Part shown: one piece after another, positions 1-50,521 of the stretch
Position numbering within the stretch: position 1 is the first letter of the stretch
Layout: every line of letters begins with the position of its first letter
Virus record (IMG/VR): IMGVR_UViG_3300020042_004377
Location: 1 to 50,521 of that record
Source: a virus
Taxonomy: Duplodnaviria > Caudoviricetes
Direction: 5' to 3' (one strand)
Length of the DNA stretch: 50,521 nucleotides
Notes under the pieces: model-generated
Database searches by the model: none
What the model was told of the DNA's origin: nothing
What the model saw: only the letters and a program-made list of their open reading frames with translations
Program-made: the position numbers and the translations under genes

Positions 1-202
1 TACGCAGACCCTGTGGGTCGTCTACTGGAAACTCGCCCAAGTGCAATTGTGGCTGATCTGGGTCCCAACACTCCGGGCAAACCAAGAGGTCGTAGTTACG
101 CCCCTTGACGACTTCACGCTTCAAAAGCGTCAGCTTAAAGCGCTGGTCACAGCGATCACACTGGGAGATCGCATTTTTACCGGAGGCAAACCTGTTACCC
201 AT
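1..202 (-). CDS. Conserved phage virion-region protein with two CxxC motifs (partial, runs off window start)
   Basis: Manual translation from ATG at 202 (overlapping the previous stop): MGNRFASGKNAISQCDRCDQRFKL...LLVCPECWDPDQPQL...; open to the window edge; not in the ORF track. Confidence 0.75.
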   Translation of the reverse strand, partial: MGNRFASGKNAISQCDRCDQRFKLTLLKREVVKGRNYDLLVCPECWDPDQPQLHLGEFPVDDPQGLR

Positions 203-876
203 TACACAAGCCTTCCTTTAGTCATACCGCGTTGGGCAATCCCATCAGCACGGGAGGAAGCGCTAGAGACCTTGCCACCTTTTTTAAACGATGCTTCGCC
301 CAAGTCTACCCGCACAGGGCGGCTTTTTGCGCCAACAAAAGCACTCCCAACGCGACTTGGTAACGACAGTAGACCATTTGGTAAATCTACCGTATCTTTT
401 GCAAGTTTCTTTGTTTTCTCAAAAGTGCTAAGTTTTTCATAATCAGCCGACCGAGGAGCGCCTTCGCTAACTAAATCATCCTTAAAATCATAACTATCAT
501 GTGCTACAAGCCGTCCTTCTGGTGTTTTTTCATACCGGAAACGCCCAAGCGTATTACGCGCTGCATCAGAAGGTAAAGGGCTGTAATCTTTAACCGCCCG
601 ATCCGCGCTTTCTCCATAATCTTTGTAGTCTACCGTCGGGTCTAGTGCTCTGGGAACTTCTGTTATTTTCCCGTTTTTAAATATTTTTTTGGTTGGCGGT
701 TGGCGTTCTTTTGAGCGCATGACCGCATCACGCATTTGTTTTATTTCGGACGCGCTAAAGTTTTTTTCAGTAATTGGCGAGGTGTCACCACTTAACGTAC
801 CTACAAAAGTACGGATTTGAGACGGGATTACATAACTCCCGCTTTCTCCTGAAAATTTCTTAACCTGCTTTGACAT
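202..876 (-). CDS. Hypothetical late protein with C-terminal ADG tag
   Basis: ORF 202..957; likely start MSKQVKK at 876, coupled to the upstream stop; ends KKGGKVSSASSRADGIAQRGMTKGRLV. Confidence 0.75.
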   Translation of the reverse strand: MSKQVKKFSGESGSYVIPSQIRTFVGTLSGDTSPITEKNFSASEIKQMRDAVMRSKERQPPTKKIFKNGKITEVPRALDPTVDYKDYGESADRAVKDYSPLPSDAARNTLGRFRYEKTPEGRLVAHDSYDFKDDLVSEGAPRSADYEKLSTFEKTKKLAKDTVDLPNGLLSLPSRVGSAFVGAKSRPVRVDLGEASFKKGGKVSSASSRADGIAQRGMTKGRLV

Positions 877-1805
877 CAGGTACCACCAATGAACTGTTGC
901 CGTGGCACAAAGCGAATAGACGCTTTTTCTTGGTCTTCGCCAGCCGCTATCTGCCAAGCTTCGTCGTACTGGGCCTTCAACATGGGTATCCGCTCAAAAC
1001 CAGAAGGAATCTTTACAGCAATGTAGTACGACAGACCCGCCGCCATGCAGGGGATGAACCTGAACGGCACGTCCATGACGTTGACACCGCCACCTGCATC
1101 CTGAGTACGGCGCAGTCTCCAGTACACGAACTGATACGTCTGGGCATTGTCAGGAGTCGGCCAAACTGTGACCGCTGGAACTTGCGCCCAGTACACAGTT
1201 GTTCCAGAAGTGTGAGCCGCCGCAGTAGTGTTTTGCTGGCCACGGAAACAGTTAGACAGGGTATTGCCTGTTATATATCCGTAGTTGATGATCTCGCTGT
1301 CAATTTTAATGAAGCCAGATGCGGGTAAACCCGTAGCATTGCTCAACACAATATCGGTGGAAGACGAGGTAATTGTGGTGCTCAGAGTCGCGCTCACGGG
1401 CGAATTCTGACCGTTGAACCGCTGCACCCAGACTTGGATTGGGCGGGCTTGTTGAATTTTGTTGGGGATCGTAGCGTAGGTAGAAACACTAATACGGGTA
1501 ATGGTCAAATCGGCCTGCGTTGCCGCCACGTTCCCGCCCGTGCGAATCACATGCTCCAGCAGATCAATGGTGTCGTCTGGCAGTGCGTAGGTGTTTTGCC
1601 CTTGAACCAAGTCAATGATGCTTGACTCAAACGTCCACATATTGATGCCGCGACTGGCCCAATCTGCAAACATGATGTTGAGGCTGCGCCGCGCTGTACG
1701 CAAGTCGTAACCCGTTCGCATCTCCGAGCCAGCACGCTCGTAGGCTTCCTCAACCAATTCTGTTAGGTCAAGGTTAAATGTTGTTGCGCCAGAGGTGACT
1801 GCCAT
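876..1805 (-). CDS. Putative head-completion/head-tail adaptor protein (P22 gp4-like) with an inserted Thr/Ser-rich beta domain
   Basis: 309 aa; N-terminal ELVEEAYER..ARRSLN helix pattern and C-terminal VWPTPD..DVPFRFIPC..GLSYY resemble podovirus adaptors; located in the late arm. Confidence 0.6.
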   Translation of the reverse strand: MAVTSGATTFNLDLTELVEEAYERAGSEMRTGYDLRTARRSLNIMFADWASRGINMWTFESSIIDLVQGQNTYALPDDTIDLLEHVIRTGGNVAATQADLTITRISVSTYATIPNKIQQARPIQVWVQRFNGQNSPVSATLSTTITSSSTDIVLSNATGLPASGFIKIDSEIINYGYITGNTLSNCFRGQQNTTAAAHTSGTTVYWAQVPAVTVWPTPDNAQTYQFVYWRLRRTQDAGGGVNVMDVPFRFIPCMAAGLSYYIAVKIPSGFERIPMLKAQYDEAWQIAAGEDQEKASIRFVPRQQFIGGT

Positions 1806-2038
1806 TATCTAAACCCTGCTGTTTTCTTTGCAATGTTTTTTGGTTGCGCTACAAACTGTTTACCTGCCGCTTTACCTGCCCGTTTTGCTTTTGTAGTTGC
1901 AGCGTACTCCGCAGAGCTAAGACTTTTGATCGCAGCTTCTGGGAGATACCGCTCACCCGTTTTTGACGAAGGCTTTCCCGACTTGGTGCGCCACTTCTGA
2001 TCGCCCCAGTTTTTTAGGGAAGTCTGCGGCGGTTTCAA
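1805..2038 (-). CDS. Small basic protein, DUF5872-like C-terminal half
   Basis: SLKNWGDQKWRTKSGKPS..TGERYLP motif; very Lys-rich; translationally coupled. Confidence 0.65.
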   Translation of the reverse strand: MKPPQTSLKNWGDQKWRTKSGKPSSKTGERYLPEAAIKSLSSAEYAATTKAKRAGKAAGKQFVAQPKNIAKKTAGFR

Positions 2039-2325
2039 TCTCTGTATCCCCCACCTGCGGCTTTATAGCGTTTAGCCATTACTTGCGCTTTTCTCGCGCT
2101 CCATTGCCCTGCACCTGTACCAACAATTGCCGCAGCTTTGACGCTGTTAAAAATCCGTTTGCGTAAATTAGGCTTGGTGTAGTTACCCGCTGCGTTTACT
2201 TTGGATTTTGTTTTGCCGCCCTCTTTGTATACCTCGACATCATTCGGGTTGTCCTTGCGAACAACCTTCTTGCCTTTGGGCATTTTGGATGGGCTGATGT
2301 TGCCCATCCCACGGCTTGCCATCAT
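2035..2325 (-). CDS. Small basic protein, DUF5872-like N-terminal half
   Basis: Likely start MMASRGMG at 2325 (ATGA overlap); NYTKPNLRKRI..GQWSARKAQ..YKAAGGGY motif. Confidence 0.65.
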   Translation of the reverse strand: MMASRGMGNISPSKMPKGKKVVRKDNPNDVEVYKEGGKTKSKVNAAGNYTKPNLRKRIFNSVKAAAIVGTGAGQWSARKAQVMAKRYKAAGGGYRD

Positions 2326-2774
2326 TGGATAATTGTCCCACGGGTTTTGCCACGCTGGGCGCAACCATCAGCACGGCTTGATGCGGTACCACCCTTGGCG
2401 TACTTTTGATCCGGGGTTTCTCTGGTGTACTTCTCATCATCCAAAATATTTTTAGCGGCTTCCCGCGCTCTGTCAGTACCAGATTTTTCAATACCACGGG
2501 TTTCACGCTTTACTTCAGCATCGGCTTCACGCGCAGCTTTTGAACCCATCTCTTTACGTGCGGCTGCTTCCGTATCTAAATCGCCTCTAACCGCACGGAT
2601 TGCGTTAGATACAGCCGCGCCGGGACCAGAATAGGTTCCAGCAGACATATCATATTTATCTAATCCTTTTGCGCGGGCACTTGCCGCCATTGGGGAATCC
2701 CCTTTTACCTCATCATCTTCACTAGATAAACCTAACGTGCGAATGCGGTTTTTGATTGCGTTTAGAGTTGCCAT
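2322..2774 (-). CDS. Hypothetical late protein with C-terminal ADG tag
   Basis: 150 aa; GAGG RBS upstream; ends YAKGGTASSRADGCAQRGKTRGTIIQ. Confidence 0.75.
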   Translation of the reverse strand: MATLNAIKNRIRTLGLSSEDDEVKGDSPMAASARAKGLDKYDMSAGTYSGPGAAVSNAIRAVRGDLDTEAAARKEMGSKAAREADAEVKRETRGIEKSGTDRAREAAKNILDDEKYTRETPDQKYAKGGTASSRADGCAQRGKTRGTIIQ

Positions 2775-2782
2775 GATTCACC

Positions 2783-3736
2783 TCAATAGATTTTGTACTT
2801 GGTTTTACCACGAGTGGCAATACCGTCAGCACGTTTAGAAGCCGAAGACATGCCACCACTGGCCATCTTTTTGGTTTTGACGCTACCACCTTTTTTCTTC
2901 AGGGTGAAGTCTTTACCACCAAGGCTGCTACGAACAGCGGCGGCTTGAGCGGCAAATGCGGGATCAGAAGGGTCGAGGTTGTAACGGGCAGCGTTTTCTT
3001 CCAGCATACCTCTCTCACGAGCGGCGGCACGAGCGGCGCGGTCACGAGCAACCAAATCAGCCTTGGACGGCCCTGAGATTTGGCGGGTCGGGTTGTTGGC
3101 CAAAGCCTTCTGCTCTGCCATCTCCAACGCTTTGCGCTCAGACATTCCCAACGCTTTAGGCCCAGCAAACTTGGCCAACGCCGTACCCGCAGAGCCAGCA
3201 GCTTTTGCAAACCTACCTATAGGTATAAAGTCACCCGTCATATTTTCAGCAGCTTGGCCTTCAATTGCAGCCTGCCGTGCTGCTCTGGCTTGAGGGGTAG
3301 CGGCTTGCCGTTGTGCGGCCTCATACTGCTGTTGCCGATAGGCTGCTGCTTCACCAAAACCCGGACCTCTACCACCAGCGGAATTATTCATTCCAGCAGA
3401 AGGACGAGCGGCTGGACGCACAGGGGCACGAGCGGCTGGACGCGCAGGGGCACGAGCGGCTGAACGAACGGGCGCGGGACCACCATACCCAAAGCTACCA
3501 GCGTCCAATCCTGATGGCCCTATGTCGGCCATTGCCTCAGTCTGGTCTACAGGGTCTCCAAACTCACGGTCGTTCAACGCGTTAATGGTTGGATTACCCA
3601 TAGCCGCATCGGGGTCAACCCCGGTGGTCTGCGGCCCAGCGGTCTGCGTTTCTGTTTTTAAATTTTTTCCGGGGCGCAGATGGTATGCCAATGCGCCAAG
3701 CGCAGCCAATCCGGCTAAATCTCGTGCTCGTGCCAT
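2783..3736 (-). CDS. Ala/Arg-rich low-complexity late protein with C-terminal ADG tag
   Basis: 317 aa; AAAGGAG RBS; ends MASGGMSSASKRADGIATRGKTKYKIY. Confidence 0.75.
   Translation of the reverse strand: MARARDLAGLAALGALAYHLRPGKNLKTETQTAGPQTTGVDPDAAMGNPTINALNDREFGDPVDQTEAMADIGPSGLDAGSFGYGGPAPVRSAARAPARPAARAPVRPAARPSAGMNNSAGGRGPGFGEAAAYRQQQYEAAQRQAATPQARAARQAAIEGQAAENMTGDFIPIGRFAKAAGSAGTALAKFAGPKALGMSERKALEMAEQKALANNPTRQISGPSKADLVARDRAARAAARERGMLEENAARYNLDPSDPAFAAQAAAVRSSLGGKDFTLKKKGGSVKTKKMASGGMSSASKRADGIATRGKTKYKIY
3404..3476. repeat. In-frame 24-bp tandem repeat (about 3 imperfect copies) encoding APxRPAAR
   Basis: acgagcggctggacgc(a/g)caggggc repeated; protein reads APVRSAARAPARPAARAPVRPAAR. 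Confidence 0.8.
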
Positions 3737-3748
3737 GTCAGGCTCCTT

Positions 3749-4300
3749 TTAGCAGGCCGTGCCGCCCTTTTTCAACAACTTGCCTTTGGTCTTGCCTTTG
3801 ACAGCAATACCATCAGCCCTTGAGGATGCAGAACCGCCTTTAGCATAGGCCATACCGCCGCCCATCATTTTTTTAGCACTGCCGCCGTGTTTCATTGCGC
3901 CTTTACCGTCAGCAGCAAAAGCTGGCATTTTTTTACCATCTTTCATTACCATAGCCATACCGCCCTTTTTCATGGCTGAATCTTTCATCATCTTGCCGTC
4001 AGGCATCTTGTGCATACCATCTTTTTTCTTAGCCATCATGGCCATCATGCCGGGGTTCATTTTTGAAGCCATAGTATCACCACCTTTTTTAAAAAGACTT
4101 GAATCACCATGATCGGTTTTTGGTTTGTTGATGCCTTGCCGATCTACTCTTGTTCTGTCGCCCTTGCCAAACGACATACCTTTGCTCTTGTCACTGAACT
4201 CAGCGCCAACAGATTGGGGTACACCCACTTTCTTGGCAAACCCTTTGTTGTGGGCTACCGCGTCCATGAACCGCTTTTGCTTTTCACTCGTTGCTGGCAT
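3749..4300 (-). CDS. Met/Lys/Gly-rich basic late protein with several KKGG repeats and the ADG tag
   Basis: Likely start MPATSEKQKRFM at 4300; KKGG/KHGG/AKGG repeats; SASSRADGIAVKGKTKG near the C-terminus. Confidence 0.75.
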   Translation of the reverse strand: MPATSEKQKRFMDAVAHNKGFAKKVGVPQSVGAEFSDKSKGMSFGKGDRTRVDRQGINKPKTDHGDSSLFKKGGDTMASKMNPGMMAMMAKKKDGMHKMPDGKMMKDSAMKKGGMAMVMKDGKKMPAFAADGKGAMKHGGSAKKMMGGGMAYAKGGSASSRADGIAVKGKTKGKLLKKGGTAC

Positions 4301-4484
4301 CGTTTTTTCCTTTACGGCCAACCCAACCTTGGACAGTTTTGGTTTCCCAAATGCGGATAACAGTCCAAATGATTGTGAACACTGCGGCTACAGAAGGCAA
4401 CATATCAATGAGAGTTCCCACAACCGTAACAAACGACAGCGCGTCAATGACGTATTTTGCGGTCTCGTGTGTGGTATCTGTCAT
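4284..4484 (-). CDS. Small membrane protein, putative holin
   Basis: From MTDTTHE (4484), 66 aa; hydrophobic stretch ALSFVTVVGTLIDMLPSVAAVFTIIWTVIRIW with a basic C-tail. Confidence 0.5.
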   Translation of the reverse strand: MTDTTHETAKYVIDALSFVTVVGTLIDMLPSVAAVFTIIWTVIRIWETKTVQGWVGRKGKNDASNE

Positions 4485-4485
4485 G

Positions 4486-4809
4486 TCAGTACATCTTTCC
4501 ACGGGTCTTACCCCGTTGGGCCATACCGTCTGCCGAATTAACATACCCACCCTCAGCGCAATTCCAAGCCCGTAGGCTCTTGTTAATCCGGCTGTTTGGG
4601 TCGTTGGCTGTCTTCTCGGATGTGAGTTTCTTCTTCATCCCAGTCATCCTTGCACAGAAAGAGTCGCGCCTGCTGCCGCCCTCGGGCTGCGGGGCTTTTA
4701 ACCCCGGCTTGCCCGGATTGGCTGCATTGTAGGAAGCCCGGCCTTTGGCGTTCAAGCCACCTTTCTCCGATTTGCCTTCCTTGCGTGTCCATGCAGGGGA
4801 CTTAGCCAT
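4486..4809 (-). CDS. Conserved basic phage protein (DUF6321-like) extended by an ADG tag
   Basis: AWTRKEGK..GGLNAKGRASYN..RRDSFCARM..SRINKSLRAWNC followed by AEGGYVNSADGMAQRGKTRG. Confidence 0.65.
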   Translation of the reverse strand: MAKSPAWTRKEGKSEKGGLNAKGRASYNAANPGKPGLKAPQPEGGSRRDSFCARMTGMKKKLTSEKTANDPNSRINKSLRAWNCAEGGYVNSADGMAQRGKTRGKMY

Positions 4810-5083
4810 AAAACACCACTGCGGTGGTAGTTGCAGATATCACTGCGGAGATGTTGGTACTACATTTAATACCTTCTCCGGGAAACATTATGTAGGTAGA
4901 CCCCGCTGCCGCTGGCGCAGTGAATGAAAACATAGCTGTGCCGCCTGTGCCATCATTCAACACGACTGTTGCGCCCGTTGAAAAGCTGATGGATACGCCC
5001 TTGATGCGGGCTGGACCCGCAAAAATAGTAGTGGTCGCGCCAGCAGCGCCAACTGCTGACTTAACGTCTGTTTGCATTGCCAT
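4802..5083 (-). CDS. Small beta-rich putative virion protein
   Basis: 93 aa rich in Ala/Thr/Gly; AGGAG RBS; downstream of capsid genes. Confidence 0.65.
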   Translation of the reverse strand: MAMQTDVKSAVGAAGATTTIFAGPARIKGVSISFSTGATVVLNDGTGGTAMFSFTAPAAAGSTYIMFPGEGIKCSTNISAVISATTTAVVFYG

Positions 5084-5102
5084 AATTAATCTCCTGTGAA
5101 GC

Positions 5103-5118
5103 GGGGGCCGAAGCCCCC
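5103..5118 (-). other. GC-rich intergenic hairpin (GGGGGC-TTCG-GCCCCC on the minus strand)
   Basis: Stem with UUCG loop between 5127 and 5083; weak U-tract, so a stabiliser or attenuator rather than a clear terminator. Confidence 0.5.
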
Positions 5119-5126
5119 ATGATTAA

Positions 5127-5633
5127 TTACTGTTGTGTGCTAGTTGGGTTGGCAGAACCGTCAGAGTCACGGACAGTGTATGTAACTGACACAACAATTG
5201 ATCCTGCGGTTGCATCAGCTGTAGCCGCTGTAAACGTGCCAAAGATGATTGCATCAGTTGTTCCTACATTGTTAGTCTTAGACGCAACAGTAGCCGCAGC
5301 AATCGTTGCAGGAGAGACTTGAACCACTGATGTTCCAGTGTTCAGCGTAGTCATATAAAAGTTAGAGGTTCCAGAGGTTCCAATAACAACGCCGCAATTA
5401 CTAGCGCCAGTTAAAGCAGTAATTACGTAAATATCAAACCGCATAATTTGTGCGCCAGCAGGCAGAGTAAACATCTGTACTGCGGTGGGAGACGCCAAAA
5501 TAGTGGCTGTGGCTGCGGTGTACGACTGAGAAACAATCGTTGCGCCCAAATTACGAATGGTGCCAGCAGTGGTTCCAGTTGTGTTTTTAACAGTGCCCAA
5601 CAACCAAGGGCCTAAGTGAGTTGCGAATCCCAT
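5127..5633 (-). CDS. Putative capsid decoration/minor structural protein
   Basis: 168 aa, Thr/Ala-rich beta composition; gene directly after the major capsid gene. Confidence 0.6.
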   Translation of the reverse strand: MGFATHLGPWLLGTVKNTTGTTAGTIRNLGATIVSQSYTAATATILASPTAVQMFTLPAGAQIMRFDIYVITALTGASNCGVVIGTSGTSNFYMTTLNTGTSVVQVSPATIAAATVASKTNNVGTTDAIIFGTFTAATADATAGSIVVSVTYTVRDSDGSANPTSTQQ

Positions 5634-5644
5634 GTTTAATTCTC

Positions 5645-5712
5645 CATGCGTTGTAGCGTATCAATCTGCATGAGGTCAGCCGGGACTGTTTGATACACCG
5701 GTTTTCCCGGAA
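5645..5712 (-). ncRNA. Pseudoknotted RNA element downstream of the Mu-gpT-like capsid gene (candidate Mu-gpT-DE motif)
   Basis: Three crossing helices: 5705-10/5680-85, 5690-96/5658-64 and 5668-72/5645-49; position matches my recollection of the Mu-gpT downstream element. Confidence 0.5.
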
Positions 5713-5719
5713 TGAATGC

Positions 5720-5748
5720 AATATACACCAAAAGAAAGGGGGGCACAA
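5720..5748 (-). promoter_or_regulatory. Putative sigma70 promoter overlapping the capsid terminator
   Basis: TTGTGC-17 bp-TATATT on the minus strand. Confidence 0.45.
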
Positions 5749-5756
5749 GGCCCCCC
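5730..5756 (-). terminator. Intrinsic terminator after the major capsid gene
   Basis: Minus strand GGGGGGC-CTTGT-GCCCCCC followed by TTTCTTTT. Confidence 0.8.
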
Positions 5757-5762
5757 ATTTCA

Positions 5763-6674
5763 TCAGGCCGAGCCCGGAGAGCCGAAGACTCCCAAGGGAT
5801 CAGACCAGCCGAAGCTATAACGCTCACGAGCCTTGTAACGGACGTTGCCGGTATCAAAGTCGCCGTCCATGCTATTAGCAAGGGGTGAACGAACAAAATG
5901 CTTCAGACCATTGGGCACATCAGTCGTCAGGTACCAGCCGGTCGTATCGGTCAGGTAGTGGTTGACGCAGTAACCTTCAGGGATGGAGCCGTTGTTCTTC
6001 AGTGCGTTGATATCGTTGTCAGTGGTTCCAACGCGGAGGCTGGTTTCCAACAAACGGGTAGCAACAAACATCAGTGCCGGGGGCACGATCAACTTGCGAG
6101 GCTTGGCAGCGATCAACAATCCACGCTCGTCAGTCCAAGCAGCGATCTGAATAACGGCGGCTTCCAAAGAAGTCTCGTTTAAATCGGCTGCGGTAGAAGG
6201 ACGGTTGGAGTTGGTTCCGCCAGAGACCAAGGGGTGAGCGGTGCTGAACAGAGCAACACCGTCACCACCAGCATAAGCCGCTGAGAAACCGTTGTTGATG
6301 ACAGCAGCACTTTTAACCTGCTTGGTGTACGACATAGCACGAGCCAGACCTTTGGTGTAGCGAGCAGACAGGCTGTCGTACAAGTTATCTTCAATCGCTT
6401 CTTCAGTGATTGAGAAACCCAAGGCAATGGTTTCGTGGTTGTAACGAGTCGTCCATGCTTCTTGTGCATTGTCATAAGCGATGGCAGAACCTTCGTTTTT
6501 AACAGGGGCAGCAGAGAAACCAGACAGTTTCGTTTCTTCTTCAAAAGAACGCTCAGAGGTTTCGGTTTCATAAATTTCTTTATGTTCCTCACCATAACGG
6601 GCGTACTCCATGCCAAACAAAGCGTTCAGGCCGGGAAGAAGTTCTTTAAGTAGTTGTGCGCGTGAAATAGCCAT
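5763..6674 (-). CDS. Major capsid protein (Mu gpT-like, HK97 fold)
   Basis: 303 aa; MAISRAQLLKELLPGLNALFG N-terminus, KPRKLIVPPAL, C-terminal YKARERYSFGWSDP; follows the scaffold; strong terminator downstream. Confidence 0.88.
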   Translation of the reverse strand: MAISRAQLLKELLPGLNALFGMEYARYGEEHKEIYETETSERSFEEETKLSGFSAAPVKNEGSAIAYDNAQEAWTTRYNHETIALGFSITEEAIEDNLYDSLSARYTKGLARAMSYTKQVKSAAVINNGFSAAYAGGDGVALFSTAHPLVSGGTNSNRPSTAADLNETSLEAAVIQIAAWTDERGLLIAAKPRKLIVPPALMFVATRLLETSLRVGTTDNDINALKNNGSIPEGYCVNHYLTDTTGWYLTTDVPNGLKHFVRSPLANSMDGDFDTGNVRYKARERYSFGWSDPLGVFGSPGSA

Positions 6675-6686
6675 TATTTATGCTCC

Positions 6687-7529
6687 TTATGCGCCAGTGG
6701 CAGAGTAGTAACCGTGCAGTGCTTGGTTAAATTTAACCAATACTTCGGGAAACTGAGTGAACACTATAGTGGAAGAAGCAGGAATTGCTACAACACTACC
6801 CGGCACGGCAATCGCAGCGTTAATCGTAACTGACGTTGCAGCGGCTGCCGCAGCGGTGGTTACAAAAGAACCTGTTTGAATGATTTGCCCATTTGCTGCA
6901 ACGTAAGCTACATCTGTTCCAACAGGGATTGCGCTAGGCAAGCCAGAACCAGTTAAGGTAATAGTTGTAGAAGATGAAGAGCCAGTGGCAGATACAGTGA
7001 TAGCAGACTCTTGTACCAAGCCAACCAAACGCAAAGGTAAGGTGGTTGTTACGGGAGTTGCTGAAGGAGCTAAAACTGCGTTAGCAGAATTACCAGTGGT
7101 GGTGCTACCCGTATTGTTAATGGCAGATAGGTTGGTACCAATCATAGCCATAGCAGCGGAAGCAACAGCAGTAGTAGCGGAACATACAACAGCCTTGAAC
7201 ACAGCATCAGGGTCGTCCAATACATAGGCTTGGCAGTCACCTGCGAGGGTGCTTGCAGGCCAGTATTGAGCAAATTGCTTTTGCTTGTTTAGCGGGTTTG
7301 TATAAGTACATCCCAAGAAAATACCAACCGTTTGGTTTAAACCAGTGCCAGTAGAAACTGAGGCACGAGTTACAGAACCACGCGATAGTACGACAAAGTC
7401 ACCATAAAAGATGTCGGTCGCATAACCGTACTGGATAGGGTACATACGGGTAGAACCCGCAAATACTTGACCACCAATTAGGTTCTGCGGCAACAGCCCA
7501 TACGGAGCTGATACAACGGGATAAGCCAT
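6687..7529 (-). CDS. Putative capsid stabilisation/cement protein
   Basis: 280 aa; APYGLLP..IFYGD..GIFLGCTYT..VLDDPDAVF pattern; immediately upstream of the major capsid gene. Confidence 0.6.
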   Translation of the reverse strand: MAYPVVSAPYGLLPQNLIGGQVFAGSTRMYPIQYGYATDIFYGDFVVLSRGSVTRASVSTGTGLNQTVGIFLGCTYTNPLNKQKQFAQYWPASTLAGDCQAYVLDDPDAVFKAVVCSATTAVASAAMAMIGTNLSAINNTGSTTTGNSANAVLAPSATPVTTTLPLRLVGLVQESAITVSATGSSSSTTITLTGSGLPSAIPVGTDVAYVAANGQIIQTGSFVTTAAAAAATSVTINAAIAVPGSVVAIPASSTIVFTQFPEVLVKFNQALHGYYSATGA

Positions 7530-7548
7530 TTAAGACTCCTTTTAAAAG

Positions 7549-8025
7549 TTAAGTTCCAGAACCAAAAGTCACTTGAGATTTTCTCTCAGCAAACTTTCGC
7601 ATCCGAGGATCATTTTCCTGCATGTACGTGTTGTCCACAGAGTCCATCTGAGCTTTGTTTTGTTTAGCAAAATGGGTATCTCGCTGAACCATAAACTCGG
7701 CTGGCGCTCTACAAAGCAACAGTCCACCTACTTCAATACCACCTTTAAAGCGGCCTTCAGTAGTAGCGTGCATCATCATTTCAGGATATTCGTCCGCTTT
7801 CACGGGTTCAAATCCCTCTCGCAACTTTGAAGAGATATTGCTTGGATCACTAGCACCTAGTGTTGAAATACGTATCCAACGATGCGCCCATCCTGGCCGT
7901 TCATCAGGAGACGGTAAAGCCTCCGGGGGTCTCCAAACAGCGGGTCGTTGGACTGCTGCACGGGTTTCCAATTCACGAGCAAGACGGTTTTGTGCTTTAT
8001 CAGCACTCTTAGTTTCATCCATCAT
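7549..8025 (-). CDS. Conserved head-module hypothetical protein
   Basis: 158 aa; HRWIR..NISSKLREGFEPV..IEVGGLLLC; between scaffold and capsid genes. Confidence 0.7.
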   Translation of the reverse strand: MMDETKSADKAQNRLARELETRAAVQRPAVWRPPEALPSPDERPGWAHRWIRISTLGASDPSNISSKLREGFEPVKADEYPEMMMHATTEGRFKGGIEVGGLLLCRAPAEFMVQRDTHFAKQNKAQMDSVDNTYMQENDPRMRKFAERKSQVTFGSGT

Positions 8026-9038
8026 TCACCTCTATTAAGTAAAGCAACCTGTTTAGCATACTGTTCTGGAGTAATCCCGAGCTTGCGAGCCAACGCAACT
8101 TGAGACTGCTTCAGTTTAATACGATTAGGCGGTGTGCTCCGAGTGGCAGGTGCCACAGGCGAAGCAGCGATTTTTGTTGCACGGCGTGGGCTTTCGTCCT
8201 CGTCCGGTTCTGAAGTCTTTCGTGGAGGCTCTTCAAATTCCTCGTCGCTCTGGGCATCGAAATGCTCAGGAAATCTTTTCCGCATGGTATGGTCAACTGT
8301 TTTGAAATAGTCTTCCGAACCAATATAGTCCGCACCATACTCTCGTTGTAATCGTTTGTCAAGGCCCATAGCAGACATTGTCATTTCATCATCAACACCA
8401 AACCAGTCGTTGTTTTTATCCAACCACTTCTGGGTGCGAGGACTGACCTTGGGTTTCTGGGGCTGTTGTTGGGATGGGGGCAAAAATTGGCGGTCTTCAT
8501 CCACCTCAATTGGCTTCATCCCAGAAGCCTTATCAATCTTCAAAGTTGCCTTGGATATGGCCTCTTGTGCGGCCACCAACTCGTCAGAATTGCCAGCATC
8601 ATAAGCATCTTTGTAACGCTTTTTAGCTGATTCCATTTCAATTTCAGCGGCACTTTTGGAAGTTTCGATATAGGCTTTACTGCCGTGTGAAAGCTGTTGT
8701 TGGAGCTTTTTGTTCTCCTCAAACACCTGTCGGGCAAAATCTTCTGCGGCTTCCCGCTCGCGCAAGGCTTGTTCTTTGGCCCGGCGCTCGTCGTGATACC
8801 CACGGGTAAACTTCTTGATGCGTGCCTGTACCTTCTCATCGTATGTGGCAAGCTCATCATCGGTGGGGTCTTCAGGCGGCGTGGCCATAGGCTTTCGCCC
8901 ACGGTCTGCTGGAGGGGTGTCATCCTCAATTTCCAATTGGAAATCGTCTTCTTTGGCCGTTGCTTTTGCGTTGGCCTTGGCTTCTTTCTCGTCCGGAAAC
9001 TCGAAATCTTCACCTTTAAATTCAGGTAATGTTGCCAT
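8022..9038 (-). CDS. Putative capsid scaffolding protein
   Basis: 338 aa; acidic N-terminus, coiled coil, C-terminal QVALARKLGITPEQYAKQ helix; between portal and capsid genes. Confidence 0.7.
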   Translation of the reverse strand: MATLPEFKGEDFEFPDEKEAKANAKATAKEDDFQLEIEDDTPPADRGRKPMATPPEDPTDDELATYDEKVQARIKKFTRGYHDERRAKEQALREREAAEDFARQVFEENKKLQQQLSHGSKAYIETSKSAAEIEMESAKKRYKDAYDAGNSDELVAAQEAISKATLKIDKASGMKPIEVDEDRQFLPPSQQQPQKPKVSPRTQKWLDKNNDWFGVDDEMTMSAMGLDKRLQREYGADYIGSEDYFKTVDHTMRKRFPEHFDAQSDEEFEEPPRKTSEPDEDESPRRATKIAASPVAPATRSTPPNRIKLKQSQVALARKLGITPEQYAKQVALLNRGE

Positions 9039-9049
9039 GTGTAACTCCT

Positions 9050-9460
9050 TTATGCAGCGCGGGTGATGCCACGCGGGTCTTCAACAACGGCTTCGACCGA
9101 ATCATCATTGATGATGCGGAACTCTCGGCCATGAATCTTCAAGCGGGTGCCTGAATTAGGGCGGACGATGACAAAGTCACCCTCCTTACACGACGGTCCA
9201 CTGGGGAACCGGATAGTGTCTTTGTAGCAATCGGGGCCAAGTTTCACAACGAATAGGATCGGAGTGAGTACTTCCTCATAGTGCATGGTTTTGGAGTCTT
9301 TCAACAGTCCAACTTCGCTGTCGTGATATTCCTCGATTGCTTCGGGAACCACACACAACATATGAAACCGTTTGGGATCAGGCAATTGTTTTGCCTTTTG
9401 CTCTGCCGTGGTATTCAGAATGCCAGACAGGTCTACTGCCGCAACGTCAAACTCAGTCAT
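9050..9460 (-). CDS. groES: GroES-like co-chaperonin
   Basis: Likely start MTEFDV at 9460; LPDP..LCVVP, VVKLGPDCY, CKEGDFV..SGTRLKIHGREFRIINDDSVEAVV is the cpn10 signature. Confidence 0.8.
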   Translation of the reverse strand: MTEFDVAAVDLSGILNTTAEQKAKQLPDPKRFHMLCVVPEAIEEYHDSEVGLLKDSKTMHYEEVLTPILFVVKLGPDCYKDTIRFPSGPSCKEGDFVIVRPNSGTRLKIHGREFRIINDDSVEAVVEDPRGITRAA

Positions 9461-9650
9461 CAGACTTCTCCATTTTTTGCACAAGGTCGTTAATGATGTT
9501 TTCTGCGAGGCTCAGACCCCGGATGACTCCGCAGACTTTTTTGTACTCGTCAAAGGTATCGGCTCGGCTTGCAGCGATAAAAGCAATTTGCTCCTGTCGC
9601 ACCTTCTCGATTTCTTTGGCAACTACAGCCAACAATTTGTAATCACTCAA
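9453..9650 (-). CDS. Small conserved hypothetical protein after the portal
   Basis: 65 aa helical; EYKKVCGVIRGL; overlaps both neighbours. Confidence 0.7.
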   Translation of the reverse strand: MSDYKLLAVVAKEIEKVRQEQIAFIAASRADTFDEYKKVCGVIRGLSLAENIINDLVQKMEKSDD

Positions 9651-12154
9651 TCATTTTCCCTTTTAGGTTTGCTGGACTGTTTATTCTGCGCTGTCCGTTG
9701 CGCCTGTTGTACAGCCATTTGAGTGCGGTGTTTAGCCGCATCCATGCCCATACGAACTCCTTCCATCTCGCTTTGGCGATCAAGCTTATCTCTTGCAGCG
9801 GCTGCTGTAGCCGCGACCTGCATTGCAGCAATTTCCTTTTGTGCCGCGATACGCGACTCTTCAATACGCAGGCGGTCTGCTTTCTCCGCCGCTTCAACTT
9901 TTTGCTTTTGCGCTTTAAGTTGAAGTTCTTGCCCCTTCAACTGCAACTCTTGCTGCTGCATTTGGATCACTGGGTCTTGCATCTGTTGTTGCGCCTGTTG
10001 TTGCTGGGCTTCCTGCTGGGCCTTTTGCGTAAGCTGCTGTGACGCTTGCGCCACCATCATCGCAATCTTGTCAGCGATATCAGGCGGGATGTTCTTGTTC
10101 TGGTCTTCGGTAGGTAAGGGCATACCAATCGCCATCTCAATTTGCTTGCGATACTCAAACGCCATGTGTTCATTGACGTGAGCCAACGCTGCCGCCATGA
10201 TCGCCTGCGCCTGCGGGTTCATCTGCATCATCTGCTGAATCTTCGGATTCTGAATCGCAGCCATGTGAGCCTGGATGTGAGCCTCATGGTTCTGCTCAAT
10301 GAACGCCTTGACAGGCTTCATGGTCAACAGATTCTGGTTCTCCTGCACAGGGTCCGTGGGAGTCTGGTCATCCTCAATCGGCACAAGTTTGGCGGCGTTC
10401 TTAACACCCAACACCTCAATCATCTGACGGTGCAGCAGCGGCAAGTTGTACAACTGTGGGGCTGACTGAGCAAGCTGGAGGACTGCTTGATACTGCACAA
10501 CCTTTTGTGCCATCGTGCTGGCATTGGGGTCGCTCACGGGGATCACGTCCACCAAGTCGTAGTCGGCTTTCCTAGCTTTACGAGAGCCTTCTTCTGGCTC
10601 GTAGGCATACTCTTCCGGGGTGTAGTCAGCGATGATGACCTTCAAGAGTTTGAACTCTTGCTTCATTGTGAAGTGCATACGCGCTTGAACTGCGCCCATC
10701 ACTTTTAGAGTGCGCTCCAAAATTGCCAACGTGGTACCCACGGGCGCTTGTGCGCTCATGTCACTGACCTGCATGTCACCACTGGAAGCAAACGAGCGAC
10801 CTTCTTGGACGATGCGGTCAAACAACATATACAACACTTGGCTTGGCTCTTTGTACGGCAGGGGCAGGATGTTGTCCCTGATTGAGCCACTCGGCACATC
10901 TACATCTCGGAACTCGCCGGGCTGGATGGGGGTGTCGTCTCCTTTGATTCGGAGGCCACGGGACTTGAGACCACCGGGCAAGTTAGAAAGGGTGCCTGCG
11001 TCCACAAGCTGACGAATGAGCATAGTGGCAGATTTGGCATAGCCACCAATAAGATGAATAAGGCCGTACCCATAGAACCCAAACCCTGGAATGTATTGAT
11101 AGTGAACAAAGTGCTGGCGTTTGAGGTGCAGTCTGTCGCCCTCGTACCAATTCCTTCGGATGGCCACAACCTTACGTGTGCCCTTCTCAACAGTCACAAC
11201 GTAAGGCAGTGCGATGCCAGTGAGTCGCTTCTTCTTGTCAACGTCCTCGTATCCGGGCAAGTCCAAGTCAACGTGCATCTCAAGGAACCGATAACGATCA
11301 TCTTGAATCGCAGACATGCCAGTCTCCTCGGCTTTCTGCTTCTCAATGTCGTCCAACTCATACGTGGGGTCACCCAACTCTACGTCCATGTAGAACCCAG
11401 CTTCTATAAGCTTGGCCACTTCATTCTTGGTCTTACGCATCACGTGCGTAACACGTTCTGCTGTCTCCAAGTTACTTGCGCCGTAGGGCACAACGATATC
11501 TTCAGCAGGAATAAACACCGCCATCTGGCGTCCCTTGCTTGGGTCGTAGTACACCTTCTTAAACGCAGAACCCGCAATGGGCAGGTTCCACAACATCTTC
11601 TCGTGCTCAGGGCGATACTCATACATTACATCGGTCAACTGGTAGTTCATGTCTTCACGAACTCGCGCCGCCGCTTCTTCCATCTCTGGGGTGTCCTTGC
11701 CAAGAATGACAGTCTTCACAGGCCCAGCGGCTGGGAACGTCTCGGTGATACCTTCGCTCTGGAACCTAACCACACTCTCAGTCAGCATCGGGTGAAACAC
11801 ACCACACGCCCCCTGCCACGGCTCGGTACGCTCTTCGTACTTCAACCCCAACAGTTTTAGCCCATCAACGTAAGTCTGCATCCAGTCCTTGCGGTCGTTG
11901 ATGTCCTTGCCAAACTCTTCAATCAAATCTTCGCCCAGAGACTGCAAGTCGCTGTCGTCCATGTACTCGGCCAAGTTGGCGTCAAAGTCCTCGTCCGTCT
12001 CTTCCTCCGGCTTCAGATTGATCTCCAACCCACCCATGCCAATGGTGACTTCCTCGGGGTCTTCAATATCAATCTCCAACTCGGGGCCGTCCTCCATCTC
12101 AGCCAACCCCAGAGGAGCCGCGTACAGACCTTTGTCCATTGAACTTGTTGCCAT
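9647..12154 (-). CDS. Portal protein (P22-like, with Gln-rich C-terminal barrel)
   Basis: 835 aa following terL; HPMLTESVVRFQ, GSAFKKVYYD, GFYGYGLIH and DAGTLSNLP motifs; Q-rich coiled-coil tail. Confidence 0.88.
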   Translation of the reverse strand: MATSSMDKGLYAAPLGLAEMEDGPELEIDIEDPEEVTIGMGGLEINLKPEEETDEDFDANLAEYMDDSDLQSLGEDLIEEFGKDINDRKDWMQTYVDGLKLLGLKYEERTEPWQGACGVFHPMLTESVVRFQSEGITETFPAAGPVKTVILGKDTPEMEEAAARVREDMNYQLTDVMYEYRPEHEKMLWNLPIAGSAFKKVYYDPSKGRQMAVFIPAEDIVVPYGASNLETAERVTHVMRKTKNEVAKLIEAGFYMDVELGDPTYELDDIEKQKAEETGMSAIQDDRYRFLEMHVDLDLPGYEDVDKKKRLTGIALPYVVTVEKGTRKVVAIRRNWYEGDRLHLKRQHFVHYQYIPGFGFYGYGLIHLIGGYAKSATMLIRQLVDAGTLSNLPGGLKSRGLRIKGDDTPIQPGEFRDVDVPSGSIRDNILPLPYKEPSQVLYMLFDRIVQEGRSFASSGDMQVSDMSAQAPVGTTLAILERTLKVMGAVQARMHFTMKQEFKLLKVIIADYTPEEYAYEPEEGSRKARKADYDLVDVIPVSDPNASTMAQKVVQYQAVLQLAQSAPQLYNLPLLHRQMIEVLGVKNAAKLVPIEDDQTPTDPVQENQNLLTMKPVKAFIEQNHEAHIQAHMAAIQNPKIQQMMQMNPQAQAIMAAALAHVNEHMAFEYRKQIEMAIGMPLPTEDQNKNIPPDIADKIAMMVAQASQQLTQKAQQEAQQQQAQQQMQDPVIQMQQQELQLKGQELQLKAQKQKVEAAEKADRLRIEESRIAAQKEIAAMQVAATAAAARDKLDRQSEMEGVRMGMDAAKHRTQMAVQQAQRTAQNKQSSKPKREND

Positions 12155-12163
12155 GATTAATCC

Positions 12164-12799
12164 TTAAATGATTTTCCAACTACCTTGACTGTAATTGTCA
12201 GGCATTTTGATTGCGCCACCTTTGGCAAGTTTTAATGGGTTCAACATATTTATCACTTCTCCTGCACCGGGGCGGCGTCCGCCCAAACCTGTGCTGGAAC
12301 CCGTTCCTCTAATTGGCTTTTGTCCCAAACCACCTTCAAGTACTTCAGTAATTGCATTGCCAAAATGAACACCTTTACCTGTATCCCCTACAGGGCTTTG
12401 GCTTTTATAAATTTCAACTGGATGCAAGCCAACTTCTGGTTTTGTTGTAAACGGAGCTTTTGCAACCACAGAGCCAACTTTTTTTGGCCCATAGTCTTCC
12501 AGTAGTTTGATTTGTGCATTTCCCGTTGGTTTTCCATCTGGCCCTATTTCTGGAATAAGTTGTGTAGATACATCTGGATTTTGAAGCCAACCAGCCAAAG
12601 CTGCTGTAGATGGTTTGTCCATATATACCGTCTTACCTGACTTTGGTTGAACCCCAGTTGATGTATCTCTATGTTTTTCACCGCTTCTGTTCCTTATAGT
12701 TTGGCTGCCGGGCAAATGAGCATAAGTAGACCCACGCTCAGTGCGGTACATATACTCTACATCCGGTATATCTTTAAATGCTTCGTAGTCCATACTCAT
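12164..12799 (-). CDS. Hypothetical protein inserted between terL and portal, ending in an LAKGG motif
   Basis: 211-aa ORF with AAGGA RBS; visibly more AT-rich than the flanking genes. Confidence 0.7.
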   Translation of the reverse strand: MSMDYEAFKDIPDVEYMYRTERGSTYAHLPGSQTIRNRSGEKHRDTSTGVQPKSGKTVYMDKPSTAALAGWLQNPDVSTQLIPEIGPDGKPTGNAQIKLLEDYGPKKVGSVVAKAPFTTKPEVGLHPVEIYKSQSPVGDTGKGVHFGNAITEVLEGGLGQKPIRGTGSSTGLGGRRPGAGEVINMLNPLKLAKGGAIKMPDNYSQGSWKII

Positions 12800-12801
12800 C
12801 C

Positions 12802-14367
12802 TTACACTGTGTAGTACCGCTCTCGGCGGTAACCATTGAAATACTTAATCTCATCAGCCTCGTCAGTAGGTAAGCGCATATACCCGCCCTGTCGAAAGCG
12901 CATGAGTGCCAGCGTCATTGAGTCCACCAAGTCATCGTGCTCGCCCGATGGAAAAGACGCAACTTCGTCCACGAGTTCTTCAGCCCACCGTGTCTGTGGT
13001 GCCCATACTTTACCTGAAGCAAACAAATCTGACACGGAATTTAACCGACTGATCTTATCTTGCCCCTTGCCTGGGGTGTACTCCTGCACTGGGATACCCA
13101 TCGCTCGGAACTCTTGGATGAGCGGCGCACCCGCTGCCTTCTTCTCCACAAGGAACGAGTCGGGGTCCCACTCCTGCCATTCTTCAAACGCCCACTTCTT
13201 CAAATCAGGAAACTCCACTCGTTTCTTCACAGAGTTGAGCAAGATGATATTGGGCAGGTGTTTGTCTTCGTCGTTGTAGAACACACCCCATGTTGTGCAG
13301 GCACTGTAGTCATTCACCTTCTTCAACTCGTGCGCCGTGTCCCAAGCTTGGATTGTGAACTCACACTGAGGCGGGCTGTCATGCGGCCACCACTTCCACC
13401 ACTCTCGTTTGATGATTGCGGACGTATCTGAGGTCGGCTGCTGCTGGTATTGGGCCATCCACTTGCCACTTGGAAGCTCATCACGCAGGGCTTTTAGCTC
13501 TTTTTCGGACCAAAACTCGGGCCAAAGTGGCTTGTCATTGGGCAAAATTGCAGGGAATTCAATCACTTTCCACTCTTCACCACCCCTTTGGGCGGCTGCT
13601 TTGAGCACTTGAGCAGTCAAATCCCGCAATGACCACCTTGTCATAACGATAACAATGGCCCCACCCGGCTGCAAACGCTGACGCGGACCTGACGTGTACC
13701 ACTCATACACCTTGTCGTACACCTCTGGGTTGTACGCACCAATCGCGGCCTCTTGCTCTGAGTGCGGATCATCTATTATTAGTACGTCAGCGCCCTTACC
13801 AGTCACTGCACCACCCACACCGATAGCGAAATAGTCCCCGCCGAAGTTGGTGTTCCACCTACCAGCCGCTTTTGAGTCCGTTTGAAGCTCAATTTGGGGA
13901 AAAATCCGCCTATAAGCGTCCGAATCCACCAAATTTCGCACCTTTCGTCCGAATCCCGTGGCCAATTCTGCCGTGTGGCTGGTCTGAATCACCTTTTTGT
14001 GCGGAAATTTGCCCAAAAACCAAGCTGGGAGCAAGAACGAGGCGAATTCTGACTTCGTATGACGTGGTGGCATGTTGATGATGAGGCGTTTCACGTCCCC
14101 ACGGGCCACTTCTTCAAAGGCGCGGGCCATCCTCTCGTGATGCCGACCATGAATGAACCCCGGCCACACCGCATGAACGAACTCCATGTAGTCATCGGCG
14201 GCTTTTGCCCGAATCTTACGGGTACGCAGTTCTTCCAAAATCTCTGTGATCGTGGCCTGCTCATCTTTAGGGAACCGTTTTATGACTGCTTGGAGTTGTG
14301 CAGGGGTAAGCTGCTGCACCCGATCGATCACTTCCGGGTTTTTGAACATCTCGCTGGCGTTACTCAT
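12802..14367 (-). CDS. terL: Terminase large subunit
   Basis: Walker A-type MPPRHTKS, Walker B LIIDDPH, motif C VMTRW, nuclease AWDTA and HDDLVDS. Confidence 0.95.
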   Translation of the reverse strand: MSNASEMFKNPEVIDRVQQLTPAQLQAVIKRFPKDEQATITEILEELRTRKIRAKAADDYMEFVHAVWPGFIHGRHHERMARAFEEVARGDVKRLIINMPPRHTKSEFASFLLPAWFLGKFPHKKVIQTSHTAELATGFGRKVRNLVDSDAYRRIFPQIELQTDSKAAGRWNTNFGGDYFAIGVGGAVTGKGADVLIIDDPHSEQEAAIGAYNPEVYDKVYEWYTSGPRQRLQPGGAIVIVMTRWSLRDLTAQVLKAAAQRGGEEWKVIEFPAILPNDKPLWPEFWSEKELKALRDELPSGKWMAQYQQQPTSDTSAIIKREWWKWWPHDSPPQCEFTIQAWDTAHELKKVNDYSACTTWGVFYNDEDKHLPNIILLNSVKKRVEFPDLKKWAFEEWQEWDPDSFLVEKKAAGAPLIQEFRAMGIPVQEYTPGKGQDKISRLNSVSDLFASGKVWAPQTRWAEELVDEVASFPSGEHDDLVDSMTLALMRFRQGGYMRLPTDEADEIKYFNGYRRERYYTV

Positions 14368-14986
14368 TTGTCTCAAGCTCCCCGCCAACCAACCCTAGTT
14401 CTTCATCAATATCGATAACATCTACTGCCGGGGCTTGTGGCAACGGGTCATACTCTACGGGAATCTCACGGCTGTCCACATCAATGATGTCACTCATGTA
14501 TGCAGAAAGTTTTGTGGCAAGCTCATTTTCAAGTTCTTCTGTTGTGCGGTGTGTTATGTTTATCTCAACACGTTCTACAAAGGCACCCACGTCCGACAGT
14601 TTGCCCAGCATCTCAAGCGCCTTCAACTCCACCTTGTCGTTGCCGCAGTCCGACTTCTCCAACAGCTTCAACTTTATATATGAACGCAACTGCTGTGCAT
14701 TACGCACCACATCAAAGTCGTACTCGTTGAGCAACGCCCGTAGCATCAGGGCTTTACCCGGTGTGTTTATATGAGTGGGTGGTGTGGCCGGGCTGTCCAT
14801 GAAAACAGCACGTGCTTCCTTCTTGTCTTCTTCTGTTGGGATGCAGGCCGCATCATCCAAGCCGTTTTCCTGTAAAAACTCTACGGTGTTGAACGCACGT
14901 TGAGCACGCTCACGCAAATCCAATAAGTCCTCATCCGTCATTTTGAACGGTGGCGGGACATCGAGTTCTGGTGTTACAAGAATCAT
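14360..14986 (-). CDS. Putative terminase small subunit
   Basis: Likely start MILVTPE at 14986; directly upstream of terL; ELKALEMLGKL..AFVERVEI oligomerisation-like motif. Confidence 0.55.
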   Translation of the reverse strand: MILVTPELDVPPPFKMTDEDLLDLRERAQRAFNTVEFLQENGLDDAACIPTEEDKKEARAVFMDSPATPPTHINTPGKALMLRALLNEYDFDVVRNAQQLRSYIKLKLLEKSDCGNDKVELKALEMLGKLSDVGAFVERVEINITHRTTEELENELATKLSAYMSDIIDVDSREIPVEYDPLPQAPAVDVIDIDEELGLVGGELETNE

Positions 14987-15067
14987 GGGAGGAAAAGGGC
15001 ACTCCAAAGTTGCCGAAATGTAGCATACATATATAGTGTATGCAACAGGAGGTTGGGACTCCAAGCC

Positions 15068-15198
15068 GGGGGGTGTTTTAAAAACGGGGTAGGGGGGTAC
15101 CTACGAAACCTACGAAAGACCCCCTCCCCCCCCATAGCACAACATCTTATAGTGTGGTTGAGTTAGACGTGAGGAGCTACAGGGGGGTGTTTTAAAAA
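15068..15198. repeat. 17-bp direct repeat GGGGGGTGTTTTAAAAA (15068-84, 15182-98) among G/C homopolymer tracts
   Basis: Two identical copies read directly; also tandem ACCTACGAA and a C-run between them. Confidence 0.85.
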
Positions 15199-15405
15199 TG
15201 GGTAATGTAACGAGCAAATTTGAGTAGTAGAGGCCAAGATGGTACCAAGTTCAAAATCTGGGTGGTGGGGTCGTTTGGCTTTCATACTGTATGAAACATA
15301 AAACTGTCAGGCAATAGCTATCTCGTGCATTCTGTAGCTACTTGTGCCACAATAGAGCATCGGTTGAGAGAACATTCCGTTCTCGCCGATAACAAAGGAC
15401 TGATT

Positions 15406-15936
15406 GTGAACAACACATCAAAAACCCTCTCGCTCGACAATGTCGCCATCGCAACCCAAATCGGTGTTACTCTCGCCGAACTGAACCTTGTTGAAAACAA
15501 GGCCGAGGTTCTCAAACGTGAGATTAACGGCAACATCAAGGCCTTGCATCACAACAAGGTCAAGGTGGGCATCTATCGCAAAGATGGTACGGGTTGCGCC
15601 GTTGCAACGGGCTTCATTGACGGATGCGTTGCTGGTGGCATCAAGGCTAGCACGGCACAACGTGTCTACCTTGGCACCTTCAAGAGTGCCGTTGCATCGG
15701 GCAAAGAAGTTGCCGATTGGAATTCTTCACGTGAGAAGTCCAAAGGTGGCGCATCAAACAAGGCAACTAAAAAGGCTGAGTTTGCAGATAAGCTTGCCAA
15801 AGCTTATCGGGATGAAGAATTTGCCGGATTCATCGTTGACCTCGAAAAGGCATGGGATGACCAGACCATCAAAACCTTGATGGAAGGTGTCAAATCCTAC
15901 CTCGAAATGAACGGCATCAAGACCGACAAGAAATAA
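15406..15936 (+). CDS. Hypothetical protein, first gene of the rightward arm
   Basis: ORF 15325..15936; likely GTG start at 15406 after AAAGGA; TGn-CACAAT extended -10-like site at about 15345-53; has its own terminator. Confidence 0.8.
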   Translation: MNNTSKTLSLDNVAIATQIGVTLAELNLVENKAEVLKREINGNIKALHHNKVKVGIYRKDGTGCAVATGFIDGCVAGGIKASTAQRVYLGTFKSAVASGKEVADWNSSREKSKGGASNKATKKAEFADKLAKAYRDEEFAGFIVDLEKAWDDQTIKTLMEGVKSYLEMNGIKTDKK

Positions 15937-15959
15937 CTTTCATACCGTATGAAAGCTTT

Positions 15960-15987
15960 AAGCCCCGCTTCGGCGGGGCTTTTTTTT
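15960..15987 (+). terminator. Intrinsic terminator
   Basis: AAGCCCCGC-TTCG-GCGGGGCTT followed by a T run. Confidence 0.92.
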
Positions 15988-16157
15988 GCCCAAAAATTTT
16001 GAGACCTGTATCCGATACCTGTTTCACGCCTGCCATCCAGTCCTACGCTGGACGCTTTCGGTGTGCATACAGACCGAAAATTCAACCTATCAACATCTTG
16101 TGGCGTGTTGTAGTTTCATCCCAACTACTAGCTCAGGTCTAATTAAAGGGTGCGAAA

Positions 16158-16388
16158 ACTGTTCCCTCGCCGCTGGCCGTGCTAGATGTAGTGACATAGT
16201 GGGGTATGTAGTTTGTCTGGAGTAATGCGGTATAACATGGTGCTGTATTGTGCTAAGACCCTTGACAGATTACTACGCCATACATCATCTTACGCTACAC
16301 ACGCTACATACCCCACTATGTTATTCTAACTTTCATACTGTATGAAAGTTGCTTATACTTCTGAACACTGTTCCCTCGCCGCTGGCCG
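16158..16388. repeat. 22-bp direct repeat ACTGTTCCCTCGCCGCTGGCCG enclosing an 18-bp inverted repeat
   Basis: Direct repeat at 16158-79 and 16367-88; inverted repeat ACATAGTGGGGTATGTAG at 16194-211 and 16304-21. Confidence 0.9.
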
Positions 16389-16446
16389 CACCGACCTGCT
16401 TAATTTTTGTGCAGAATACGTAACGCTGTAATAAGCAAGAGCATTA

Positions 16447-16775
16447 TCTACTTTATTCTGCAATATTCTATGCACCGGAATAAAACAATCCCCTTTTAAA
16501 TTAAGCACTTGCGAAGAATTATTCCCCTATTATTCTTATATTCTTATAAATATATATATATACCAATCTTAAATTTCTACATATATTCAATCATACAAAA
16601 AACATGTTGGCTGTGTGTTGTGAAAATCTATATTTTCTCTCTCCTTTGCTTTCTCTGGCTCAAATCTCAAAAATCAAAGAATAAAGGAATAATATACCCT
16701 CCTCCCCTCCTAACACGTTGATATCATTGAACTTTCTTTTATTCCTACCCCTAGAATATTGCAGAATAAAGTAGA
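16447..16775. repeat. Nested inverted repeats around an AT-rich (TA)n core, candidate replication origin
   Basis: Perfect 24-bp inverted repeat at 16447-70 and 16752-75; inner GGAATAAAA/TTTTATTCC; many TATTC/GAATA units; TATATATATATA near 16551-62. Confidence 0.75.
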
Positions 16776-16837
16776 CATTGCACTTCCCAGCACTCTTTCA
16801 TACTGTATGAAACCCCTTCATACTGCCTTATTTTGAC

Positions 16838-16866
16838 TTGACAAGACCATGTAAAGCTGTTACAAT
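16838..16866 (+). promoter_or_regulatory. Strong sigma70-type promoter
   Basis: TTGACA-17 bp-TACAAT with TGn extended -10; flanked by palindromes at 16796 and 16910. Confidence 0.88.
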
Positions 16867-16949
16867 AGAGGCTCATTCGGAACAAATACGTTTCAATGAC
16901 AGGGGCAACTTTCATACCGTATGAAAGCTGGCATCGTCCAAGCCCCTAG

Positions 16950-16961
16950 GCTCTTTAACAA
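16950..16961 (+). promoter_or_regulatory. boxA antitermination element (rrn/nut type)
   Basis: GCTCTTTAACAA matches the proteobacterial rrn boxA core; about 80 nt downstream of the promoter; a short hairpin AGCC-CCTA-GGCT overlaps its 5' end. Confidence 0.7.
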
Positions 16962-16964
16962 CCT

Positions 16965-17700
16965 ATAAGACACGCATGACAACTTGTTGTCATGTAAATC
17001 AAACCGCCGCTCGGAACTAATGTAATACGAGAAGCACAAAGGCAGAAGCAAGCAAAGAAGAAGGGCCGGAACTGCAAGGGCGGGTTGGCTAAACGTAGGC
17101 AACCTACTAGCACTCACAAGTGAAGTGCATAGCCAGACAAATACAGCGTCATGAATCAGCAAGGGCAACCCTGCATGAACGACAACGTAATTTCTGTCTG
17201 TACAAACAACCCCAACCCAAGCTATCCAAGATACCCCACAACGATGTGTGAAACCTCCCTGTGCGAATAGGCGTCTGGTAGTCAGTCCAGTGCATACGTG
17301 GTGTAGTGAGTAGTGAAACTGATTGTTTCCGAAGAACGATAGCGTATGCAAACGTAAACCAATATAGATACTGCCTAAATGTGTTGGGGCTGGCTTTCAT
17401 ACCGTATGAATGCTGTGGGCGAAAGTCCTAAACCCCTAATGTGGAGTATGCGGTGGATGTAAAAAGAGTCAACAAGTCATCCACAGCCAACAACCACTAG
17501 AGACCCGAACCTGCGTAAGCAGGGATATGCGGCAATGACAAACACTATCGCAGTTAGTAAAGCAATAAAAGCGAAGCACGACCAAGTAACGACAAGTAAC
17601 TACGACGGTGCTGTGGTAACAACACAGCACAAGAGACTATAGCGTGTAGGGCATGGGTAACCATGTCCTATGCGGTGGCAGTCTCGCCATCGTTCAAAGG
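16965..17700 (+). ncRNA. Candidate large structured non-coding RNA (about 750 nt)
   Basis: No plus-strand ORF of 60 aa or more starts between 16722 and 17669; at least 8 stems, GNRA loops at 17417-28, 17510-23 and 17647-70, A-rich linkers; lies downstream of the promoter and boxA. Confidence 0.6.
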
Positions 17701-17711
17701 ATTCATACAGT

Positions 17712-17972
17712 ATGAAAGACTCAAATTCAATCCCAAACCTTTACATCGTGGACTACTGGAAGCCGTTCCCATCGTCTGAGTATGGCGGTGTGCAATGTGT
17801 TGTTGCACATAGTGATGCCGAGTGCGAACGCATCCTTGCAGATGACGTAGACGAGTTTCACCGTGGATACCATCCCGACTACCGTGAACGCATCGCCAAC
17901 TGCATCAAGAGAGCCAAGCGTTTCCCTGTGGATGCCGCAGATGTGGGCATCGTGTACGAATTCAGAACTTAA
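17712..17972 (+). CDS. Hypothetical early protein
   Basis: MKDSNSIPNLYIVDYWKPFPSSEYGG; the ATG lies within a palindrome copy. Confidence 0.7.
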   Translation: MKDSNSIPNLYIVDYWKPFPSSEYGGVQCVVAHSDAECERILADDVDEFHRGYHPDYRERIANCIKRAKRFPVDAADVGIVYEFRT

Positions 17973-17984
17973 AGGAGAGAGCAA

Positions 17985-18395
17985 ATGAAATACAACTCAT
18001 TGATGGAAGCACAGATGGGCGAATGGCCTGACAGCTTGGTGCTGACCGACCGACAGATGTGCGAAGCACTCGAGCGGGTTGTGCCCGACTGGATGACCAA
18101 CCACAAGATGAAAGACTGGCCCATGTATGACGCACGCCATGAATTTGGGGAGTGGTATGCGCCCATCTTTTATATGGATTGGAAACATCTACAGATTGAG
18201 CAGACACGCGCAAGGTGGGCGCGTAGTGCGTTCTATTACCGAAGCGGTGACCCTGCTGGGTTCTTCTATGCGTGCGGCAAGCAAGACGATGGGACATACC
18301 GCCATGTGGGGTTCCGCTACGGCACAGAGGACTGCGAGTACGCATCGGGGTTTGATGGCATGACTTACACACCAACCAAAGGAGAGAGCAAATGA
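17985..18395 (+). CDS. Hypothetical early protein
   Basis: 136 aa; RBS module AAAGGAGAGAGCAAATG. Confidence 0.75.
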   Translation: MKYNSLMEAQMGEWPDSLVLTDRQMCEALERVVPDWMTNHKMKDWPMYDARHEFGEWYAPIFYMDWKHLQIEQTRARWARSAFYYRSGDPAGFFYACGKQDDGTYRHVGFRYGTEDCEYASGFDGMTYTPTKGESK

Positions 18396-18586
18396 ACGTA
18401 TTTATCAACTTGAACAAAGTTTTCACGGAAGCCATGAATCACATGCAAGACCCCAACGATGTGCGTTGGTCTATTGGTATGGCGCTTCAAGAATTGTATG
18501 GAGACGAGTGGATGTACAAACTTCAACAGGACATGGTTTACGAATTTAACTTGCGGCACACACCGGAACAAAAGGAAAGCAAATGA
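18392..18586 (+). CDS. Hypothetical early protein
   Basis: 64 aa; same RBS module; ATGA coupling. Confidence 0.75.
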   Translation: MNVFINLNKVFTEAMNHMQDPNDVRWSIGMALQELYGDEWMYKLQQDMVYEFNLRHTPEQKESK

Positions 18587-18753
18587 ACTTATACGAATGC
18601 ACGAACACGTGTAATGGGGCTGTGCTGGTTGTTACTGCGAGTAGCAAGGCACAGGCAGAGAGACATGCAGGGTACATACTGGGTGTGGGTAGACGCACTT
18701 GGTTGTTGCGTGTGAGAGAAGTTTCATACAGTATGAAAGGAGAAAGCAAATGA
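18583..18753 (+). CDS. Small hypothetical early protein (56 aa, not in the ORF track)
   Basis: MNLYECTNTCNGAVLVVTASS...EVSYSMKGESK; ATGA-coupled at both ends. Confidence 0.65.
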   Translation: MNLYECTNTCNGAVLVVTASSKAQAERHAGYILGVGRRTWLLRVREVSYSMKGESK

Positions 18754-18977
18754 ACATGACTTGGAACCACAGGGTAATGAACTGCCCATCTGAAAACGGC
18801 GGCGATGACAACTTCACATTCCGTGAGGTGTACTACAAAGAGGACGGCACACCCTTTGCACATGGCGAAGCCTTCATGAGCGGTGACACCGTAGAGGAAC
18901 TGCACATGCTGGTGCGGCGGTTGGAGACTGCGTTGGGTGAGCCCGTGATGCACGAGAACGAATTTGAAAAGGAATGA
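18750..18977 (+). CDS. Hypothetical early protein
   Basis: MNMTWNHRVM..FTFREVYY..; RBS AAAGGAGAAAGC. Confidence 0.75.
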   Translation: MNMTWNHRVMNCPSENGGDDNFTFREVYYKEDGTPFAHGEAFMSGDTVEELHMLVRRLETALGEPVMHENEFEKE

Positions 18978-19150
18978 ACATGGACAACAAATACGAACGC
19001 AAACTGCTCGATAAACAAAAGGACACACGTGACAACACGTTGTGGATTGGTATGGTCACGAAGAAGCCGAAACAGGTCTCTGAGGTTTCATACCGTATGA
19101 AAGTGTCTGAGCGTGACAACTTGAAACTTGAAAGAGAGGGATGGAAATGA
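18974..19150 (+). CDS. Small hypothetical early protein (58 aa, not in the ORF track)
   Basis: MNMDNKYERKLLDKQKD...REGWK; ATGA-coupled at both ends. Confidence 0.6.
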   Translation: MNMDNKYERKLLDKQKDTRDNTLWIGMVTKKPKQVSEVSYRMKVSERDNLKLEREGWK

Positions 19151-19485
19151 AAAAACCGTATGTAGCAAACCGTGATGCACGGCGTTGTGTGCAAGAGTGC
19201 ATTCAATTCAGCGGCAGTAACGTGTGGGGCGAATGCGTTGATGCAGATACAGGCGAAGTTGCACTAAATTATGTGGTGTATAGCTTTCGTTACACGTGGC
19301 CCTTGTTCGTGTTCGATGAATTGGCGCAGGTCTGGTACGAGAACGTGGACAAGGCTTCCACGACCACAAGCAAACACCAGACGCAACTGCACCCGCTGTG
19401 CAACACCATACCGCTGGGTGTGGAGGACATGCGGATTGTGGCGCGTTTGGGTGGTGTAGGTCTTATTTCAAAGGAGATGGTATGA
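19147..19485 (+). CDS. Hypothetical early protein
   Basis: MKKPYVANRDAR..YVVYSF..PLFVFD..WYEN..S.TTSKH pattern. Confidence 0.75.
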   Translation: MKKPYVANRDARRCVQECIQFSGSNVWGECVDADTGEVALNYVVYSFRYTWPLFVFDELAQVWYENVDKASTTTSKHQTQLHPLCNTIPLGVEDMRIVARLGGVGLISKEMV

Positions 19486-19667
19486 AAGCGAAAGATTGGG
19501 TAATTCTGCGGTTGGTGTATGAAATCACCTCAAACGAAGCGTATGTGGCACGAACGAACAGCGATGTTATGAGGTCAATCCTGTACTTGATGCGTAAGTA
19601 TGGGGCGAAGCACATGTCCGAGTGCATGTTTAAGTTGAATGAAGAAAAGGAGAGCAACGATGAGTGA
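19482..19667 (+). CDS. Hypothetical early protein
   Basis: MKAKDWVILRL; AAGGAG RBS; ATGA coupling. Confidence 0.65.
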   Translation: MKAKDWVILRLVYEITSNEAYVARTNSDVMRSILYLMRKYGAKHMSECMFKLNEEKESNDE

Positions 19668-19881
19668 TTGCAGAATTTGTGGGGATGAGATTGACCCGCC
19701 CGAAAGGGCAAAACTCAAGCCGTACTGTCTCATGTGTGGCGAGGACATGGCACGAGCCGAGCGCCGTTCGTGGACTGTGGTGCAGGAATACGGCAAGGGT
19801 GGGTATATGTTTGTGACACAGCAGTCTGCCCACGTCACATTGAAACAAACAAACCAAAAGAACTTGAGGTGCGACATATGA
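19660..19881 (+). CDS. Small zinc-finger protein (CxxC..CxxC, TraR/DksA C4-like spacing)
   Basis: MSDCRICGDEIDPPERAKLKPYCLMCG. Confidence 0.65.
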   Translation: MSDCRICGDEIDPPERAKLKPYCLMCGEDMARAERRSWTVVQEYGKGGYMFVTQQSAHVTLKQTNQKNLRCDI

Positions 19882-20111
19882 AGCTAAGAGACATACGCAA
19901 GCGGGCGCAGACAAAGTACGTGCATGAGTCAGGGTTCCGGTTCATTCGTGACTACACAGGCAAGCGTTGCCGCACTTACGTGATGGGGTGTTCAACGTGC
20001 GATGGGTGGAGGTTCTTTGATGAGCATGGGCGGTTCGTGCACACCGATGTCGAACTGTGGAACTACATGCTGGACCTCAAGATAGAACGTGGACTTGACA
20101 CGTGTGTGTAA
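19878..20111 (+). CDS. Hypothetical Cys-containing protein
   Basis: MKLRDIRKR..GKRC..GCSTCDGW; ATGA coupling. Confidence 0.65.
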   Translation: MKLRDIRKRAQTKYVHESGFRFIRDYTGKRCRTYVMGCSTCDGWRFFDEHGRFVHTDVELWNYMLDLKIERGLDTCV

Positions 20112-20123
20112 AGCTGTTATAAT
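20095..20123 (+). promoter_or_regulatory. Consensus sigma70 promoter
   Basis: TTGACA-17 bp-TATAAT with TGn; shares TGTAAAGCTGTTA with the 16838 promoter; palindrome at 20168 downstream. Confidence 0.9.
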
Positions 20124-20193
20124 GTAGTTTGTTAGGTTGTTATTGTGTGTTAGTTAAACAAACGCGGTTTCATACCGTATGAAAGGAAGCAAG

Positions 20194-21066
20194 ATGAACG
20201 TATCTAAACTCTCTGGGTCTGCATTGATTGTCAACATGTCGTTGTCCGTATGGACAGGGCGCAAGCTGGATAAGCGTGTGTCGGAGGAGGTTGACCAGCA
20301 GAACTCTACCAAGACCCGCGCTGGCAATTACCACAAGAACCTGATGGCAGGTAGTGGCAAGCTGGAGGAAATCACCAAAGTGGCAAACGCCGTGCGTACA
20401 TGGCACTACACCGTGACACAGCCGTGGGGCGACAACGGCGACAGGGTGCTGAACATGGCATCGTTCGTGGACTACAAGTCACGGCTGACCGAGTACGAGC
20501 GTCAGTTTGCAACTGCTGTCAACAACTTTCTCAATGACTACGACACGATGGTCGCCGCAGCGGCGTTCCAGTTGGGCGACTTGTTCAGCAGGGATGACTA
20601 CCCACACCGAGACCAAATCGTTGGCAAGTTTGGGTTCCGGTATGCGTTCTCGCCCCTGCCTATGGCTGGCGACTTCCGTGTGGACATTGGCGAGGAAGGG
20701 TTGCGCGAGATGCAAGACCACTACGAGGGTGTGCTGAGTACCCGACTGGGTGAAGCGATGAAGGACGCTTGGGACAGGCTGTATGACGTGTTGACACGCA
20801 TGAGTGAGCGGTTGACCGATGACGTTGGCCCTGATGGCGAGCCCAAGCGCAAGATATTCCGCGACACATTGGTGGAGAACACATTGGAGGTGTGCAGTTT
20901 GTTACGGCACTTCAATATCACAGGGGATACACGTCTGGAAGCTATGCGTATGCAGTTGGAGGATGCGATGCGCGGCATTGATGCGGCTTCATTACGTGAG
21001 AGCGACATGTTGCGTGAGCAGACCAAGCGCAAGGTGGACGCTATGTTGGATAGGTTTTCTCTTTGA
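20194..21066 (+). CDS. DUF3150-like helical protein
   Basis: SLSVWTGRKLD, FSRDDYP..KFGF..PLP..DFR and LRHFNITGD; typical neighbour of AAA/vWA pairs. Confidence 0.6.
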   Translation: MNVSKLSGSALIVNMSLSVWTGRKLDKRVSEEVDQQNSTKTRAGNYHKNLMAGSGKLEEITKVANAVRTWHYTVTQPWGDNGDRVLNMASFVDYKSRLTEYERQFATAVNNFLNDYDTMVAAAAFQLGDLFSRDDYPHRDQIVGKFGFRYAFSPLPMAGDFRVDIGEEGLREMQDHYEGVLSTRLGEAMKDAWDRLYDVLTRMSERLTDDVGPDGEPKRKIFRDTLVENTLEVCSLLRHFNITGDTRLEAMRMQLEDAMRGIDAASLRESDMLREQTKRKVDAMLDRFSL

Positions 21067-21168
21067 GGAAACAGGTCTCGCGGCTTTCATACCGTATGAA
21101 AGTTGCGTTGTGTAAGTGGATGGGGTACAAACCGTATCCCGAGTTTTTCAAACCGAAAGGAAATCATC

Positions 21169-22248
21169 ATGTCTATGTATAAATCTCTCTCCCTACAACA
21201 AACCGCTGACCTCATCGCGGCGATTGGCGACAAGCAAACCGTGCTGGCATCTGGCGAGATGGGCATTGGCAAATCATCAATCCTCAAGATGTTGAAGGCA
21301 ATGCCTAAATTCAAAGACCACTTGTTCTGCTACGTGGACATTACGACCAAGGACGTTGGCGACTTCATGGTTCCCAAGATTCGCACCATCGATGGCGTTG
21401 AGGTGTGCTCATTCATTCCGAACGAGGAGTTTGGTCTGCACTTCAAAGGCAAGAAGGTTGTGATGATGCTGGACGAGTTGGGCAAGGCCAAAGGCGGCGT
21501 GATGAATGCGTGTCTGCGTCTAATGCAAGAGCGTTCGTTGGGTATGTATGACTTGGACGGCATCGTGTTTGCCACAACGAACTTAGGCATAGAGGGTATC
21601 GGTGACAACGTGCCACCCCATGCACGTAATCGTGTGACTCAGGTTCGTGTTCGTAAGCCCAATGCACAAGAGTTGATGGAGTATGCAATCAACAACAACT
21701 GGAACCCAATCGTTATCGCAACTATCAACGAGTTTCCCGAGATGTTGGCATCCTTTGAGGACTACGAGAAACCCGAGCAGAACATGTACATCAATGACCC
21801 ACGTGATGTACGTATGGCTGTGGTTACCCCACGTTCTTTGGACAAGTCTGGTTACATCATTGACCAGACGATGGCGTTGGGCGATGACATTATGTGTCAT
21901 GCGTTGAAGGGCACTATTGGCGAGAAGGCAATGCACAACATATTGACGATGGTGAAGTTGGATACACAATTAACCAATTGGGATGACCTCATCAAGTCTC
22001 CCACGACTGCGACTGTGCCCACGTCAGCGGCGGCGGCATGTATGTTGGTTGCCAAGGCAGTACAGCGCATTGAGAAGGTGAGCATAGATGCGTGGATGGA
22101 CTTCCTCCCACGTATCAGCAAGGAAGCACAGGGTTTGTTTGCACGTAGCGTTATGAGCGACAAGTGCCCCAAGCGTACTGTGGCGGCGACCAACCCCAAG
22201 TTTGCCAAGTGGGCGGCTGACAACAACTATTTGTTTGCACGTAAGTAA
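21169..22248 (+). CDS. AAA+ ATPase (MoxR/CbbQ-like)
   Basis: Walker A GEMGIGKS, Walker B MMLDE, sensor ATTN, TPRS. Confidence 0.85.
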   Translation: MSMYKSLSLQQTADLIAAIGDKQTVLASGEMGIGKSSILKMLKAMPKFKDHLFCYVDITTKDVGDFMVPKIRTIDGVEVCSFIPNEEFGLHFKGKKVVMMLDELGKAKGGVMNACLRLMQERSLGMYDLDGIVFATTNLGIEGIGDNVPPHARNRVTQVRVRKPNAQELMEYAINNNWNPIVIATINEFPEMLASFEDYEKPEQNMYINDPRDVRMAVVTPRSLDKSGYIIDQTMALGDDIMCHALKGTIGEKAMHNILTMVKLDTQLTNWDDLIKSPTTATVPTSAAAACMLVAKAVQRIEKVSIDAWMDFLPRISKEAQGLFARSVMSDKCPKRTVAATNPKFAKWAADNNYLFARK

Positions 22249-22257
22249 GGAGGATAT

Positions 22258-22386
22258 ATGACAACACCAGCAGAACTGTATGACTTGTTAGACAAGGCAG
22301 GTATTGAGTATGAAATCGTGGAGATATTCGAGGGTGTTCGCATCCTCAGTATCGAAGTAAATGAACCAACCGAAGAAGGAGAGTAA
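22258..22386 (+). CDS. Small acidic protein (42 aa, not in the ORF track)
   Basis: AAGGAGG RBS; MTTPAELYDLLDKAGIEYEIVEIFEGVRILSIEVNEPTEEGE. Confidence 0.65.
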   Translation: MTTPAELYDLLDKAGIEYEIVEIFEGVRILSIEVNEPTEEGE

Positions 22387-22388
22387 TC

Positions 22389-23603
22389 ATGTTTGTAACA
22401 ACAACACAATCGTTGCCTGCGTTGAAGCGCATTGAGCGTGCTCACGTTGAATTGATGGCACACAAAGATACTATGGAGTATGCAGGCATCATCATGGTGG
22501 GCAAGTACACGGTGGTGGACAACATCCCAACCGCATGTACCAACGGCATCGACTGCATGTATGGCAAGAAGTTTGTAGAAGAGTTGTCCGACTCTGACCT
22601 GCGTGGTCTCATCATGCACGAGAACTTGCACAAAACATTCCAGCATACGTTCTTGTGGAAACATCTGTACGAGGAGAACGCACGATGCGCCAACATGGCG
22701 TGTGACTACGTAATCAACATCCTCATCAAAGATATTGACAAGGCATCGAGCGGGTTTGTCACTCTGCCCAAGCAAGGGTTGTATGACGAGCGTTTCCGTG
22801 GCATGGACTCGCAAGAGGTGTTCAACATCTTACTGGATGAGAGCGAGGATGGTGATGGCGGTGATGGCGGTGATGGCGGTGATGGCGGTGATGGCGGTGA
22901 TGGCGGTGATGGTGGTGATGGGTTCGACTCTCACGACTGGGACACATCTGACCTCACACAAGAGGAGATTGAGGAACACATGAAGGAGGTCAATCAAGCC
23001 ATCCGTCAGGGTCAGTTGTTGGCTGGCAAGATGGGTGGCAATGTGTCCCGCGACTTGGGTGCGTTGCTTGATTCAAAGGTTGATTGGCGTGAGCAGTTGC
23101 GTGACTTTGTGAACAGTCTGGCCGATGGCAAGGATGTATCCACATGGCAACGTGTTAATCGGCGTTGGTTACAGCATGACATGTACATGCCCTCCACATT
23201 GTCCGAGAGCATGGGGCGTATCGTGGTTGCCATCGACACATCTGGTTCATGCTTTGATGCGTTAGAGCCGTTCTTATCTGAGATGCAAGCCATATGTGAC
23301 AACGTACAGCCAGAACTTGTGGACTTGTTGTACTGGGATACCGAGGTGGCACGGCATGAGGTGTATGGGCGTGATGACCTGCACAAACTTGTGAAGTCTA
23401 CGAAACCCGCTGGCGGCGGTGGCACTGACCCCGCATGTATCCCCAAGTACATCGAAGCCAAAGGGTTGAAGCCGGATTGTGTCGTAGTGCTCACCGATGG
23501 ATATGTTGGTGGGTGGGGTACATGGCGGCATCCGGTGTTGTGGTGTATCGCTGGTGGGTACAAGCCCCGCCCCTCCACAGGCGTGGCAATCTATATCGAT
23601 TGA
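22389..23603 (+). CDS. DUF2201-type putative metallopeptidase plus vWA domain protein
   Basis: TACTNG, HENLH (HExxH), NMACDYVIN, MIDAS DTSGS, GGGGT and VLTDG. Confidence 0.85.
   Translation: MFVTTTQSLPALKRIERAHVELMAHKDTMEYAGIIMVGKYTVVDNIPTACTNGIDCMYGKKFVEELSDSDLRGLIMHENLHKTFQHTFLWKHLYEENARCANMACDYVINILIKDIDKASSGFVTLPKQGLYDERFRGMDSQEVFNILLDESEDGDGGDGGDGGDGGDGGDGGDGGDGFDSHDWDTSDLTQEEIEEHMKEVNQAIRQGQLLAGKMGGNVSRDLGALLDSKVDWREQLRDFVNSLADGKDVSTWQRVNRRWLQHDMYMPSTLSESMGRIVVAIDTSGSCFDALEPFLSEMQAICDNVQPELVDLLYWDTEVARHEVYGRDDLHKLVKSTKPAGGGGTDPACIPKYIEAKGLKPDCVVVLTDGYVGGWGTWRHPVLWCIAGGYKPRPSTGVAIYID
22851..22922. repeat. 9-bp in-frame tandem repeat (GGTGATGGC)x6 plus 2 variants
   Basis: Encodes a (GDG)n linker. 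Confidence 0.95.
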
Positions 23604-23644
23604 GAAACAGGTCTCGCAGTAACTAACAAACGAAAGGAAAAATC

Positions 23645-24601
23645 ATGGCATCAATAAGAGAATTTTCTAGGAAGTATTGGTACGGCTCTTATATTGGCAT
23701 AGACAACTACGACATAGCAAAGGAGAACTACGAAAAGACGTTACCAATCCAAGGTAAGCGATTGAAGCATGGCATTGATGTGCGTCCCTTGACCGTTCGG
23801 CGGCGTGTGTGGGAAACGTGGCACAAGGATGGGGATGCCTACGGCATGGCGTTCGTTCAATCCTATTGCCAAACCACACGTGACTCAAAAACACAAAAGG
23901 TTATTAAAGAAGAGTACGTACACAACGTGCATCCGTTGCTGATGTTTCAACCCGATGGGGCAATAGAGTTTAATCCTTCATGGATGACCTACTACCCCAC
24001 ATGGGATGTGCTTGGTGCGTTGTTGCCCAAGGGCATAACTTACGTGCGGTACGGTAGCAAGAGTTACTTCAAGCTGGATATGCCAGATGGTATGGAGCCT
24101 ATGCACATGTTTAGCCCAGGTACAAAGATGACTTTCATACCGTATGAACATGAAGGCAAACGTTACTTCCGTGTGGACTGCCCCATATCAGAGACCAAGA
24201 TACTGATAGATAGGGACAAAGCAAAGAAGGTACGCGCAGAACTAAAAGCGTTCTTGGACTACTGCGAGTACATGGTAGACCTAGCACCCGCACCAACCAA
24301 ACACGACTGGAAAGCCGAAGCAAATGCAGAGGGTTGGTTGGAGACTATTGATTGGTTGGTGCGTAACGAAGGCGAGGAAATTGGAAGTAAATGGTTTCCT
24401 GCAATAGAAGCGTTTGTAGTGACATATGCAAGGTATGTGTACGACTACAAAACCCAAACAAGCGCGGCCATTCCCGTAGATGCTGGTGGCTTACGTGACA
24501 GATTGAAGGGTCACAAACTGTATGGGTACACCAGACCATACAGGGTTGAGTACGTGCCAATTGGTAAACCATTCTTTAAAAACGGGAGGACGATGGAATG
24601 A
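23645..24601 (+). CDS. Hypothetical protein
   Basis: 318-aa ORF with GAAAGGAAA RBS; contains the palindrome copy at 24133. Confidence 0.8.
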   Translation: MASIREFSRKYWYGSYIGIDNYDIAKENYEKTLPIQGKRLKHGIDVRPLTVRRRVWETWHKDGDAYGMAFVQSYCQTTRDSKTQKVIKEEYVHNVHPLLMFQPDGAIEFNPSWMTYYPTWDVLGALLPKGITYVRYGSKSYFKLDMPDGMEPMHMFSPGTKMTFIPYEHEGKRYFRVDCPISETKILIDRDKAKKVRAELKAFLDYCEYMVDLAPAPTKHDWKAEANAEGWLETIDWLVRNEGEEIGSKWFPAIEAFVVTYARYVYDYKTQTSAAIPVDAGGLRDRLKGHKLYGYTRPYRVEYVPIGKPFFKNGRTME

Positions 24602-24687
24602 TGACGTTATATGAGAAGGTAGAGAGAGTGGTGTTTTTGGTGGCACTCATTGTGGTGCTGTTGGATGTTTTTATTTGGAGGACATGA
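24598..24687 (+). CDS. Small membrane peptide (29 aa, not in the ORF track)
   Basis: MMTLYEKVERVVFLVALIVVLLDVFIWRT; GGAGG RBS; ATGA-coupled at both ends. Confidence 0.6.
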   Translation: MMTLYEKVERVVFLVALIVVLLDVFIWRT

Positions 24688-25580
24688 ACATGATTTCAAA
24701 AGATGATTACGTTGGCGACTATGGCTACAACAGATTTGTAGACGTGAGTAGTGGTTCACTCAGCGCAGGGTGGAAACATTGGATTGAGGACATACCCGTG
24801 TCCTTACACCTGCTCAAGTTTTACAACGAGGTCAAGCACAAGCGTAAAGATATTGTTGTGCGTGTTGACAACCGCCCTACGAATGTTATTTGTGAGGGTG
24901 GAGAACCCGCTTACATATTCCCCGAACTGGGGTTGGCGTTCAGCGATGCGCCTGAGTTGAAGTGCGGTGGCATAGGCATGGAGAGACACATAGTGGGGGA
25001 TTGGGTGTACTACGTGCGGTCTGCACTCATAAGAAACGAGAAGTACAAACCAAGCAACAAGGATGGGTACAACGTCCTCAAGACCAAGAACTTTGCCAAG
25101 GCAATCAAGAACGTCTTGCAGTACGTCAAACCCGTTGAGATGGCATGGCTGATGGAGGACAAGGAAGCTGATTTGAGCAGAGCAGTTATGAATATTCGGG
25201 CACCTGCCCAAGAGGTGTATCACAAAGCCCTTGGCATGGGGCGTAACGCTATACGTCAAGAGATTGATAACATGATTCGCATGGGGTATGCGCCTATGAC
25301 CCAAGATTTTAAGGAAGCCTTTGCGTTGATGGAATCCCAAGGTAGCGACCTCAAGCGTGTAGCCAACTACAAACCCCGCACATGCTTTGTGTGGGCGAAG
25401 CCTGACAAGGTGGAGTTTAAGTACAGCGACGAGGACCAGATACACGTTGTGTACAACGTACAAGATGTTCCTGAGAACATAAAAGACAAGATCGCGGTCC
25501 TGCAAATTGGAGGTGATGGGGATGCCGTTATGGACGTTGGCACAAAGATTTCCAACACAATGTACTGGGTGTTCGTATGA
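24684..25580 (+). CDS. Hypothetical protein
   Basis: ORF of about 298 aa in a coupled operon. Confidence 0.8.
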   Translation: MNMISKDDYVGDYGYNRFVDVSSGSLSAGWKHWIEDIPVSLHLLKFYNEVKHKRKDIVVRVDNRPTNVICEGGEPAYIFPELGLAFSDAPELKCGGIGMERHIVGDWVYYVRSALIRNEKYKPSNKDGYNVLKTKNFAKAIKNVLQYVKPVEMAWLMEDKEADLSRAVMNIRAPAQEVYHKALGMGRNAIRQEIDNMIRMGYAPMTQDFKEAFALMESQGSDLKRVANYKPRTCFVWAKPDKVEFKYSDEDQIHVVYNVQDVPENIKDKIAVLQIGGDGDAVMDVGTKISNTMYWVFV

Positions 25581-25921
25581 GCGAGTTGGAAGTACATGTG
25601 GGCAATGACCTTGCCAAAAATCTACATGAGGCCGTGCTTGAACAGTACATACGCATGATGATGCTTGAACAAAAGATTGACGCACTCAGGGTTTGTATCA
25701 ATGACAATGGTACTTTTGACATTGTAGACTTTACAATGCCGACCCGTGGTGATAAGCTACGGAAAAACATCCCTCAAGAGGATGTTCCGCAATGGGTGAT
25801 GCAAGCGGTATCAATGCTACGCATCGCAGACACAGGGAATCTTGTAGAAGGTGTCGGGTTCAAAGTATCCGATAGAGTCTATTACCTCGAAGATAAAGGA
25901 GAAGCAGATGAACAGCAATAA
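25577..25921 (+). CDS. Hypothetical protein; C-terminus resembles that of the preceding protein
   Basis: DVPQWVMQAVSMLRI..VEGVGFKVS versus DVPENIKDKIAVLQI..VMDVGTKIS. Confidence 0.75.
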   Translation: MSELEVHVGNDLAKNLHEAVLEQYIRMMMLEQKIDALRVCINDNGTFDIVDFTMPTRGDKLRKNIPQEDVPQWVMQAVSMLRIADTGNLVEGVGFKVSDRVYYLEDKGEADEQQ

Positions 25922-26144
25922 GTTTCCGAGATACACAACCAAAACAGGTATCAAGATCGGGCAGTACTACGCCCCAATGCAGATCAACAACCTCACCGTA
26001 GAAGAAGAGCGCATTCAAAGGGTGTTACTAGGTGTACGTGAGGACATATGTGTGCTCATTGAAAAACTGGTCTACTACGGCGCAGTATTTCTTGTGGCAT
26101 TCATCATCGCGTTTCTAATGACACGCCCAGCGGGTGATGTATGA
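25908..26144 (+). CDS. Hypothetical protein with a C-terminal TM helix
   Basis: MNSNKFP..YTTKTGIKIG..YYGAVFLVAFIIAFLM. Confidence 0.7.
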   Translation: MNSNKFPRYTTKTGIKIGQYYAPMQINNLTVEEERIQRVLLGVREDICVLIEKLVYYGAVFLVAFIIAFLMTRPAGDV

Positions 26145-26344
26145 AGGCCATACTTGAATTCACATATCCCGAAGATCAAGACAAGCTACGACACGCACTC
26201 AACGGCACCAAAGCCATACACGCATTGATTGACATTCAGCTAACGGTGCGTAGCTATTTCAAGCACGATGCCGACCCATTGATGGTGCTGGCACTGGTCA
26301 GGGACTTGACCAACACGGCTTTAAACGAGTGCGGGGAGGAGTGA
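26141..26344 (+). CDS. Hypothetical protein
   Basis: MKAILEFTYPED; coupled. Confidence 0.75.
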   Translation: MKAILEFTYPEDQDKLRHALNGTKAIHALIDIQLTVRSYFKHDADPLMVLALVRDLTNTALNECGEE

Positions 26345-26466
26345 TGGAAACAATCGCAACAACAATCCTTTTGGGGTTCATAGGTGTGGTGGTTGCTGGC
26401 CTTGTGCTGGTAGCACTGATGCGCTTGTGGTTCTGGATGGATGAGAACGAGAGGGGGGATAGATGA
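26344..26466 (+). CDS. Small membrane peptide (40 aa, not in the ORF track)
   Basis: METIATTILLGFIGVVVAGLVLVALMRLWFWMDENERGDR; GGAGG RBS. Confidence 0.6.
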   Translation: METIATTILLGFIGVVVAGLVLVALMRLWFWMDENERGDR

Positions 26467-26666
26467 GATACCGCATCACATACAACGATGGGATGTATGC
26501 CGACTGGGACTCAATGCAGAAAGAACTTGCATGGGCGTACAGGTGGGGCGTGTTTATGTATGCCATTCGACTCAACATCGGCGCATGGAGAGCGGGGCAC
26601 AAGTCGTTTAAATACTGGCTGTATGTCCTACGCAGGAAACCAAAGATCACACAGGAGGAAGCATGA
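26463..26666 (+). CDS. Hypothetical protein
   Basis: 67 aa; coupled. Confidence 0.6.
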   Translation: MRYRITYNDGMYADWDSMQKELAWAYRWGVFMYAIRLNIGAWRAGHKSFKYWLYVLRRKPKITQEEA

Positions 26667-26905
26667 ACGAAGAAGACGAAGCATTTGAACAGCTATCTTT
26701 AAAGCAAGGTAGCTGGGAACACACCAGCGGCTGGCGCAAGAAACAAATTGCACACATGGATGTGCATAGCCACCCCGCTGAGTTTGTACACCTACACCGC
26801 AACGACACGCTGGAGGAGGTGGCAAAGGTTGTGGAAAAGGTGATGATAAAGCGGGGCGACACAGGGCACGATATTGCACGGCTTGTCAGGAGTATGAAGC
26901 GATGA
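26663..26905 (+). CDS. Hypothetical protein
   Basis: 80 aa; RNDTLEEVAK motif; AGGAGG RBS. Confidence 0.7.
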   Translation: MNEEDEAFEQLSLKQGSWEHTSGWRKKQIAHMDVHSHPAEFVHLHRNDTLEEVAKVVEKVMIKRGDTGHDIARLVRSMKR

Positions 26906-27000
26906 TGACCACCATTGAATTTCTGGAGTCCCATTTCTGGGCGCTGTGGTGGCTGGTTGCTTGGCTGGGCCTTTGCCTTGGAAATTGGGGGAAGAAATGA
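26902..27000 (+). CDS. Small Trp-rich membrane peptide (32 aa, not in the ORF track)
   Basis: MMTTIEFLESHFWALWWLVAWLGLCLGNWGKK; coupled at both ends. Confidence 0.5.
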   Translation: MMTTIEFLESHFWALWWLVAWLGLCLGNWGKK

Positions 27001-27326
27001 ATAACTTTTTTATGGACGCACTCAAAGTCACTGGGACTACGCTACTGCTTGTCTTAATCGCCTGTCTTTTCATCCTGGTAGGGGTTGTATTTCTGCAAGC
27101 CACATTTGGCCCAAGCGAGGAACAACGGGCCAAGGATCGCATCCCCGCCGCTGTATCAAGCGCAGACGGATGCACGGTCTACAAGTTCTACGACAACAGC
27201 AGTTGGCACTACTTCACCAAGTGCGGCGGCACGGTGACCACGACCAAAAACTACACGGAGAGCTGCGGCAAGGGCTGTAGCCGCCCCCGCACAGAGGCTA
27301 TGACAACGGAGGGGAATCAACCATGA
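26997..27326 (+). CDS. Membrane-anchored protein with a Cys-containing extracytoplasmic domain
   Basis: N-terminal TM helix; DGCTVYKFYD..YFTKC..CGKGC. Confidence 0.7.
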   Translation: MNNFFMDALKVTGTTLLLVLIACLFILVGVVFLQATFGPSEEQRAKDRIPAAVSSADGCTVYKFYDNSSWHYFTKCGGTVTTTKNYTESCGKGCSRPRTEAMTTEGNQP

Positions 27327-27577
27327 AAACTTCCGCACAGAAAAAGTTTGAATTGGCATTGCACGATGTGCCAATGTGCGCCGTATGCAACAAGCGTGTT
27401 GATCGCATGGAGTCCATGTATGACATCAACCATTATCAAAAAGGGTTTCGTGTGTACTGCCACGGACAAACTGAAGATGCGTTTCTCAGCGACATGGACA
27501 TTTGGGACGCAGACAGTATTCGCATGGGTCAGGCATTCATTGACAAGCTACCTCAACCACAACTGGAGAACAAATGA
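27323..27577 (+). CDS. Hypothetical Zn-binding protein
   Basis: CAVC..YCHG. Confidence 0.7.
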   Translation: MKTSAQKKFELALHDVPMCAVCNKRVDRMESMYDINHYQKGFRVYCHGQTEDAFLSDMDIWDADSIRMGQAFIDKLPQPQLENK

Positions 27578-27798
27578 ACAAGCCGATTACCTCCAATAAA
27601 TTTGCAACAGACACTTGGAAAATGGTGCAAATGTTGGTTGACGAAGCAGTCTTGGCAGAGCGTGAAGCGATAGCAAAAATGATTGAAGACGCACCCGCCC
27701 TGATGGACTTTGCACGGAATGACCAAGGTGGTTGCTTGATGTGTGGGTTTACGCCAAAACTGGCGGCTCAATTTATTAGAGCAAGGGGACAAGAATGA
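27574..27798 (+). CDS. Hypothetical protein
   Basis: AEREAIAK..IRARG pattern; coupled. Confidence 0.7.
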   Translation: MNKPITSNKFATDTWKMVQMLVDEAVLAEREAIAKMIEDAPALMDFARNDQGGCLMCGFTPKLAAQFIRARGQE

Positions 27799-28136
27799 TT
27801 AAAAGCGCACTGAAATATCTTGAGCCCAACGCATGTGTGCCGATTGATATGGAAACCACAATCATGCTGGTCAACGCACTCAAAGAAGCCTTGGCACAGC
27901 GCACAGAGCAAGAGCCTGTGGCATGGTACGACCCAAGCAACGGCGTGGTCAGTACAGATAGAGACTGTCCGCTGTTTACACCGCTTGGTCAGGTGTGGCC
28001 TTTGTATCCAAAGGGTGAGTGGGTAGGGCTGACGGATGAGGAAATTTGGACTGTTTTGCAATTTAGAGGGTACAACAAAGACACTATTGAAATTGCCAAA
28101 GCCATTGAGGCCAAACTCAAGGAGAAGAACACATGA
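27795..28136 (+). CDS. Hypothetical protein (QEPVAW / WVGLTDEE family)
   Basis: QEPVAW..PLY..WVGLTDEEI..AIEAKLKEKN. Confidence 0.75.
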   Translation: MIKSALKYLEPNACVPIDMETTIMLVNALKEALAQRTEQEPVAWYDPSNGVVSTDRDCPLFTPLGQVWPLYPKGEWVGLTDEEIWTVLQFRGYNKDTIEIAKAIEAKLKEKNT

Positions 28137-28888
28137 TCTTTCTCATTAGGAAGCGCAAACTGGTGATTGATATGTTCACCTGTCGGCAGATGGTGTTTGA
28201 TGCGGCAAAGCCCAAAGCGGCGGCGCACTTCTACCCACAATGGTGGAAGGACTTGAAGCTGGAGATACCCATCCAGAACAGTTTGTTCCCTACTGCCACT
28301 ATGAAGCGGTGCATGGGTGTGGTCGATCACTACAAGCATGGCATCGTTCAACCGCTGTGGTCTGACTACACGCTGGAGGTGGGCGCTATTGGTGACCCGC
28401 ACTGGGCCGGGCAATTCTCTGACAGCACAAGCACCATGAGCCAGCACCCTGCTGTGTTACGTGGGTCGTTTGCGCCTGAGTCTCACTACTGCCACATGAA
28501 GTTTGACAACCCTTGGGTAGCAAGCTGTAAAGAAGATGTTTACTTCAAGTGGGAGCAACCAACGTGGAGTATGCCGAGTCTGTCCAGCTACGTCTTGTTA
28601 CCGGGCACGACTGAGTTTAAATACCAGTACAGCATGAATACAAACCTGCTGTTTGTGAAGGGGGCAACCACGATCACACATCGCTTGAAGTTTGGTCAGC
28701 CGTTGGTACACCTGACTGCGTTGACCGAGCGGGAGGTTGATCTGCGCCACCACATGGTTGAGCGTGAAGAGTACAACAAGTACTTGCAGGGCGAGAAGTT
28801 GAGTAACCTCAACCGATACCGCGAGTACCGCAGGGTGCGCGAGTCTGAAGAAAGCAAATGCCCGTTTGGGTTTGGGAGAAAGACATGA
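28133..28888 (+). CDS. Hypothetical protein, possibly DUF6065-like
   Basis: PQWWKDL..TMKRCMG..PLWSD..KFDNPW..LPG..GQPLVHL. Confidence 0.55.
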   Translation: MIFLIRKRKLVIDMFTCRQMVFDAAKPKAAAHFYPQWWKDLKLEIPIQNSLFPTATMKRCMGVVDHYKHGIVQPLWSDYTLEVGAIGDPHWAGQFSDSTSTMSQHPAVLRGSFAPESHYCHMKFDNPWVASCKEDVYFKWEQPTWSMPSLSSYVLLPGTTEFKYQYSMNTNLLFVKGATTITHRLKFGQPLVHLTALTEREVDLRHHMVEREEYNKYLQGEKLSNLNRYREYRRVRESEESKCPFGFGRKT

Positions 28889-29130
28889 GCAAATGGGATA
28901 ACCACAAGGACAGGGGCAACACCACCTTCAACAGGTGGGCAGAAGCCAACAGCGTTGCGAAGATGACACGCGAGATCAACACCTGGATGCACCAGCAGGG
29001 GCAACTGTGTTGGGCTTGCCAAAAAACATCACGCCCCCAACAAGGATGCGTACTCACCATAAAGCCAGGGTTTAAGAAGTATGTGTGTAAAGAATGTGTT
29101 GACGCACGCAAACCAAAGGAAATTATATGA
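28885..29130 (+). CDS. Small zinc-finger protein
   Basis: CWAC..CKEC. Confidence 0.65.
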   Translation: MSKWDNHKDRGNTTFNRWAEANSVAKMTREINTWMHQQGQLCWACQKTSRPQQGCVLTIKPGFKKYVCKECVDARKPKEII

Positions 29131-29318
29131 AAGGTGGGGCAAGACCGGGCAGTGGGCGCAAGCCCACACTGATTGACGAGCGAAGAGCCTTGAGCCTACA
29201 CAAGCAGGGCGAGTCAATGCGGAAGATTGCCGAGCGGTTCGGTGTGAGCATCCAAGTAATCAAGTATTTTTTTAAGAAGCAAAGGAGGTTAGCAAATGAC
29301 GCCAGAGAAAAAAGTTAA
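29127..29318 (+). CDS. Small HTH DNA-binding protein
   Basis: GGARPGSGRKP hook plus GESMRKIAERFGVS HTH. Confidence 0.75.
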   Translation: MKGGARPGSGRKPTLIDERRALSLHKQGESMRKIAERFGVSIQVIKYFFKKQRRLANDAREKS

Positions 29319-29610
29319 GCAGAAGGTGGTCGATATGTTGAGAAAACATGACCCTGATATCTATTTCTTTTACCCCGTGGCAGGGGGGTATGGTTCAGCG
29401 GGTATCCCAGATATTGTGGGGTGTTACTGCGGAAGATTTTTTGCAATTGAGTGTAAGGCTGGCAAAGGCAAGACCACTGCATTGCAAGAGAAGAACATTG
29501 ATCGTATCCGTGAATGCGAGGGTCGCGTTATGGTGGTCAATGAGGAGAACTTGGACGATGTTCAAGTAATGTTGGAGAGTATAGAAACACACTTAAAAGG
29601 AGTGTATTGA
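29296..29610 (+). CDS. VRR-NUC / Holliday-junction resolvase-like nuclease
   Basis: MTPE..GIPDI..FAIECKAG..TALQ PD-(D/E)XK pattern. Confidence 0.85.
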   Translation: MTPEKKVKQKVVDMLRKHDPDIYFFYPVAGGYGSAGIPDIVGCYCGRFFAIECKAGKGKTTALQEKNIDRIRECEGRVMVVNEENLDDVQVMLESIETHLKGVY

Positions 29611-29611
29611 A

Positions 29612-30241
29612 ATGGGAACTTTAAAAGACGAAATGACCAAAATCCTAGACCAATGGGATAGTGAAGCACTTAAATCATCAACCGTAAAGGAGAATGCCAT
29701 GAGCACAGCACCACAAGAAACCAAGAAACCCATTCGTGGGGATTTGACCAAGTACATACTTGATATCGTTCACGCCAATCCTGGCATCACAAGCATGATG
29801 CTGAAGGAATTTATGAAAAAACAAAATAAAGAACGGTACCTTAATCAAGCGGCATCAATGCTTAATCAGCTATCAAACAGCCACCACCTATCCCGTGAAG
29901 TGGCACCTATGCGGCATCTGGGGCGTGAGGTGTTTCAACACTTTGTTGTATCCGATGATGTGCGTATAAAAACGGTTGAGGAAGAGAGAGCCCGACTCAA
30001 AGTAATGCAAGCCCGTGCTGAGAAAGCCCGTGCCGCCAAGGCCGCAAAGAAAGCGGCAAAGGAAGTAAAGGCACAAGTGGTAGAAGAAGCACCCAAACCT
30101 TTGATGCGCGACCCGAAACCCGCACCCTCTGCCGCCGCACCATACGTGGTGAAACTTAATGCAGAAAACATTTTGCAGAACATTTCAATCTTAGAAGCCC
30201 GTGCGTTGTACGAAGCCCTTAAAGAAATCTTTGGCAAGTAA
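29612..30241 (+). CDS. Hypothetical protein, possible winged helix
   Basis: 209 aa; ILDIVHANPGIT; AK-rich helix. Confidence 0.65.
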   Translation: MGTLKDEMTKILDQWDSEALKSSTVKENAMSTAPQETKKPIRGDLTKYILDIVHANPGITSMMLKEFMKKQNKERYLNQAASMLNQLSNSHHLSREVAPMRHLGREVFQHFVVSDDVRIKTVEEERARLKVMQARAEKARAAKAAKKAAKEVKAQVVEEAPKPLMRDPKPAPSAAAPYVVKLNAENILQNISILEARALYEALKEIFGK

Positions 30242-30243
30242 CA

Positions 30244-30462
30244 ATGGGACGGATGAAAGATAAGTGGCTCCAAGAAATAGAGCACACGGAAATCTACGAA
30301 CAGGCACGAGAAGAAGGCCGAGTGATTGTCATTGGGGACTATGCCATCTGGGATTTAAACCATGAACAGTTTGGCATGTCTCATCGCAACGGTGAGGTGG
30401 GTGTATTCAAGAAAGCAGATTTTGAAGCCTACCTTGCCGCATTTTTTGGATTGAACTTTTAA
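30244..30462 (+). CDS. Hypothetical protein
   Basis: 72 aa; stop overlaps the polymerase start. Confidence 0.65.
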   Translation: MGRMKDKWLQEIEHTEIYEQAREEGRVIVIGDYAIWDLNHEQFGMSHRNGEVGVFKKADFEAYLAAFFGLNF

Positions 30463-32297
30463 TGAACATCTTAACGGTAGATTTTGAGACGTACTACACC
30501 AACAAGGATTTGGGATTCAAAACCCAGACCACAGAGGAATACGTGCGTGACCCGCGCTTTGAGGAGATCGGAATGTCGGTCAAGGTCAACGATGGCGAGA
30601 CGCTATGGTTCTCCGATGCACGTGAACACATGAGAGGCTGGTTACGCCACTTTGATTGGAGCCGCAGTCTGGTGATTGCCCACAATGCCATGTTTGATAT
30701 GTCGATTCTCAACTGGCACTACGGCATCAAACCGCTTGCCATTGCGGATACTTTGAGCATGGCACGGGCAATCCACGGCACTGAGGTGGGCAACAGCTTG
30801 GACAAGCTGACCCAGCACTACAAACTTGGGAAGAAGGGCGATGACACCAAGTGGGCGATCAACATGCGCCGTGAGGACTTCACCAAGGAACAACTTGAGC
30901 GGTATGGTGCGTATTGTTCAAACGATGTGGACTTGACCTACGACTTGTTCTTGCACCTCTTGCCATCGTTCAACAAGATGGAACTCAAACTGATTGACAC
31001 CACTGTCAGGATGTTTACAGAACCTGTGTTGAGGCTCGATCCGGATCAGCTTTCTAAACACCTTGTGGATGTACGTTCTAAGAAGGCTGATTTACTCACG
31101 GCAGCCTCAGCCGATGTAAGTGATCTTATGTCCAACCCGAAGTTTGCCGAACTTTTGCGTGGGCTTGGAGTTGAACCACCCACCAAGAAAAGCCCGACCA
31201 CGGGCAAAGAGACGCTTGCACTGGCTAAGAACGATGAGGAATTTAAGGCTCTGGCCGATCACCCTGATGTGCGTGTGCAGGCACTTGTTGCCGCACGTTT
31301 GGGAAACAAGACCACCTTGGAGGAGACTCGAACTGAACGGTTGATCGCCATCGCCAATCGGGGAACGATACCTGTACCCCTCTCTTACTATGCCGCACAC
31401 ACGGGGCGGTGGGGCGGTGCGGACAAACTGAACTTCCAGAACCTGCCGTCCCGTGGGGAAAACGCCAACAAGTTGAAGAAGTCTATTCTTGCGCCCGAAG
31501 GTCACGTCATCATTGACTGCGACTCATCACAGATTGAGGCACGGGTGCTGGCTTGGTTCGCTGAACAGAACGATTTGGTGGAGGCGTTTGCACGTAAGGA
31601 AGATGTGTACTGCATCATGGCGGCAGAGATTTACAAAAAACCCGCCGCAGAAGTCTTGGATACCAAAGAGAACCCCGAGCGATTTGTGGGCAAGACAACC
31701 ATCCTTGGTGCAGGGTACGGTATGGGTGGGCCAAAGTTTAAGACGCAACTCAAAACCTTTGGGGTGGACACCACAGATGAAGAAGCATCTGCGATCATCA
31801 AAACGTACCGGGAAACCTACGCTTGGATTCCAACGCTTTGGAAGACGGGCTCCAAGGCAATTGACGCAATGTCAAAGGGACGCACCAGCAAATGGGGCAA
31901 GTCTGGAATTGTAAGTATTGATAAAGATGGCATACTTATGCCTAATGGTATGTATCAGCGGTATCCGAACTTGCGGATGGTGAAAGACAAAGACGGGAAA
32001 GAGCAGTATATTTACGACTCCCGCAAAGGGTCGGTGAAGCTGTACGGTGGCAAGTTGACAGAGAACGTTTGTCAGGGCTTGGCACGTATCATCATTGGCG
32101 AACAACTCTTGCGGATTGCGAAGAGATACCGTGTCGTACTCACCGTACACGATGCTGTGGCGTGTGTGGCCCCCAAAGAAGAGGCCGAAGAAGCGATGGC
32201 ATACGCGATGGAGTGCATGAGGTTTGTACCCGAGTGGGCACAAGGTATCCCCCTAAACTGTGAAGCTGGATATGGAGAGAGTTATGGAGATTGTTGA
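30462..32297 (+). CDS. polA: DNA polymerase family A with 3'-5' exonuclease
   Basis: ExoI DFET, ExoII AHNAMFD, ExoIII YCSND; TGRW, NFQNLP; motif A DSSQIEAR; motif B RFVGKTTILGAGYG; motif C VHD. Confidence 0.95.
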   Translation: MNILTVDFETYYTNKDLGFKTQTTEEYVRDPRFEEIGMSVKVNDGETLWFSDAREHMRGWLRHFDWSRSLVIAHNAMFDMSILNWHYGIKPLAIADTLSMARAIHGTEVGNSLDKLTQHYKLGKKGDDTKWAINMRREDFTKEQLERYGAYCSNDVDLTYDLFLHLLPSFNKMELKLIDTTVRMFTEPVLRLDPDQLSKHLVDVRSKKADLLTAASADVSDLMSNPKFAELLRGLGVEPPTKKSPTTGKETLALAKNDEEFKALADHPDVRVQALVAARLGNKTTLEETRTERLIAIANRGTIPVPLSYYAAHTGRWGGADKLNFQNLPSRGENANKLKKSILAPEGHVIIDCDSSQIEARVLAWFAEQNDLVEAFARKEDVYCIMAAEIYKKPAAEVLDTKENPERFVGKTTILGAGYGMGGPKFKTQLKTFGVDTTDEEASAIIKTYRETYAWIPTLWKTGSKAIDAMSKGRTSKWGKSGIVSIDKDGILMPNGMYQRYPNLRMVKDKDGKEQYIYDSRKGSVKLYGGKLTENVCQGLARIIIGEQLLRIAKRYRVVLTVHDAVACVAPKEEAEEAMAYAMECMRFVPEWAQGIPLNCEAGYGESYGDC

Positions 32298-32508
32298 TTA
32301 CGCCTACCCCTGCATGATGGCAGAGCGTGGGTTGAAGGATGCACACGATGCCGTGTTGCATGGGGACTTGGATGCGGCGATTGAACACACCCTGCAAGCC
32401 ATTGTCGATGCCCGACTGATGTTGAACTCATTGAAGCACATGAAGGAACCCCATGTACATATGGACGAAGCGCATGGAACTGGCGCGGCAACGAGCCAGA
32501 CAGCCTAA
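32284..32508 (+). CDS. Hypothetical protein
   Basis: MEIVDYAYPCMMAERGLK; GGAG RBS. Confidence 0.65.
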   Translation: MEIVDYAYPCMMAERGLKDAHDAVLHGDLDAAIEHTLQAIVDARLMLNSLKHMKEPHVHMDEAHGTGAATSQTA

Positions 32509-32710
32509 AGATGCGTTCCCCGCATATGACAGCAAAGAGTATTACCCTGCGTTGGAACTGCTACGTCAAGAGTGCGACATGGTGAACAACGGACACACAC
32601 GCAAAACCGTTAGGGATTGGAAGATCAAGCGCGAGTTTTGGATGTGCGTTGAGTGCGGTGCATCGCAGGGATTGGTTTTGGAATCTACATACGACAGGGA
32701 ACAAGAATGA
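32453..32710 (+). CDS. Hypothetical Zn-binding protein
   Basis: C..GH..CVECG; coupled to the next gene. Confidence 0.55.
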   Translation: MYIWTKRMELARQRARQPKDAFPAYDSKEYYPALELLRQECDMVNNGHTRKTVRDWKIKREFWMCVECGASQGLVLESTYDREQE

Positions 32711-33393
32711 CAACAGCACCTGCATGGAGTTACTCCAGCATCACGATGTTTGACCAGTGCCCGAAGAAGTATCACCACATTCGGGTGCTCAAGGACATTA
32801 AAGAACCTGAGAGCGAAGCCATGATGTATGGCAAGGACGTACACCTTGCGGCTGAGAACTACATGCGCGATGACACGCCCATACCGCCAAAGTACGCCTA
32901 CATGGAGCCGTTTCTTCTAAAGCTAAAAACCATCCCAGGCGAGAAATTCTGTGAGCACAAGATGGGCATCAAGCAGGTGGACGGACGCCTTGCACCGTGT
33001 GGGTTCTTTGACCGCGATGTTTGGTATAGGGGGGTGGCTGACCTGATTATCATAAACCGCGACAAAGGCGAAGCACGGGTGGTGGACTACAAGACAGGTA
33101 AGAGTGCCAAGTATGCCGACCCCAAACAGCTTGCTCTCATGGCGGCGTGTGTGTTCTTGCACTTTCCAGAAATAGAGCGCGTGCGAGCGGGCCTTCTGTT
33201 TGTCGTGTCCAAAGATTTTGTACGATCTGAATACACAGCCAACGCGGGGTTAGCCATATTTTCACAACTGGACGATACGTTGACGGCAAGGGGGACTGCA
33301 TACGCTACAGGCGTGTTCAACCCCAAGAAAAATTTTACTTGCAAAGCGTGGTGTCCAGTGCTAGATTGTCACCATAACGGAAGGAATCCATAA
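32707..33393 (+). CDS. Cas4/RecB-like PD-(D/E)XK exonuclease
   Basis: WSYSS..QCP; GVADL..VVDYKTGK..QL; C-terminal CxxxCxxxxC. Confidence 0.85.
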   Translation: MTTAPAWSYSSITMFDQCPKKYHHIRVLKDIKEPESEAMMYGKDVHLAAENYMRDDTPIPPKYAYMEPFLLKLKTIPGEKFCEHKMGIKQVDGRLAPCGFFDRDVWYRGVADLIIINRDKGEARVVDYKTGKSAKYADPKQLALMAACVFLHFPEIERVRAGLLFVVSKDFVRSEYTANAGLAIFSQLDDTLTARGTAYATGVFNPKKNFTCKAWCPVLDCHHNGRNP

Positions 33394-33710
33394 TGCCGTA
33401 CAAAAACAAATCAGACCGCGATGCCAAACATGAATGGCAAGTGGAGAAGAAACGCCCCGGCGCACATGAAGCGCGAATGGAGCGACAACGTGCGAGACGT
33501 GCCCTTGATAAAAAGGGTAAAGACCTCAACAATAATGGCAAGGCAGATGCACGTGAGGGCAAGGATGTTGCCCACGTGAAAGCCTTGGACAAAGGCGGGT
33601 TGAACCGCGATGGTGTACGAATTGAATCAGCCTCAAAGAACAGATCATTCAAGCGTGACTCCAATCACAACTTGGTCTCTGAGGTAAGCAAGCGGGAGCG
33701 CAAGAAATAG
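33393..33710 (+). CDS. HNH-like basic protein
   Basis: GKDVAHVKALDKGG..VRIESASKNRS, a degenerate HNH pattern. Confidence 0.6.
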   Translation: MPYKNKSDRDAKHEWQVEKKRPGAHEARMERQRARRALDKKGKDLNNNGKADAREGKDVAHVKALDKGGLNRDGVRIESASKNRSFKRDSNHNLVSEVSKRERKK

Positions 33711-33724
33711 TTTTTGATGGAGCA

Positions 33725-33862
33725 CTGCCGAAGTAAGGTGCGAGTGATAGGCAGAGCCGGGGGTTTTTGATATTTTTCCCCTTTCATAAATAACCGCACC
33801 AGTCAGCACGATTGTAAATCCTTTCAAGGTCGGGAACTGACGGACAGCCTGGAGAGACAGGC
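33725..33862 (+). ncRNA. Candidate structured intergenic RNA with pyrimidine-rich loops
   Basis: Stems CTGCC/GGCAG, GGTGCG/CGCACC, GTCAG/CTGAC and GCCTG/CAGGC; loops TTTTTCCCCTTT and AAATCCTTT. Confidence 0.45.
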
Positions 33863-33915
33863 ACAAATCTAACCTTCAAACATAGTGTTTGGAGTGCATA
33901 ACTATCGGAGAGATT

Positions 33916-35463
33916 ATGGAGATCATTGAGAATAGAGCACTATTGCTCAAGGTGCGCGACCCGCACCGCATCACGCAAGTGATACCCAAGAGTAAAGTGG
34001 TAGAAGATGATGGCAAAACTGCCAGCGTGTTGGTTAACTGGGGATTGGAAGAGACCATAGTTCTCAAGAACCTCAAGATCAACGCACCGTCACCCATCAA
34101 CGGGGCATACAAGTGGCCCGGTTTGCATAAGCCCTTTGACCACCAGAAGGTCACATCGTCTTTCCTGACCATGAACCGCAAGGCATTCTGCTTTAACGAG
34201 CAGGGCACAGGCAAAACTGCCAGCGTAATTTGGGCGGCTGATTACTTGATGACACAGGGCTTCATCAAGCGTGTACTGGTGATATGCCCCTTGTCCATCA
34301 TGGATGCGGCATGGCGCAACGACTTGTTCAAGTTTGCTATGCACCGAAGGGTGGATGTAGCCCACGGCAAACCAGAAAAGCGCAGAGAGATCATCAACGG
34401 GGATGCTGAGTTTGTCATCATCAACTACGATGGTGTGGAGATCGTGGCAGATACGATTGCTCAAAACATGTTTGACCTTATCGTTGTGGATGAAGGCAAC
34501 GCATACAAGAACCCACAGACCAAGCGATGGAAGACGATTAACAAGCTGGTGAATGGCAGTACGTGGCTATGGATGCTCACGGGTACACCCGCCGCGCAGT
34601 CCCCTGTAGATGCGTATGGCCTTGCCAAACTTGTGCGCCCCGATGGCGTACCAAGATTCTTTGGTGGGTTCCGCGATCAGGTGATGAACAAGGTCACCCA
34701 GTTTAAGTGGGTTCCCAAGCCAGACGCAGACAACACAGTGCATCGTGCGCTTCAACCTGCAATACGTTTTACCAAGGAACAATGTCTGGACCTACCGGCA
34801 ATGACCTACGTAACGCGCAACGTACCACTTACTGCACAGCAAGAGAAATACTACGAACTTCTCCGCCGCCAGCTTATTGTGAGAGCGGCAGGGGAGGAGA
34901 TCACTACGGTCAATGCCGCCGCCAACTTGAACAAACTCCTGCAACTGTCTGGTGGTGCGGTGTACTCTGACACGGGCGAGGTGGTGCAGTTTGATGCAAG
35001 CAACAGGCTGGCGGTGTTGCGCGAAGTGATTGAGGAGTCCAGCCACAAGGTTTTGGTGTTCGTGCCATACCGACACGCCATTGAAGTGGTCGCAGAAGAC
35101 TTGCGATCACATGGGTACCCCACTGCGATCATCCACGGTGGAGTATCGGCCTCCAAGCGATCAGAGATTTTTGATCGGTTCCAAACGAAGAAAGACCCGC
35201 AGGTGCTTGTCATACAGCCGCAAGCCGCATCACACGGTGTCACCCTCCATGCCGCGAACACAATCGTGTACTGGAGTCCAGTTATGTCTGTAGAGACGTA
35301 TTTGCAATGTAACGCACGGGTTCACAGAGCGGGGCAAAAGAACCCCACTACCGTGGTGCATCTGCAAGGCAGTGGCGTTGAGAGACGTATGTATTCCATG
35401 CTGAACAACAAGGTGGACATACATCACAAAATTATCCAGTTGTACGGGGAACTACTAGGATAA
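33916..35463 (+). CDS. SNF2-family (SF2) helicase
   Basis: QGTGKT, VVDEG, LTGTP, HGVTL and ARVHRAGQ. Confidence 0.92.
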   Translation: MEIIENRALLLKVRDPHRITQVIPKSKVVEDDGKTASVLVNWGLEETIVLKNLKINAPSPINGAYKWPGLHKPFDHQKVTSSFLTMNRKAFCFNEQGTGKTASVIWAADYLMTQGFIKRVLVICPLSIMDAAWRNDLFKFAMHRRVDVAHGKPEKRREIINGDAEFVIINYDGVEIVADTIAQNMFDLIVVDEGNAYKNPQTKRWKTINKLVNGSTWLWMLTGTPAAQSPVDAYGLAKLVRPDGVPRFFGGFRDQVMNKVTQFKWVPKPDADNTVHRALQPAIRFTKEQCLDLPAMTYVTRNVPLTAQQEKYYELLRRQLIVRAAGEEITTVNAAANLNKLLQLSGGAVYSDTGEVVQFDASNRLAVLREVIEESSHKVLVFVPYRHAIEVVAEDLRSHGYPTAIIHGGVSASKRSEIFDRFQTKKDPQVLVIQPQAASHGVTLHAANTIVYWSPVMSVETYLQCNARVHRAGQKNPTTVVHLQGSGVERRMYSMLNNKVDIHHKIIQLYGELLG

Positions 35464-35469
35464 AAACTC

Positions 35470-35497
35470 TTGACATTGTTAATTTTGGGTGTACCAT
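35470..35497 (+). promoter_or_regulatory. Possible sigma70 promoter
   Basis: TTGACA-16 bp-TACCAT upstream of 35523. Confidence 0.5.
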
Positions 35498-35522
35498 ACC
35501 CACATAAAGAGAGAAGGAGAGA

Positions 35523-35933
35523 GTGATGACGGAAGAAATTCCAGTTGACAAACTTGTCGCCGTATACATCAAGATGCGGGACAAACGTGCTGAACTTCTG
35601 CGCGAGTACGAAGATCAGGACGAAGCTGTCAAACAGCAAATGGAAGTCGTGGAGGGTAGATTACTCGACCTCTGCAAAACCATTGGCGTTGACAGCCTCA
35701 AGACCAAACACGGTACTGTTATGCGTGGTGTCAAAACCCGCTACTGGACAAGTGATTGGCAATCCATGCACAACTTCATTATGGAAAACAAGATGCCTGA
35801 TCTTTTAGAAAAGCGCATCAGTCAGTCCACGATGAGACAACTGCTGGATGAGAACCCCGACATGATGCCCCCCGGTGTCAATGTCGATAGCAAATATTCC
35901 GTAACCATAAGGAGAAGCGCAAATGGTAGCTGA
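35523..35933 (+). CDS. Conserved replication-module hypothetical protein
   Basis: Coiled coil, then SLKTKHGT..DW..LLEKRISQ..PPGV. Confidence 0.75.
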   Translation: MMTEEIPVDKLVAVYIKMRDKRAELLREYEDQDEAVKQQMEVVEGRLLDLCKTIGVDSLKTKHGTVMRGVKTRYWTSDWQSMHNFIMENKMPDLLEKRISQSTMRQLLDENPDMMPPGVNVDSKYSVTIRRSANGS

Positions 35934-36108
35934 AACTATGACCGTACTGGAGGTCGCAAATTACTTGCGGGTCTCTCGGCAAACGGTCTACACCATGATT
36001 CGTGCTGGCAAAATCCCGCACTTCAAAGTTGGCAACAAGGTGCGCGTAAAGCGCGTAGACCTCGATGCCATGACAAACACCCAATCAATCACAGGAGAAT
36101 CTAAATGA
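35923..36108 (+). CDS. Excisionase-like HTH protein (HTH_17/MerR-like)
   Basis: MTVLEVANYLRVSRQTVYTMIRAGKIPHFKVGNKVRV. Confidence 0.85.
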   Translation: MVAETMTVLEVANYLRVSRQTVYTMIRAGKIPHFKVGNKVRVKRVDLDAMTNTQSITGESK

Positions 36109-36992
36109 GCGAAATGACACTTTTTTCAAAAGGCGGCAACAACCTTCCCGCGCACCTGCGTAACATTGAACTGGACGAAACGACCAAAGCCCTGATGGGT
36201 GGTAGCGGCGGTTCCTCTGGTAAACGCATTTCAATTCGGGGCAGTGTGTTCCGTATGTTGGTTGAAGGTAAAGAAGTTGCACAGAACGAAGACCGTGCGA
36301 TGAACATTGTGGTTGTTGCGGCTAACGCCCATACATCCCGTAGCTTTTATGAAGGAACTTATGAGGAAGGCAAAAACATTGCCCCGACATGCTGGTCGGA
36401 CGATGGGACTACTCCTGACTCCAAGGTCAGTGAACCACAGTCGGACAAGTGCGCTACATGCCCCCAGAACATCGCAGGTTCTGGCACAGGCAAAGGCCGT
36501 GCTTGCCGTTACAGCCAACGCTTGGCAGTTATGCTGGAGAACGACCTCCAAGGGGATGTATACCAACTGACCCTGCCAGCACAGTCCATCTTTGGTAATG
36601 TTGAAAACGGAAAAATGCCTCTGCAAGCCTACGCTAAGTTTTTGGGTGGTCATGGCCTACCAATCACTGCTGTCGTGACTGAGATGCGTTTTGATACCGC
36701 CAGCGCAACGCCAAAGCTGACCTTCAAAGCAGTGCGTCCGTTGGAAGCTGATGAGATGGCAAACGCCCAAGAGAAGGGACGTTCTCCCGAGGCCAAGGCC
36801 GCAATTGCATCTACCGTTGCAATGGTGGACGGCACAAAGACCAAGCAAGCATTCACCCCTGCCGCGCCTGTGGATGAGCAACCCGCAGTGCAAGCCAAGG
36901 TTGAGGATGCTGTTGAAGCTGAACCCACCAAGCGCCCCAAGAAAGCCACACCGAAAGATGTGAGCGAGATTCTTGACGATTGGGCAGAGTGA
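36105..36992 (+). CDS. Putative ssDNA-binding/annealing protein
   Basis: RISIRG, PTCWS.DG..P, CATCP.N..GS..G.ACR; acidic-aromatic C-tail ILDDWAE. Confidence 0.6.
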   Translation: MSEMTLFSKGGNNLPAHLRNIELDETTKALMGGSGGSSGKRISIRGSVFRMLVEGKEVAQNEDRAMNIVVVAANAHTSRSFYEGTYEEGKNIAPTCWSDDGTTPDSKVSEPQSDKCATCPQNIAGSGTGKGRACRYSQRLAVMLENDLQGDVYQLTLPAQSIFGNVENGKMPLQAYAKFLGGHGLPITAVVTEMRFDTASATPKLTFKAVRPLEADEMANAQEKGRSPEAKAAIASTVAMVDGTKTKQAFTPAAPVDEQPAVQAKVEDAVEAEPTKRPKKATPKDVSEILDDWAE

Positions 36993-36999
36993 GGCCAAC

Positions 37000-37227
37000 A
37001 TGAAAGACAACAGAGAAGAAACTTTTATGCAGACGGTGTACGTACTCGATGGCGTCACCTACGTACCGCACTACCGCAGTCCCTCAGTCTTTGTCGGCCC
37101 AGGCTACCCACGCTTCACAACACAGCGTTACTCAGCCGAGGAGTTGCGTGATGCAGGTGCCCAGAAGGGGGACTTCCCCTTATGGAAACGCAGTGACTAT
37201 GGCGTTGTGACAGATCAGCAACTGTAA
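37000..37227 (+). CDS. Hypothetical protein
   Basis: 75 aa; GAGG RBS. Confidence 0.65.
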   Translation: MKDNREETFMQTVYVLDGVTYVPHYRSPSVFVGPGYPRFTTQRYSAEELRDAGAQKGDFPLWKRSDYGVVTDQQL

Positions 37228-37233
37228 ACCAAC

Positions 37234-37253
37234 GGGGCGGGGAAACCCGCCCC
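37234..37253 (+). other. GC hairpin GGGGCGGG-GAAA-CCCGCCCC
   Basis: Perfect 8-bp stem with a GNRA loop; no U-tract. Confidence 0.55.
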
Positions 37254-37270
37254 TATACGGGAAAACAACA

Positions 37271-37693
37271 ATGAGACCAATGTGTGTAAGTTGTGGGCAG
37301 TCAATAAAAAAATTGAACCCACATAGGATGTGTAAATCAAAAGTTGCAATGCTTGAGATTTTGGCTAAGGCTAATGACTGGGTTCATGTGCAAGAAGGGC
37401 ATGGAGCAGTTCATGGCAATGGCATTTCTAGAGCGCCTTATCGTGCGAGGGCGCATGTGTCTAGACTGGTATGGTTTGGTTTAGCAGAACATGGGGCACC
37501 ACGTTCGGGGCTATACCGTATCACGCAAGAAGGTAGAAACTTTCTCGCTGGGACACATGTTGTACCAAAAATAATTTGGTGTAAAAACGGTAAGGTAGTT
37601 GAAGTAGATTCTGCACAAGTAGCAATAGGGAATATCAAAGACGTTGTACTTGATAAAGAATACTGGGACAACTACGGGGCAATTCAAAAATGA
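37271..37693 (+). CDS. Hypothetical protein (CxxC plus winged-helix-like region), AT-richer than neighbours
   Basis: CVSCGQ; SRLVWFGLAE..GLYRITQEGRNF. Confidence 0.7.
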   Translation: MRPMCVSCGQSIKKLNPHRMCKSKVAMLEILAKANDWVHVQEGHGAVHGNGISRAPYRARAHVSRLVWFGLAEHGAPRSGLYRITQEGRNFLAGTHVVPKIIWCKNGKVVEVDSAQVAIGNIKDVVLDKEYWDNYGAIQK

Positions 37694-37941
37694 ACAATCG
37701 AGGGTACTCACGTAAATTTGTCGATTCAAACAAGAAGGCTGACCCATCACACATTGGGGTGCAACTTGGGAAAATCTGCATAGATCGGGATATCCCCGTG
37801 CAAGATGTAGCTGACTACATTGGCGTTTCACGTCAGGCTGTTTACCTGTGGTTTGTTGGCAAGGCATTGCCACATCCCGGTATGCGTGAAACGATTTTGG
37901 GTGTCATAAAAGAACTCAAAGCAAAGAAATCCATAACCTAA
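37690..37941 (+). CDS. XRE/Cro-like HTH protein
   Basis: IPVQDVADYIGVSRQAVYLWFVG. Confidence 0.8.
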   Translation: MNNRGYSRKFVDSNKKADPSHIGVQLGKICIDRDIPVQDVADYIGVSRQAVYLWFVGKALPHPGMRETILGVIKELKAKKSIT

Positions 37942-37987
37942 TCTGTAGCCTGTCGCCAGCAGGTTGCAGATTCAAAAAGAGCGAACA

Positions 37988-40861
37988 ATGACCTCACGGA
38001 TTCCCTTTCTCTCCTCCGTGCTTGCAAGTGAAGGCTTGTACTGCGTGGTAGGGTTGAAGAAAGGTGCGCCACGGCAAACATTTGTAGAGACAACAGAAGA
38101 AATCGACGGTGTAGTAGAAGGGTTGATGGCACAGGGGTACGATGCGTACTTCGGATGTGCCAAGTATCTGAACGCCTCAGAAGGGCGTATAGCGCAGAAC
38201 GCAAAATGGTTCAAAGCCTTTTGGCTTGATCTGGACTGCGGCGAGAACAAACCCTACGAAACGCAAGCCGATGCTCTTGATGCCTTGAAACAGTTTGTCA
38301 AAGACACCGGACTTCCAAGACCCACATTAGTGAACTCAGGCCGTGGTATCCACGTGTACTGGACACTTACACAACCAATCTTTTACAACGATTGGAAGCC
38401 AACCGCTGAAGCGTTTAAGAAATTTTGCGCGGCGTATAACTTGTACGCTGACCCAGCGGTAACTGCGGATGCCGCACGGATTCTGCGTATCCCAGAGACA
38501 CTCAACTACAAGGACAGCCCACCCAAAAAAGTGGACATGATGGTCGTGTCACAACCCATTGAGTTTGGCAGGTTCCAAGCCATAGTGGGGGTAGGCCCAG
38601 AAGAAGATGATCTGGAACTGCCATTTGCCGCGCCAGCACTACGCCGCCCAATAGATGCAACTACCCGCGCCTTGATGGGTAACAGCATTTCCAGATTCAG
38701 CACAATCATGCGGCGTAGTGCTCAAGGTAAAGGGTGTGGACAACTTGTACACATTTATCGCAACCAGCAAGAAATTGAAGAGCCATTGTGGAGAGCAGGG
38801 CTGTCAATTGCCGCGAACTGCGAGGACGGTGAACTTGCCGTTCACAAAATCTCCCATGCCCATGAGGAATACGACCCCAAGGACACCAAGCTAAAGGCAG
38901 ATGCGCTGGTAGGCAAACCTTACAAGTGCGCGACATTTGGCGGTATCAACCCAAAAGGTTGTGTTGATTGCCCCAACAAAGGCAAGATCACGTCCCCTAT
39001 CCAGATTGGCGCTCAGATCGCGGAGGCCAAGGCAGAGGACAATATCGTGGTGATGCGTAACGCCACACTGGAGGAAGATATTACGGTAGAGATACCAGAG
39101 TATCCGTTTCCATATTTTCGCGGCAAAAACGGTGGGATATACAGGCGCGGTATGCCATCGGAAAAGGCAAAGAAAAAAGACGATGAAGACGATGACAGCG
39201 AACGCGATGTGCTTATTTATGAGTACGACTTTTATGTGGTCAAGAGGCTGACCGACCCAGATGCTGGCGAGTCTTTATGGATGCGTCTTCACATGCCCAA
39301 GGACGGTATACGGGAGTTTTCATGCCCCCTATCAAGTGTGCTGTCCAAGGACAAATTTAGAGAAGTCATTGCCTTTCAAGGCGTGACTGCGTACAACAAA
39401 AAACTGGATAATCTTATGGCATATGTAACACGTTGGGTAGGTGAACTACAGCAGTTGTCGGAGGCAGAAAAGGCACGACAACAATTTGGTTGGTGTGAAG
39501 ATGACACCAAGTTTGTCGTTGGCAATCGTGAGATTACGGCGGCGGGTGTGAACTACAGCCCATCATCTGCGGCAACCGCAGAACTGGCAACCCTCTACAC
39601 CAAGAAGGGCACTATCCATGAATGGGCCAAGGTTGCCAACAACTATGCACGTTCGGGGAATGAAGTCCGCGCATTCACGTTGTTTGCAGGGTTTGGCTCG
39701 GCGTTGTTTAAATTCACCAAACTCAGCGGGTCGATCATTCACCTGACAAACAACGGCTCGGGTGTAGGCAAGTCCACCATTCAGTACATGGTCAACAGCA
39801 TTTGGGGTCGCCCACTGGAGACCTTGATGAATCAGGAGGACAAGTACCTTGCCCGTATGCACCGCATATCGGTACTGGGGAACATACCCCCAACGATTGA
39901 CGAGTTGACCAACATGGGTGACGAAGAAGTCAGCAACATGGCGTATGCGACTACGCACGGCAGGGGGCGCAACAGGATGCAGTCCCAGACCAATGCGGAA
40001 CGAAGCAACCTACTGCGCTGGTCTTCCATTGCGATCACATCAGGCAACAAGAGTTTGTACGACCAGTTATTCAACCTCAAAGATTTCCCAGAAGGCGAGT
40101 TGATGCGGATACTGGAATTCAGCGTTGCCAAGATGGACAACATGTCCAAGGCTGAGTCGGACGAGGCGTTCAACGGCATCTACGATAACTACGGCGTGGC
40201 GGGTGAAGTGTTCATGCGGTACGTGATTGCCAACTTGCCAGAAGTCAAGAAGATGCTGGGCAAAATCCAGCGTAAGTTTGACAAGGCGGCGGGGATGACA
40301 CAGCGTGAGCGATTCTGGTCTGCAACAGCGGCATGTGCCATAACCGCTGGAGTCATCTCAAAGAAGTTGGGCCTCCATAACATTGATGTGGCAGCGGTGT
40401 ATGAGTGGGCTGTGGCAACAATTGGCAGGATGCGTGTCGAAGTGCGACCGGGCGTAGCTGGCCCATTGGCACACCTTGGGTTGTTCTTGAATGAGCACAA
40501 TAACAATATGCTCATCGTCAACAGCACCGTGGACAAACGCTCTGGCTTGATGGAGGTTCCAGTACGAGAACCCAGAGGGGAACTTATAACGCGCTTTGAG
40601 CCCGACACAAAGCAGTTGTTCATCACGATCAAGATACTGCGAGAGTGGTGTTCGGAGAATCAAATTTCCTACAAGGGGTTGGTCGAAGACCTGCACCGGA
40701 TGGGCGCTTGCCTTGGAACCTTGAAGAAAGCCATGTCGCGGGGGTCGGATATGTCCACACCAGCGGTGAGTGCATTGGTGGTTGATTGCACAAAAGCAAC
40801 AGCTTTAGACCCCGAAGACACTACACCCCTTCCTTCACCAAGTGATGACGATTTACAATAG
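37988..40861 (+). CDS. Primase-helicase (AEP/RepB-like primase, Cys cluster, DUF927 and SF3-type helicase)
   Basis: WLDLDCG, VNSGRGIHVYW, RILRIPET, Cys cluster, Walker A GSGVGKST, IDELTN. Confidence 0.85.
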   Translation: MTSRIPFLSSVLASEGLYCVVGLKKGAPRQTFVETTEEIDGVVEGLMAQGYDAYFGCAKYLNASEGRIAQNAKWFKAFWLDLDCGENKPYETQADALDALKQFVKDTGLPRPTLVNSGRGIHVYWTLTQPIFYNDWKPTAEAFKKFCAAYNLYADPAVTADAARILRIPETLNYKDSPPKKVDMMVVSQPIEFGRFQAIVGVGPEEDDLELPFAAPALRRPIDATTRALMGNSISRFSTIMRRSAQGKGCGQLVHIYRNQQEIEEPLWRAGLSIAANCEDGELAVHKISHAHEEYDPKDTKLKADALVGKPYKCATFGGINPKGCVDCPNKGKITSPIQIGAQIAEAKAEDNIVVMRNATLEEDITVEIPEYPFPYFRGKNGGIYRRGMPSEKAKKKDDEDDDSERDVLIYEYDFYVVKRLTDPDAGESLWMRLHMPKDGIREFSCPLSSVLSKDKFREVIAFQGVTAYNKKLDNLMAYVTRWVGELQQLSEAEKARQQFGWCEDDTKFVVGNREITAAGVNYSPSSAATAELATLYTKKGTIHEWAKVANNYARSGNEVRAFTLFAGFGSALFKFTKLSGSIIHLTNNGSGVGKSTIQYMVNSIWGRPLETLMNQEDKYLARMHRISVLGNIPPTIDELTNMGDEEVSNMAYATTHGRGRNRMQSQTNAERSNLLRWSSIAITSGNKSLYDQLFNLKDFPEGELMRILEFSVAKMDNMSKAESDEAFNGIYDNYGVAGEVFMRYVIANLPEVKKMLGKIQRKFDKAAGMTQRERFWSATAACAITAGVISKKLGLHNIDVAAVYEWAVATIGRMRVEVRPGVAGPLAHLGLFLNEHNNNMLIVNSTVDKRSGLMEVPVREPRGELITRFEPDTKQLFITIKILREWCSENQISYKGLVEDLHRMGACLGTLKKAMSRGSDMSTPAVSALVVDCTKATALDPEDTTPLPSPSDDDLQ

Positions 40862-41048
40862 TGGTGTTCCAATCGTAATTGAATGGCACAAGTTTGTGAT
40901 CGGAAGCTCTTTTTACATTCCAACGTTAACGCCTGACACGTTAACAGAGGAAATTAAGAGAGCGGCACAGAAACGAGGGATGCGAGTCAAGTCTCGTTTT
41001 TGTTTAGAGTACGGTACACAAGGGGTGAGGTTCTGGCGAGTAAATTGA
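40842..41048 (+). CDS. Small hypothetical DNA-binding-like protein
   Basis: W..F.IGSSFYIP..GVRFWRV. Confidence 0.7.
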   Translation: MMTIYNSGVPIVIEWHKFVIGSSFYIPTLTPDTLTEEIKRAAQKRGMRVKSRFCLEYGTQGVRFWRVN

Positions 41049-41067
41049 TCTTGTGCTAGAGTTCGCC

Positions 41068-41145
41068 TAGCAATTGATCTCCTCTCTCCTTTCGGTTGCT
41101 ATCTCCCGATCATTTCCCCCGGCCTAAAAAACCGGGGGTTTTTTT
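41068..41145 (+). ncRNA. Candidate anti-Shine-Dalgarno small RNA (about 78 nt)
   Basis: TGn-TAGAGT at 41054-62; 10-bp stem 41068-77/41092-101 with 14-nt loop TCTCCTCTCTCCTT; ends in a terminator. Confidence 0.55.
41116..41145 (+). terminator. Intrinsic terminator at the convergence of the two arms
   Basis: CCCCCGG-loop-CCGGGGG followed by T7. Confidence 0.85.
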
Positions 41146-44100
41146 CAGTCTTCCAATTCTTCAATTGAACGCTCAATCAAGGGTCGCAGTTTCTTGTTTA
41201 CTTGCACCCCGTGGTACATCTCATTTGAGATACGGTCACGAGCCTTCACCGACTTGGTGATTGTGTTCTCAGATATCTTCAACTCAGGGTATTTGTCCCC
41301 CAACTCAAACAACTTGTCCCTGAGTTCATCAGCACGCTCATAGTCCCCCTCACGCTGGGCAACGTAGTATTTCTTGAGCAGTGACTTCTCTTGCTTGGTG
41401 ATAACGTCACCCATCTTCTTGGCATACGCATTGATCTCGTACTGGGCCAACAAGTCAGCAGGTGCAAAGCCCAACACCTGCATTGCGGCGTTGTAACCAT
41501 TAACCTGCCCAACCTCGTCACCGCGTAAAGTGCGTGCATCCTCCAACATATACCGACCGCCCTTGAGGACGTTGCGTAGAGCAATAGGCAACATGGCCTC
41601 CACTCCACGCTCAAACTGACCATCAGCGATAAGTTCTTTGCCTCGGTAGACGCTGTTTACAACAGCCCAAGGTGCGCCCAAAAGGTTCTCTAGTATCTGG
41701 CTCAATGCGCTGGCATCTGCCTTGTCGCCCTTGTTCTCGCGGTAAATCAAATCAGTCCAGCCCACACGATCGGCAACGCCAAGATTTGTGAAATAGTTTA
41801 GTGGGCCTTTGAACGCAAGTTCCCCAAGATACTTACGCATGACAGTATCAAAGTCATCTTCGTCGTCATCGTTGAGTGCGTTGTACGCCATCTCTGCAAC
41901 CCAGTACAAGGGCAGACCTTTTGCTCCAGCAAAGAGTGCCGACATGCCGTAGACACCTGCAAGTTGGCGGCGAGCCACTTTGGCTTCCGCGATCTGGTCT
42001 GCGTCTGCATTGGGAGGTAATCCCAACAGCTTGCTACGGCGCATGGTGTCAAACAGCATGTAGTACATGGTGAAGGCAAACCGCTTGAACACGGTAAGAA
42101 TTTTGCCCAGGTCGCTTTGACCGATGCTGGGGCCAGATTCAGTATGACCTGCACCGTGGGCAAACTCCACCAGACGGACAGCCTTCTCAATGGCTTTGGT
42201 TTGAGCTTCTTCGCCCTTGATACCCTTTTTAGCCAGCCGTGCCATCTCCAAATCGTATGCCGCTATCGCCGTCACTTCACGGTTAAAACGCTCGGCTTGG
42301 TGGAACATGGCTGTGGACACACGGGCAGTCTTCTGGGCGATGCCCTGCAAACTCTCAGGGTTAAGCGCCTCATGCGCCATAGACTCCACTAGCAGACCCA
42401 GTTCATCCAAACGGGTGAACAGACCTTTGTATTGTTTGTGCTGACCCTGCCCAATTAAGTTTTCCACAGACAAGCCAACACGCACAGGGCCAGTCTGGGT
42501 GATCTCTACACCGTTGATATCCACAATCTTGCGGGTGAAACCGCTACTTTTGAAGATGTTGGCGGCTTTAAGTAAGGCGCGACCTGAGTCAATGAACCCG
42601 TATTCCCCGCCCAACTGAGGTAACACCACCATAGGAGTTTGCAGGGTGTTGACCACAGCCGACGAGACGTTACCCGCCAAGTTGAAATAGAACGAACCAG
42701 TGCTGGCGTATCGTGCGATATCGGAAAACTGCGGGTTTATAGCAAACTTAAACCGGGCTTCCATTTCCTGCACCAATTCTTTTGCCCGGACGCTTTCGTC
42801 CCCGCGCTTTAGGTTGGCTTGCTTACGCATGGAGTCCAGCAACTGCTGAAGTTCTTCGCTGTACCGCATACGCGACAACTGCCGTGCTGTACGATCAGTT
42901 ACACGGGAGAACGCTTTAGATACATCTTGTTCATAGCCAGGGGTTCCCTTACGAGTTTGGAACGACTTGAGCAGGCTGGTCTCAGGCAACGCACTTACGA
43001 TTAACTGCAAGAACTTGTCCACCGCCGCATCATCAGCCCCACCATCCCGCATGATTTTGACGATCTGAGCCGCCACCGTTCCACGTGGAACCGTTTTGGA
43101 GGTCATGTTCTCGGTGCGGGAGTATTCTTCAATCCCCGTATGCCCATCAGCAACGACCTGGGTTTGCGCGAGGCGGCGCTCGGCTTGGGTGTTGAACAGG
43201 CGCTGCACTGTCTGTTTAGTGTTCTTGTCCGTGTACTGCAACCAGTATTCACCCTCACGATACAGCGGTGAGTAATGATCGATGCCCATCTTGGTGATTT
43301 GGTCAATGATCTTGTTGTACGCAGACAGAGCTTTTTCTTTGTCCTTGTTGCCGTTCTCATCAACAAAGGTCTCATCCAAATTCTTGCGGATGGATTCTTT
43401 TATTTCCGTGAACAGAACTTTGAATGAGGCAAAGTGATCTTTATACAACTGCTGTTCAGTCGGTGTCAGCTTGGCATAACGTGCCCGTAAGTCTTTGTAG
43501 GCTTTGAGGTTTTCTGCACTGCCAGCGTATTTTTTGCTGGCTTCCCCTGGTTCCAAAGATGGGTTCACGTCTGCCAAAGTGGAGTCGTTGACCAAATCAG
43601 CCCAGTTGCCATACCTGTCAGAACGGGAGAACTCTTGCAGACGCTCTTTCAACGGTTGCAGTTTCTTGGACAGGTTGCCGTAATACGCCGCCATCTCGTT
43701 TACGGTATCGGCAAACTTAATGGAATCTTGACCTACGATCTTGGCCCCAATTTGACCCAGTGCTGACAGGTTCAAAAACCTTTGAGCGAATGTACGCAAA
43801 GACAATCCGGATTTCTCAATTGCGCCCAGCACTTGAGCGGCGGTCTCAGGGGTGACCAGCTTTTGCTTGTGGATGATATTGTCCGTGGCATTGAAAACGC
43901 GCTGAGTCAGGTTTGGATGTTTTATCGACTGTGCGTACAATGTATCACCATCGCGCTGACCGGGGGGCACGCTCACAATTTCGTTGAGTAACGTGTCCAC
44001 CATATCCAAGGCATTGCCCTGCTTGGGCGGGAACCCAAACATCCTACGTACAACTTGTACTATCTTGTCCCAGAGTGAAGTGTTTGGCACATCGGCGTAC

Positions 44101-47100
44101 TTCTCTTTCAACTGGGTACGGAACGCATCATTACTCCACACTTCTGCTACAAACTCTTGCAGGCTCTTTGCGCCATACGCCCCATCGACATCGGCTTGAA
44201 GTTGCTTGAATATCTGCTCCAACTGCTTGGTCACGGGGTGGGACGGATTGGCAATCATATGGGACAGCCCAGCGTGAGCCGCTTCGTGCAAGAACTCGTA
44301 GTCGGTGGCGTCTTTCCGCAAGTAGATTGTGTTGGTCTTGGGGTCGTACATCGACTCAGGCGCACCGTACACCAGCTTCACATCACCCAGCAGCCGGGAC
44401 AATACATCGGCAATCTGTGCAACACGCTCGGACGAGGCGGTGCCACCAAAGGCACGCATAGCTCCGACGAAATTGCCACGCTCCAACATTCCAATCACAG
44501 CCGGGTGGGCTGTGGTGTACAACTGAGCAACTTCTGGTGACGCAAGCAACGTATTCAGATCGTTGTCAGCGATGTAGTCCATATCTGCATCAGCACCCTC
44601 GTACTGCTCCAAGGCGGCGCGTGCATACTCCCGCGCTTTCTTGCGGTTCTTGTTGGGTTTGATGCCAAATTCTTTTACATCCTCTGCCATGTCTTTCAGA
44701 GCAGCCTTCTCGGACGCTTCGGCCTTGATGCCTTCTTCTTTGATTTGGACTTTGGTAGCCTTTTTTACTTTGGTTTGGCGATCTTGACGTTCTTTTGAAA
44801 CCCGAGCCCTGAGTTCTTCTTTTTCGTATTGAGCAATATTTTTGTCTAAAAACGCCACGCTCTCAGGAGACAGATTGGCGCGTGCCCATTCAGCAGCATT
44901 TTTGGCGTGCTTGCCCCCCTGCCCTTGAAACATGGAGGCTTCGCCTTCCCAAGCAAAGAATGGTTCCGGTCCCGTGGGAAAACCTTCGGGGGCTTTGTAG
45001 TCCCCCTCAAACGCTTTCATTTTGGAGTTACGGTACGCCGTAGGTTGCCGCACTAAATCATCAGCAATCCATTTCAGCGCATCACGAACAGGTATCCTTC
45101 CAAAATAGGCAGTGGCGTCCTTCTCTTGCGAAGACATTTCTCCACGCTTGCGCTTGCCCAGCTTGGTGTTAACAGCCGCCTCATCAGGCGTGAACTTGGC
45201 CTTCTCTATATCCTCAAGAGACGCACCAAGAGTCGGTTCTTCCACCTTTTTGGTAGTGGGAGCCGCAGTAGTTTTGCCAGTAGCTGCCTTTCGTCCCTTA
45301 GAAGGTACGGTAGGGGGTACAGAAGCAACATCAGCAATAGTAGAAGTATCTTCAATTGGGGCTCCCGTTACTGGAGGGGCTGAAGGTTCTTCTCCAACAG
45401 CAGGCTGTGCAACATCCTGTCCAGTAGGAACCACTCCATCTCGTTGAGGTGGTTCAAGTCCCTCGGTGGGGGCTCCTGTAACGGGCTGTGTAGCCACGCC
45501 AACGCCTGCTCCACTTGCTGTGGTGTCAACTCCTGCAACATTAGGCACTCCTTTTAGTTCGGCGCGGATAGCCTCCACCTGCTGGGGGTCAAAGGTAGAG
45601 ATAAGATCGTTGTACGCCGTTTCGTTAATCCTGCCTTTGAAACTGGGGTTCTCTACCGTCTGAATCAACTGACGTTGACCCTCGGGTGTGGAAATATCTA
45701 TGTTATTTAAAAACTGCCCTACCTTGGAACGCTTAACTATGCCAAGCTGTTCTGCAACGTTTGAAACAACAGGAGGGGCAGGAGGTTGTGCCCCCGGTAA
45801 AAACAAACCTTCTTCATTAGGTGTAGCAGTAGTGAATCCACTCAATGCGCTTTTCTCTGCATCAAGTTTCAACTGCTGTTCTTTTAATTTAGCGATTTCA
45901 GCATCAAGTTCCGCATATGCTTTAGAACCGGGACGAGCGGCATCCATCCGTGCTTGCAGAATTGCCAATTCATCGGGCATGTATTTAAACGCAGCCTCAA
46001 GATCAGCCTGTCGTTTAGCCCGTGATGCAGCAAGTTGATCTTCGTACTCGGCGGCTTTTTCTGGGGTCAGTGAACCAGCCGCACGCTCTTGGTCGTACTG
46101 TGCTTGCAATGCAACTTCAGCTTCTTTTGTGTTGCTGTAATCCGTGTATGCAGTACGGTAATTTGATATGCCTGTGGGTACGCCAAACATCCCACCGCCC
46201 ACGGCTCCTTTAACAAACGCTTCCTTGTACCGTTGGACGTTCTCTGGAGACAGCAATTCTTTTGCGCTTCCAGCAACTTGCTCTGCATACGCTCCAATAA
46301 ACTCTTGTGTGCCTTCGGTCAAACCCTCTACAGCCGCCGCTTTGGGCACTTCTTTGAGCAGGTTCTTCCACACGCTGGGTTTTGCACCCGAATTCTTTGC
46401 CATCTCTGCAATGATCTTGGCCTTGCCGTAACCACCCAAAGTGCTCAATGTTTGGGCAGGGAGCACTGAGTCCAACACAGCACTCAACCCACCGTATAAA
46501 GCAGAAATGCTGGGCTCCAACTGACCCGTTTCACGATAGATGTTTTCAAAAATTTCAGGAGCGGTTTGGGCGTATGAACCCAAGAACACACCAGCCTGCA
46601 TACCTCGTTTAGCGCCTTGTGCAGCGGCAGCTTTTACGATGGGAGCGGCAAGAGCCTCACGTCCAGCAACACCAGCAGTAGCGGCTCTCAATGCAGCGCC
46701 ACCCACCACCCGCGACCCAACAGCGCCCAAACCCACGCCAGGAATAATTGCCGTTGCCGCAGTGGGCACAAGTTCGCCGCCCGTCTCAGCCACAAACTCC
46801 AAGGCGTCCCCCGGACCTTTAACCTCTTTGTACGAACGAAACCGTGTGGGGTATTTCTCTTCCAGTTGTTCACGACTGGTTTGCGCCTCTGCCAACTGAC
46901 GTTCTGCGTATTCATTTGCGCCTACCGCAGTGCCAATCATGGCGGGCAACGTGTCTCCAGCCGCAATACCCAATTCACCCAGCCCCCGCATTGCCCCGCG
47001 CTTAAAGATTGTGCCAAGGCTGGCCTCTGGTTTTGGCGCAGGAAAATCATATTTTTCCGCCAGTCGATACACCAACGAATTGAATTGCGCGGGTGACAAA

Positions 47101-47153
47101 TCGTCGGGAAAACTAACGTCCCCTACTTTTGGAAAATTGATAATCATGGTCAA
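41145..47153 (-). CDS. Large polyvalent virion/ejection protein with a zincin-like metallopeptidase and a PLxRFG-like region
   Basis: 2002 aa; Gly/Ala-rich hydrophobic N-part; YDPKTNTIYL..FLHEAAH..EFVAE; YSPLYREGEY; helical C-terminus; last gene of the late arm. Confidence 0.7.
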   Translation of the reverse strand: MTMIINFPKVGDVSFPDDLSPAQFNSLVYRLAEKYDFPAPKPEASLGTIFKRGAMRGLGELGIAAGDTLPAMIGTAVGANEYAERQLAEAQTSREQLEEKYPTRFRSYKEVKGPGDALEFVAETGGELVPTAATAIIPGVGLGAVGSRVVGGAALRAATAGVAGREALAAPIVKAAAAQGAKRGMQAGVFLGSYAQTAPEIFENIYRETGQLEPSISALYGGLSAVLDSVLPAQTLSTLGGYGKAKIIAEMAKNSGAKPSVWKNLLKEVPKAAAVEGLTEGTQEFIGAYAEQVAGSAKELLSPENVQRYKEAFVKGAVGGGMFGVPTGISNYRTAYTDYSNTKEAEVALQAQYDQERAAGSLTPEKAAEYEDQLAASRAKRQADLEAAFKYMPDELAILQARMDAARPGSKAYAELDAEIAKLKEQQLKLDAEKSALSGFTTATPNEEGLFLPGAQPPAPPVVSNVAEQLGIVKRSKVGQFLNNIDISTPEGQRQLIQTVENPSFKGRINETAYNDLISTFDPQQVEAIRAELKGVPNVAGVDTTASGAGVGVATQPVTGAPTEGLEPPQRDGVVPTGQDVAQPAVGEEPSAPPVTGAPIEDTSTIADVASVPPTVPSKGRKAATGKTTAAPTTKKVEEPTLGASLEDIEKAKFTPDEAAVNTKLGKRKRGEMSSQEKDATAYFGRIPVRDALKWIADDLVRQPTAYRNSKMKAFEGDYKAPEGFPTGPEPFFAWEGEASMFQGQGGKHAKNAAEWARANLSPESVAFLDKNIAQYEKEELRARVSKERQDRQTKVKKATKVQIKEEGIKAEASEKAALKDMAEDVKEFGIKPNKNRKKAREYARAALEQYEGADADMDYIADNDLNTLLASPEVAQLYTTAHPAVIGMLERGNFVGAMRAFGGTASSERVAQIADVLSRLLGDVKLVYGAPESMYDPKTNTIYLRKDATDYEFLHEAAHAGLSHMIANPSHPVTKQLEQIFKQLQADVDGAYGAKSLQEFVAEVWSNDAFRTQLKEKYADVPNTSLWDKIVQVVRRMFGFPPKQGNALDMVDTLLNEIVSVPPGQRDGDTLYAQSIKHPNLTQRVFNATDNIIHKQKLVTPETAAQVLGAIEKSGLSLRTFAQRFLNLSALGQIGAKIVGQDSIKFADTVNEMAAYYGNLSKKLQPLKERLQEFSRSDRYGNWADLVNDSTLADVNPSLEPGEASKKYAGSAENLKAYKDLRARYAKLTPTEQQLYKDHFASFKVLFTEIKESIRKNLDETFVDENGNKDKEKALSAYNKIIDQITKMGIDHYSPLYREGEYWLQYTDKNTKQTVQRLFNTQAERRLAQTQVVADGHTGIEEYSRTENMTSKTVPRGTVAAQIVKIMRDGGADDAAVDKFLQLIVSALPETSLLKSFQTRKGTPGYEQDVSKAFSRVTDRTARQLSRMRYSEELQQLLDSMRKQANLKRGDESVRAKELVQEMEARFKFAINPQFSDIARYASTGSFYFNLAGNVSSAVVNTLQTPMVVLPQLGGEYGFIDSGRALLKAANIFKSSGFTRKIVDINGVEITQTGPVRVGLSVENLIGQGQHKQYKGLFTRLDELGLLVESMAHEALNPESLQGIAQKTARVSTAMFHQAERFNREVTAIAAYDLEMARLAKKGIKGEEAQTKAIEKAVRLVEFAHGAGHTESGPSIGQSDLGKILTVFKRFAFTMYYMLFDTMRRSKLLGLPPNADADQIAEAKVARRQLAGVYGMSALFAGAKGLPLYWVAEMAYNALNDDDEDDFDTVMRKYLGELAFKGPLNYFTNLGVADRVGWTDLIYRENKGDKADASALSQILENLLGAPWAVVNSVYRGKELIADGQFERGVEAMLPIALRNVLKGGRYMLEDARTLRGDEVGQVNGYNAAMQVLGFAPADLLAQYEINAYAKKMGDVITKQEKSLLKKYYVAQREGDYERADELRDKLFELGDKYPELKISENTITKSVKARDRISNEMYHGVQVNKKLRPLIERSIEELED

Positions 47154-49714
47154 TCCAGCAAGCTGAAGATATCTTTGGCACCAGAATTAGAACTTTGTGC
47201 AGCATCTGCTTGTGCGTCATTTGAAACTTGCAGTGCTTCTTTTACAAACTGCTGGCGCTCTTGTCTGAGCATTTGATTGGCAATCGTAGGAGCATACTGT
47301 TTTGTCAATTCTTGCATACGCCGTTGTGCGCGGGTCTCATCAAACACTTTGCCTGCGTTAACCCCCACCTGGGCAAGTCGCGCTTCGGCTCCTTTAAGTT
47401 GTGCCCGTGACTGCAAACCCCTCACACCAGCAATCTGCTGCAACTGCCGATCTTTTTGTTCCAACCCTGCACGTTGCAATCCCAGTGAGCCTTGCTGATA
47501 TGCGGCTGTTTGTCCCATCTCTTCGCGTTTGAGGGCAAGTTGTTTGTCTTGCATCTGCAAGGATTTGACGTTACTAGCGTGTTGCATGGCTGCGGCGCTG
47601 TCGCCTTTCTTGAGTGCGACCTTGTATTTAAACATCTCCATGTTCAGCTTGGCGTCATTTTCATCAGCCTCTCGCATGAGCTTATTGCTTTCCTTGACGG
47701 ATGCGGCAAGAGTTGGCGATGCAGCTGCGGCGGCAGAAATCAATCCCGATATACCTTTGCTACCTGATTGCCCAGGACGCGATGCAGCGGCGGCCATAGC
47801 AAACCCATATTCGGCCAAGGCTTGACCCAACATCTTGTCCTTAACTTCTTTGGATTTACCTGATTGTTTATCAATCAAGGCTTGTAGCCCTTTGATATCT
47901 GCTTCGCTTTCTTTGGACAACAGTGTTCGCATCTTGCCGTAGGAGTCAATCAGGTCATCTTCAGAGAACCCTTTTTCAGCGGCAGCTTGTTTTACTGCGG
48001 CTGGCAACTGCGGCATTGAACTTTTGATGGGTTTATTCTTTACCCCTTTGGCTGCTTCACGCTGGGCCATGTAGTCTGCGGTAGCTCTATCAAACGAAGC
48101 AAAATCGTAGAATGGTTTAGGAGTGGAAGCAGCGTCTTCGGCTTTAAGTCTATTCGCCACCTCTGGCGCAGATATTTCTAAAAACCGCATTCTTGTTGCT
48201 TTTTCTGCTTGTTCTTTTGCGTCTTTTATCCCCTGTACTCGCAAGGCATCAAGCTCAAGTTCCCCTGCGCTAGTTGTTGTAGCCATTTCACCGCCATTAG
48301 CAAACGCAACGATGCCCCCGTTTGCGCCTCGTGCAACCTCATACATATTCTCTTGTGCATTGGGGGGAAGCTGATTGAACGCAGCCGACATGCCGCTGCG
48401 ATCTGAGGCACGCTGGGCCAATTCTTTTTCAATGGCCTCTACTGCGTTTACATCCTTACGGGCCTGCGCGTTCTGGTACGCAAGCTGCAACTGCTGGTCA
48501 CTCAGTCCATCGACAATATCCGCAATGTTTTCTTCGCTAGTAACAGAGCCTCGGTCTCCCGCATAAGTCTTAACTTCGCCGCCGTCGGCAAACGCACCCA
48601 TATATTTAAGGCCGGAAGCACCCATGCCCAAACCGGCCAATTGCCCCAACATGCTAGGCGGGGCTTGATACATTGACATGGAAGATGATGAACCCGTAGG
48701 CGTACCACGCAAAATGTCAGACATGAAGCCCAACTGTTTGTATGGGTAGTTCTGCTGGTTCTGGAAGTCTTGGTACGACTGGCTCAAGCCTTGTTGCTCC
48801 AACTGTTGCTGTTGTGCGCCGTAGCCAGCTTGGAGTTTGTTGATATCCAAACCTTGAGAAAACTGTTGTCCACCCAATTGGCCCAATTGACCAGCGGCTT
48901 GTAGCCCGGTCTGGAGCCCTTGCATCCCATAATTGGCACCAAATTGACGAGACTGCTCTCCAAGTTGTTGAGCAGTCATACCCTGCTGTTGATTGGCCAT
49001 CTGAGCCTGTAAATCCCGCCCCTGCTGGGCGTTGAACTGTTGTTGAGCGTTTTGGAACGCTGCATTCTGGCCCTGTGCCTGGATGTCACCCTTTTGAGTA
49101 GCCAAGTTACGAGCAGCTTCAGCGTCCATGATGGCAGCGCGAGAACCGCCAAACGCACCGGAGCGAGTGGCCTGTCCAGCGCGTTGAGTACCTGCAATAT
49201 CCCCCTGCCGTTGCGCTTCACGTTGCTGGATGTCCACCACATTCTGCATGTAGGGGTTCATGTACTGGCTGACGTTCTGACCTGTGTAGTCTTGAGTGCC
49301 AACTTGCTGTGCACCAAATTGATTTGGGTTGTACTGAGAACCTATAGCCCGAGAACCCGCAATCCCTGCCATGCCAGACGCAGCATCTAATTGCGGCGCG
49401 GTCGTCATGTTCTGTGCGCCCGTCATTGACTGCTGCTGCATTGGCGAGAACCCAGCAATGCGGTTTGCATCGTAGGTCTTATACGGATTCTGGTTGATGT
49501 CCGTTAACGCTGATGCCTTGGCCAACGTATCTTTGGCATATGGTCTAGCCCACTCAGGCAATTCCTGAGTTTGGGTCTGGGTTGTATTTGCAGGTTGACT
49601 GCCACCACCGCCAGAACCTCCGCCGCCGTAAATGACACGACCACCTTCTTTACGAGTTACGCACTCGCCCAAAGGTTCACCCATTGCATAAAGTTCACGA
49701 CGAGAGTAGTTCAT
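47150..49714 (-). CDS. Putative DNA ejection/pilot protein (P22 gp7/gp20-like)
   Basis: Likely start MNYSRRE at 49714; leader followed by GGGGSGGGG; Q-rich coiled coil; YMNPY..GAFGGSR; internal FADGG/ANGG motifs. Confidence 0.65.
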   Translation of the reverse strand: MNYSRRELYAMGEPLGECVTRKEGGRVIYGGGGSGGGGSQPANTTQTQTQELPEWARPYAKDTLAKASALTDINQNPYKTYDANRIAGFSPMQQQSMTGAQNMTTAPQLDAASGMAGIAGSRAIGSQYNPNQFGAQQVGTQDYTGQNVSQYMNPYMQNVVDIQQREAQRQGDIAGTQRAGQATRSGAFGGSRAAIMDAEAARNLATQKGDIQAQGQNAAFQNAQQQFNAQQGRDLQAQMANQQQGMTAQQLGEQSRQFGANYGMQGLQTGLQAAGQLGQLGGQQFSQGLDINKLQAGYGAQQQQLEQQGLSQSYQDFQNQQNYPYKQLGFMSDILRGTPTGSSSSMSMYQAPPSMLGQLAGLGMGASGLKYMGAFADGGEVKTYAGDRGSVTSEENIADIVDGLSDQQLQLAYQNAQARKDVNAVEAIEKELAQRASDRSGMSAAFNQLPPNAQENMYEVARGANGGIVAFANGGEMATTTSAGELELDALRVQGIKDAKEQAEKATRMRFLEISAPEVANRLKAEDAASTPKPFYDFASFDRATADYMAQREAAKGVKNKPIKSSMPQLPAAVKQAAAEKGFSEDDLIDSYGKMRTLLSKESEADIKGLQALIDKQSGKSKEVKDKMLGQALAEYGFAMAAAASRPGQSGSKGISGLISAAAAASPTLAASVKESNKLMREADENDAKLNMEMFKYKVALKKGDSAAAMQHASNVKSLQMQDKQLALKREEMGQTAAYQQGSLGLQRAGLEQKDRQLQQIAGVRGLQSRAQLKGAEARLAQVGVNAGKVFDETRAQRRMQELTKQYAPTIANQMLRQERQQFVKEALQVSNDAQADAAQSSNSGAKDIFSLLD

Positions 49715-50115
49715 ATGCTGACCCCAACAATTTTGTATTTTTCCGAAAACCCGTAGCGTGTCCACAAACGAGCAATCGAATCACGGGCTGCGCCTTCAAT
49801 GCAAGTCGCCCCATACTGGGACAAGATTTGCTTTAGTTGCGCGAAAGTTTCTGGGCTGCTGATTAGTTTGCCACCAATAGCAGTGATGAAAGCAACCCGG
49901 TCATGCGGGCGGTTAAAAAACGATACGGTTGCGGCACCTTGTACACCTTGGTCATCTACAGCAACAAGCAACGACCATTGACCAGTGGACACAAATACTT
50001 TAGCAGCCTGAGTGTCATAGTCCCCTTTAGAGAACTTGAGCGCAGAATCAATGAACCCTTCGACCATCGGCCAAACTTGATGGACGTGCCCAATGTCTAC
50101 GGCTTCAACTCTCAT
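49711..50115 (-). CDS. GNAT-like protein (P22 gp14-like position)
   Basis: W.LLVA..GAAT..AFITAIGG..IEGAAR..RLW..YGF; directly upstream of the pilot gene. Confidence 0.55.
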   Translation of the reverse strand: MRVEAVDIGHVHQVWPMVEGFIDSALKFSKGDYDTQAAKVFVSTGQWSLLVAVDDQGVQGAATVSFFNRPHDRVAFITAIGGKLISSPETFAQLKQILSQYGATCIEGAARDSIARLWTRYGFSEKYKIVGVSI

Positions 50116-50521
50116 ACTGGCAAATAGCGTTCGGCTCGGCTGTTTTTGGCAACCTTACCTTTACCCACAGTTTTGCCACGGGCAGATTGGACTCGGTCCA
50201 TCATTGCGTACAGCTTACGGGCACCTGCTTCAGTTGACCCATTGCCCAACTCGGACACGATACGTGCAGGCACCACAAATTCACCATCAGCAAGACGTGC
50301 AGGTTGTTTTTTGCCAATCGTAGCGGGGATAGAGTCAGACACGCCATCTCCAGGACCACGGAGCAGTCGGCCACCATCGGAGTAATCCCCAAGGTTGTAT
50401 CCGCCACCAGCAGCATAAGCGTGCATCAAACCACCATTGGCTTCACCACTATCAGCACCGCCCATTGCTGCGTCACCCGCAGCACTACCGCCGTAACCTC
50501 CGCTGGTATCCGCTCCTGATG
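50112..50521 (-). CDS. Virion protein C-terminus with GPGDGxSDSIPA..LADGEFV motif (partial)
   Basis: Frame stays open to the window end; YAAGG/YSDGG motifs. Confidence 0.7.
   Translation of the reverse strand, partial: SGADTSGGYGGSAAGDAAMGGADSGEANGGLMHAYAAGGGYNLGDYSDGGRLLRGPGDGVSDSIPATIGKKQPARLADGEFVVPARIVSELGNGSTEAGARKLYAMMDRVQSARGKTVGKGKVAKNSRAERYLPV

Follow-up and report, generated by a model that had tools for sequence, protein, structure and literature searches.

Palindromic Site Array in the Early Arm

The window is the whole stretch of DNA that was analyzed, 50,521 nucleotides of viral record IMGVR_UViG_3300020042_004377, which is ~80% complete. Its early arm carries 12 palindromic sites within positions 15280-24149, and there are none elsewhere in the window. 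The exact form TTTCATACnGTATGAAA occurs at nine of the 12 sites, the other three (17395, 17701, and 24133) having a single end-base mismatch, and the inner 15 bp, TTCATACnGTATGAA, are identical in 12/12. As this 15-bp palindrome is perfect save for its centre base (C in seven sites, T in three, and A in two), the site is symmetric, not asymmetric. A sequence-only reading of this DNA had described twelve copies with a variable centre base and had proposed a motif scan of the whole genome. All 12 of its coordinates are correct, a palindrome scan of the window at ≤3 mismatches revealed no further match, and the contexts that it gave for the copies (promoters, stop, start or ribosome-binding site, and reading within CDSs) were correct where re-checked. 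Shuffled controls (n = 100) contained a mean of 0.24 and a maximum of 2 matches, and 0/100 reached 12. The features are as follows (no strand is assigned to the sites).

15280..15296, no strand: site 1, upstream of g1 (exact match)
15345..15353, + strand: possible extended -10 element (TGnCACAAT) for g1, found by eye, weak, and missed by the promoter scan
15406..15936, + strand: g1, first gene of the early arm, 176 aa, likely site-binding regulator (from sequence and model)
15664..15666, + strand: Val87 codon of g1 (Val with CATAC sites, Thr with CGTAC sites)
15938..15954, no strand: site 2, directly after the g1 stop (exact match)
15960..15989, + strand: intrinsic-terminator-like hairpin and T run 3′ of g1 (terminator scan)
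16331..16347, no strand: site 3, intergenic (exact match)
16796..16812, no strand: site 4, centre ~-69 from the first strong promoter (motif match and promoter register)
16838..16866, + strand: sigma-70-like promoter, 11/12 consensus (promoter scan)
16910..16926, no strand: site 5, centre ~+45 from promoter 16838-16866 (motif match and promoter register)
17395..17411, no strand: site 6, one end mismatch (motif match)
17701..17717, no strand: site 7, one end mismatch, including the ATG at 17712 (start of ORF 17712-17972)
18722..18738, no strand: site 8, in the terminal part of CDS 18583-18753, beside a ribosome-binding site
19086..19102, no strand: site 9, within CDS 18974-19150, read as VSYRMK (protein Met to Thr on motif change)
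20095..20123, + strand: sigma-70-like promoter, 12/12 consensus (promoter scan)
20168..20184, no strand: site 10, centre ~+46 from promoter 20095-20123 (motif match and promoter register)
20194..23603, + strand: gene module under the array, DUF3150-like, AAA ATPase, and DUF2201 (metallopeptidase plus vWA); the DUF3150 match is below cut-off
21085..21101, no strand: site 11, between the DUF3150-like gene and the ATPase gene (exact match)
24133..24149, no strand: site 12, one end mismatch, within CDS 23645-24601, read as FIPYE

Arrays in Related Phages

In related phages, arrays occupy the same positions in other spellings (TTCGTAC, TTCCCAC, TTCATAT, and CTAACA half-sites). In 8/8 near-complete, non-mosaic close relatives, all exact sites fall within the interval bounded by the small terminase and DNA polymerase genes, and the late arm of the eight near-complete close relatives contains none. 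Phages that are 82-93% alike bear different cores, and in some pairs the cores differ within identical flanks (G001 vs G050). Mixed arrays in L814, L816, and G050 may be assembly chimeras. Neither an array nor a g1 homologue was detected in the relatives G021 and G029, no array was seen in HTVC027P or DSL-LC04 (49 kb read), and MinM2, a distant phage whose GenBank record names a host, has a genome-wide array. That selection acts on the DNA, as the earlier reading had proposed, is borne out by G-type phages, in which the in-frame site turns a protein Met into Thr. RNA runs gave contigs only, with flat depth, and are uninformative on expression. A literature search with thin coverage of subscription journals retrieved no description of this system, and one by title found no paper on MinM2.

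The earlier claim that site density falls with distance from the arm boundary stood across genomes, as the spacing gradient is positive in 24/25, but was weak in the window alone (rho 0.53, p 0.096); the gradient may partly follow gene size. It would suit a g1 that mainly organizes or shields the first-entering DNA by bridging, looping, or a role in DNA entry, with secondary effects on transcription, as would the recurrence of a site pair 114-119 bp apart close to the boundary and the ending of many terminase contigs near G-run tracts there. However, sequencing artefacts can break contigs at G runs, g1 is located in the early arm rather than with the virion genes, and a tight promoter register of +34 to +46 (see below) is superfluous for shielding, making this explanation quite unlikely.

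The divergence of motif classes between close phages resembles that of immunity groups (compare PMC6550527), and a site stands directly before the DNA polymerase gene in G007, G032, and G046 and, with one mismatch, in G010. Together with the predicted transcription unit of g1, which is its own and ends in a terminator, these features would fit an immunity-type repressor that maintains dormancy, in a non-integrated or pseudolysogenic form, with the whole rightward arm shut. Against this stand the site-free late arms and a search for tyrosine recombinase, resolvase, and ParA (PF00589, PF00239, and PF13614), which found none in 21 records (15 with a completeness of at least 90%), while its controls were positive in 14, 12, and 14 of 14. 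Such a repressor is considered unlikely.

Predicted Structure and Family of g1

The AlphaFold model of g1 (pLDDT 84, pTM 0.53) presents a predicted N-terminal coiled-coil dimer, helices 65-76 and 81-98, a basic linker, and a C-terminal helical domain. Modeled as a homodimer, g1 scores 0.80 against 0.01 for the best control, the score mark being reached by 20/30 known pairs and 1/23 single chains. The dimer runs agree in at least 93% of contacts with pLDDT of at least 80, and residues 85-87 are not named among the predicted interface residues. The model thus predicts that g1 is a homodimer, and the dimeric binder postulated from the sequence is probable.

The g1 family comprises 114 clusters at 50% identity and has no named match, and no known DNA-binding fold was matched to g1 by sequence. 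None of 81 g1 sequences matched an HTH family above cut-off; the model does have the helix pair 65-76/81-98. Fold searches with the g1 model (VIA, best Z 4.6; Foldseek, no E <0.001) and with a domain model of pLDDT 59 (best Z 5.4, to an unrelated chain) indicate neither a known nor a new fold and exclude no family. The DNA-binding part may resemble the core-binding domain of tyrosine recombinases; no such chain was among the matches listed for the fold searches, the domain model having the low pLDDT given above. In an atlas search, the nearest neighbours of g1 were unnamed viral protein clusters (0.94), with recognition below the reliable mark, and DUF3102 at 0.83 is a lead only. An extended profile of g1 links it to the Z family (82%, E 1e-5), which in turn matches the N family (97%), and direct profile links of g1 to N and to the first genes of X, Y, K, and MinM2 were not significant. 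No cultured phage with a g1 match was found.

Co-variation of g1 Residue 87 with the Sites

Residue 87 of g1 is Val with CATAC and Thr with CGTAC in 60/60 sequences with no errors, vs eight errors for the next best of 173 columns, and a rule set in advance correctly predicted the motif for 55/55 new g1 variants. Of the candidate binders in the sequence-only reading, 15406..15936 is the one whose sequence varies along with the site. With column 87 left out of the tree, the motif changes seven times, five of them forced by supported branches; the independent-pairs test gave 5/5 (p = 0.0625). The change from Val to Thr requires two base changes and there is no intermediate among the 60 codons, so recombination of blocks, and not separate mutation, may account for several of the switches. 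Each of the motif classes C and T has its own residues at g1 91 and 104-109, and a short-helix lineage goes with the same CATAC site without Val87. Among 50 gene families, motif-linked residual identity is highest for g1 and the site-holding CDS (0.41 and 0.42), and in a genome-wide control, 8/9193 columns separate three A from six to seven G genomes. When extra loci were added, g1-87 held in 23/23, g1-71 in 18/23, the site-encoded Met/Thr in 4/4, and a Zn-finger column in 4/12; the 8022 column has only two G rows there. At the sequence level, the co-variation points to g1 as the binder rather than to an effect of binding.

The HTH genes at 29127, 35923, and 37690, proposed as alternative binders, do not track the motif. 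The first was matched only in the near-identical record G005, and the putative recognition helix of the other two is unchanged in most A- and G-type phages; 37690 has Ile for Val in three C-type or mosaic genomes, yet A and G are not separated. The DUF3150-like protein was likewise rejected as the binder: each of its two diagnostic columns held in just 3/5 extra loci, and near-identical C-terminal tails occur with A, C, and T motifs.

A host factor had also been suggested, and the sites might bind a host protein or work as RNA or single-strand hairpins. The 17-mer can form a 6-7 bp stem with a 3-nt loop, two sites extend to longer stems, and C is the favoured centre base on the arm strand (92/167 A-type sites). 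However, flank G-T wobble pairs are rarer than A-C mismatches on the transcribed strand, and the innermost pair is kept complementary, though a 3-nt loop needs no such pair; the eight Rfam matches are all far under gathering scores. Across 596 Gb of prokaryote DNA, ~130 stretches contain the exact motif vs 139 expected by chance, with single sites and no array among the matches listed (80), and the differing cores of phages 82-93% alike also speak against a host protein. As a phage residue (g1 87) predicts the motif, both forms of this explanation are extremely unlikely.

Promoter Register and Proposed Mechanism

In the close clade, a site follows the predicted start by 34-46 bp at 31/33 consensus sigma-70 promoters, and no site overlaps the region from -35 to +20 of the 33. 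Neither of the two consensus promoters in the window is overlapped by a site, and that at 16838-16866 is flanked on both sides by the sites at 16796 and 16910. Two promoter-like sites (10 of 12) in the replication block lack an operator, which is a weak observation. Sites beyond the polymerase footprint need not give strong repression. The position at +34 to +46 suggests roadblock-type repression of the early promoters, as far as sequence can indicate. Silencing of the early region, as put forward in the sequence-only reading, would agree with where the sites lie.

Site 4 lies ~-69 from its promoter, which is a class-I activator position, and there are sites within genes and beside a terminator, so that g1 might be an activator or anti-terminator recruited by the sites to raise early transcription. 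This is highly unlikely, considering that the promoters already match 11-12 of 12 consensus positions and that most sites lie downstream of the start.

The palindromes are probably operators for g1, a predicted homodimer that would read the half-sites with helix 81-98 and repress the early arm. In this scheme, g1 would be made first from its own short unit and then accumulate. It would bind 34-46 bp downstream of each strong host-type promoter, as well as at gene junctions and on either side of its own gene, where the bound protein would act as a roadblock to RNA polymerase. The early host-takeover block would thereby be shut off in a timed manner, g1 would limit its own expression, and a second phage that arrives later and belongs to the same motif class would also be silenced. 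A broader view, possible rather than probable, is that widespread integrase-less podo-like phages use lock-and-key operators and a new dimeric DNA-binding family for early-gene timing and silencing of same-class kin, switching protein and sites by a one-residue code and recombination, and so form immunity groups without lysogeny. On this lock-and-key reading, the silencing of same-motif kin would lead to rapid joint switching of protein and sites.

Significance

With this analysis, a phage protein family that has no name gains a likely function. Residue 87 of g1 would represent a rare natural one-residue recognition switch, testable with one protein and two oligonucleotides, and MinM2, with its named host, is a possible test system. 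If repression holds, it would show early-gene timing or restriction in a phage that carries consensus promoters of the host type and has no integrase, and would open to test the question of why some dozen sites change in step with their binder among close relatives. Small, mutually specific repressor-operator pairs could serve as orthogonal genetic switches.

Comparison with Known Systems

parS arrays are repeated 16-17 bp palindromes clustered in one region, as are the present sites. The present system differs in the absence of ParA (21 records) and of any ParB-family match among 71 window proteins, and in its fixed promoter register. The operators of lambda CI/Cro are 17-bp two-fold symmetric sites for a dimeric HTH binder whose specificity is set by a few helix residues; they are few, clustered, and overlap promoters. 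The symmetric 17-bp sites are shared, as are the dimeric binder and the specificity from few residues (both predicted here), whereas the present sites extend across 9 kb, downstream of starts (31/33 at +34 to +46) and g1 has no HTH family match. The Streptomyces phage phiC31 contains many copies of a 17-bp inverted repeat (CIRs) near early promoters and terminators that are bound by its repressor, and it is temperate, with a serine integrase and a much larger repressor. The likeness lies in the many 17-bp inverted repeats and the difference in that integrase and repressor. A literature search found no relevant paper on the CIRs.

Cluster A phages (L5 gp71, Bxb1, and TipsytheTRex) have 20-30 asymmetric 13-mers per genome, oriented with transcription, and their repressor is monomeric, has HTH and Stoperator domains, and belongs to temperate phages that possess an integrase or parABS (PMC6550527, PMC9283540). 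In both systems, a single site is repeated many times, mostly outside promoters, the phage encodes a protein of ~180 aa, site and protein diverge together among related phages, and a block of elongation is proposed, here from sequence. In contrast to Cluster A, the present sites are palindromes restricted to the early arm (the window and 8/8 near-complete close relatives; genome-wide in MinM2 alone), g1 is predicted to be a dimer and does not match the Cluster A repressor in sequence, and no integrase or ParA was found, with 15 records at least 90% complete. Judged by analogy, the array is a system that would work like the Cluster A stoperators and is not a member of that group.

Palindrome array and its placement

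A pattern scan of the window allowing up to three mismatches recovered all twelve of the 17-bp palindromes that the sequence-only reading had placed between 15280 and 24149; nine are exact, three carry one mismatch at an end, and the inner 15 bp are identical in 12/12 sites. Shuffled windows gave a mean of 0.24 matches, and none gave 12. The virion arm of the window is oriented leftward and the early and replication arm rightward, and the array begins at the boundary between them. The nearest named phages by terminase are DSL-LC04, HTVC027P/023P and MinM2 (47-55%). The claimed confinement to the early arm was found again in all eight close relatives that are near-complete and non-mosaic, where every exact site has the small terminase gene on one side and the DNA polymerase gene on the other. 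Therefore, the confinement is not caused by the missing 20% of the window record, whose estimated completeness is 80%.

In a search of prokaryote genomes (596 Gb), about 130 stretches contained the exact 17-mer, versus 139 expected by chance under uniform composition, and those among the 80 of 120 listed are single sites; this argues against a motif of the host. Viral contigs contain it in 76 stretches, and 16 contigs (hand count) carry at least two copies; two of these contigs are near-identical to the window.

Changes of spelling among relatives

De novo palindrome searches revealed that relatives have arrays at the same position. The half-site is TTCATAC (A-type) in the window and TTCGTAC (G-type), TTCCCAC (C-type) or TTCATAT (T-type) in close relatives; distant relatives have CTAACA with 1-3 nt spacers, GCGACA, GTTTAG, CTGACA or CTTCAG, and MinM2 has 21 copies of GTTCAGnCTGAAC genome-wide. 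The early arms of the related records G001 and G050, the latter a mosaic that may be a chimera, are 82-93% alike; the flanks of the sites match and the cores differ. The in-frame site of the coding sequence at 18974-19150 changes Met to Thr in G-type phages, as also in 4/4 extra loci. Neither an array nor a homologue of g1, the first early-arm gene (15406-15936, + strand, 176 aa), was detected in the records G021 and G029. Hybrid and mixed arrays were also observed (loci L814:2036 and L816, G001 at ~8842 in arm orientation, and G050), comprising a site whose halves are of different type (A and G), a single A-type site in an array of G-type sites, and three types in one record; these may be transitional states or chimeras. 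Read on the arm strand, A-type sites of the close clade favour C as the centre base (92/167) and G-type sites do so less (50/150), counts that come from related, non-independent sites.

Co-variation of g1 with the motif

The ORFs of 35 records were clustered, and 50 families were tested in 20 close genomes for identity tied to motif class above the core trend; the top ranks went to g1 and to the coding sequence that contains a site. Among the binders proposed from the sequence alone, g1 is the one that co-varies with the motif; the HTH genes at 29127, 35923 and 37690 do not track it. Five g1 columns (87, 91, 104, 106 and 109) track the motif in 29 distinct sequences (31 minus two fragments). 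A residue-to-motif rule was fixed prior to the retrieval of 48 viral and 62 metagenome loci, which, with three unparseable and duplicates merged, yielded 23 training and 55 new segments. Blind prediction from g1 was correct in 55/55 new segments (16 Val with CATAC, 30 Thr with CGTAC and 9 short-helix), several being judged from one site, with L769 a tie, L816 mixed and no new T-type case.

Column 87, Val in the window, makes no error in 60 Val/Thr sequences, and the runner-up of 173 columns makes 8, so that whole-gene linkage does not explain it. On a tree built without column 87 there are seven motif switches, and residue 87 and motif agree in 5/5 independent pairs (p = 0.0625). The 60 codons include no Ala or Ile intermediate, and L816 has the look of a recombinant, so independent mutation does not account for every change. 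In a control that covered the whole genome, 8 of 9193 columns were diagnostic, of which only g1-87 and the site-encoded column survived the extra loci with adequate data. The operator array is real and specific to its lineage, and g1 is well supported as its very probable binder.

Predicted structure and relatives of g1

The g1 protein has 99 near relatives and 114 clusters at 50% identity, and a family search against Pfam, PHROG and PDB gave no convincing match. Its AlphaFold model (pLDDT 84, pTM 0.53) predicts helices at 4-49 (long), 65-76, 81-98 and 107-112 (short), followed by a basic linker modelled with low confidence and, at the C-terminus, three more helices; the putative DNA-binding part may resemble a recombinase core-binding domain. 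The two-copy model scored 0.80, with 0.01 for the best control, on a scale whose mark is attained by 20/30 known pairs and 1/23 single chains. The predicted contact is an antiparallel N-terminal coiled coil, in whose interface residue 87 is not named, and the model supports a g1 dimer. Profiles link g1 to the first gene of the arm in CTAACA and CTGACA phages; for the equivalent genes in MinM2 and three further groups, shallow alignments gave no link.

In near strains, 15750-15934, encoding the g1 C-terminal domain, has a diverged replacement of equal length (runs X1 and X5), and motif classes are intermixed in the tree of this domain. The first-arm gene is present in two copies per genome in the related records and loci G028, G075, L465, L500, L365, G058 and W01.

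Promoters and proposed mechanism

In the close clade, 33 promoters match the consensus at 11 or all of its 12 bases. A site centred between +34 and +46, counted from the assumed start, accompanies 31 of them; another has its site at +67, and the last, which lies outside the arm, lacks one. The stretch from -35 to +20 is free of sites. Other sites are on either side of g1, after stops or on ribosome-binding sites. Two weaker promoter-like sites in the replication block have no operator, though the scan that gave them yielded fewer matches than shuffles. An RNA hairpin role of the sites is disfavoured.

The role of g1 and the array is probably repression. g1 would be made first, from a short unit closed by a terminator, and on accumulating would halt polymerase just past initiation and at gene junctions, which would shut the early block and make g1 self-limited. 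Searches of 21 records, 15 of them near-complete, for a tyrosine recombinase, a resolvase or ParA were all negative, and a timer in lytic growth is for this reason preferred over prophage maintenance, although the system may hold a dormant state without integration.

Neighbouring features

Other features of the window
12164-12799: 211-aa ORF between terminase and portal
15068-15200: G-run cluster with repeats of GGGGGGTGTTTTAAAAA, in the interval separating the start of the small terminase gene from g1
~16001, - strand: near copy of GAAACAGGTCTC, found by eye
16158 and 16367: ~22-bp direct repeat, ACTGTTCCCTCGCCGCTGGCCG, within the long intergenic region that follows g1
~19071, 21070 and 23605, + strand: second short motif, GAAACAGGTCTC, found by eye
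24675-25580: 301-aa protein outside the known families, with conserved counterparts in 29 of the compared records
41145-47153: 2002-aa protein with LPD39 and DarB-like regions, adjoining a DNA ejection protein

Relatives have G/C runs at the position equivalent to 15068-15200, and many terminase contigs end nearby; this region may signal packaging or be a point where assemblies break. Copies of GAAACAGGTCTC lie just upstream of the ninth and eleventh palindromes and after the DUF2201 gene. The ORF at 12164-12799 had no match at the equivalent place in the relatives compared except the near-identical record G060, is skipped by near strains from three runs, and looks like a recent insertion. Nearly every relative with an array, MinM2 among them, carries the module of DUF3150-like, AAA ATPase and DUF2201 (vWA) genes (20194-23603), and so do the array-less G021 and G029. 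MinM2, Pag-Yong1 and Pra-JY27 (OQ594354, OL906435 and PP438419), each 65,014 bp with equal match scores and differing stated hosts, are possibly one phage of uncertain host.

Comparison with known systems

A description of the g1/array system was not found in the accessible literature, older subscription papers lying outside it. Lambda operators, phiC31 CIRs and parS are further systems for comparison. The stoperators of Cluster A number 20-30; they are asymmetric and oriented, a monomer binds them, and the sites and repressor diverge together (PMC6550527, PMC9283540). Asymmetry, genome-wide spread and an integrase or ParA define the Cluster A system and set it apart from the window system, but in its proposed operation the window system is like that of the Cluster A stoperators.

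What the first reader, a model, noticed from the sequence alone, without database searches (positions are those of the whole stretch)
16965..17700. Candidate giant structured ncRNA (~750 nt) as the first product of the early promoter
Seen: no credible plus-strand CDS in an otherwise tightly packed genome, yet dense pairing. Stems include CATGACAA/TTGTCATG (16975-94); TGGCTA/TAGCCA (17086-135) enclosing two hairpins; TGCATACG/CGTATGCA (17291/17343); GGGC-GAAA-GTCC (17417); GTGGATG/CATCCAC (17453/17478); CCTGC-GTAA-GCAGG (17510); GTGCTGTG/CACAGCAC (17608-30); and GAGACT/AGTCTC enclosing TAGGGCATGG-GTAA-CCATGTCCTA (17633-85). GNRA loops, G-U pairs and A-rich linkers all read correctly on the plus strand. 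Established: GOLLD and ROOL are large phage-associated RNAs of similar size. Inference: a member of such a class or a new one, with its own promoter, operators and boxA; it may act as a scaffold, decoy or anti-defence RNA.
Basis: partly seen in the sequence, partly recalled or inferred. Interest (0 to 1): 0.86.

Follow-up and report, generated by a model that had tools for sequence, protein, structure and literature searches.

The report
Optional giant RNA leading phage genes
A 740-base gene-free stretch at the head of this phage's early genes belongs to an uncatalogued family of intricately folded RNAs that related phages repeatedly gain or lose as one unit, so it is likely an optional RNA tool used on the host rather than a required switch.

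Summary
16950-17692 (+) is one member of a family of structured phage RNAs: 62 distinct full-length copies, 331-771 nt. Its helices are supported by compensatory changes (35 of 55 pairs), including two crossing (pseudoknot) pairings. It matches no Rfam family, in the window or in 20 homologues, and has no tRNA nearby, so it is not GOLLD or ROOL. The promoter and operators are not the RNA's own, and no terminator follows. Of 38 related phages read through the early promoter, 24 carry boxA plus RNA and 14 carry neither, with at least five gains or losses; five complete genomes lack it. No phage protein tracks with it. Best reading: an optional early RNA effector, with boxA as its folding and anti-Rho signal. 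Function is inferred and expression is not shown. The scan noted other boxA-led phage RNAs before; sequence look-ups did not return this family.

The parts
15325..15936 (+). Upstream gene of no known family, probable reader of the palindromic operators; used here as a marker for related phages
   Evidence: No PHROG or Pfam hit; relatives in 53 viral loci; followed by operator 15939 and a strong terminator 15960-15981. The regulator role comes from earlier scan notes and was not tested here.
16838..16866 (+). Sigma-70-type early promoter TTGACA-17-TACAAT; predicted start near 16873; shared with phages that lack the RNA
   Evidence: promoter-like site upstream in 52 of 53 homologues against 3 of 594 control windows; present in RNA-less sisters
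16873..16945 (+). Short 5' leader with operator copy 16911-16925; the part up to the operator is also present in RNA-less sisters
   Evidence: folds with z = -3.58
16950..16961 (+). boxA (GCTCTTTAACAA), the NusB-S10 binding signal of rRNA operons; 5' edge of the cassette
   Evidence: consensus in PMC13753749; present in 24 of 24 RNA-bearing and 0 of 14 RNA-less relatives
16969..16971 (+). GAC, 5' strand of a short long-range pseudoknot with loop bases 17281-17283
   Evidence: Among 57 distinct strand/loop combinations: GT loops 41 of 41 have AC; GC loops 10 of 10 have GC; TC loops 2 of 2 have GGA; TG loop 1 of 1 has CA; CC loops 0 of 3 have GG
16975..16994 (+). Hairpin P1, variable in sequence; often replaced by the phage's operator palindrome in relatives
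17001..17290 (+). Universal core: three-way junction (17005-08/17270-73; 17010-13/17028-31; 17034-38/17260-64) and hairpin 17275-17290 with loop GUAGUCAGUC; encloses a variable 220-nt insertion (17039-17259)
   Evidence: insertion replaced by a shorter segment in relatives and shared by 5 other copies
17291..17350 (+). Helix P6 (17291-98/17343-50), conserved non-canonical loop UGGUGUA/GAUAG, and hairpin P7 with an AGUA/GAA loop-E-like motif
   Evidence: AGUA..GAA in 40 of 56; module not found in 8 of 77 distinct elements
17370..17554 (+). 3' domain closed by long-range helices 17370-74/17550-54 and 17381-84/17542-45; holds GAAA (17421) and GUAA (17515) tetraloop hairpins and operator copy 17396-17410
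   Evidence: domain not found in 5 of 77 distinct elements
17555..17632 (+). A/C-rich linker and optional hairpin 17608-17630
17633..17692 (+). Terminal module: stem 17646-56/17661-71, helix 17633-38/17680-85 and crossing hairpin 17673-79/17686-92 (pseudoknot or two-state fold); 3' end of the structured RNA
   Evidence: Stem found in 47 of 56, crossing hairpin in 45 of 47, upstream pairing of 5 bp or more in 39 of 47; mean 5.6 bp against shuffle maximum 5.17; z = -5.93
17696..17972 (+). Ribosome-binding site, operator copy 17702-17716 over the start codon (17712), and first early gene (phrog_21741, unknown function)

Best explanation
The stretch is a conserved, pseudoknotted non-coding RNA cassette (boxA plus about 740 nt) between the phage's early promoter and first early gene; it is likely among the first RNA made after infection and would act as an optional RNA effector that binds a host factor, not as a required switch. 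Steps: (1) host RNA polymerase starts near 16873 (inferred from a near-consensus promoter). (2) boxA recruits NusB-S10 and the rRNA-type complex, which shields about 820 untranslated bases from Rho and holds the 5' end so that GAC 16969-71 and CGCC 17005-08 can meet partners 270-310 nt downstream (boxA function established for rRNA operons; its use here is inferred). (3) The RNA folds into a compact three-way-junction core with optional peripheral domains (shown by covariation). (4) The terminal pseudoknot would block 3'-to-5' exonucleases, so the RNA would outlast the mRNA behind it (inferred). (5) The folded RNA, perhaps as an oligomer, would act as a decoy or scaffold for a host RNA-binding machine, such as a termination factor, nuclease or defence sensor, helping on some hosts only (inferred from position and patchy distribution). 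The operators inside it are DNA signals tolerated in variable loops.
For: Covariation of nested and crossing helices. boxA and RNA are gained or lost together: 24 with both, 14 with neither, 0 mixed among 38 informative relatives. At least 5 and most simply 8 changes on the marker-gene tree. Five complete genomes lack it while 10 of 10 chosen RNA-bearing genomes hold one copy. A clean indel lies between the same promoter and the same first gene. No phage protein family tracks with the RNA in 11 RNA-bearing against 5 RNA-less genomes, so any partner is host-made or absent. Neighbouring small early genes are also patchy. rRNA-type complexes fix the boxA end and promote long-range pairing (PMC8632103); boxA alone suffices to form the complex (PMC13753749).
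Against: No target, partner or activity was identified. Expression is not shown: only contigs were available; one RNA run looks like DNA (flat depth 56 across 5 kb) and another covers the RNA and nearby genes at similar low depth. No terminator or proven processing site separates the RNA from the mRNA, so a free RNA is an inference. The marker alignment was built from RNA-bearing loci, so 24 of 38 is not an unbiased frequency. The 5' pseudoknot is only 2-3 bp and has a mismatch in one clade. The host is unknown; no prophage copy was found (0 of 9 pattern hits).
Confidence: 0.45

Rival explanations
1. Cis-acting processive antiterminator: boxA and the folded RNA stay on the polymerase, like a large nut, put or EAR element, and push host polymerase through the 24-kb early operon.
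For: It lies directly behind the strongest early promoter, carries a consensus boxA and has no terminator after it, so a boxA-loaded polymerase would enter the operon. No RNA polymerase gene was found among the 67 window ORFs scanned (the record is about 80% complete).
Against: 14 of 38 relatives run the same promoter and operon without it. Terminator-like sites in 21000-40999 are not enriched (25 against 21.9 expected). A second consensus promoter at 20095 has no boxA. boxA alone would suffice, which leaves 330-770 nt of conserved fold unexplained.
Confidence: 0.22
2. Catalytic or selfish RNA: a new ribozyme class that cleaves or splices itself out of the early transcript, or a passenger element that spreads by recombination between related phages.
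For: Invariant unpaired bases around a three-way junction, two crossing pairings, module swapping and patchy distribution. In the window the cassette is flanked by operator copies 16911 and 17702, which could mediate exchange.
Against: No Rfam ribozyme or intron match. Recalled hallmark motifs of group I, group II and hammerhead RNAs were found in at most 4 of 56 copies, an RNase P-like word with 2 mismatches in 9 of 56. It occupies one fixed site, one copy per genome, has no ORF, and interrupts no gene.
Confidence: 0.13
3. Ligand-binding RNA: a riboswitch-like sensor for the early genes, or a sponge for a nucleotide second messenger of host defence.
For: 5' position on the transcript, a compact conserved junction and a terminal module that could take two folds.
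Against: No terminator; the terminal hairpin ends before the ribosome-binding site and does not pair with it in the window; the first downstream gene differs among carriers; no riboswitch match.
Confidence: 0.1
4. A diverged GOLLD or ROOL RNA.
For: Similar size, phage origin, several junctions, pseudoknots and GNRA loops (PMC12286853, PMC5737381).
Against: No match to any Rfam model even at E up to 5 in the window or E up to 1 in 20 homologues; no tRNA in the window or in 42 loci; here the 5' part is the universal core, whereas GOLLD conserves its 3' part.
Confidence: 0.03
5. Not a functional RNA: a DNA element (origin, packaging or ejection signal), an unannotated coding region, or chance folding.
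For: It lies near an AT-rich, repeat-rich gap that may be the genome end; operators inside it are DNA signals; minus-strand frames are often open (30 and 31 of 56 at 60 codons or more); transcription is unproven.
Against: Compensatory changes in long-range and crossing helices, frequent G-U pairs on the plus strand, a plus-strand boxA and promoter, and frame-breaking indels; complete genomes do without it.
Confidence: 0.04

Closest known systems
[quoted passage not shown]
   Same: Large, multi-junction, pseudoknotted phage RNA of unknown function with a conserved part and a variable part (PMC12286853 passages).
   Different: No model match; no tRNA neighbours; the universal core is 5', not 3'; shorter (median 600 nt); sits in the early leader with boxA and no terminator.
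ROOL RNA (rumen-originating, ornate, large)
   Same: Similar mean length (581 nt), several junctions and pseudoknots, no known protein partner, dispensable in at least one strain. Short kissing contacts there are intermolecular, which is possible for the 3-bp pseudoknot here.
   Different: No model match; more invariant bases here; not near tRNA islands; one fixed position at the head of the early operon.
rRNA operon leader antitermination element (boxA; NusA, NusB, NusE/S10, NusG, SuhB, S4)
   Same: Consensus boxA placed just before a long untranslated structured RNA whose 5' end pairs far downstream.
   Different: What follows is not rRNA or tRNA; boxB and boxC were not identified; factor binding is untested.
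Phage and bacterial RNA antiterminators (lambda nut, HK022 put, EAR); details partly recalled
   Same: Promoter-proximal RNA element ahead of a long operon read by host polymerase.
   Different: Several times larger, absent from many sister phages with the same operon, and no N-like protein tracks with it.
Short candidate structured RNAs from IMG/VR (Fremin et al. 2023, PMC10690425)
   Same: Same source collection and covariation logic; fragments of this RNA could be among them.
   Different: Those candidates are 29-151 nt. Six core words were not found in the 3 of 6 held supplement files that could be searched; the alignment files could not be read.

Membership tests
GOLLD RNA | Match to the Rfam covariance model | tested here: not met
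   Searches (window; 20 homologue loci): no GOLLD hit at any reported E-value
GOLLD RNA | Often next to tRNA genes or in prophages | tested here: not met
   0 tRNAs in the window and in 42 loci; 0 of 9 pattern hits in bacterial genomes were real
GOLLD RNA | Universally conserved 3' region, variable 5' region | tested here: not met
   The 5' junction is the universal part; 3' modules are missing in some copies
ROOL RNA | Match to the Rfam covariance model | tested here: not met
Large ornate phage ncRNA (broad kind) | Several hundred nt, no conserved ORF, multiple junctions and pseudoknots supported by covariation | tested here: met
Large ornate phage ncRNA (broad kind) | Accumulates as an abundant discrete RNA | tested here: inconclusive
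   Only contigs of RNA runs; low depth similar to neighbouring genes
Large ornate phage ncRNA (broad kind) | Forms RNA-only oligomers or cages | not testable with these tools
   Needs mass photometry or cryo-EM
rrn-type antitermination element | Consensus boxA downstream of the promoter on the transcribed strand | tested here: met
   consensus UGCUCUUUAACA from PMC13753749
rrn-type antitermination element | NusB-S10 binding and read-through of Rho terminators | not testable with these tools
   Needs binding and reporter assays
Group I or group II intron, RNase P RNA, tmRNA, known small ribozymes | Rfam or ARAGORN match and hallmark catalytic motifs | tested here: not met
   recalled motifs mostly absent
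Riboswitch | Aptamer match plus expression platform (terminator or ribosome-site sequestration) and a fixed class of downstream gene | tested here: not met
   No Rfam match; no terminator; downstream genes vary

The most novel reading that the evidence does not exclude
A new class of large RNA that works as a protein-free early host-takeover or anti-defence effector. Phages swap it in and out like an early accessory gene, it borrows the host's rRNA transcription chaperone through boxA, and it folds, perhaps into an oligomeric particle, to neutralise a host machine in the first minutes of infection.
Probability: 0.3. Interest if true: 0.92.

Novelty: new variant of a known kind. Interest (0 to 1): 0.77.

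Why it matters
Large, intricately folded bacterial and phage RNAs are rare, and for GOLLD, ROOL and OLE the structure is known but the function is not. This family adds an unrelated fold and offers handles those classes lack: natural sister phages with and without the cassette at one exact site, natural deletion variants from 331 to 771 nt that map a minimal core, no phage protein partner, and a boxA that ties it to the host's rRNA transcription machinery. A short natural member can be transcribed in vitro and tested at once for folding, oligomer formation, catalysis and host-protein binding. If it acts in trans, it would show that phages carry RNA as well as small proteins among their early accessory functions.

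Tried and rejected
Rfam at gathering and E-value level: nothing relevant; three weak sub-threshold matches overlap the RNA (E 0.98-4.6). blastn against GenBank phages and plasmids: no match. Five isolates nearest by terminase or primase (terminase 47-55% identical for four of them) hold no copy in their whole genomes; best E 0.6. Prophage search: 9 pattern hits in bacterial genomes, none confirmed; this was one exact pattern, so diverged copies could be missed. GAUAG/CUAUC pairing (17338-42 with 17545-49): rejected, because each side is lost without the other in some copies and GAUAG covaries with UGGUG in L170 and L075. A T-box-like idea, that UGGU pairs with tRNA CCA, was rejected for the same reason. 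TGGCTA/TAGCCA: not in the consensus of the insertion. Minus-strand ORFs as genes: rejected. Protein partner: the families enriched in RNA-bearing genomes were almost all antisense shadow ORFs; two real small ORF families were in 5 of 11 against 0 of 5 genomes, too few to be a partner. Expression: run X1 covers the region flat like DNA; X2 has six short pieces from 16892 to 17637 and also pieces in genes; X4 has one piece; none can show level or ends. A text search for six core words returned only unrelated primers among the 30 of 397 papers listed. A second marker scan for the more distant clade could not be run, so gain and loss was counted in one clade only. Two helices were entered one base out of register in the constrained fold (17313/17330, 17504/17533); the fold still reached -213.0 against -224.2 kcal/mol unconstrained.

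Full report
Setting. The window is a 50.5-kb virus record, about 80% complete. Packaging and structural genes lie on the minus strand up to 15064 and again from 41145. A plus-strand arm from 17.7 to 40.9 kb holds small unknown genes, a DNA polymerase, exonuclease, helicase and primase. The closest isolates by terminase are DSL-LC04, 023Pt_psg01, the pelagiphages HTVC027P and HTVC023P, and Pag-Yong1, at 47-55% identity. Runs labelled marine, freshwater and lake metagenome hold close relatives. The host is unknown.

The observation. The region folds better than shuffles on the plus strand (z -3.08; minus strand -2.13). A near-consensus promoter lies at 16838-16866, the window's only exact boxA at 16950, and 12 exact copies of a palindrome, against 0.11 expected, span 15281-24148. 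Rfam gives nothing at gathering level and only sub-threshold noise at E up to 5. ARAGORN finds no tRNA or tmRNA. GenBank phages and plasmids give no blastn match.

The family. A scan for the palindrome returned 76 loci, several with 70-80% identical copies of the stretch. A core pattern then gave 38 viral loci, 37 of them real, 105 metagenome loci of which 78 matched the profile, and 9 loci in bacterial genomes of which none matched. An independent 5' pattern gave 45 loci, 40 matching, including diverged variants. There were 62 distinct full-length copies of 331-771 nt from boxA to the next ribosome-binding site; 56 remained below 97% identity, with mean identity 62%. A promoter-like site lies upstream in 52 of 53 copies with enough flank, against 3 of 594 control windows. 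Distances between conserved blocks fall in all three frames, so no reading frame is conserved.

Structure. The highest-scoring column pairs are base pairs, several of them long-range. With a tree-aware null, 6 pairs reach E<0.05 and all are base-pairing. Anchored counts on 55-56 sequences put seven helices above all 500 partner shuffles; the eighth, CGCC/GGCG, is nearly invariant, with one double change and one wobble. On a plain MAFFT alignment of 28 sequences, 35 of 55 pairs have changes on both sides and the score is 0.365, against 0.144 for shuffles and at most 0.099 for slid partners. Shuffles ignore relatedness, so the slid and tree-aware controls carry more weight. The universal core is a three-way junction plus the hairpin 17275-17290. 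The loop of that hairpin pairs with bases 7-9 nt behind boxA: loop GT goes with AC in 41 of 41 cases, GC with GC in 10 of 10, TC with GGA in 2 of 2 and TG with CA in 1 of 1, while CC lacks GG in 3 of 3. The GC form occurs in at least three clades. A terminal module has two crossing helices that both vary in step; these could form a pseudoknot or alternate. Peripheral modules are swapped or lost: of 77 distinct elements, 66 show both the P6/P7 loop motif and the 3' domain motifs and 11 lack one or both by pattern.

What belongs to the RNA. A phage-specific palindrome lies inside 52 of 56 copies, in variable loops, and differs between phages; it is a DNA signal, not part of the fold. The key result is the distribution. 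Using the upstream gene as a marker gave 53 loci; 15 ended before the promoter and were set aside. Of the other 38, 24 have boxA and the RNA and 14 have neither, going from promoter to operator to first gene in about 100-130 bases. The marker tree needs 8 changes, at least 5 on well-supported branches. Five complete genomes lack the RNA everywhere, while 10 of 10 chosen carriers hold one copy. An alignment of three carriers and two non-carriers shows a clean indel behind the same promoter, with the same first gene following in four of the five. The marker alignment came from carriers, so 24 of 38 is not an unbiased frequency. Comparing 11 carriers with 5 non-carriers found 41 shared ORF clusters and no real protein that tracks with the RNA. 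No terminator follows the RNA, and no tRNA lies near it in 42 loci.

Mechanism. Shown: a conserved folded RNA cassette, with boxA, that is optional. Established elsewhere: boxA loads NusB-S10, suffices for the rRNA-type complex and blocks Rho (PMC13753749, passages); that complex fixes the 5' end and promotes long-range pairing (PMC8632103, passages; PMC4807359, two passages). Inferred: the phage uses boxA to get about 820 untranslated bases made and folded; the terminal pseudoknot stabilises the 3' end; the RNA acts on a host factor. I put this at 0.45. A cis antiterminator (0.22) fits the position but not the 14 phages that do without it, the unenriched terminators (25 against 21.9) or the size of the conserved fold. 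A ribozyme or selfish RNA (0.13) and a ligand binder (0.10) cannot be excluded. Expression is not demonstrated: only contigs were available, run X1 looks like DNA, and run X2 covers the RNA from 16892 at depths like those of nearby genes.

Comparison with known RNAs. It resembles GOLLD and ROOL in size, complexity and phage origin (PMC12286853 and PMC5737381, passages). It fails their models in the window and in 20 homologue loci, lacks tRNA neighbours, and conserves its 5' rather than its 3' part. Paper searches (listings only unless named above) showed no description of this family. The library lacks most subscription papers. Fragments may be among the 29-151-nt candidates of PMC10690425 (passages), whose alignment files could not be searched. 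Earlier notes of this scan describe other boxA-led phage RNAs (unchecked here) and the palindrome and its probable reader in relatives. Sequence look-ups with five members returned no RNA note, so overlap with those RNAs is neither shown nor excluded.

Verdict. A real, apparently uncatalogued family of large structured phage RNAs, carried as an optional boxA-led cassette at the head of the early operon. It is new as a family and a new variant of the known kind of large ornate phage RNAs. Function and expression remain to be shown. Interest 0.77.

Noticed in passing
window 15281-24148: Twelve exact copies of the palindrome TTCATACNGTATGAA, confined to the early arm, several at or over start codons; relatives carry their own different palindromes.
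   Followed up: partly
window 15990-16830: Gene-free gap before the promoter with long inverted repeats (16437-16488/16734-16785; 16194-16225/16290-16321), a 26-nt direct repeat (16154, 16363) and a low-GC TA-rich stretch; may be the genome end or an origin.
   Followed up: no
window 20092-20123: Second early promoter, 12 of 12 consensus and 81% identical to the first over 32 nt, followed by an operator and a gene but no boxA.
   Followed up: partly
L257 5415-6130 minus strand (Planktothrix phage Pag-Yong1, OL906435.1): An isolate with the same gene layout has a GC-rich, hairpin-dense 700-nt stretch at the same place, before its first early gene (z -3.14, no Rfam match, no match to this family). 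It could be an unrelated analogue in a culturable phage. A short annotated ORF lies on the other strand.
   Followed up: partly
window 20179-23603: Three adjacent genes (DUF3150-like, ATPase, DUF2201 metallopeptidase/vWA) are present in all 16 genomes compared, unlike the small early genes.
   Followed up: no
L047 2057-2478: A GC-rich, degenerate copy with short tandem repeats inserted behind boxA and without the usual UGGUGUA/GAUAG loop; possibly a decaying or distant member.
   Followed up: no
L276, just behind the RNA: The first gene after the RNA reads like an HNH-type endonuclease by eye, unlike the small early genes of other carriers.
   Followed up: no
window 41145-47153: A 2002-aa protein whose C-terminal part matches DarB-like antirestriction profiles.
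   Followed up: no

What the first reader, a model, noticed from the sequence alone, without database searches (positions are those of the whole stretch)
41054..41145. Candidate anti-Shine-Dalgarno sRNA complementary to the phage's own early RBS module
Seen: in the 96-bp gap where the arms converge there is an extended -10-like TGcTAGAGT, a 10-bp stem starting at the expected +1, a 14-nt all-pyrimidine loop TCTCCTCTCTCCTT, and an intrinsic terminator. CTCTCTCCTTT is the exact complement of AAAGGAGAGAG at 17971 and 18378 (11 nt). CTCTCTCCTT matches AAGGAGAGAG at 35514. TCCTTTCGGTT matches AACCGAAAGGA at 21151, the AAA ATPase RBS (11 nt). Inference: a trans-acting sRNA that shuts off translation of many early/middle genes, or host mRNAs, through a standardised RBS. 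With the palindrome array and the 33.7-kb RNA, this would form a layered DNA+RNA switch. Caveat: any anti-SD sequence matches SD sites to some extent.
Basis: partly seen in the sequence, partly recalled or inferred. Interest (0 to 1): 0.8.

Follow-up and report, generated by a model that had tools for sequence, protein, structure and literature searches.

The report
Phage RNA mirroring replication-gene ribosome site
Where the two gene arms of an uncultured phage meet lies a conserved, predicted 77-base RNA gene whose exposed stretch is complementary to the ribosome-binding site of one of the phage's own replication-region genes and changes in step with that site across dozens of related phages, so it likely switches that gene, and more weakly other early genes, off by base pairing.

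Summary
The gap holds an extended -10 motif, a hairpin starting 7 nt downstream, a CU-rich loop, a second UCUCC stretch and a + strand terminator. The same element follows the same small ORF in 42 of 43 related viral loci (one is cut off). Distant relatives (primase about 43% identical) keep the layout with different letters.

The RNA co-varies with the ribosome-binding site (RBS) of one gene, a 135-aa DUF7307/Gam-like gene at 35526. Own pairs beat swapped pairs in 22 of 25 tree-independent pairs, and the signal is confined to windows overlapping that RBS. Other early-arm RBSs co-vary weakly in aggregate (15 of 18 genome pairs); late-arm RBSs do not (4 of 11). Among six other single genes only the SSB-like one reached p<0.05; helicase failed.

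No transcript is shown, the host is unknown, and a wobble test could not separate RNA pairing from DNA-level similarity. The element resembles Betaproteobacterial double-hairpin sRNAs (RF02278) but scores below the cut-off. I found no support for a layered switch with the palindrome array. The scan noted similar elements before on other phage DNA.

The parts
41052..41062 (+). Predicted extended -10 promoter element (TGTG-C-TAGAGT)
   Evidence: 57 distinct close variants: T-15, G-14, T-12, A-11, A-9, T-7 invariant; positions -13 and -10 vary; 4-fold codon sites of the upstream ORF are near saturation (mean majority 0.52, 0 of 13 at 0.98 or more)
41034..41039 (+). Weak -35-like hexamer TGGCGA inside the Trp-Arg codons of the small ORF (17-nt spacer)
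   Evidence: conservation here is confounded by coding
41069..41145 (+). Predicted 77-nt small RNA
   Evidence: Hairpin start lies 7 nt (41), 8 nt (15) or 6 nt (1) after the -10 in 57 of 57 variants; lengths 64-81 nt; transcription not shown
41069..41100 (+). 5' hairpin (9 bp, two G-U pairs)
   Evidence: stem letters differ completely between distant groups while pairing is kept; + strand fold more stable in 29, - strand in 9, of 40
41078..41091 (+). 14-nt pyrimidine loop, first anti-SD stretch
   Evidence: CTCC or TCTCTC in the loop of 57 of 57 close variants
41101..41115 (+). Single-stranded linker with a second anti-SD stretch (TCTCC)
   Evidence: CTCC/TTCC in 49 of 57 close variants; the main pairing region in many distant relatives
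41116..41145 (+). Intrinsic terminator, one-directional for the + strand
   Evidence: 5 of 7 pairs show two-sided changes; mean 6.45 T in the 8 nt after the stem against 1.35 A in the 8 nt before it, n=40
35500..35534 (+). Main predicted target: translation-initiation region of the DUF7307/Gam-like gene (AAGGAGAGAG at 35514, ATG at 35526)
   Evidence: Top-4 predicted target in 17 of 22 genomes; co-variation in 22 of 25 independent pairs, confined to windows overlapping the RBS
35526..35933 (+). 135-aa gene between helicase and HTH gene; function unproven
   Evidence: Weak Pfam hits below cut-off: Mu Gam E 0.0045, DUF7307 E 0.009; Atlas neighbours carry DUF7307 in 12-14% of members; model has a long N-terminal helix, pLDDT 81; no PDB match at E<=0.001
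18373..18388 (+). Secondary predicted target RBS (64-aa early gene at 18392), 16 bp with loop and 3' stem strand
   Evidence: not tested for co-variation as a single gene
17971..17981 (+). Secondary predicted target RBS (136-aa early gene at 17985), 11-nt match
21151..21161 (+). 11-nt match upstream of the ATPase gene (ATG 21169); pairs partly with the closed stem strand
   Evidence: not among the 16 best targets once stem opening is charged
22367..22383 (+). Secondary predicted target RBS (VWA/metallopeptidase gene at 22389)
40845..41048 (+). 67-aa ORF of unknown function, last gene of the early/replication arm; fixed upstream neighbour of the RNA
41145..47153 (-). 2002-aa DarB-like virion protein, last gene of the late arm; its stop codon abuts the RNA's U-tail

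Best explanation
The gap likely encodes a trans-acting small RNA of about 77 nt, predicted to be made from its own extended -10 promoter, whose CU-rich single strands are complementary to the ribosome-binding site of the phage's DUF7307/Gam-like gene and would block that gene's translation by pairing with it. Shown: the anatomy, its conservation, and co-variation of RNA and target site. Inferred: transcription by host sigma-70 polymerase; seed pairing of loop or linker on the SD, then extension into the spacer, the start codon or the 3' stem strand; repression rather than activation; weaker repression of other early-arm genes whose RBSs share GGAG-purine; relative escape of late genes; possible Hfq use through the U-tail. 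The most likely role is to cap or time the dose of a replication-module protein, and to damp early translation, as infection proceeds.
For: Conservation: 42 of 43 loci; 57 distinct close variants with a sigma-70-like pattern of fixed and free promoter positions; the same layout in distant groups with different stem letters. Strand: terminator tail and G-U pairs favour +. Target: cognate RNA-RBS duplexes beat swapped ones, permutation p 0.0002 (the floor of 5000) for 56, 40 and 33 dereplicated pairs, and p 0.0002-0.004 within each of three groups. Tree-independent pairs: 22 for, 2 against, of 25; 21 and 3 with accessibility. In the two distant groups, which were not used to pick the target, 12 of 13. 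The signal is absent in 11 of 11 windows that do not overlap the RBS. The family ranks first of 51 for cognate advantage. Two still more distant loci found afterwards fit: own RNA ranks 1 of 68 (L541) and 2 of 68 (L542, beaten only by its relative L541). Arm preference: early over late in 18 of 18 genomes; window 12 of 42 early against 0 of 20 late at -12 kcal/mol or better; early arm without the main target 15 of 18 genome pairs, late arm 4 of 11.
Against: No transcript or pairing is shown. Internal mismatches in cognate duplexes are 15 wobble, 15 A-C and 16 transversions in 40 pairs, so there is no significant wobble excess to prove RNA-level pairing. Single-gene tree-aware tests fail for helicase (9 to 8), primase (11 to 9), small ORF, exonuclease and the 105-aa gene; HTH is p 0.09 and SSB-like p 0.048 uncorrected. 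The main target ranks poorly in 5 of 22 genomes, including all three of the L003 clade. L420, L408, L465 and L493 pair weakly. Two distant relatives (L539, L540) have no gap and no RNA. The promoter matches only 7 of 12 consensus letters. The GGAG-purine bias of early RBSs (82% against 38%) is partly arm composition (70% against 47% over all GGAG in the window's arms). Early and late are assigned by gene arm, not by expression. Genes came from my own simple caller, with some wrong starts.
Confidence: 0.7

Rival explanations
1. The RNA mainly represses host mRNAs, like the Betaproteobacterial double-hairpin sRNAs. Phage RBSs would match only because they copy the host's RBS style.
For: Same parts as RF02278 (two CU-rich anti-RBS stretches, one hairpin, terminator); 27 bits against the family; PMC5688073 reports that overexpressing one member slows growth. 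About 9% of genes called in sampled Burkholderiaceae stretches bind at -12 kcal/mol or better.
Against: Late-arm RBSs, which face the same ribosomes, show no cognate advantage. Co-variation extends into spacer, start codon and second codon of one phage gene, and holds between neighbouring phages on the tree. The host is unknown.
Confidence: 0.12
2. The match is a shared protein-binding motif or a DNA-level copy, not RNA pairing. The - strand late read-through RNA would carry RBS-like GGA repeats as a decoy for a translational repressor, or the motif would be homogenised by recombination.
For: No wobble excess in cognate duplexes. The terminator has no U-tail on the - strand, so late transcripts could run through the gap. 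The - strand of the gap folds as well as the + strand overall.
Against: Promoter, hairpin start at +7/+8, U-tail and G-U pairs all point to a + strand RNA. The matched letters differ widely between clades, which fits pairing better than a fixed protein motif. No conserved - strand ORF starts in the gap: start codon, length and frame vary across 66 loci.
Confidence: 0.09
3. The element is only the 3' end of the primase operon: a terminator plus stabilising hairpin, with no separate RNA and no trans action.
For: It lies directly after the last early ORF. Two RNA-run contigs run from the small ORF into the element, though contigs cannot show transcripts. TGCTAG and CTAGCA around the -10 can form an alternative hairpin in a read-through RNA.
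Against: It does not explain co-variation with an RBS 5.5 kb away. Variation at -13 and -10 breaks the alternative hairpin in several variants but fits a promoter. A 3'-UTR-derived sRNA released by processing would still be the best explanation.
Confidence: 0.05
4. The RNA pairs with the same sites but protects or activates the mRNA, or titrates an incoming related phage's mRNAs (superinfection exclusion), instead of timing the phage's own genes.
For: Pairing data give no sign of effect. Clade-specific RNA-RBS codes resemble the variable specificity loops of P1/P7 c4 RNA (PMC5320573). Lambda PreS both activates and represses.
Against: The duplex covers the SD and often the start codon, which in NmsR-type RNAs represses translation (PMC5362039).
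Confidence: 0.04

Closest known systems
Betaproteobacteria toxic sRNA / Burkholderia double-hairpin RNAs (Rfam RF02278; PMC5688073, passages and section 6 read)
   Same: About 60-90 nt, two CU-rich stretches complementary to RBSs, one in a hairpin loop, and a GC-rich terminator with U-tail
   Different: Order differs: members retrieved here start with single-stranded UGUCUCC and then the hairpin; the phage RNA starts with the hairpin and has the second stretch in the linker. Stem letters are unrelated. Score is 27 bits against a cut-off of 50; best relative 40.4; 0 of 24 over cut-off. Phage-encoded, and seed letters change with a phage gene.
Neisseria NmsRA/NmsRB sibling sRNAs (PMC5362039, passages read)
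   Same: Two UC-rich anti-SD regions, one in a loop and one in a linker, acting on SD regions of several mRNAs
   Different: Chromosomal metabolic regulators with invariant anti-SD regions; no Rfam match here
c4 antisense RNA of phages P1/P7 (as described in PMC5320573, passages read)
   Same: Phage-encoded, about 77 nt, acts in trans on phage mRNA near an RBS, with variable specificity sequences
   Different: c4 is a three-stem RNase P-processed RNA of a temperate immunity operon. This element is hairpin plus terminator with its own predicted promoter, 5.5 kb from its main target; no C4 match.
T4 RegB endoribonuclease (PMC9409239, passages read); functional analogue only
   Same: Selective inactivation of early mRNAs through their GGAG SD sequences at the early-to-later transition
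   Different: RegB is a protein nuclease; here recognition would be by RNA pairing
Phage or satellite trans-acting sRNAs PreS, VpdS, SviR (10.1101/2024.10.31.621285 passages; PMC12197685 parts 1-2 of 6; 10.1101/2022.04.08.487710 abstract)
   Same: Virus-borne trans-acting sRNAs that affect phage and host mRNAs
   Different: In what I read, none is described as an anti-SD RNA co-evolving with the phage's own replication-gene RBS

Membership tests
RF02278 Betaproteobacteria toxic sRNA | Covariance-model score at or above 50 bits | tested here: not met
   27 bits in the window; 0 of 24 relatives over cut-off, best 40.4
RF02278 Betaproteobacteria toxic sRNA | 5' single-stranded UGUCUCC followed by a hairpin with CU-rich loop | tested here: not met
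   Hairpin starts at +1/+2 in 65 of 66 phage RNAs; host members
RF02278 Betaproteobacteria toxic sRNA | Two unpaired CU-rich anti-RBS stretches plus intrinsic terminator | tested here: met
   Loop 57 of 57, linker 49 of 57; terminator co-variation
RF02278 Betaproteobacteria toxic sRNA | Homology detectable in the reverse direction | tested here: inconclusive
   Model R1 scores two of three over-cut-off host members 17-20 bits, E 0.09-0.43; 0 of 101 genomes of G052's family match, but with no positive control and 48 candidates scored per listed genome
RF02278 Betaproteobacteria toxic sRNA | Growth inhibition on overexpression | not testable with these tools
   bench test
C4 antisense RNA (P1/P7) | Three-stem C4 fold, Rfam match | tested here: not met
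   No match at gathering or at E<=10; two-hairpin fold
C4 antisense RNA (P1/P7) | Trans pairing with phage mRNA over an RBS, with co-varying specificity sequence | tested here: met
   By comparative prediction only
Trans-encoded base-pairing sRNA (general class) | Own promoter, unpaired seed, intrinsic terminator with U-tail | tested here: met
   By sequence and conservation
Trans-encoded base-pairing sRNA (general class) | Expressed as a discrete RNA | tested here: inconclusive
   Only assembled contigs were available
Trans-encoded base-pairing sRNA (general class) | Regulates targets by pairing; Hfq or ProQ dependence | not testable with these tools
   needs reporter and compensatory mutants

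The most novel reading that the evidence does not exclude
A large uncultured phage group runs its early-to-late transition with an RNA instead of a nuclease. A clade-specific anti-SD sRNA and the RBS style of the whole early arm co-evolve as a private code, late genes escape through a pyrimidine after GGAG, and the code could also silence the host or closely related co-infecting phages. This would be an RNA counterpart of T4 RegB.
Probability: 0.3. Interest if true: 0.85.

Novelty: new variant of a known kind. Interest (0 to 1): 0.66.

Why it matters
Trans-acting sRNA-target pairs rarely leave a phylogenetic co-variation record; here one is readable across 69 natural RNA-RBS pairs, including changes in the SD core, spacer and start-codon context. 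That gives ready-made compensatory mutants for a one-week reporter test. If true, a widespread uncultured phage group regulates its own replication module with an anti-SD RNA, a strategy I found described only for bacterial chromosomes and, in a different form, for temperate-phage immunity. It also points at a conserved protein of unknown function (DUF7307/Gam-like) whose dose apparently must be limited. The natural cognate and non-cognate pairs are a possible source of orthogonal translation repressors.

Tried and rejected
1. Rfam at gathering threshold: 0 matches in the window.
2. Idea that the conserved GTTGC-linker pairs with a universal AGCAAATG spacer: the motif is in 6 of 27 relatives only. 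Rejected as general, though spacer pairing holds in some distant clades.
3. Helicase as a second co-varying target: ranks second across genomes but 9 to 8 in tree-independent pairs. Not claimed.
4. Wobble-excess test: null.
5. Antisense small ORF on the - strand: not conserved.
6. Expression: 7 runs labelled or guessed as RNA were laid, all contigs; no start, end, strand or level can be read. Small-share runs are not used as habitat evidence.
7. Cultured model: the arm junctions of Pag-Yong1, RHph_TM3_14A and Xp15 were read and showed no comparable hairpin with anti-SD motif; Rollin's convergent genes overlap. HTVC023P was fetched (first 50 kb) but not examined for the element.
8. Host: five bin contigs with the target gene carry four different lineage labels and are probably binned phage DNA, so they give no host.
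9. RNAalifold on the MAFFT alignment chose an alternative hairpin across the promoter; considered under rivals.
10. Target protein fold: no PDB match at E<=0.001; the viral-library and wide structural searches gave no result, so its function stays open.
11. Kimelman 2012, the original toxic-sRNA paper, was not seen; it is known here only through PMC5688073.

Full report
1. Observation. The 96-bp gap 41049-41144 separates a 67-aa + strand ORF, the last gene after the 965-aa primase/helicase, from a 2002-aa DarB-like - strand ORF. One more 11-nt match, at 16637 on the - strand, is not at a start codon. In the window, 7 of 42 early-arm RBS windows match for 9 nt or more; 0 of 300 shuffles that keep the CTCCTT core reach that number.

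2. Setting. The window is one phage record, 50.2% GC, estimated 80% complete. Genes from about 15.3 to 41 kb run on + (ATPase, polymerase, exonuclease, helicase, primase); terminase, portal, capsid and virion proteins run on -. I call these the early and late arms by gene content only. The capsid protein is 70% identical to that of MinM2/Pag-Yong1/Pra-JY27 and 64.5% to HTVC023P. The primase has no cultured relative above 31%. The host is unknown.

3. Conservation. Of 43 viral loci found with the small ORF, 42 carry the element directly after it; the other is cut by its contig end. With more viral and metagenome loci there are 59 distinct variants; 2 were too short and dropped, leaving 57. In these, six promoter positions are invariant and positions -13 and -10 vary, as in sigma-70 extended -10 promoters (family knowledge). 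Four-fold codon sites of the adjacent ORF are near saturation. The hairpin start lies 7, 8 or 6 nt after the hexamer in 41, 15 and 1 variants. On a 34-sequence alignment 93% of cells pair (0 of 500 shuffles); 5 of 7 terminator pairs but only 1 of 7 first-stem pairs change on both sides. The stronger evidence for the first stem comes from distant relatives. Searching with a neighbouring gene reached two further groups, with primase about 43% identical. Across 150 loci there are 69 distinct RNA-RBS pairs (33, 20 and 16 per group). In 66 a TAnnnT hexamer was found, and the fold from the called +1 opens with a hairpin in 65, with entirely different stem letters. The other 3 have GATAAT or GATACT and were left out of the tests. 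My rule chose a purine at +7, +8 or +6, so the purine count there is partly by construction. L493 was probably mis-delimited but kept. The + strand is favoured: the first hairpin is more stable on + in 29 and on - in 9 of 40, and the U-tail is on + only. Two more distant relatives (L539, L540) have no gap and no RNA.

4. Targets. I fetched 21 of 27 and 17 of 24 related records in pieces, called genes with a simple SD-weighted caller (2058 genes in 39 genomes with the window; some starts wrong) and computed duplex energies. In the first 22 genomes, each RNA binds early-arm RBSs better than late-arm ones in 18 of 18 genomes having both arms (p<0.05 in 16). A generic 16S tail motif, recalled from memory, does so at p<0.05 in 3 of 18. 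One family stood out: the 135-aa gene between helicase and HTH gene (window 35526), a top-4 target in 17 of 22 genomes. Its RBS tracks the RNA by eye. In L412 the RNA's UUUGCUUCUCCU faces AGGAGAAGUAAA; in L417 UUUACAACCUCCUUU faces AAAGGAGUUGUAAA; in L460 the pairing covers the start and second codons; in L423 GGAG has become GGAA and the RNA has UUCC. Formally, cognate beats swapped with permutation p 0.0002 for 56, 40 and 33 dereplicated pairs, and p 0.0002-0.004 within each group. On a FastTree of the target and small-ORF proteins, disjoint pairs gave 22 for and 2 against of 25. The two distant groups, not used to choose the target, gave 12 of 13. Sliding the window along the same mRNA, only the three windows that overlap the RBS show the effect; 11 others do not. 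L541 and L542, found later, rank their own RNA 1 and 2 of 68.

5. How broad. Across 51 families the top ten by cognate advantage are all early-arm. In genome pairs the early arm without the main target gives 15 of 18 (p 0.002) and the late arm 4 of 11. Some distant phages repeat one RBS module on several early genes (output partly cut). Single-gene tests are weak: helicase 9 to 8, HTH 10 to 4, SSB-like 13 to 5 (p 0.048, uncorrected); primase, small ORF, exonuclease and the 105-aa gene are null. Early RBSs have a purine after GGAG in 300 of 364 cases and late RBSs in 69 of 181. With one vote per family it is 152 of 189 against 34 of 77. But all GGAG in the window's arms show 70% against 47%, so composition explains part of it. 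The main target ranks low in 5 of 22 genomes, including the three of the L003 clade, where both the long CU loop and the GA-rich leader are gone.

6. Results against. Mismatches in cognate duplexes show no significant wobble excess (15 wobble, 15 A-C, 16 transversions in 40 pairs), so the data do not by themselves separate RNA pairing from a DNA-level or protein-read motif. No expression evidence was obtainable. The promoter is far from consensus, so timing is unknown and a phage activator may be needed. The target protein's function is open: only sub-threshold Mu Gam and DUF7307 hits, a PHROG label of 'minor head protein' that does not fit its place in the replication module, and no solved-structure match.

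7. Mechanism. Most likely (0.7) a hairpin-linker-terminator sRNA seeds on the SD with its unpaired CU stretch, extends into neighbouring mRNA bases, and blocks ribosome loading on the DUF7307/Gam-like gene, with weaker action on other early genes. Anatomy and co-variation are shown; transcription, pairing, sign and timing are inferred. Host mRNAs are probably exposed too: about 9% of 184 genes called in 200 kb of one Burkholderiaceae bin bind at -12 kcal/mol or better, against 12 of 42 early and 0 of 20 late genes in the window. That bin is only a stand-in for the host.

8. Known kinds. It works like NmsR and the Burkholderia double-hairpin RNAs (two anti-SD stretches; PMC5362039 passages, PMC5688073 passages and section 6) and, as a phage trans-antisense RNA, like c4 (PMC5320573 passages). 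It is not a member of RF02278 (27 bits against 50; different order of parts) or of C4. Functionally it parallels T4 RegB (PMC9409239 passages). Nine full-text searches and parts 1-2 of 6 of a 2025 review (PMC12197685) showed no description of this element. The library lacks most subscription journals, and I did not read supplements; motif-discovery supplements and that review's table of 38 uncharacterised sRNAs could hold it. The scan's own notes describe like elements in other genomes. They are unchecked AI notes, seen after my co-variation tests; they gave me the c4 and cuckoo leads and are not counted as support.

9. The palindrome family has 13 copies between 8673 and 24152 and none near this promoter. 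The 33.7-kb element is conserved upstream of the helicase in many relatives, but nothing ties it to this RNA.

10. Verdict. A real, conserved RNA-gene-like element with unusually clear co-evolution to one phage RBS. New variant of a known kind; interest 0.66.

Noticed in passing
window 33711-33915 and upstream of the helicase in L007, L012, L014, L019, L021, L024, L026, L028, L033, L043, L412, L374, L453, L456, L460: A structured leader is conserved across all three groups, with matching segments such as GGTGYGAGT and AACCGCACC and several hairpins; replaced by other sequence in L003, L402, L417. No Rfam match at gathering threshold.
   Followed up: partly
window 8673-24152: 13 copies of the palindrome TTTCATACNGTATGAAA, mostly in the early region, two directly before an SD (18719, 20165); likely operator array.
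   Followed up: no
G020, G024, G025 (L003 clade), leader of the Gam-like gene: The leader has lost the GA-rich stretch and gained a CU-rich stretch that could pair with its own SD in cis, while the sRNA loop has also shortened; possibly a switch from trans to cis control.
   Followed up: no
window 41054-41072: TGCTAG...CTAGCA is an inverted repeat spanning the -10 and +1. It could be an operator or an alternative hairpin in read-through RNA; broken in some variants.
   Followed up: partly
L539:8120 and L540:11215: Distant relatives in which the small ORF abuts the convergent late gene with no gap and no sRNA; natural controls lacking the element.
   Followed up: partly
L465 (G040): This variant has no CUCC/UUCC anti-SD, and its linker forms a small hairpin; it pairs poorly with its Gam-like RBS and may be a decayed or retargeted copy.
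   Followed up: no
G029:C1:17544-17602 (L402-type): This variant scores 40.4 bits against RF02278, the closest any phage copy comes to the host family.
   Followed up: no
window 16437-16785: A 52-nt inverted repeat (83%) around an AT-rich stretch with a TA run, in the non-coding region between the arms; possible origin or packaging region.
   Followed up: no
window 16838-16866 and 20095-20123: Near-consensus sigma-70 promoters with a TG extension on the early arm (TTGACA-17-TACAAT and TTGACA-17-TATAAT), much stronger than the sRNA's predicted promoter.
   Followed up: no
window 22850-22920: A 9-nt tandem repeat (GATGGCGGT) encoding a Gly-Asp-Gly tract inside the VWA/metallopeptidase gene.
   Followed up: no
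OL906435.1, OQ594354.1, PP438419.1: Three records named for different cyanobacterial hosts have the same length (65,014) and the same capsid score; their host labels may be unreliable.
   Followed up: no
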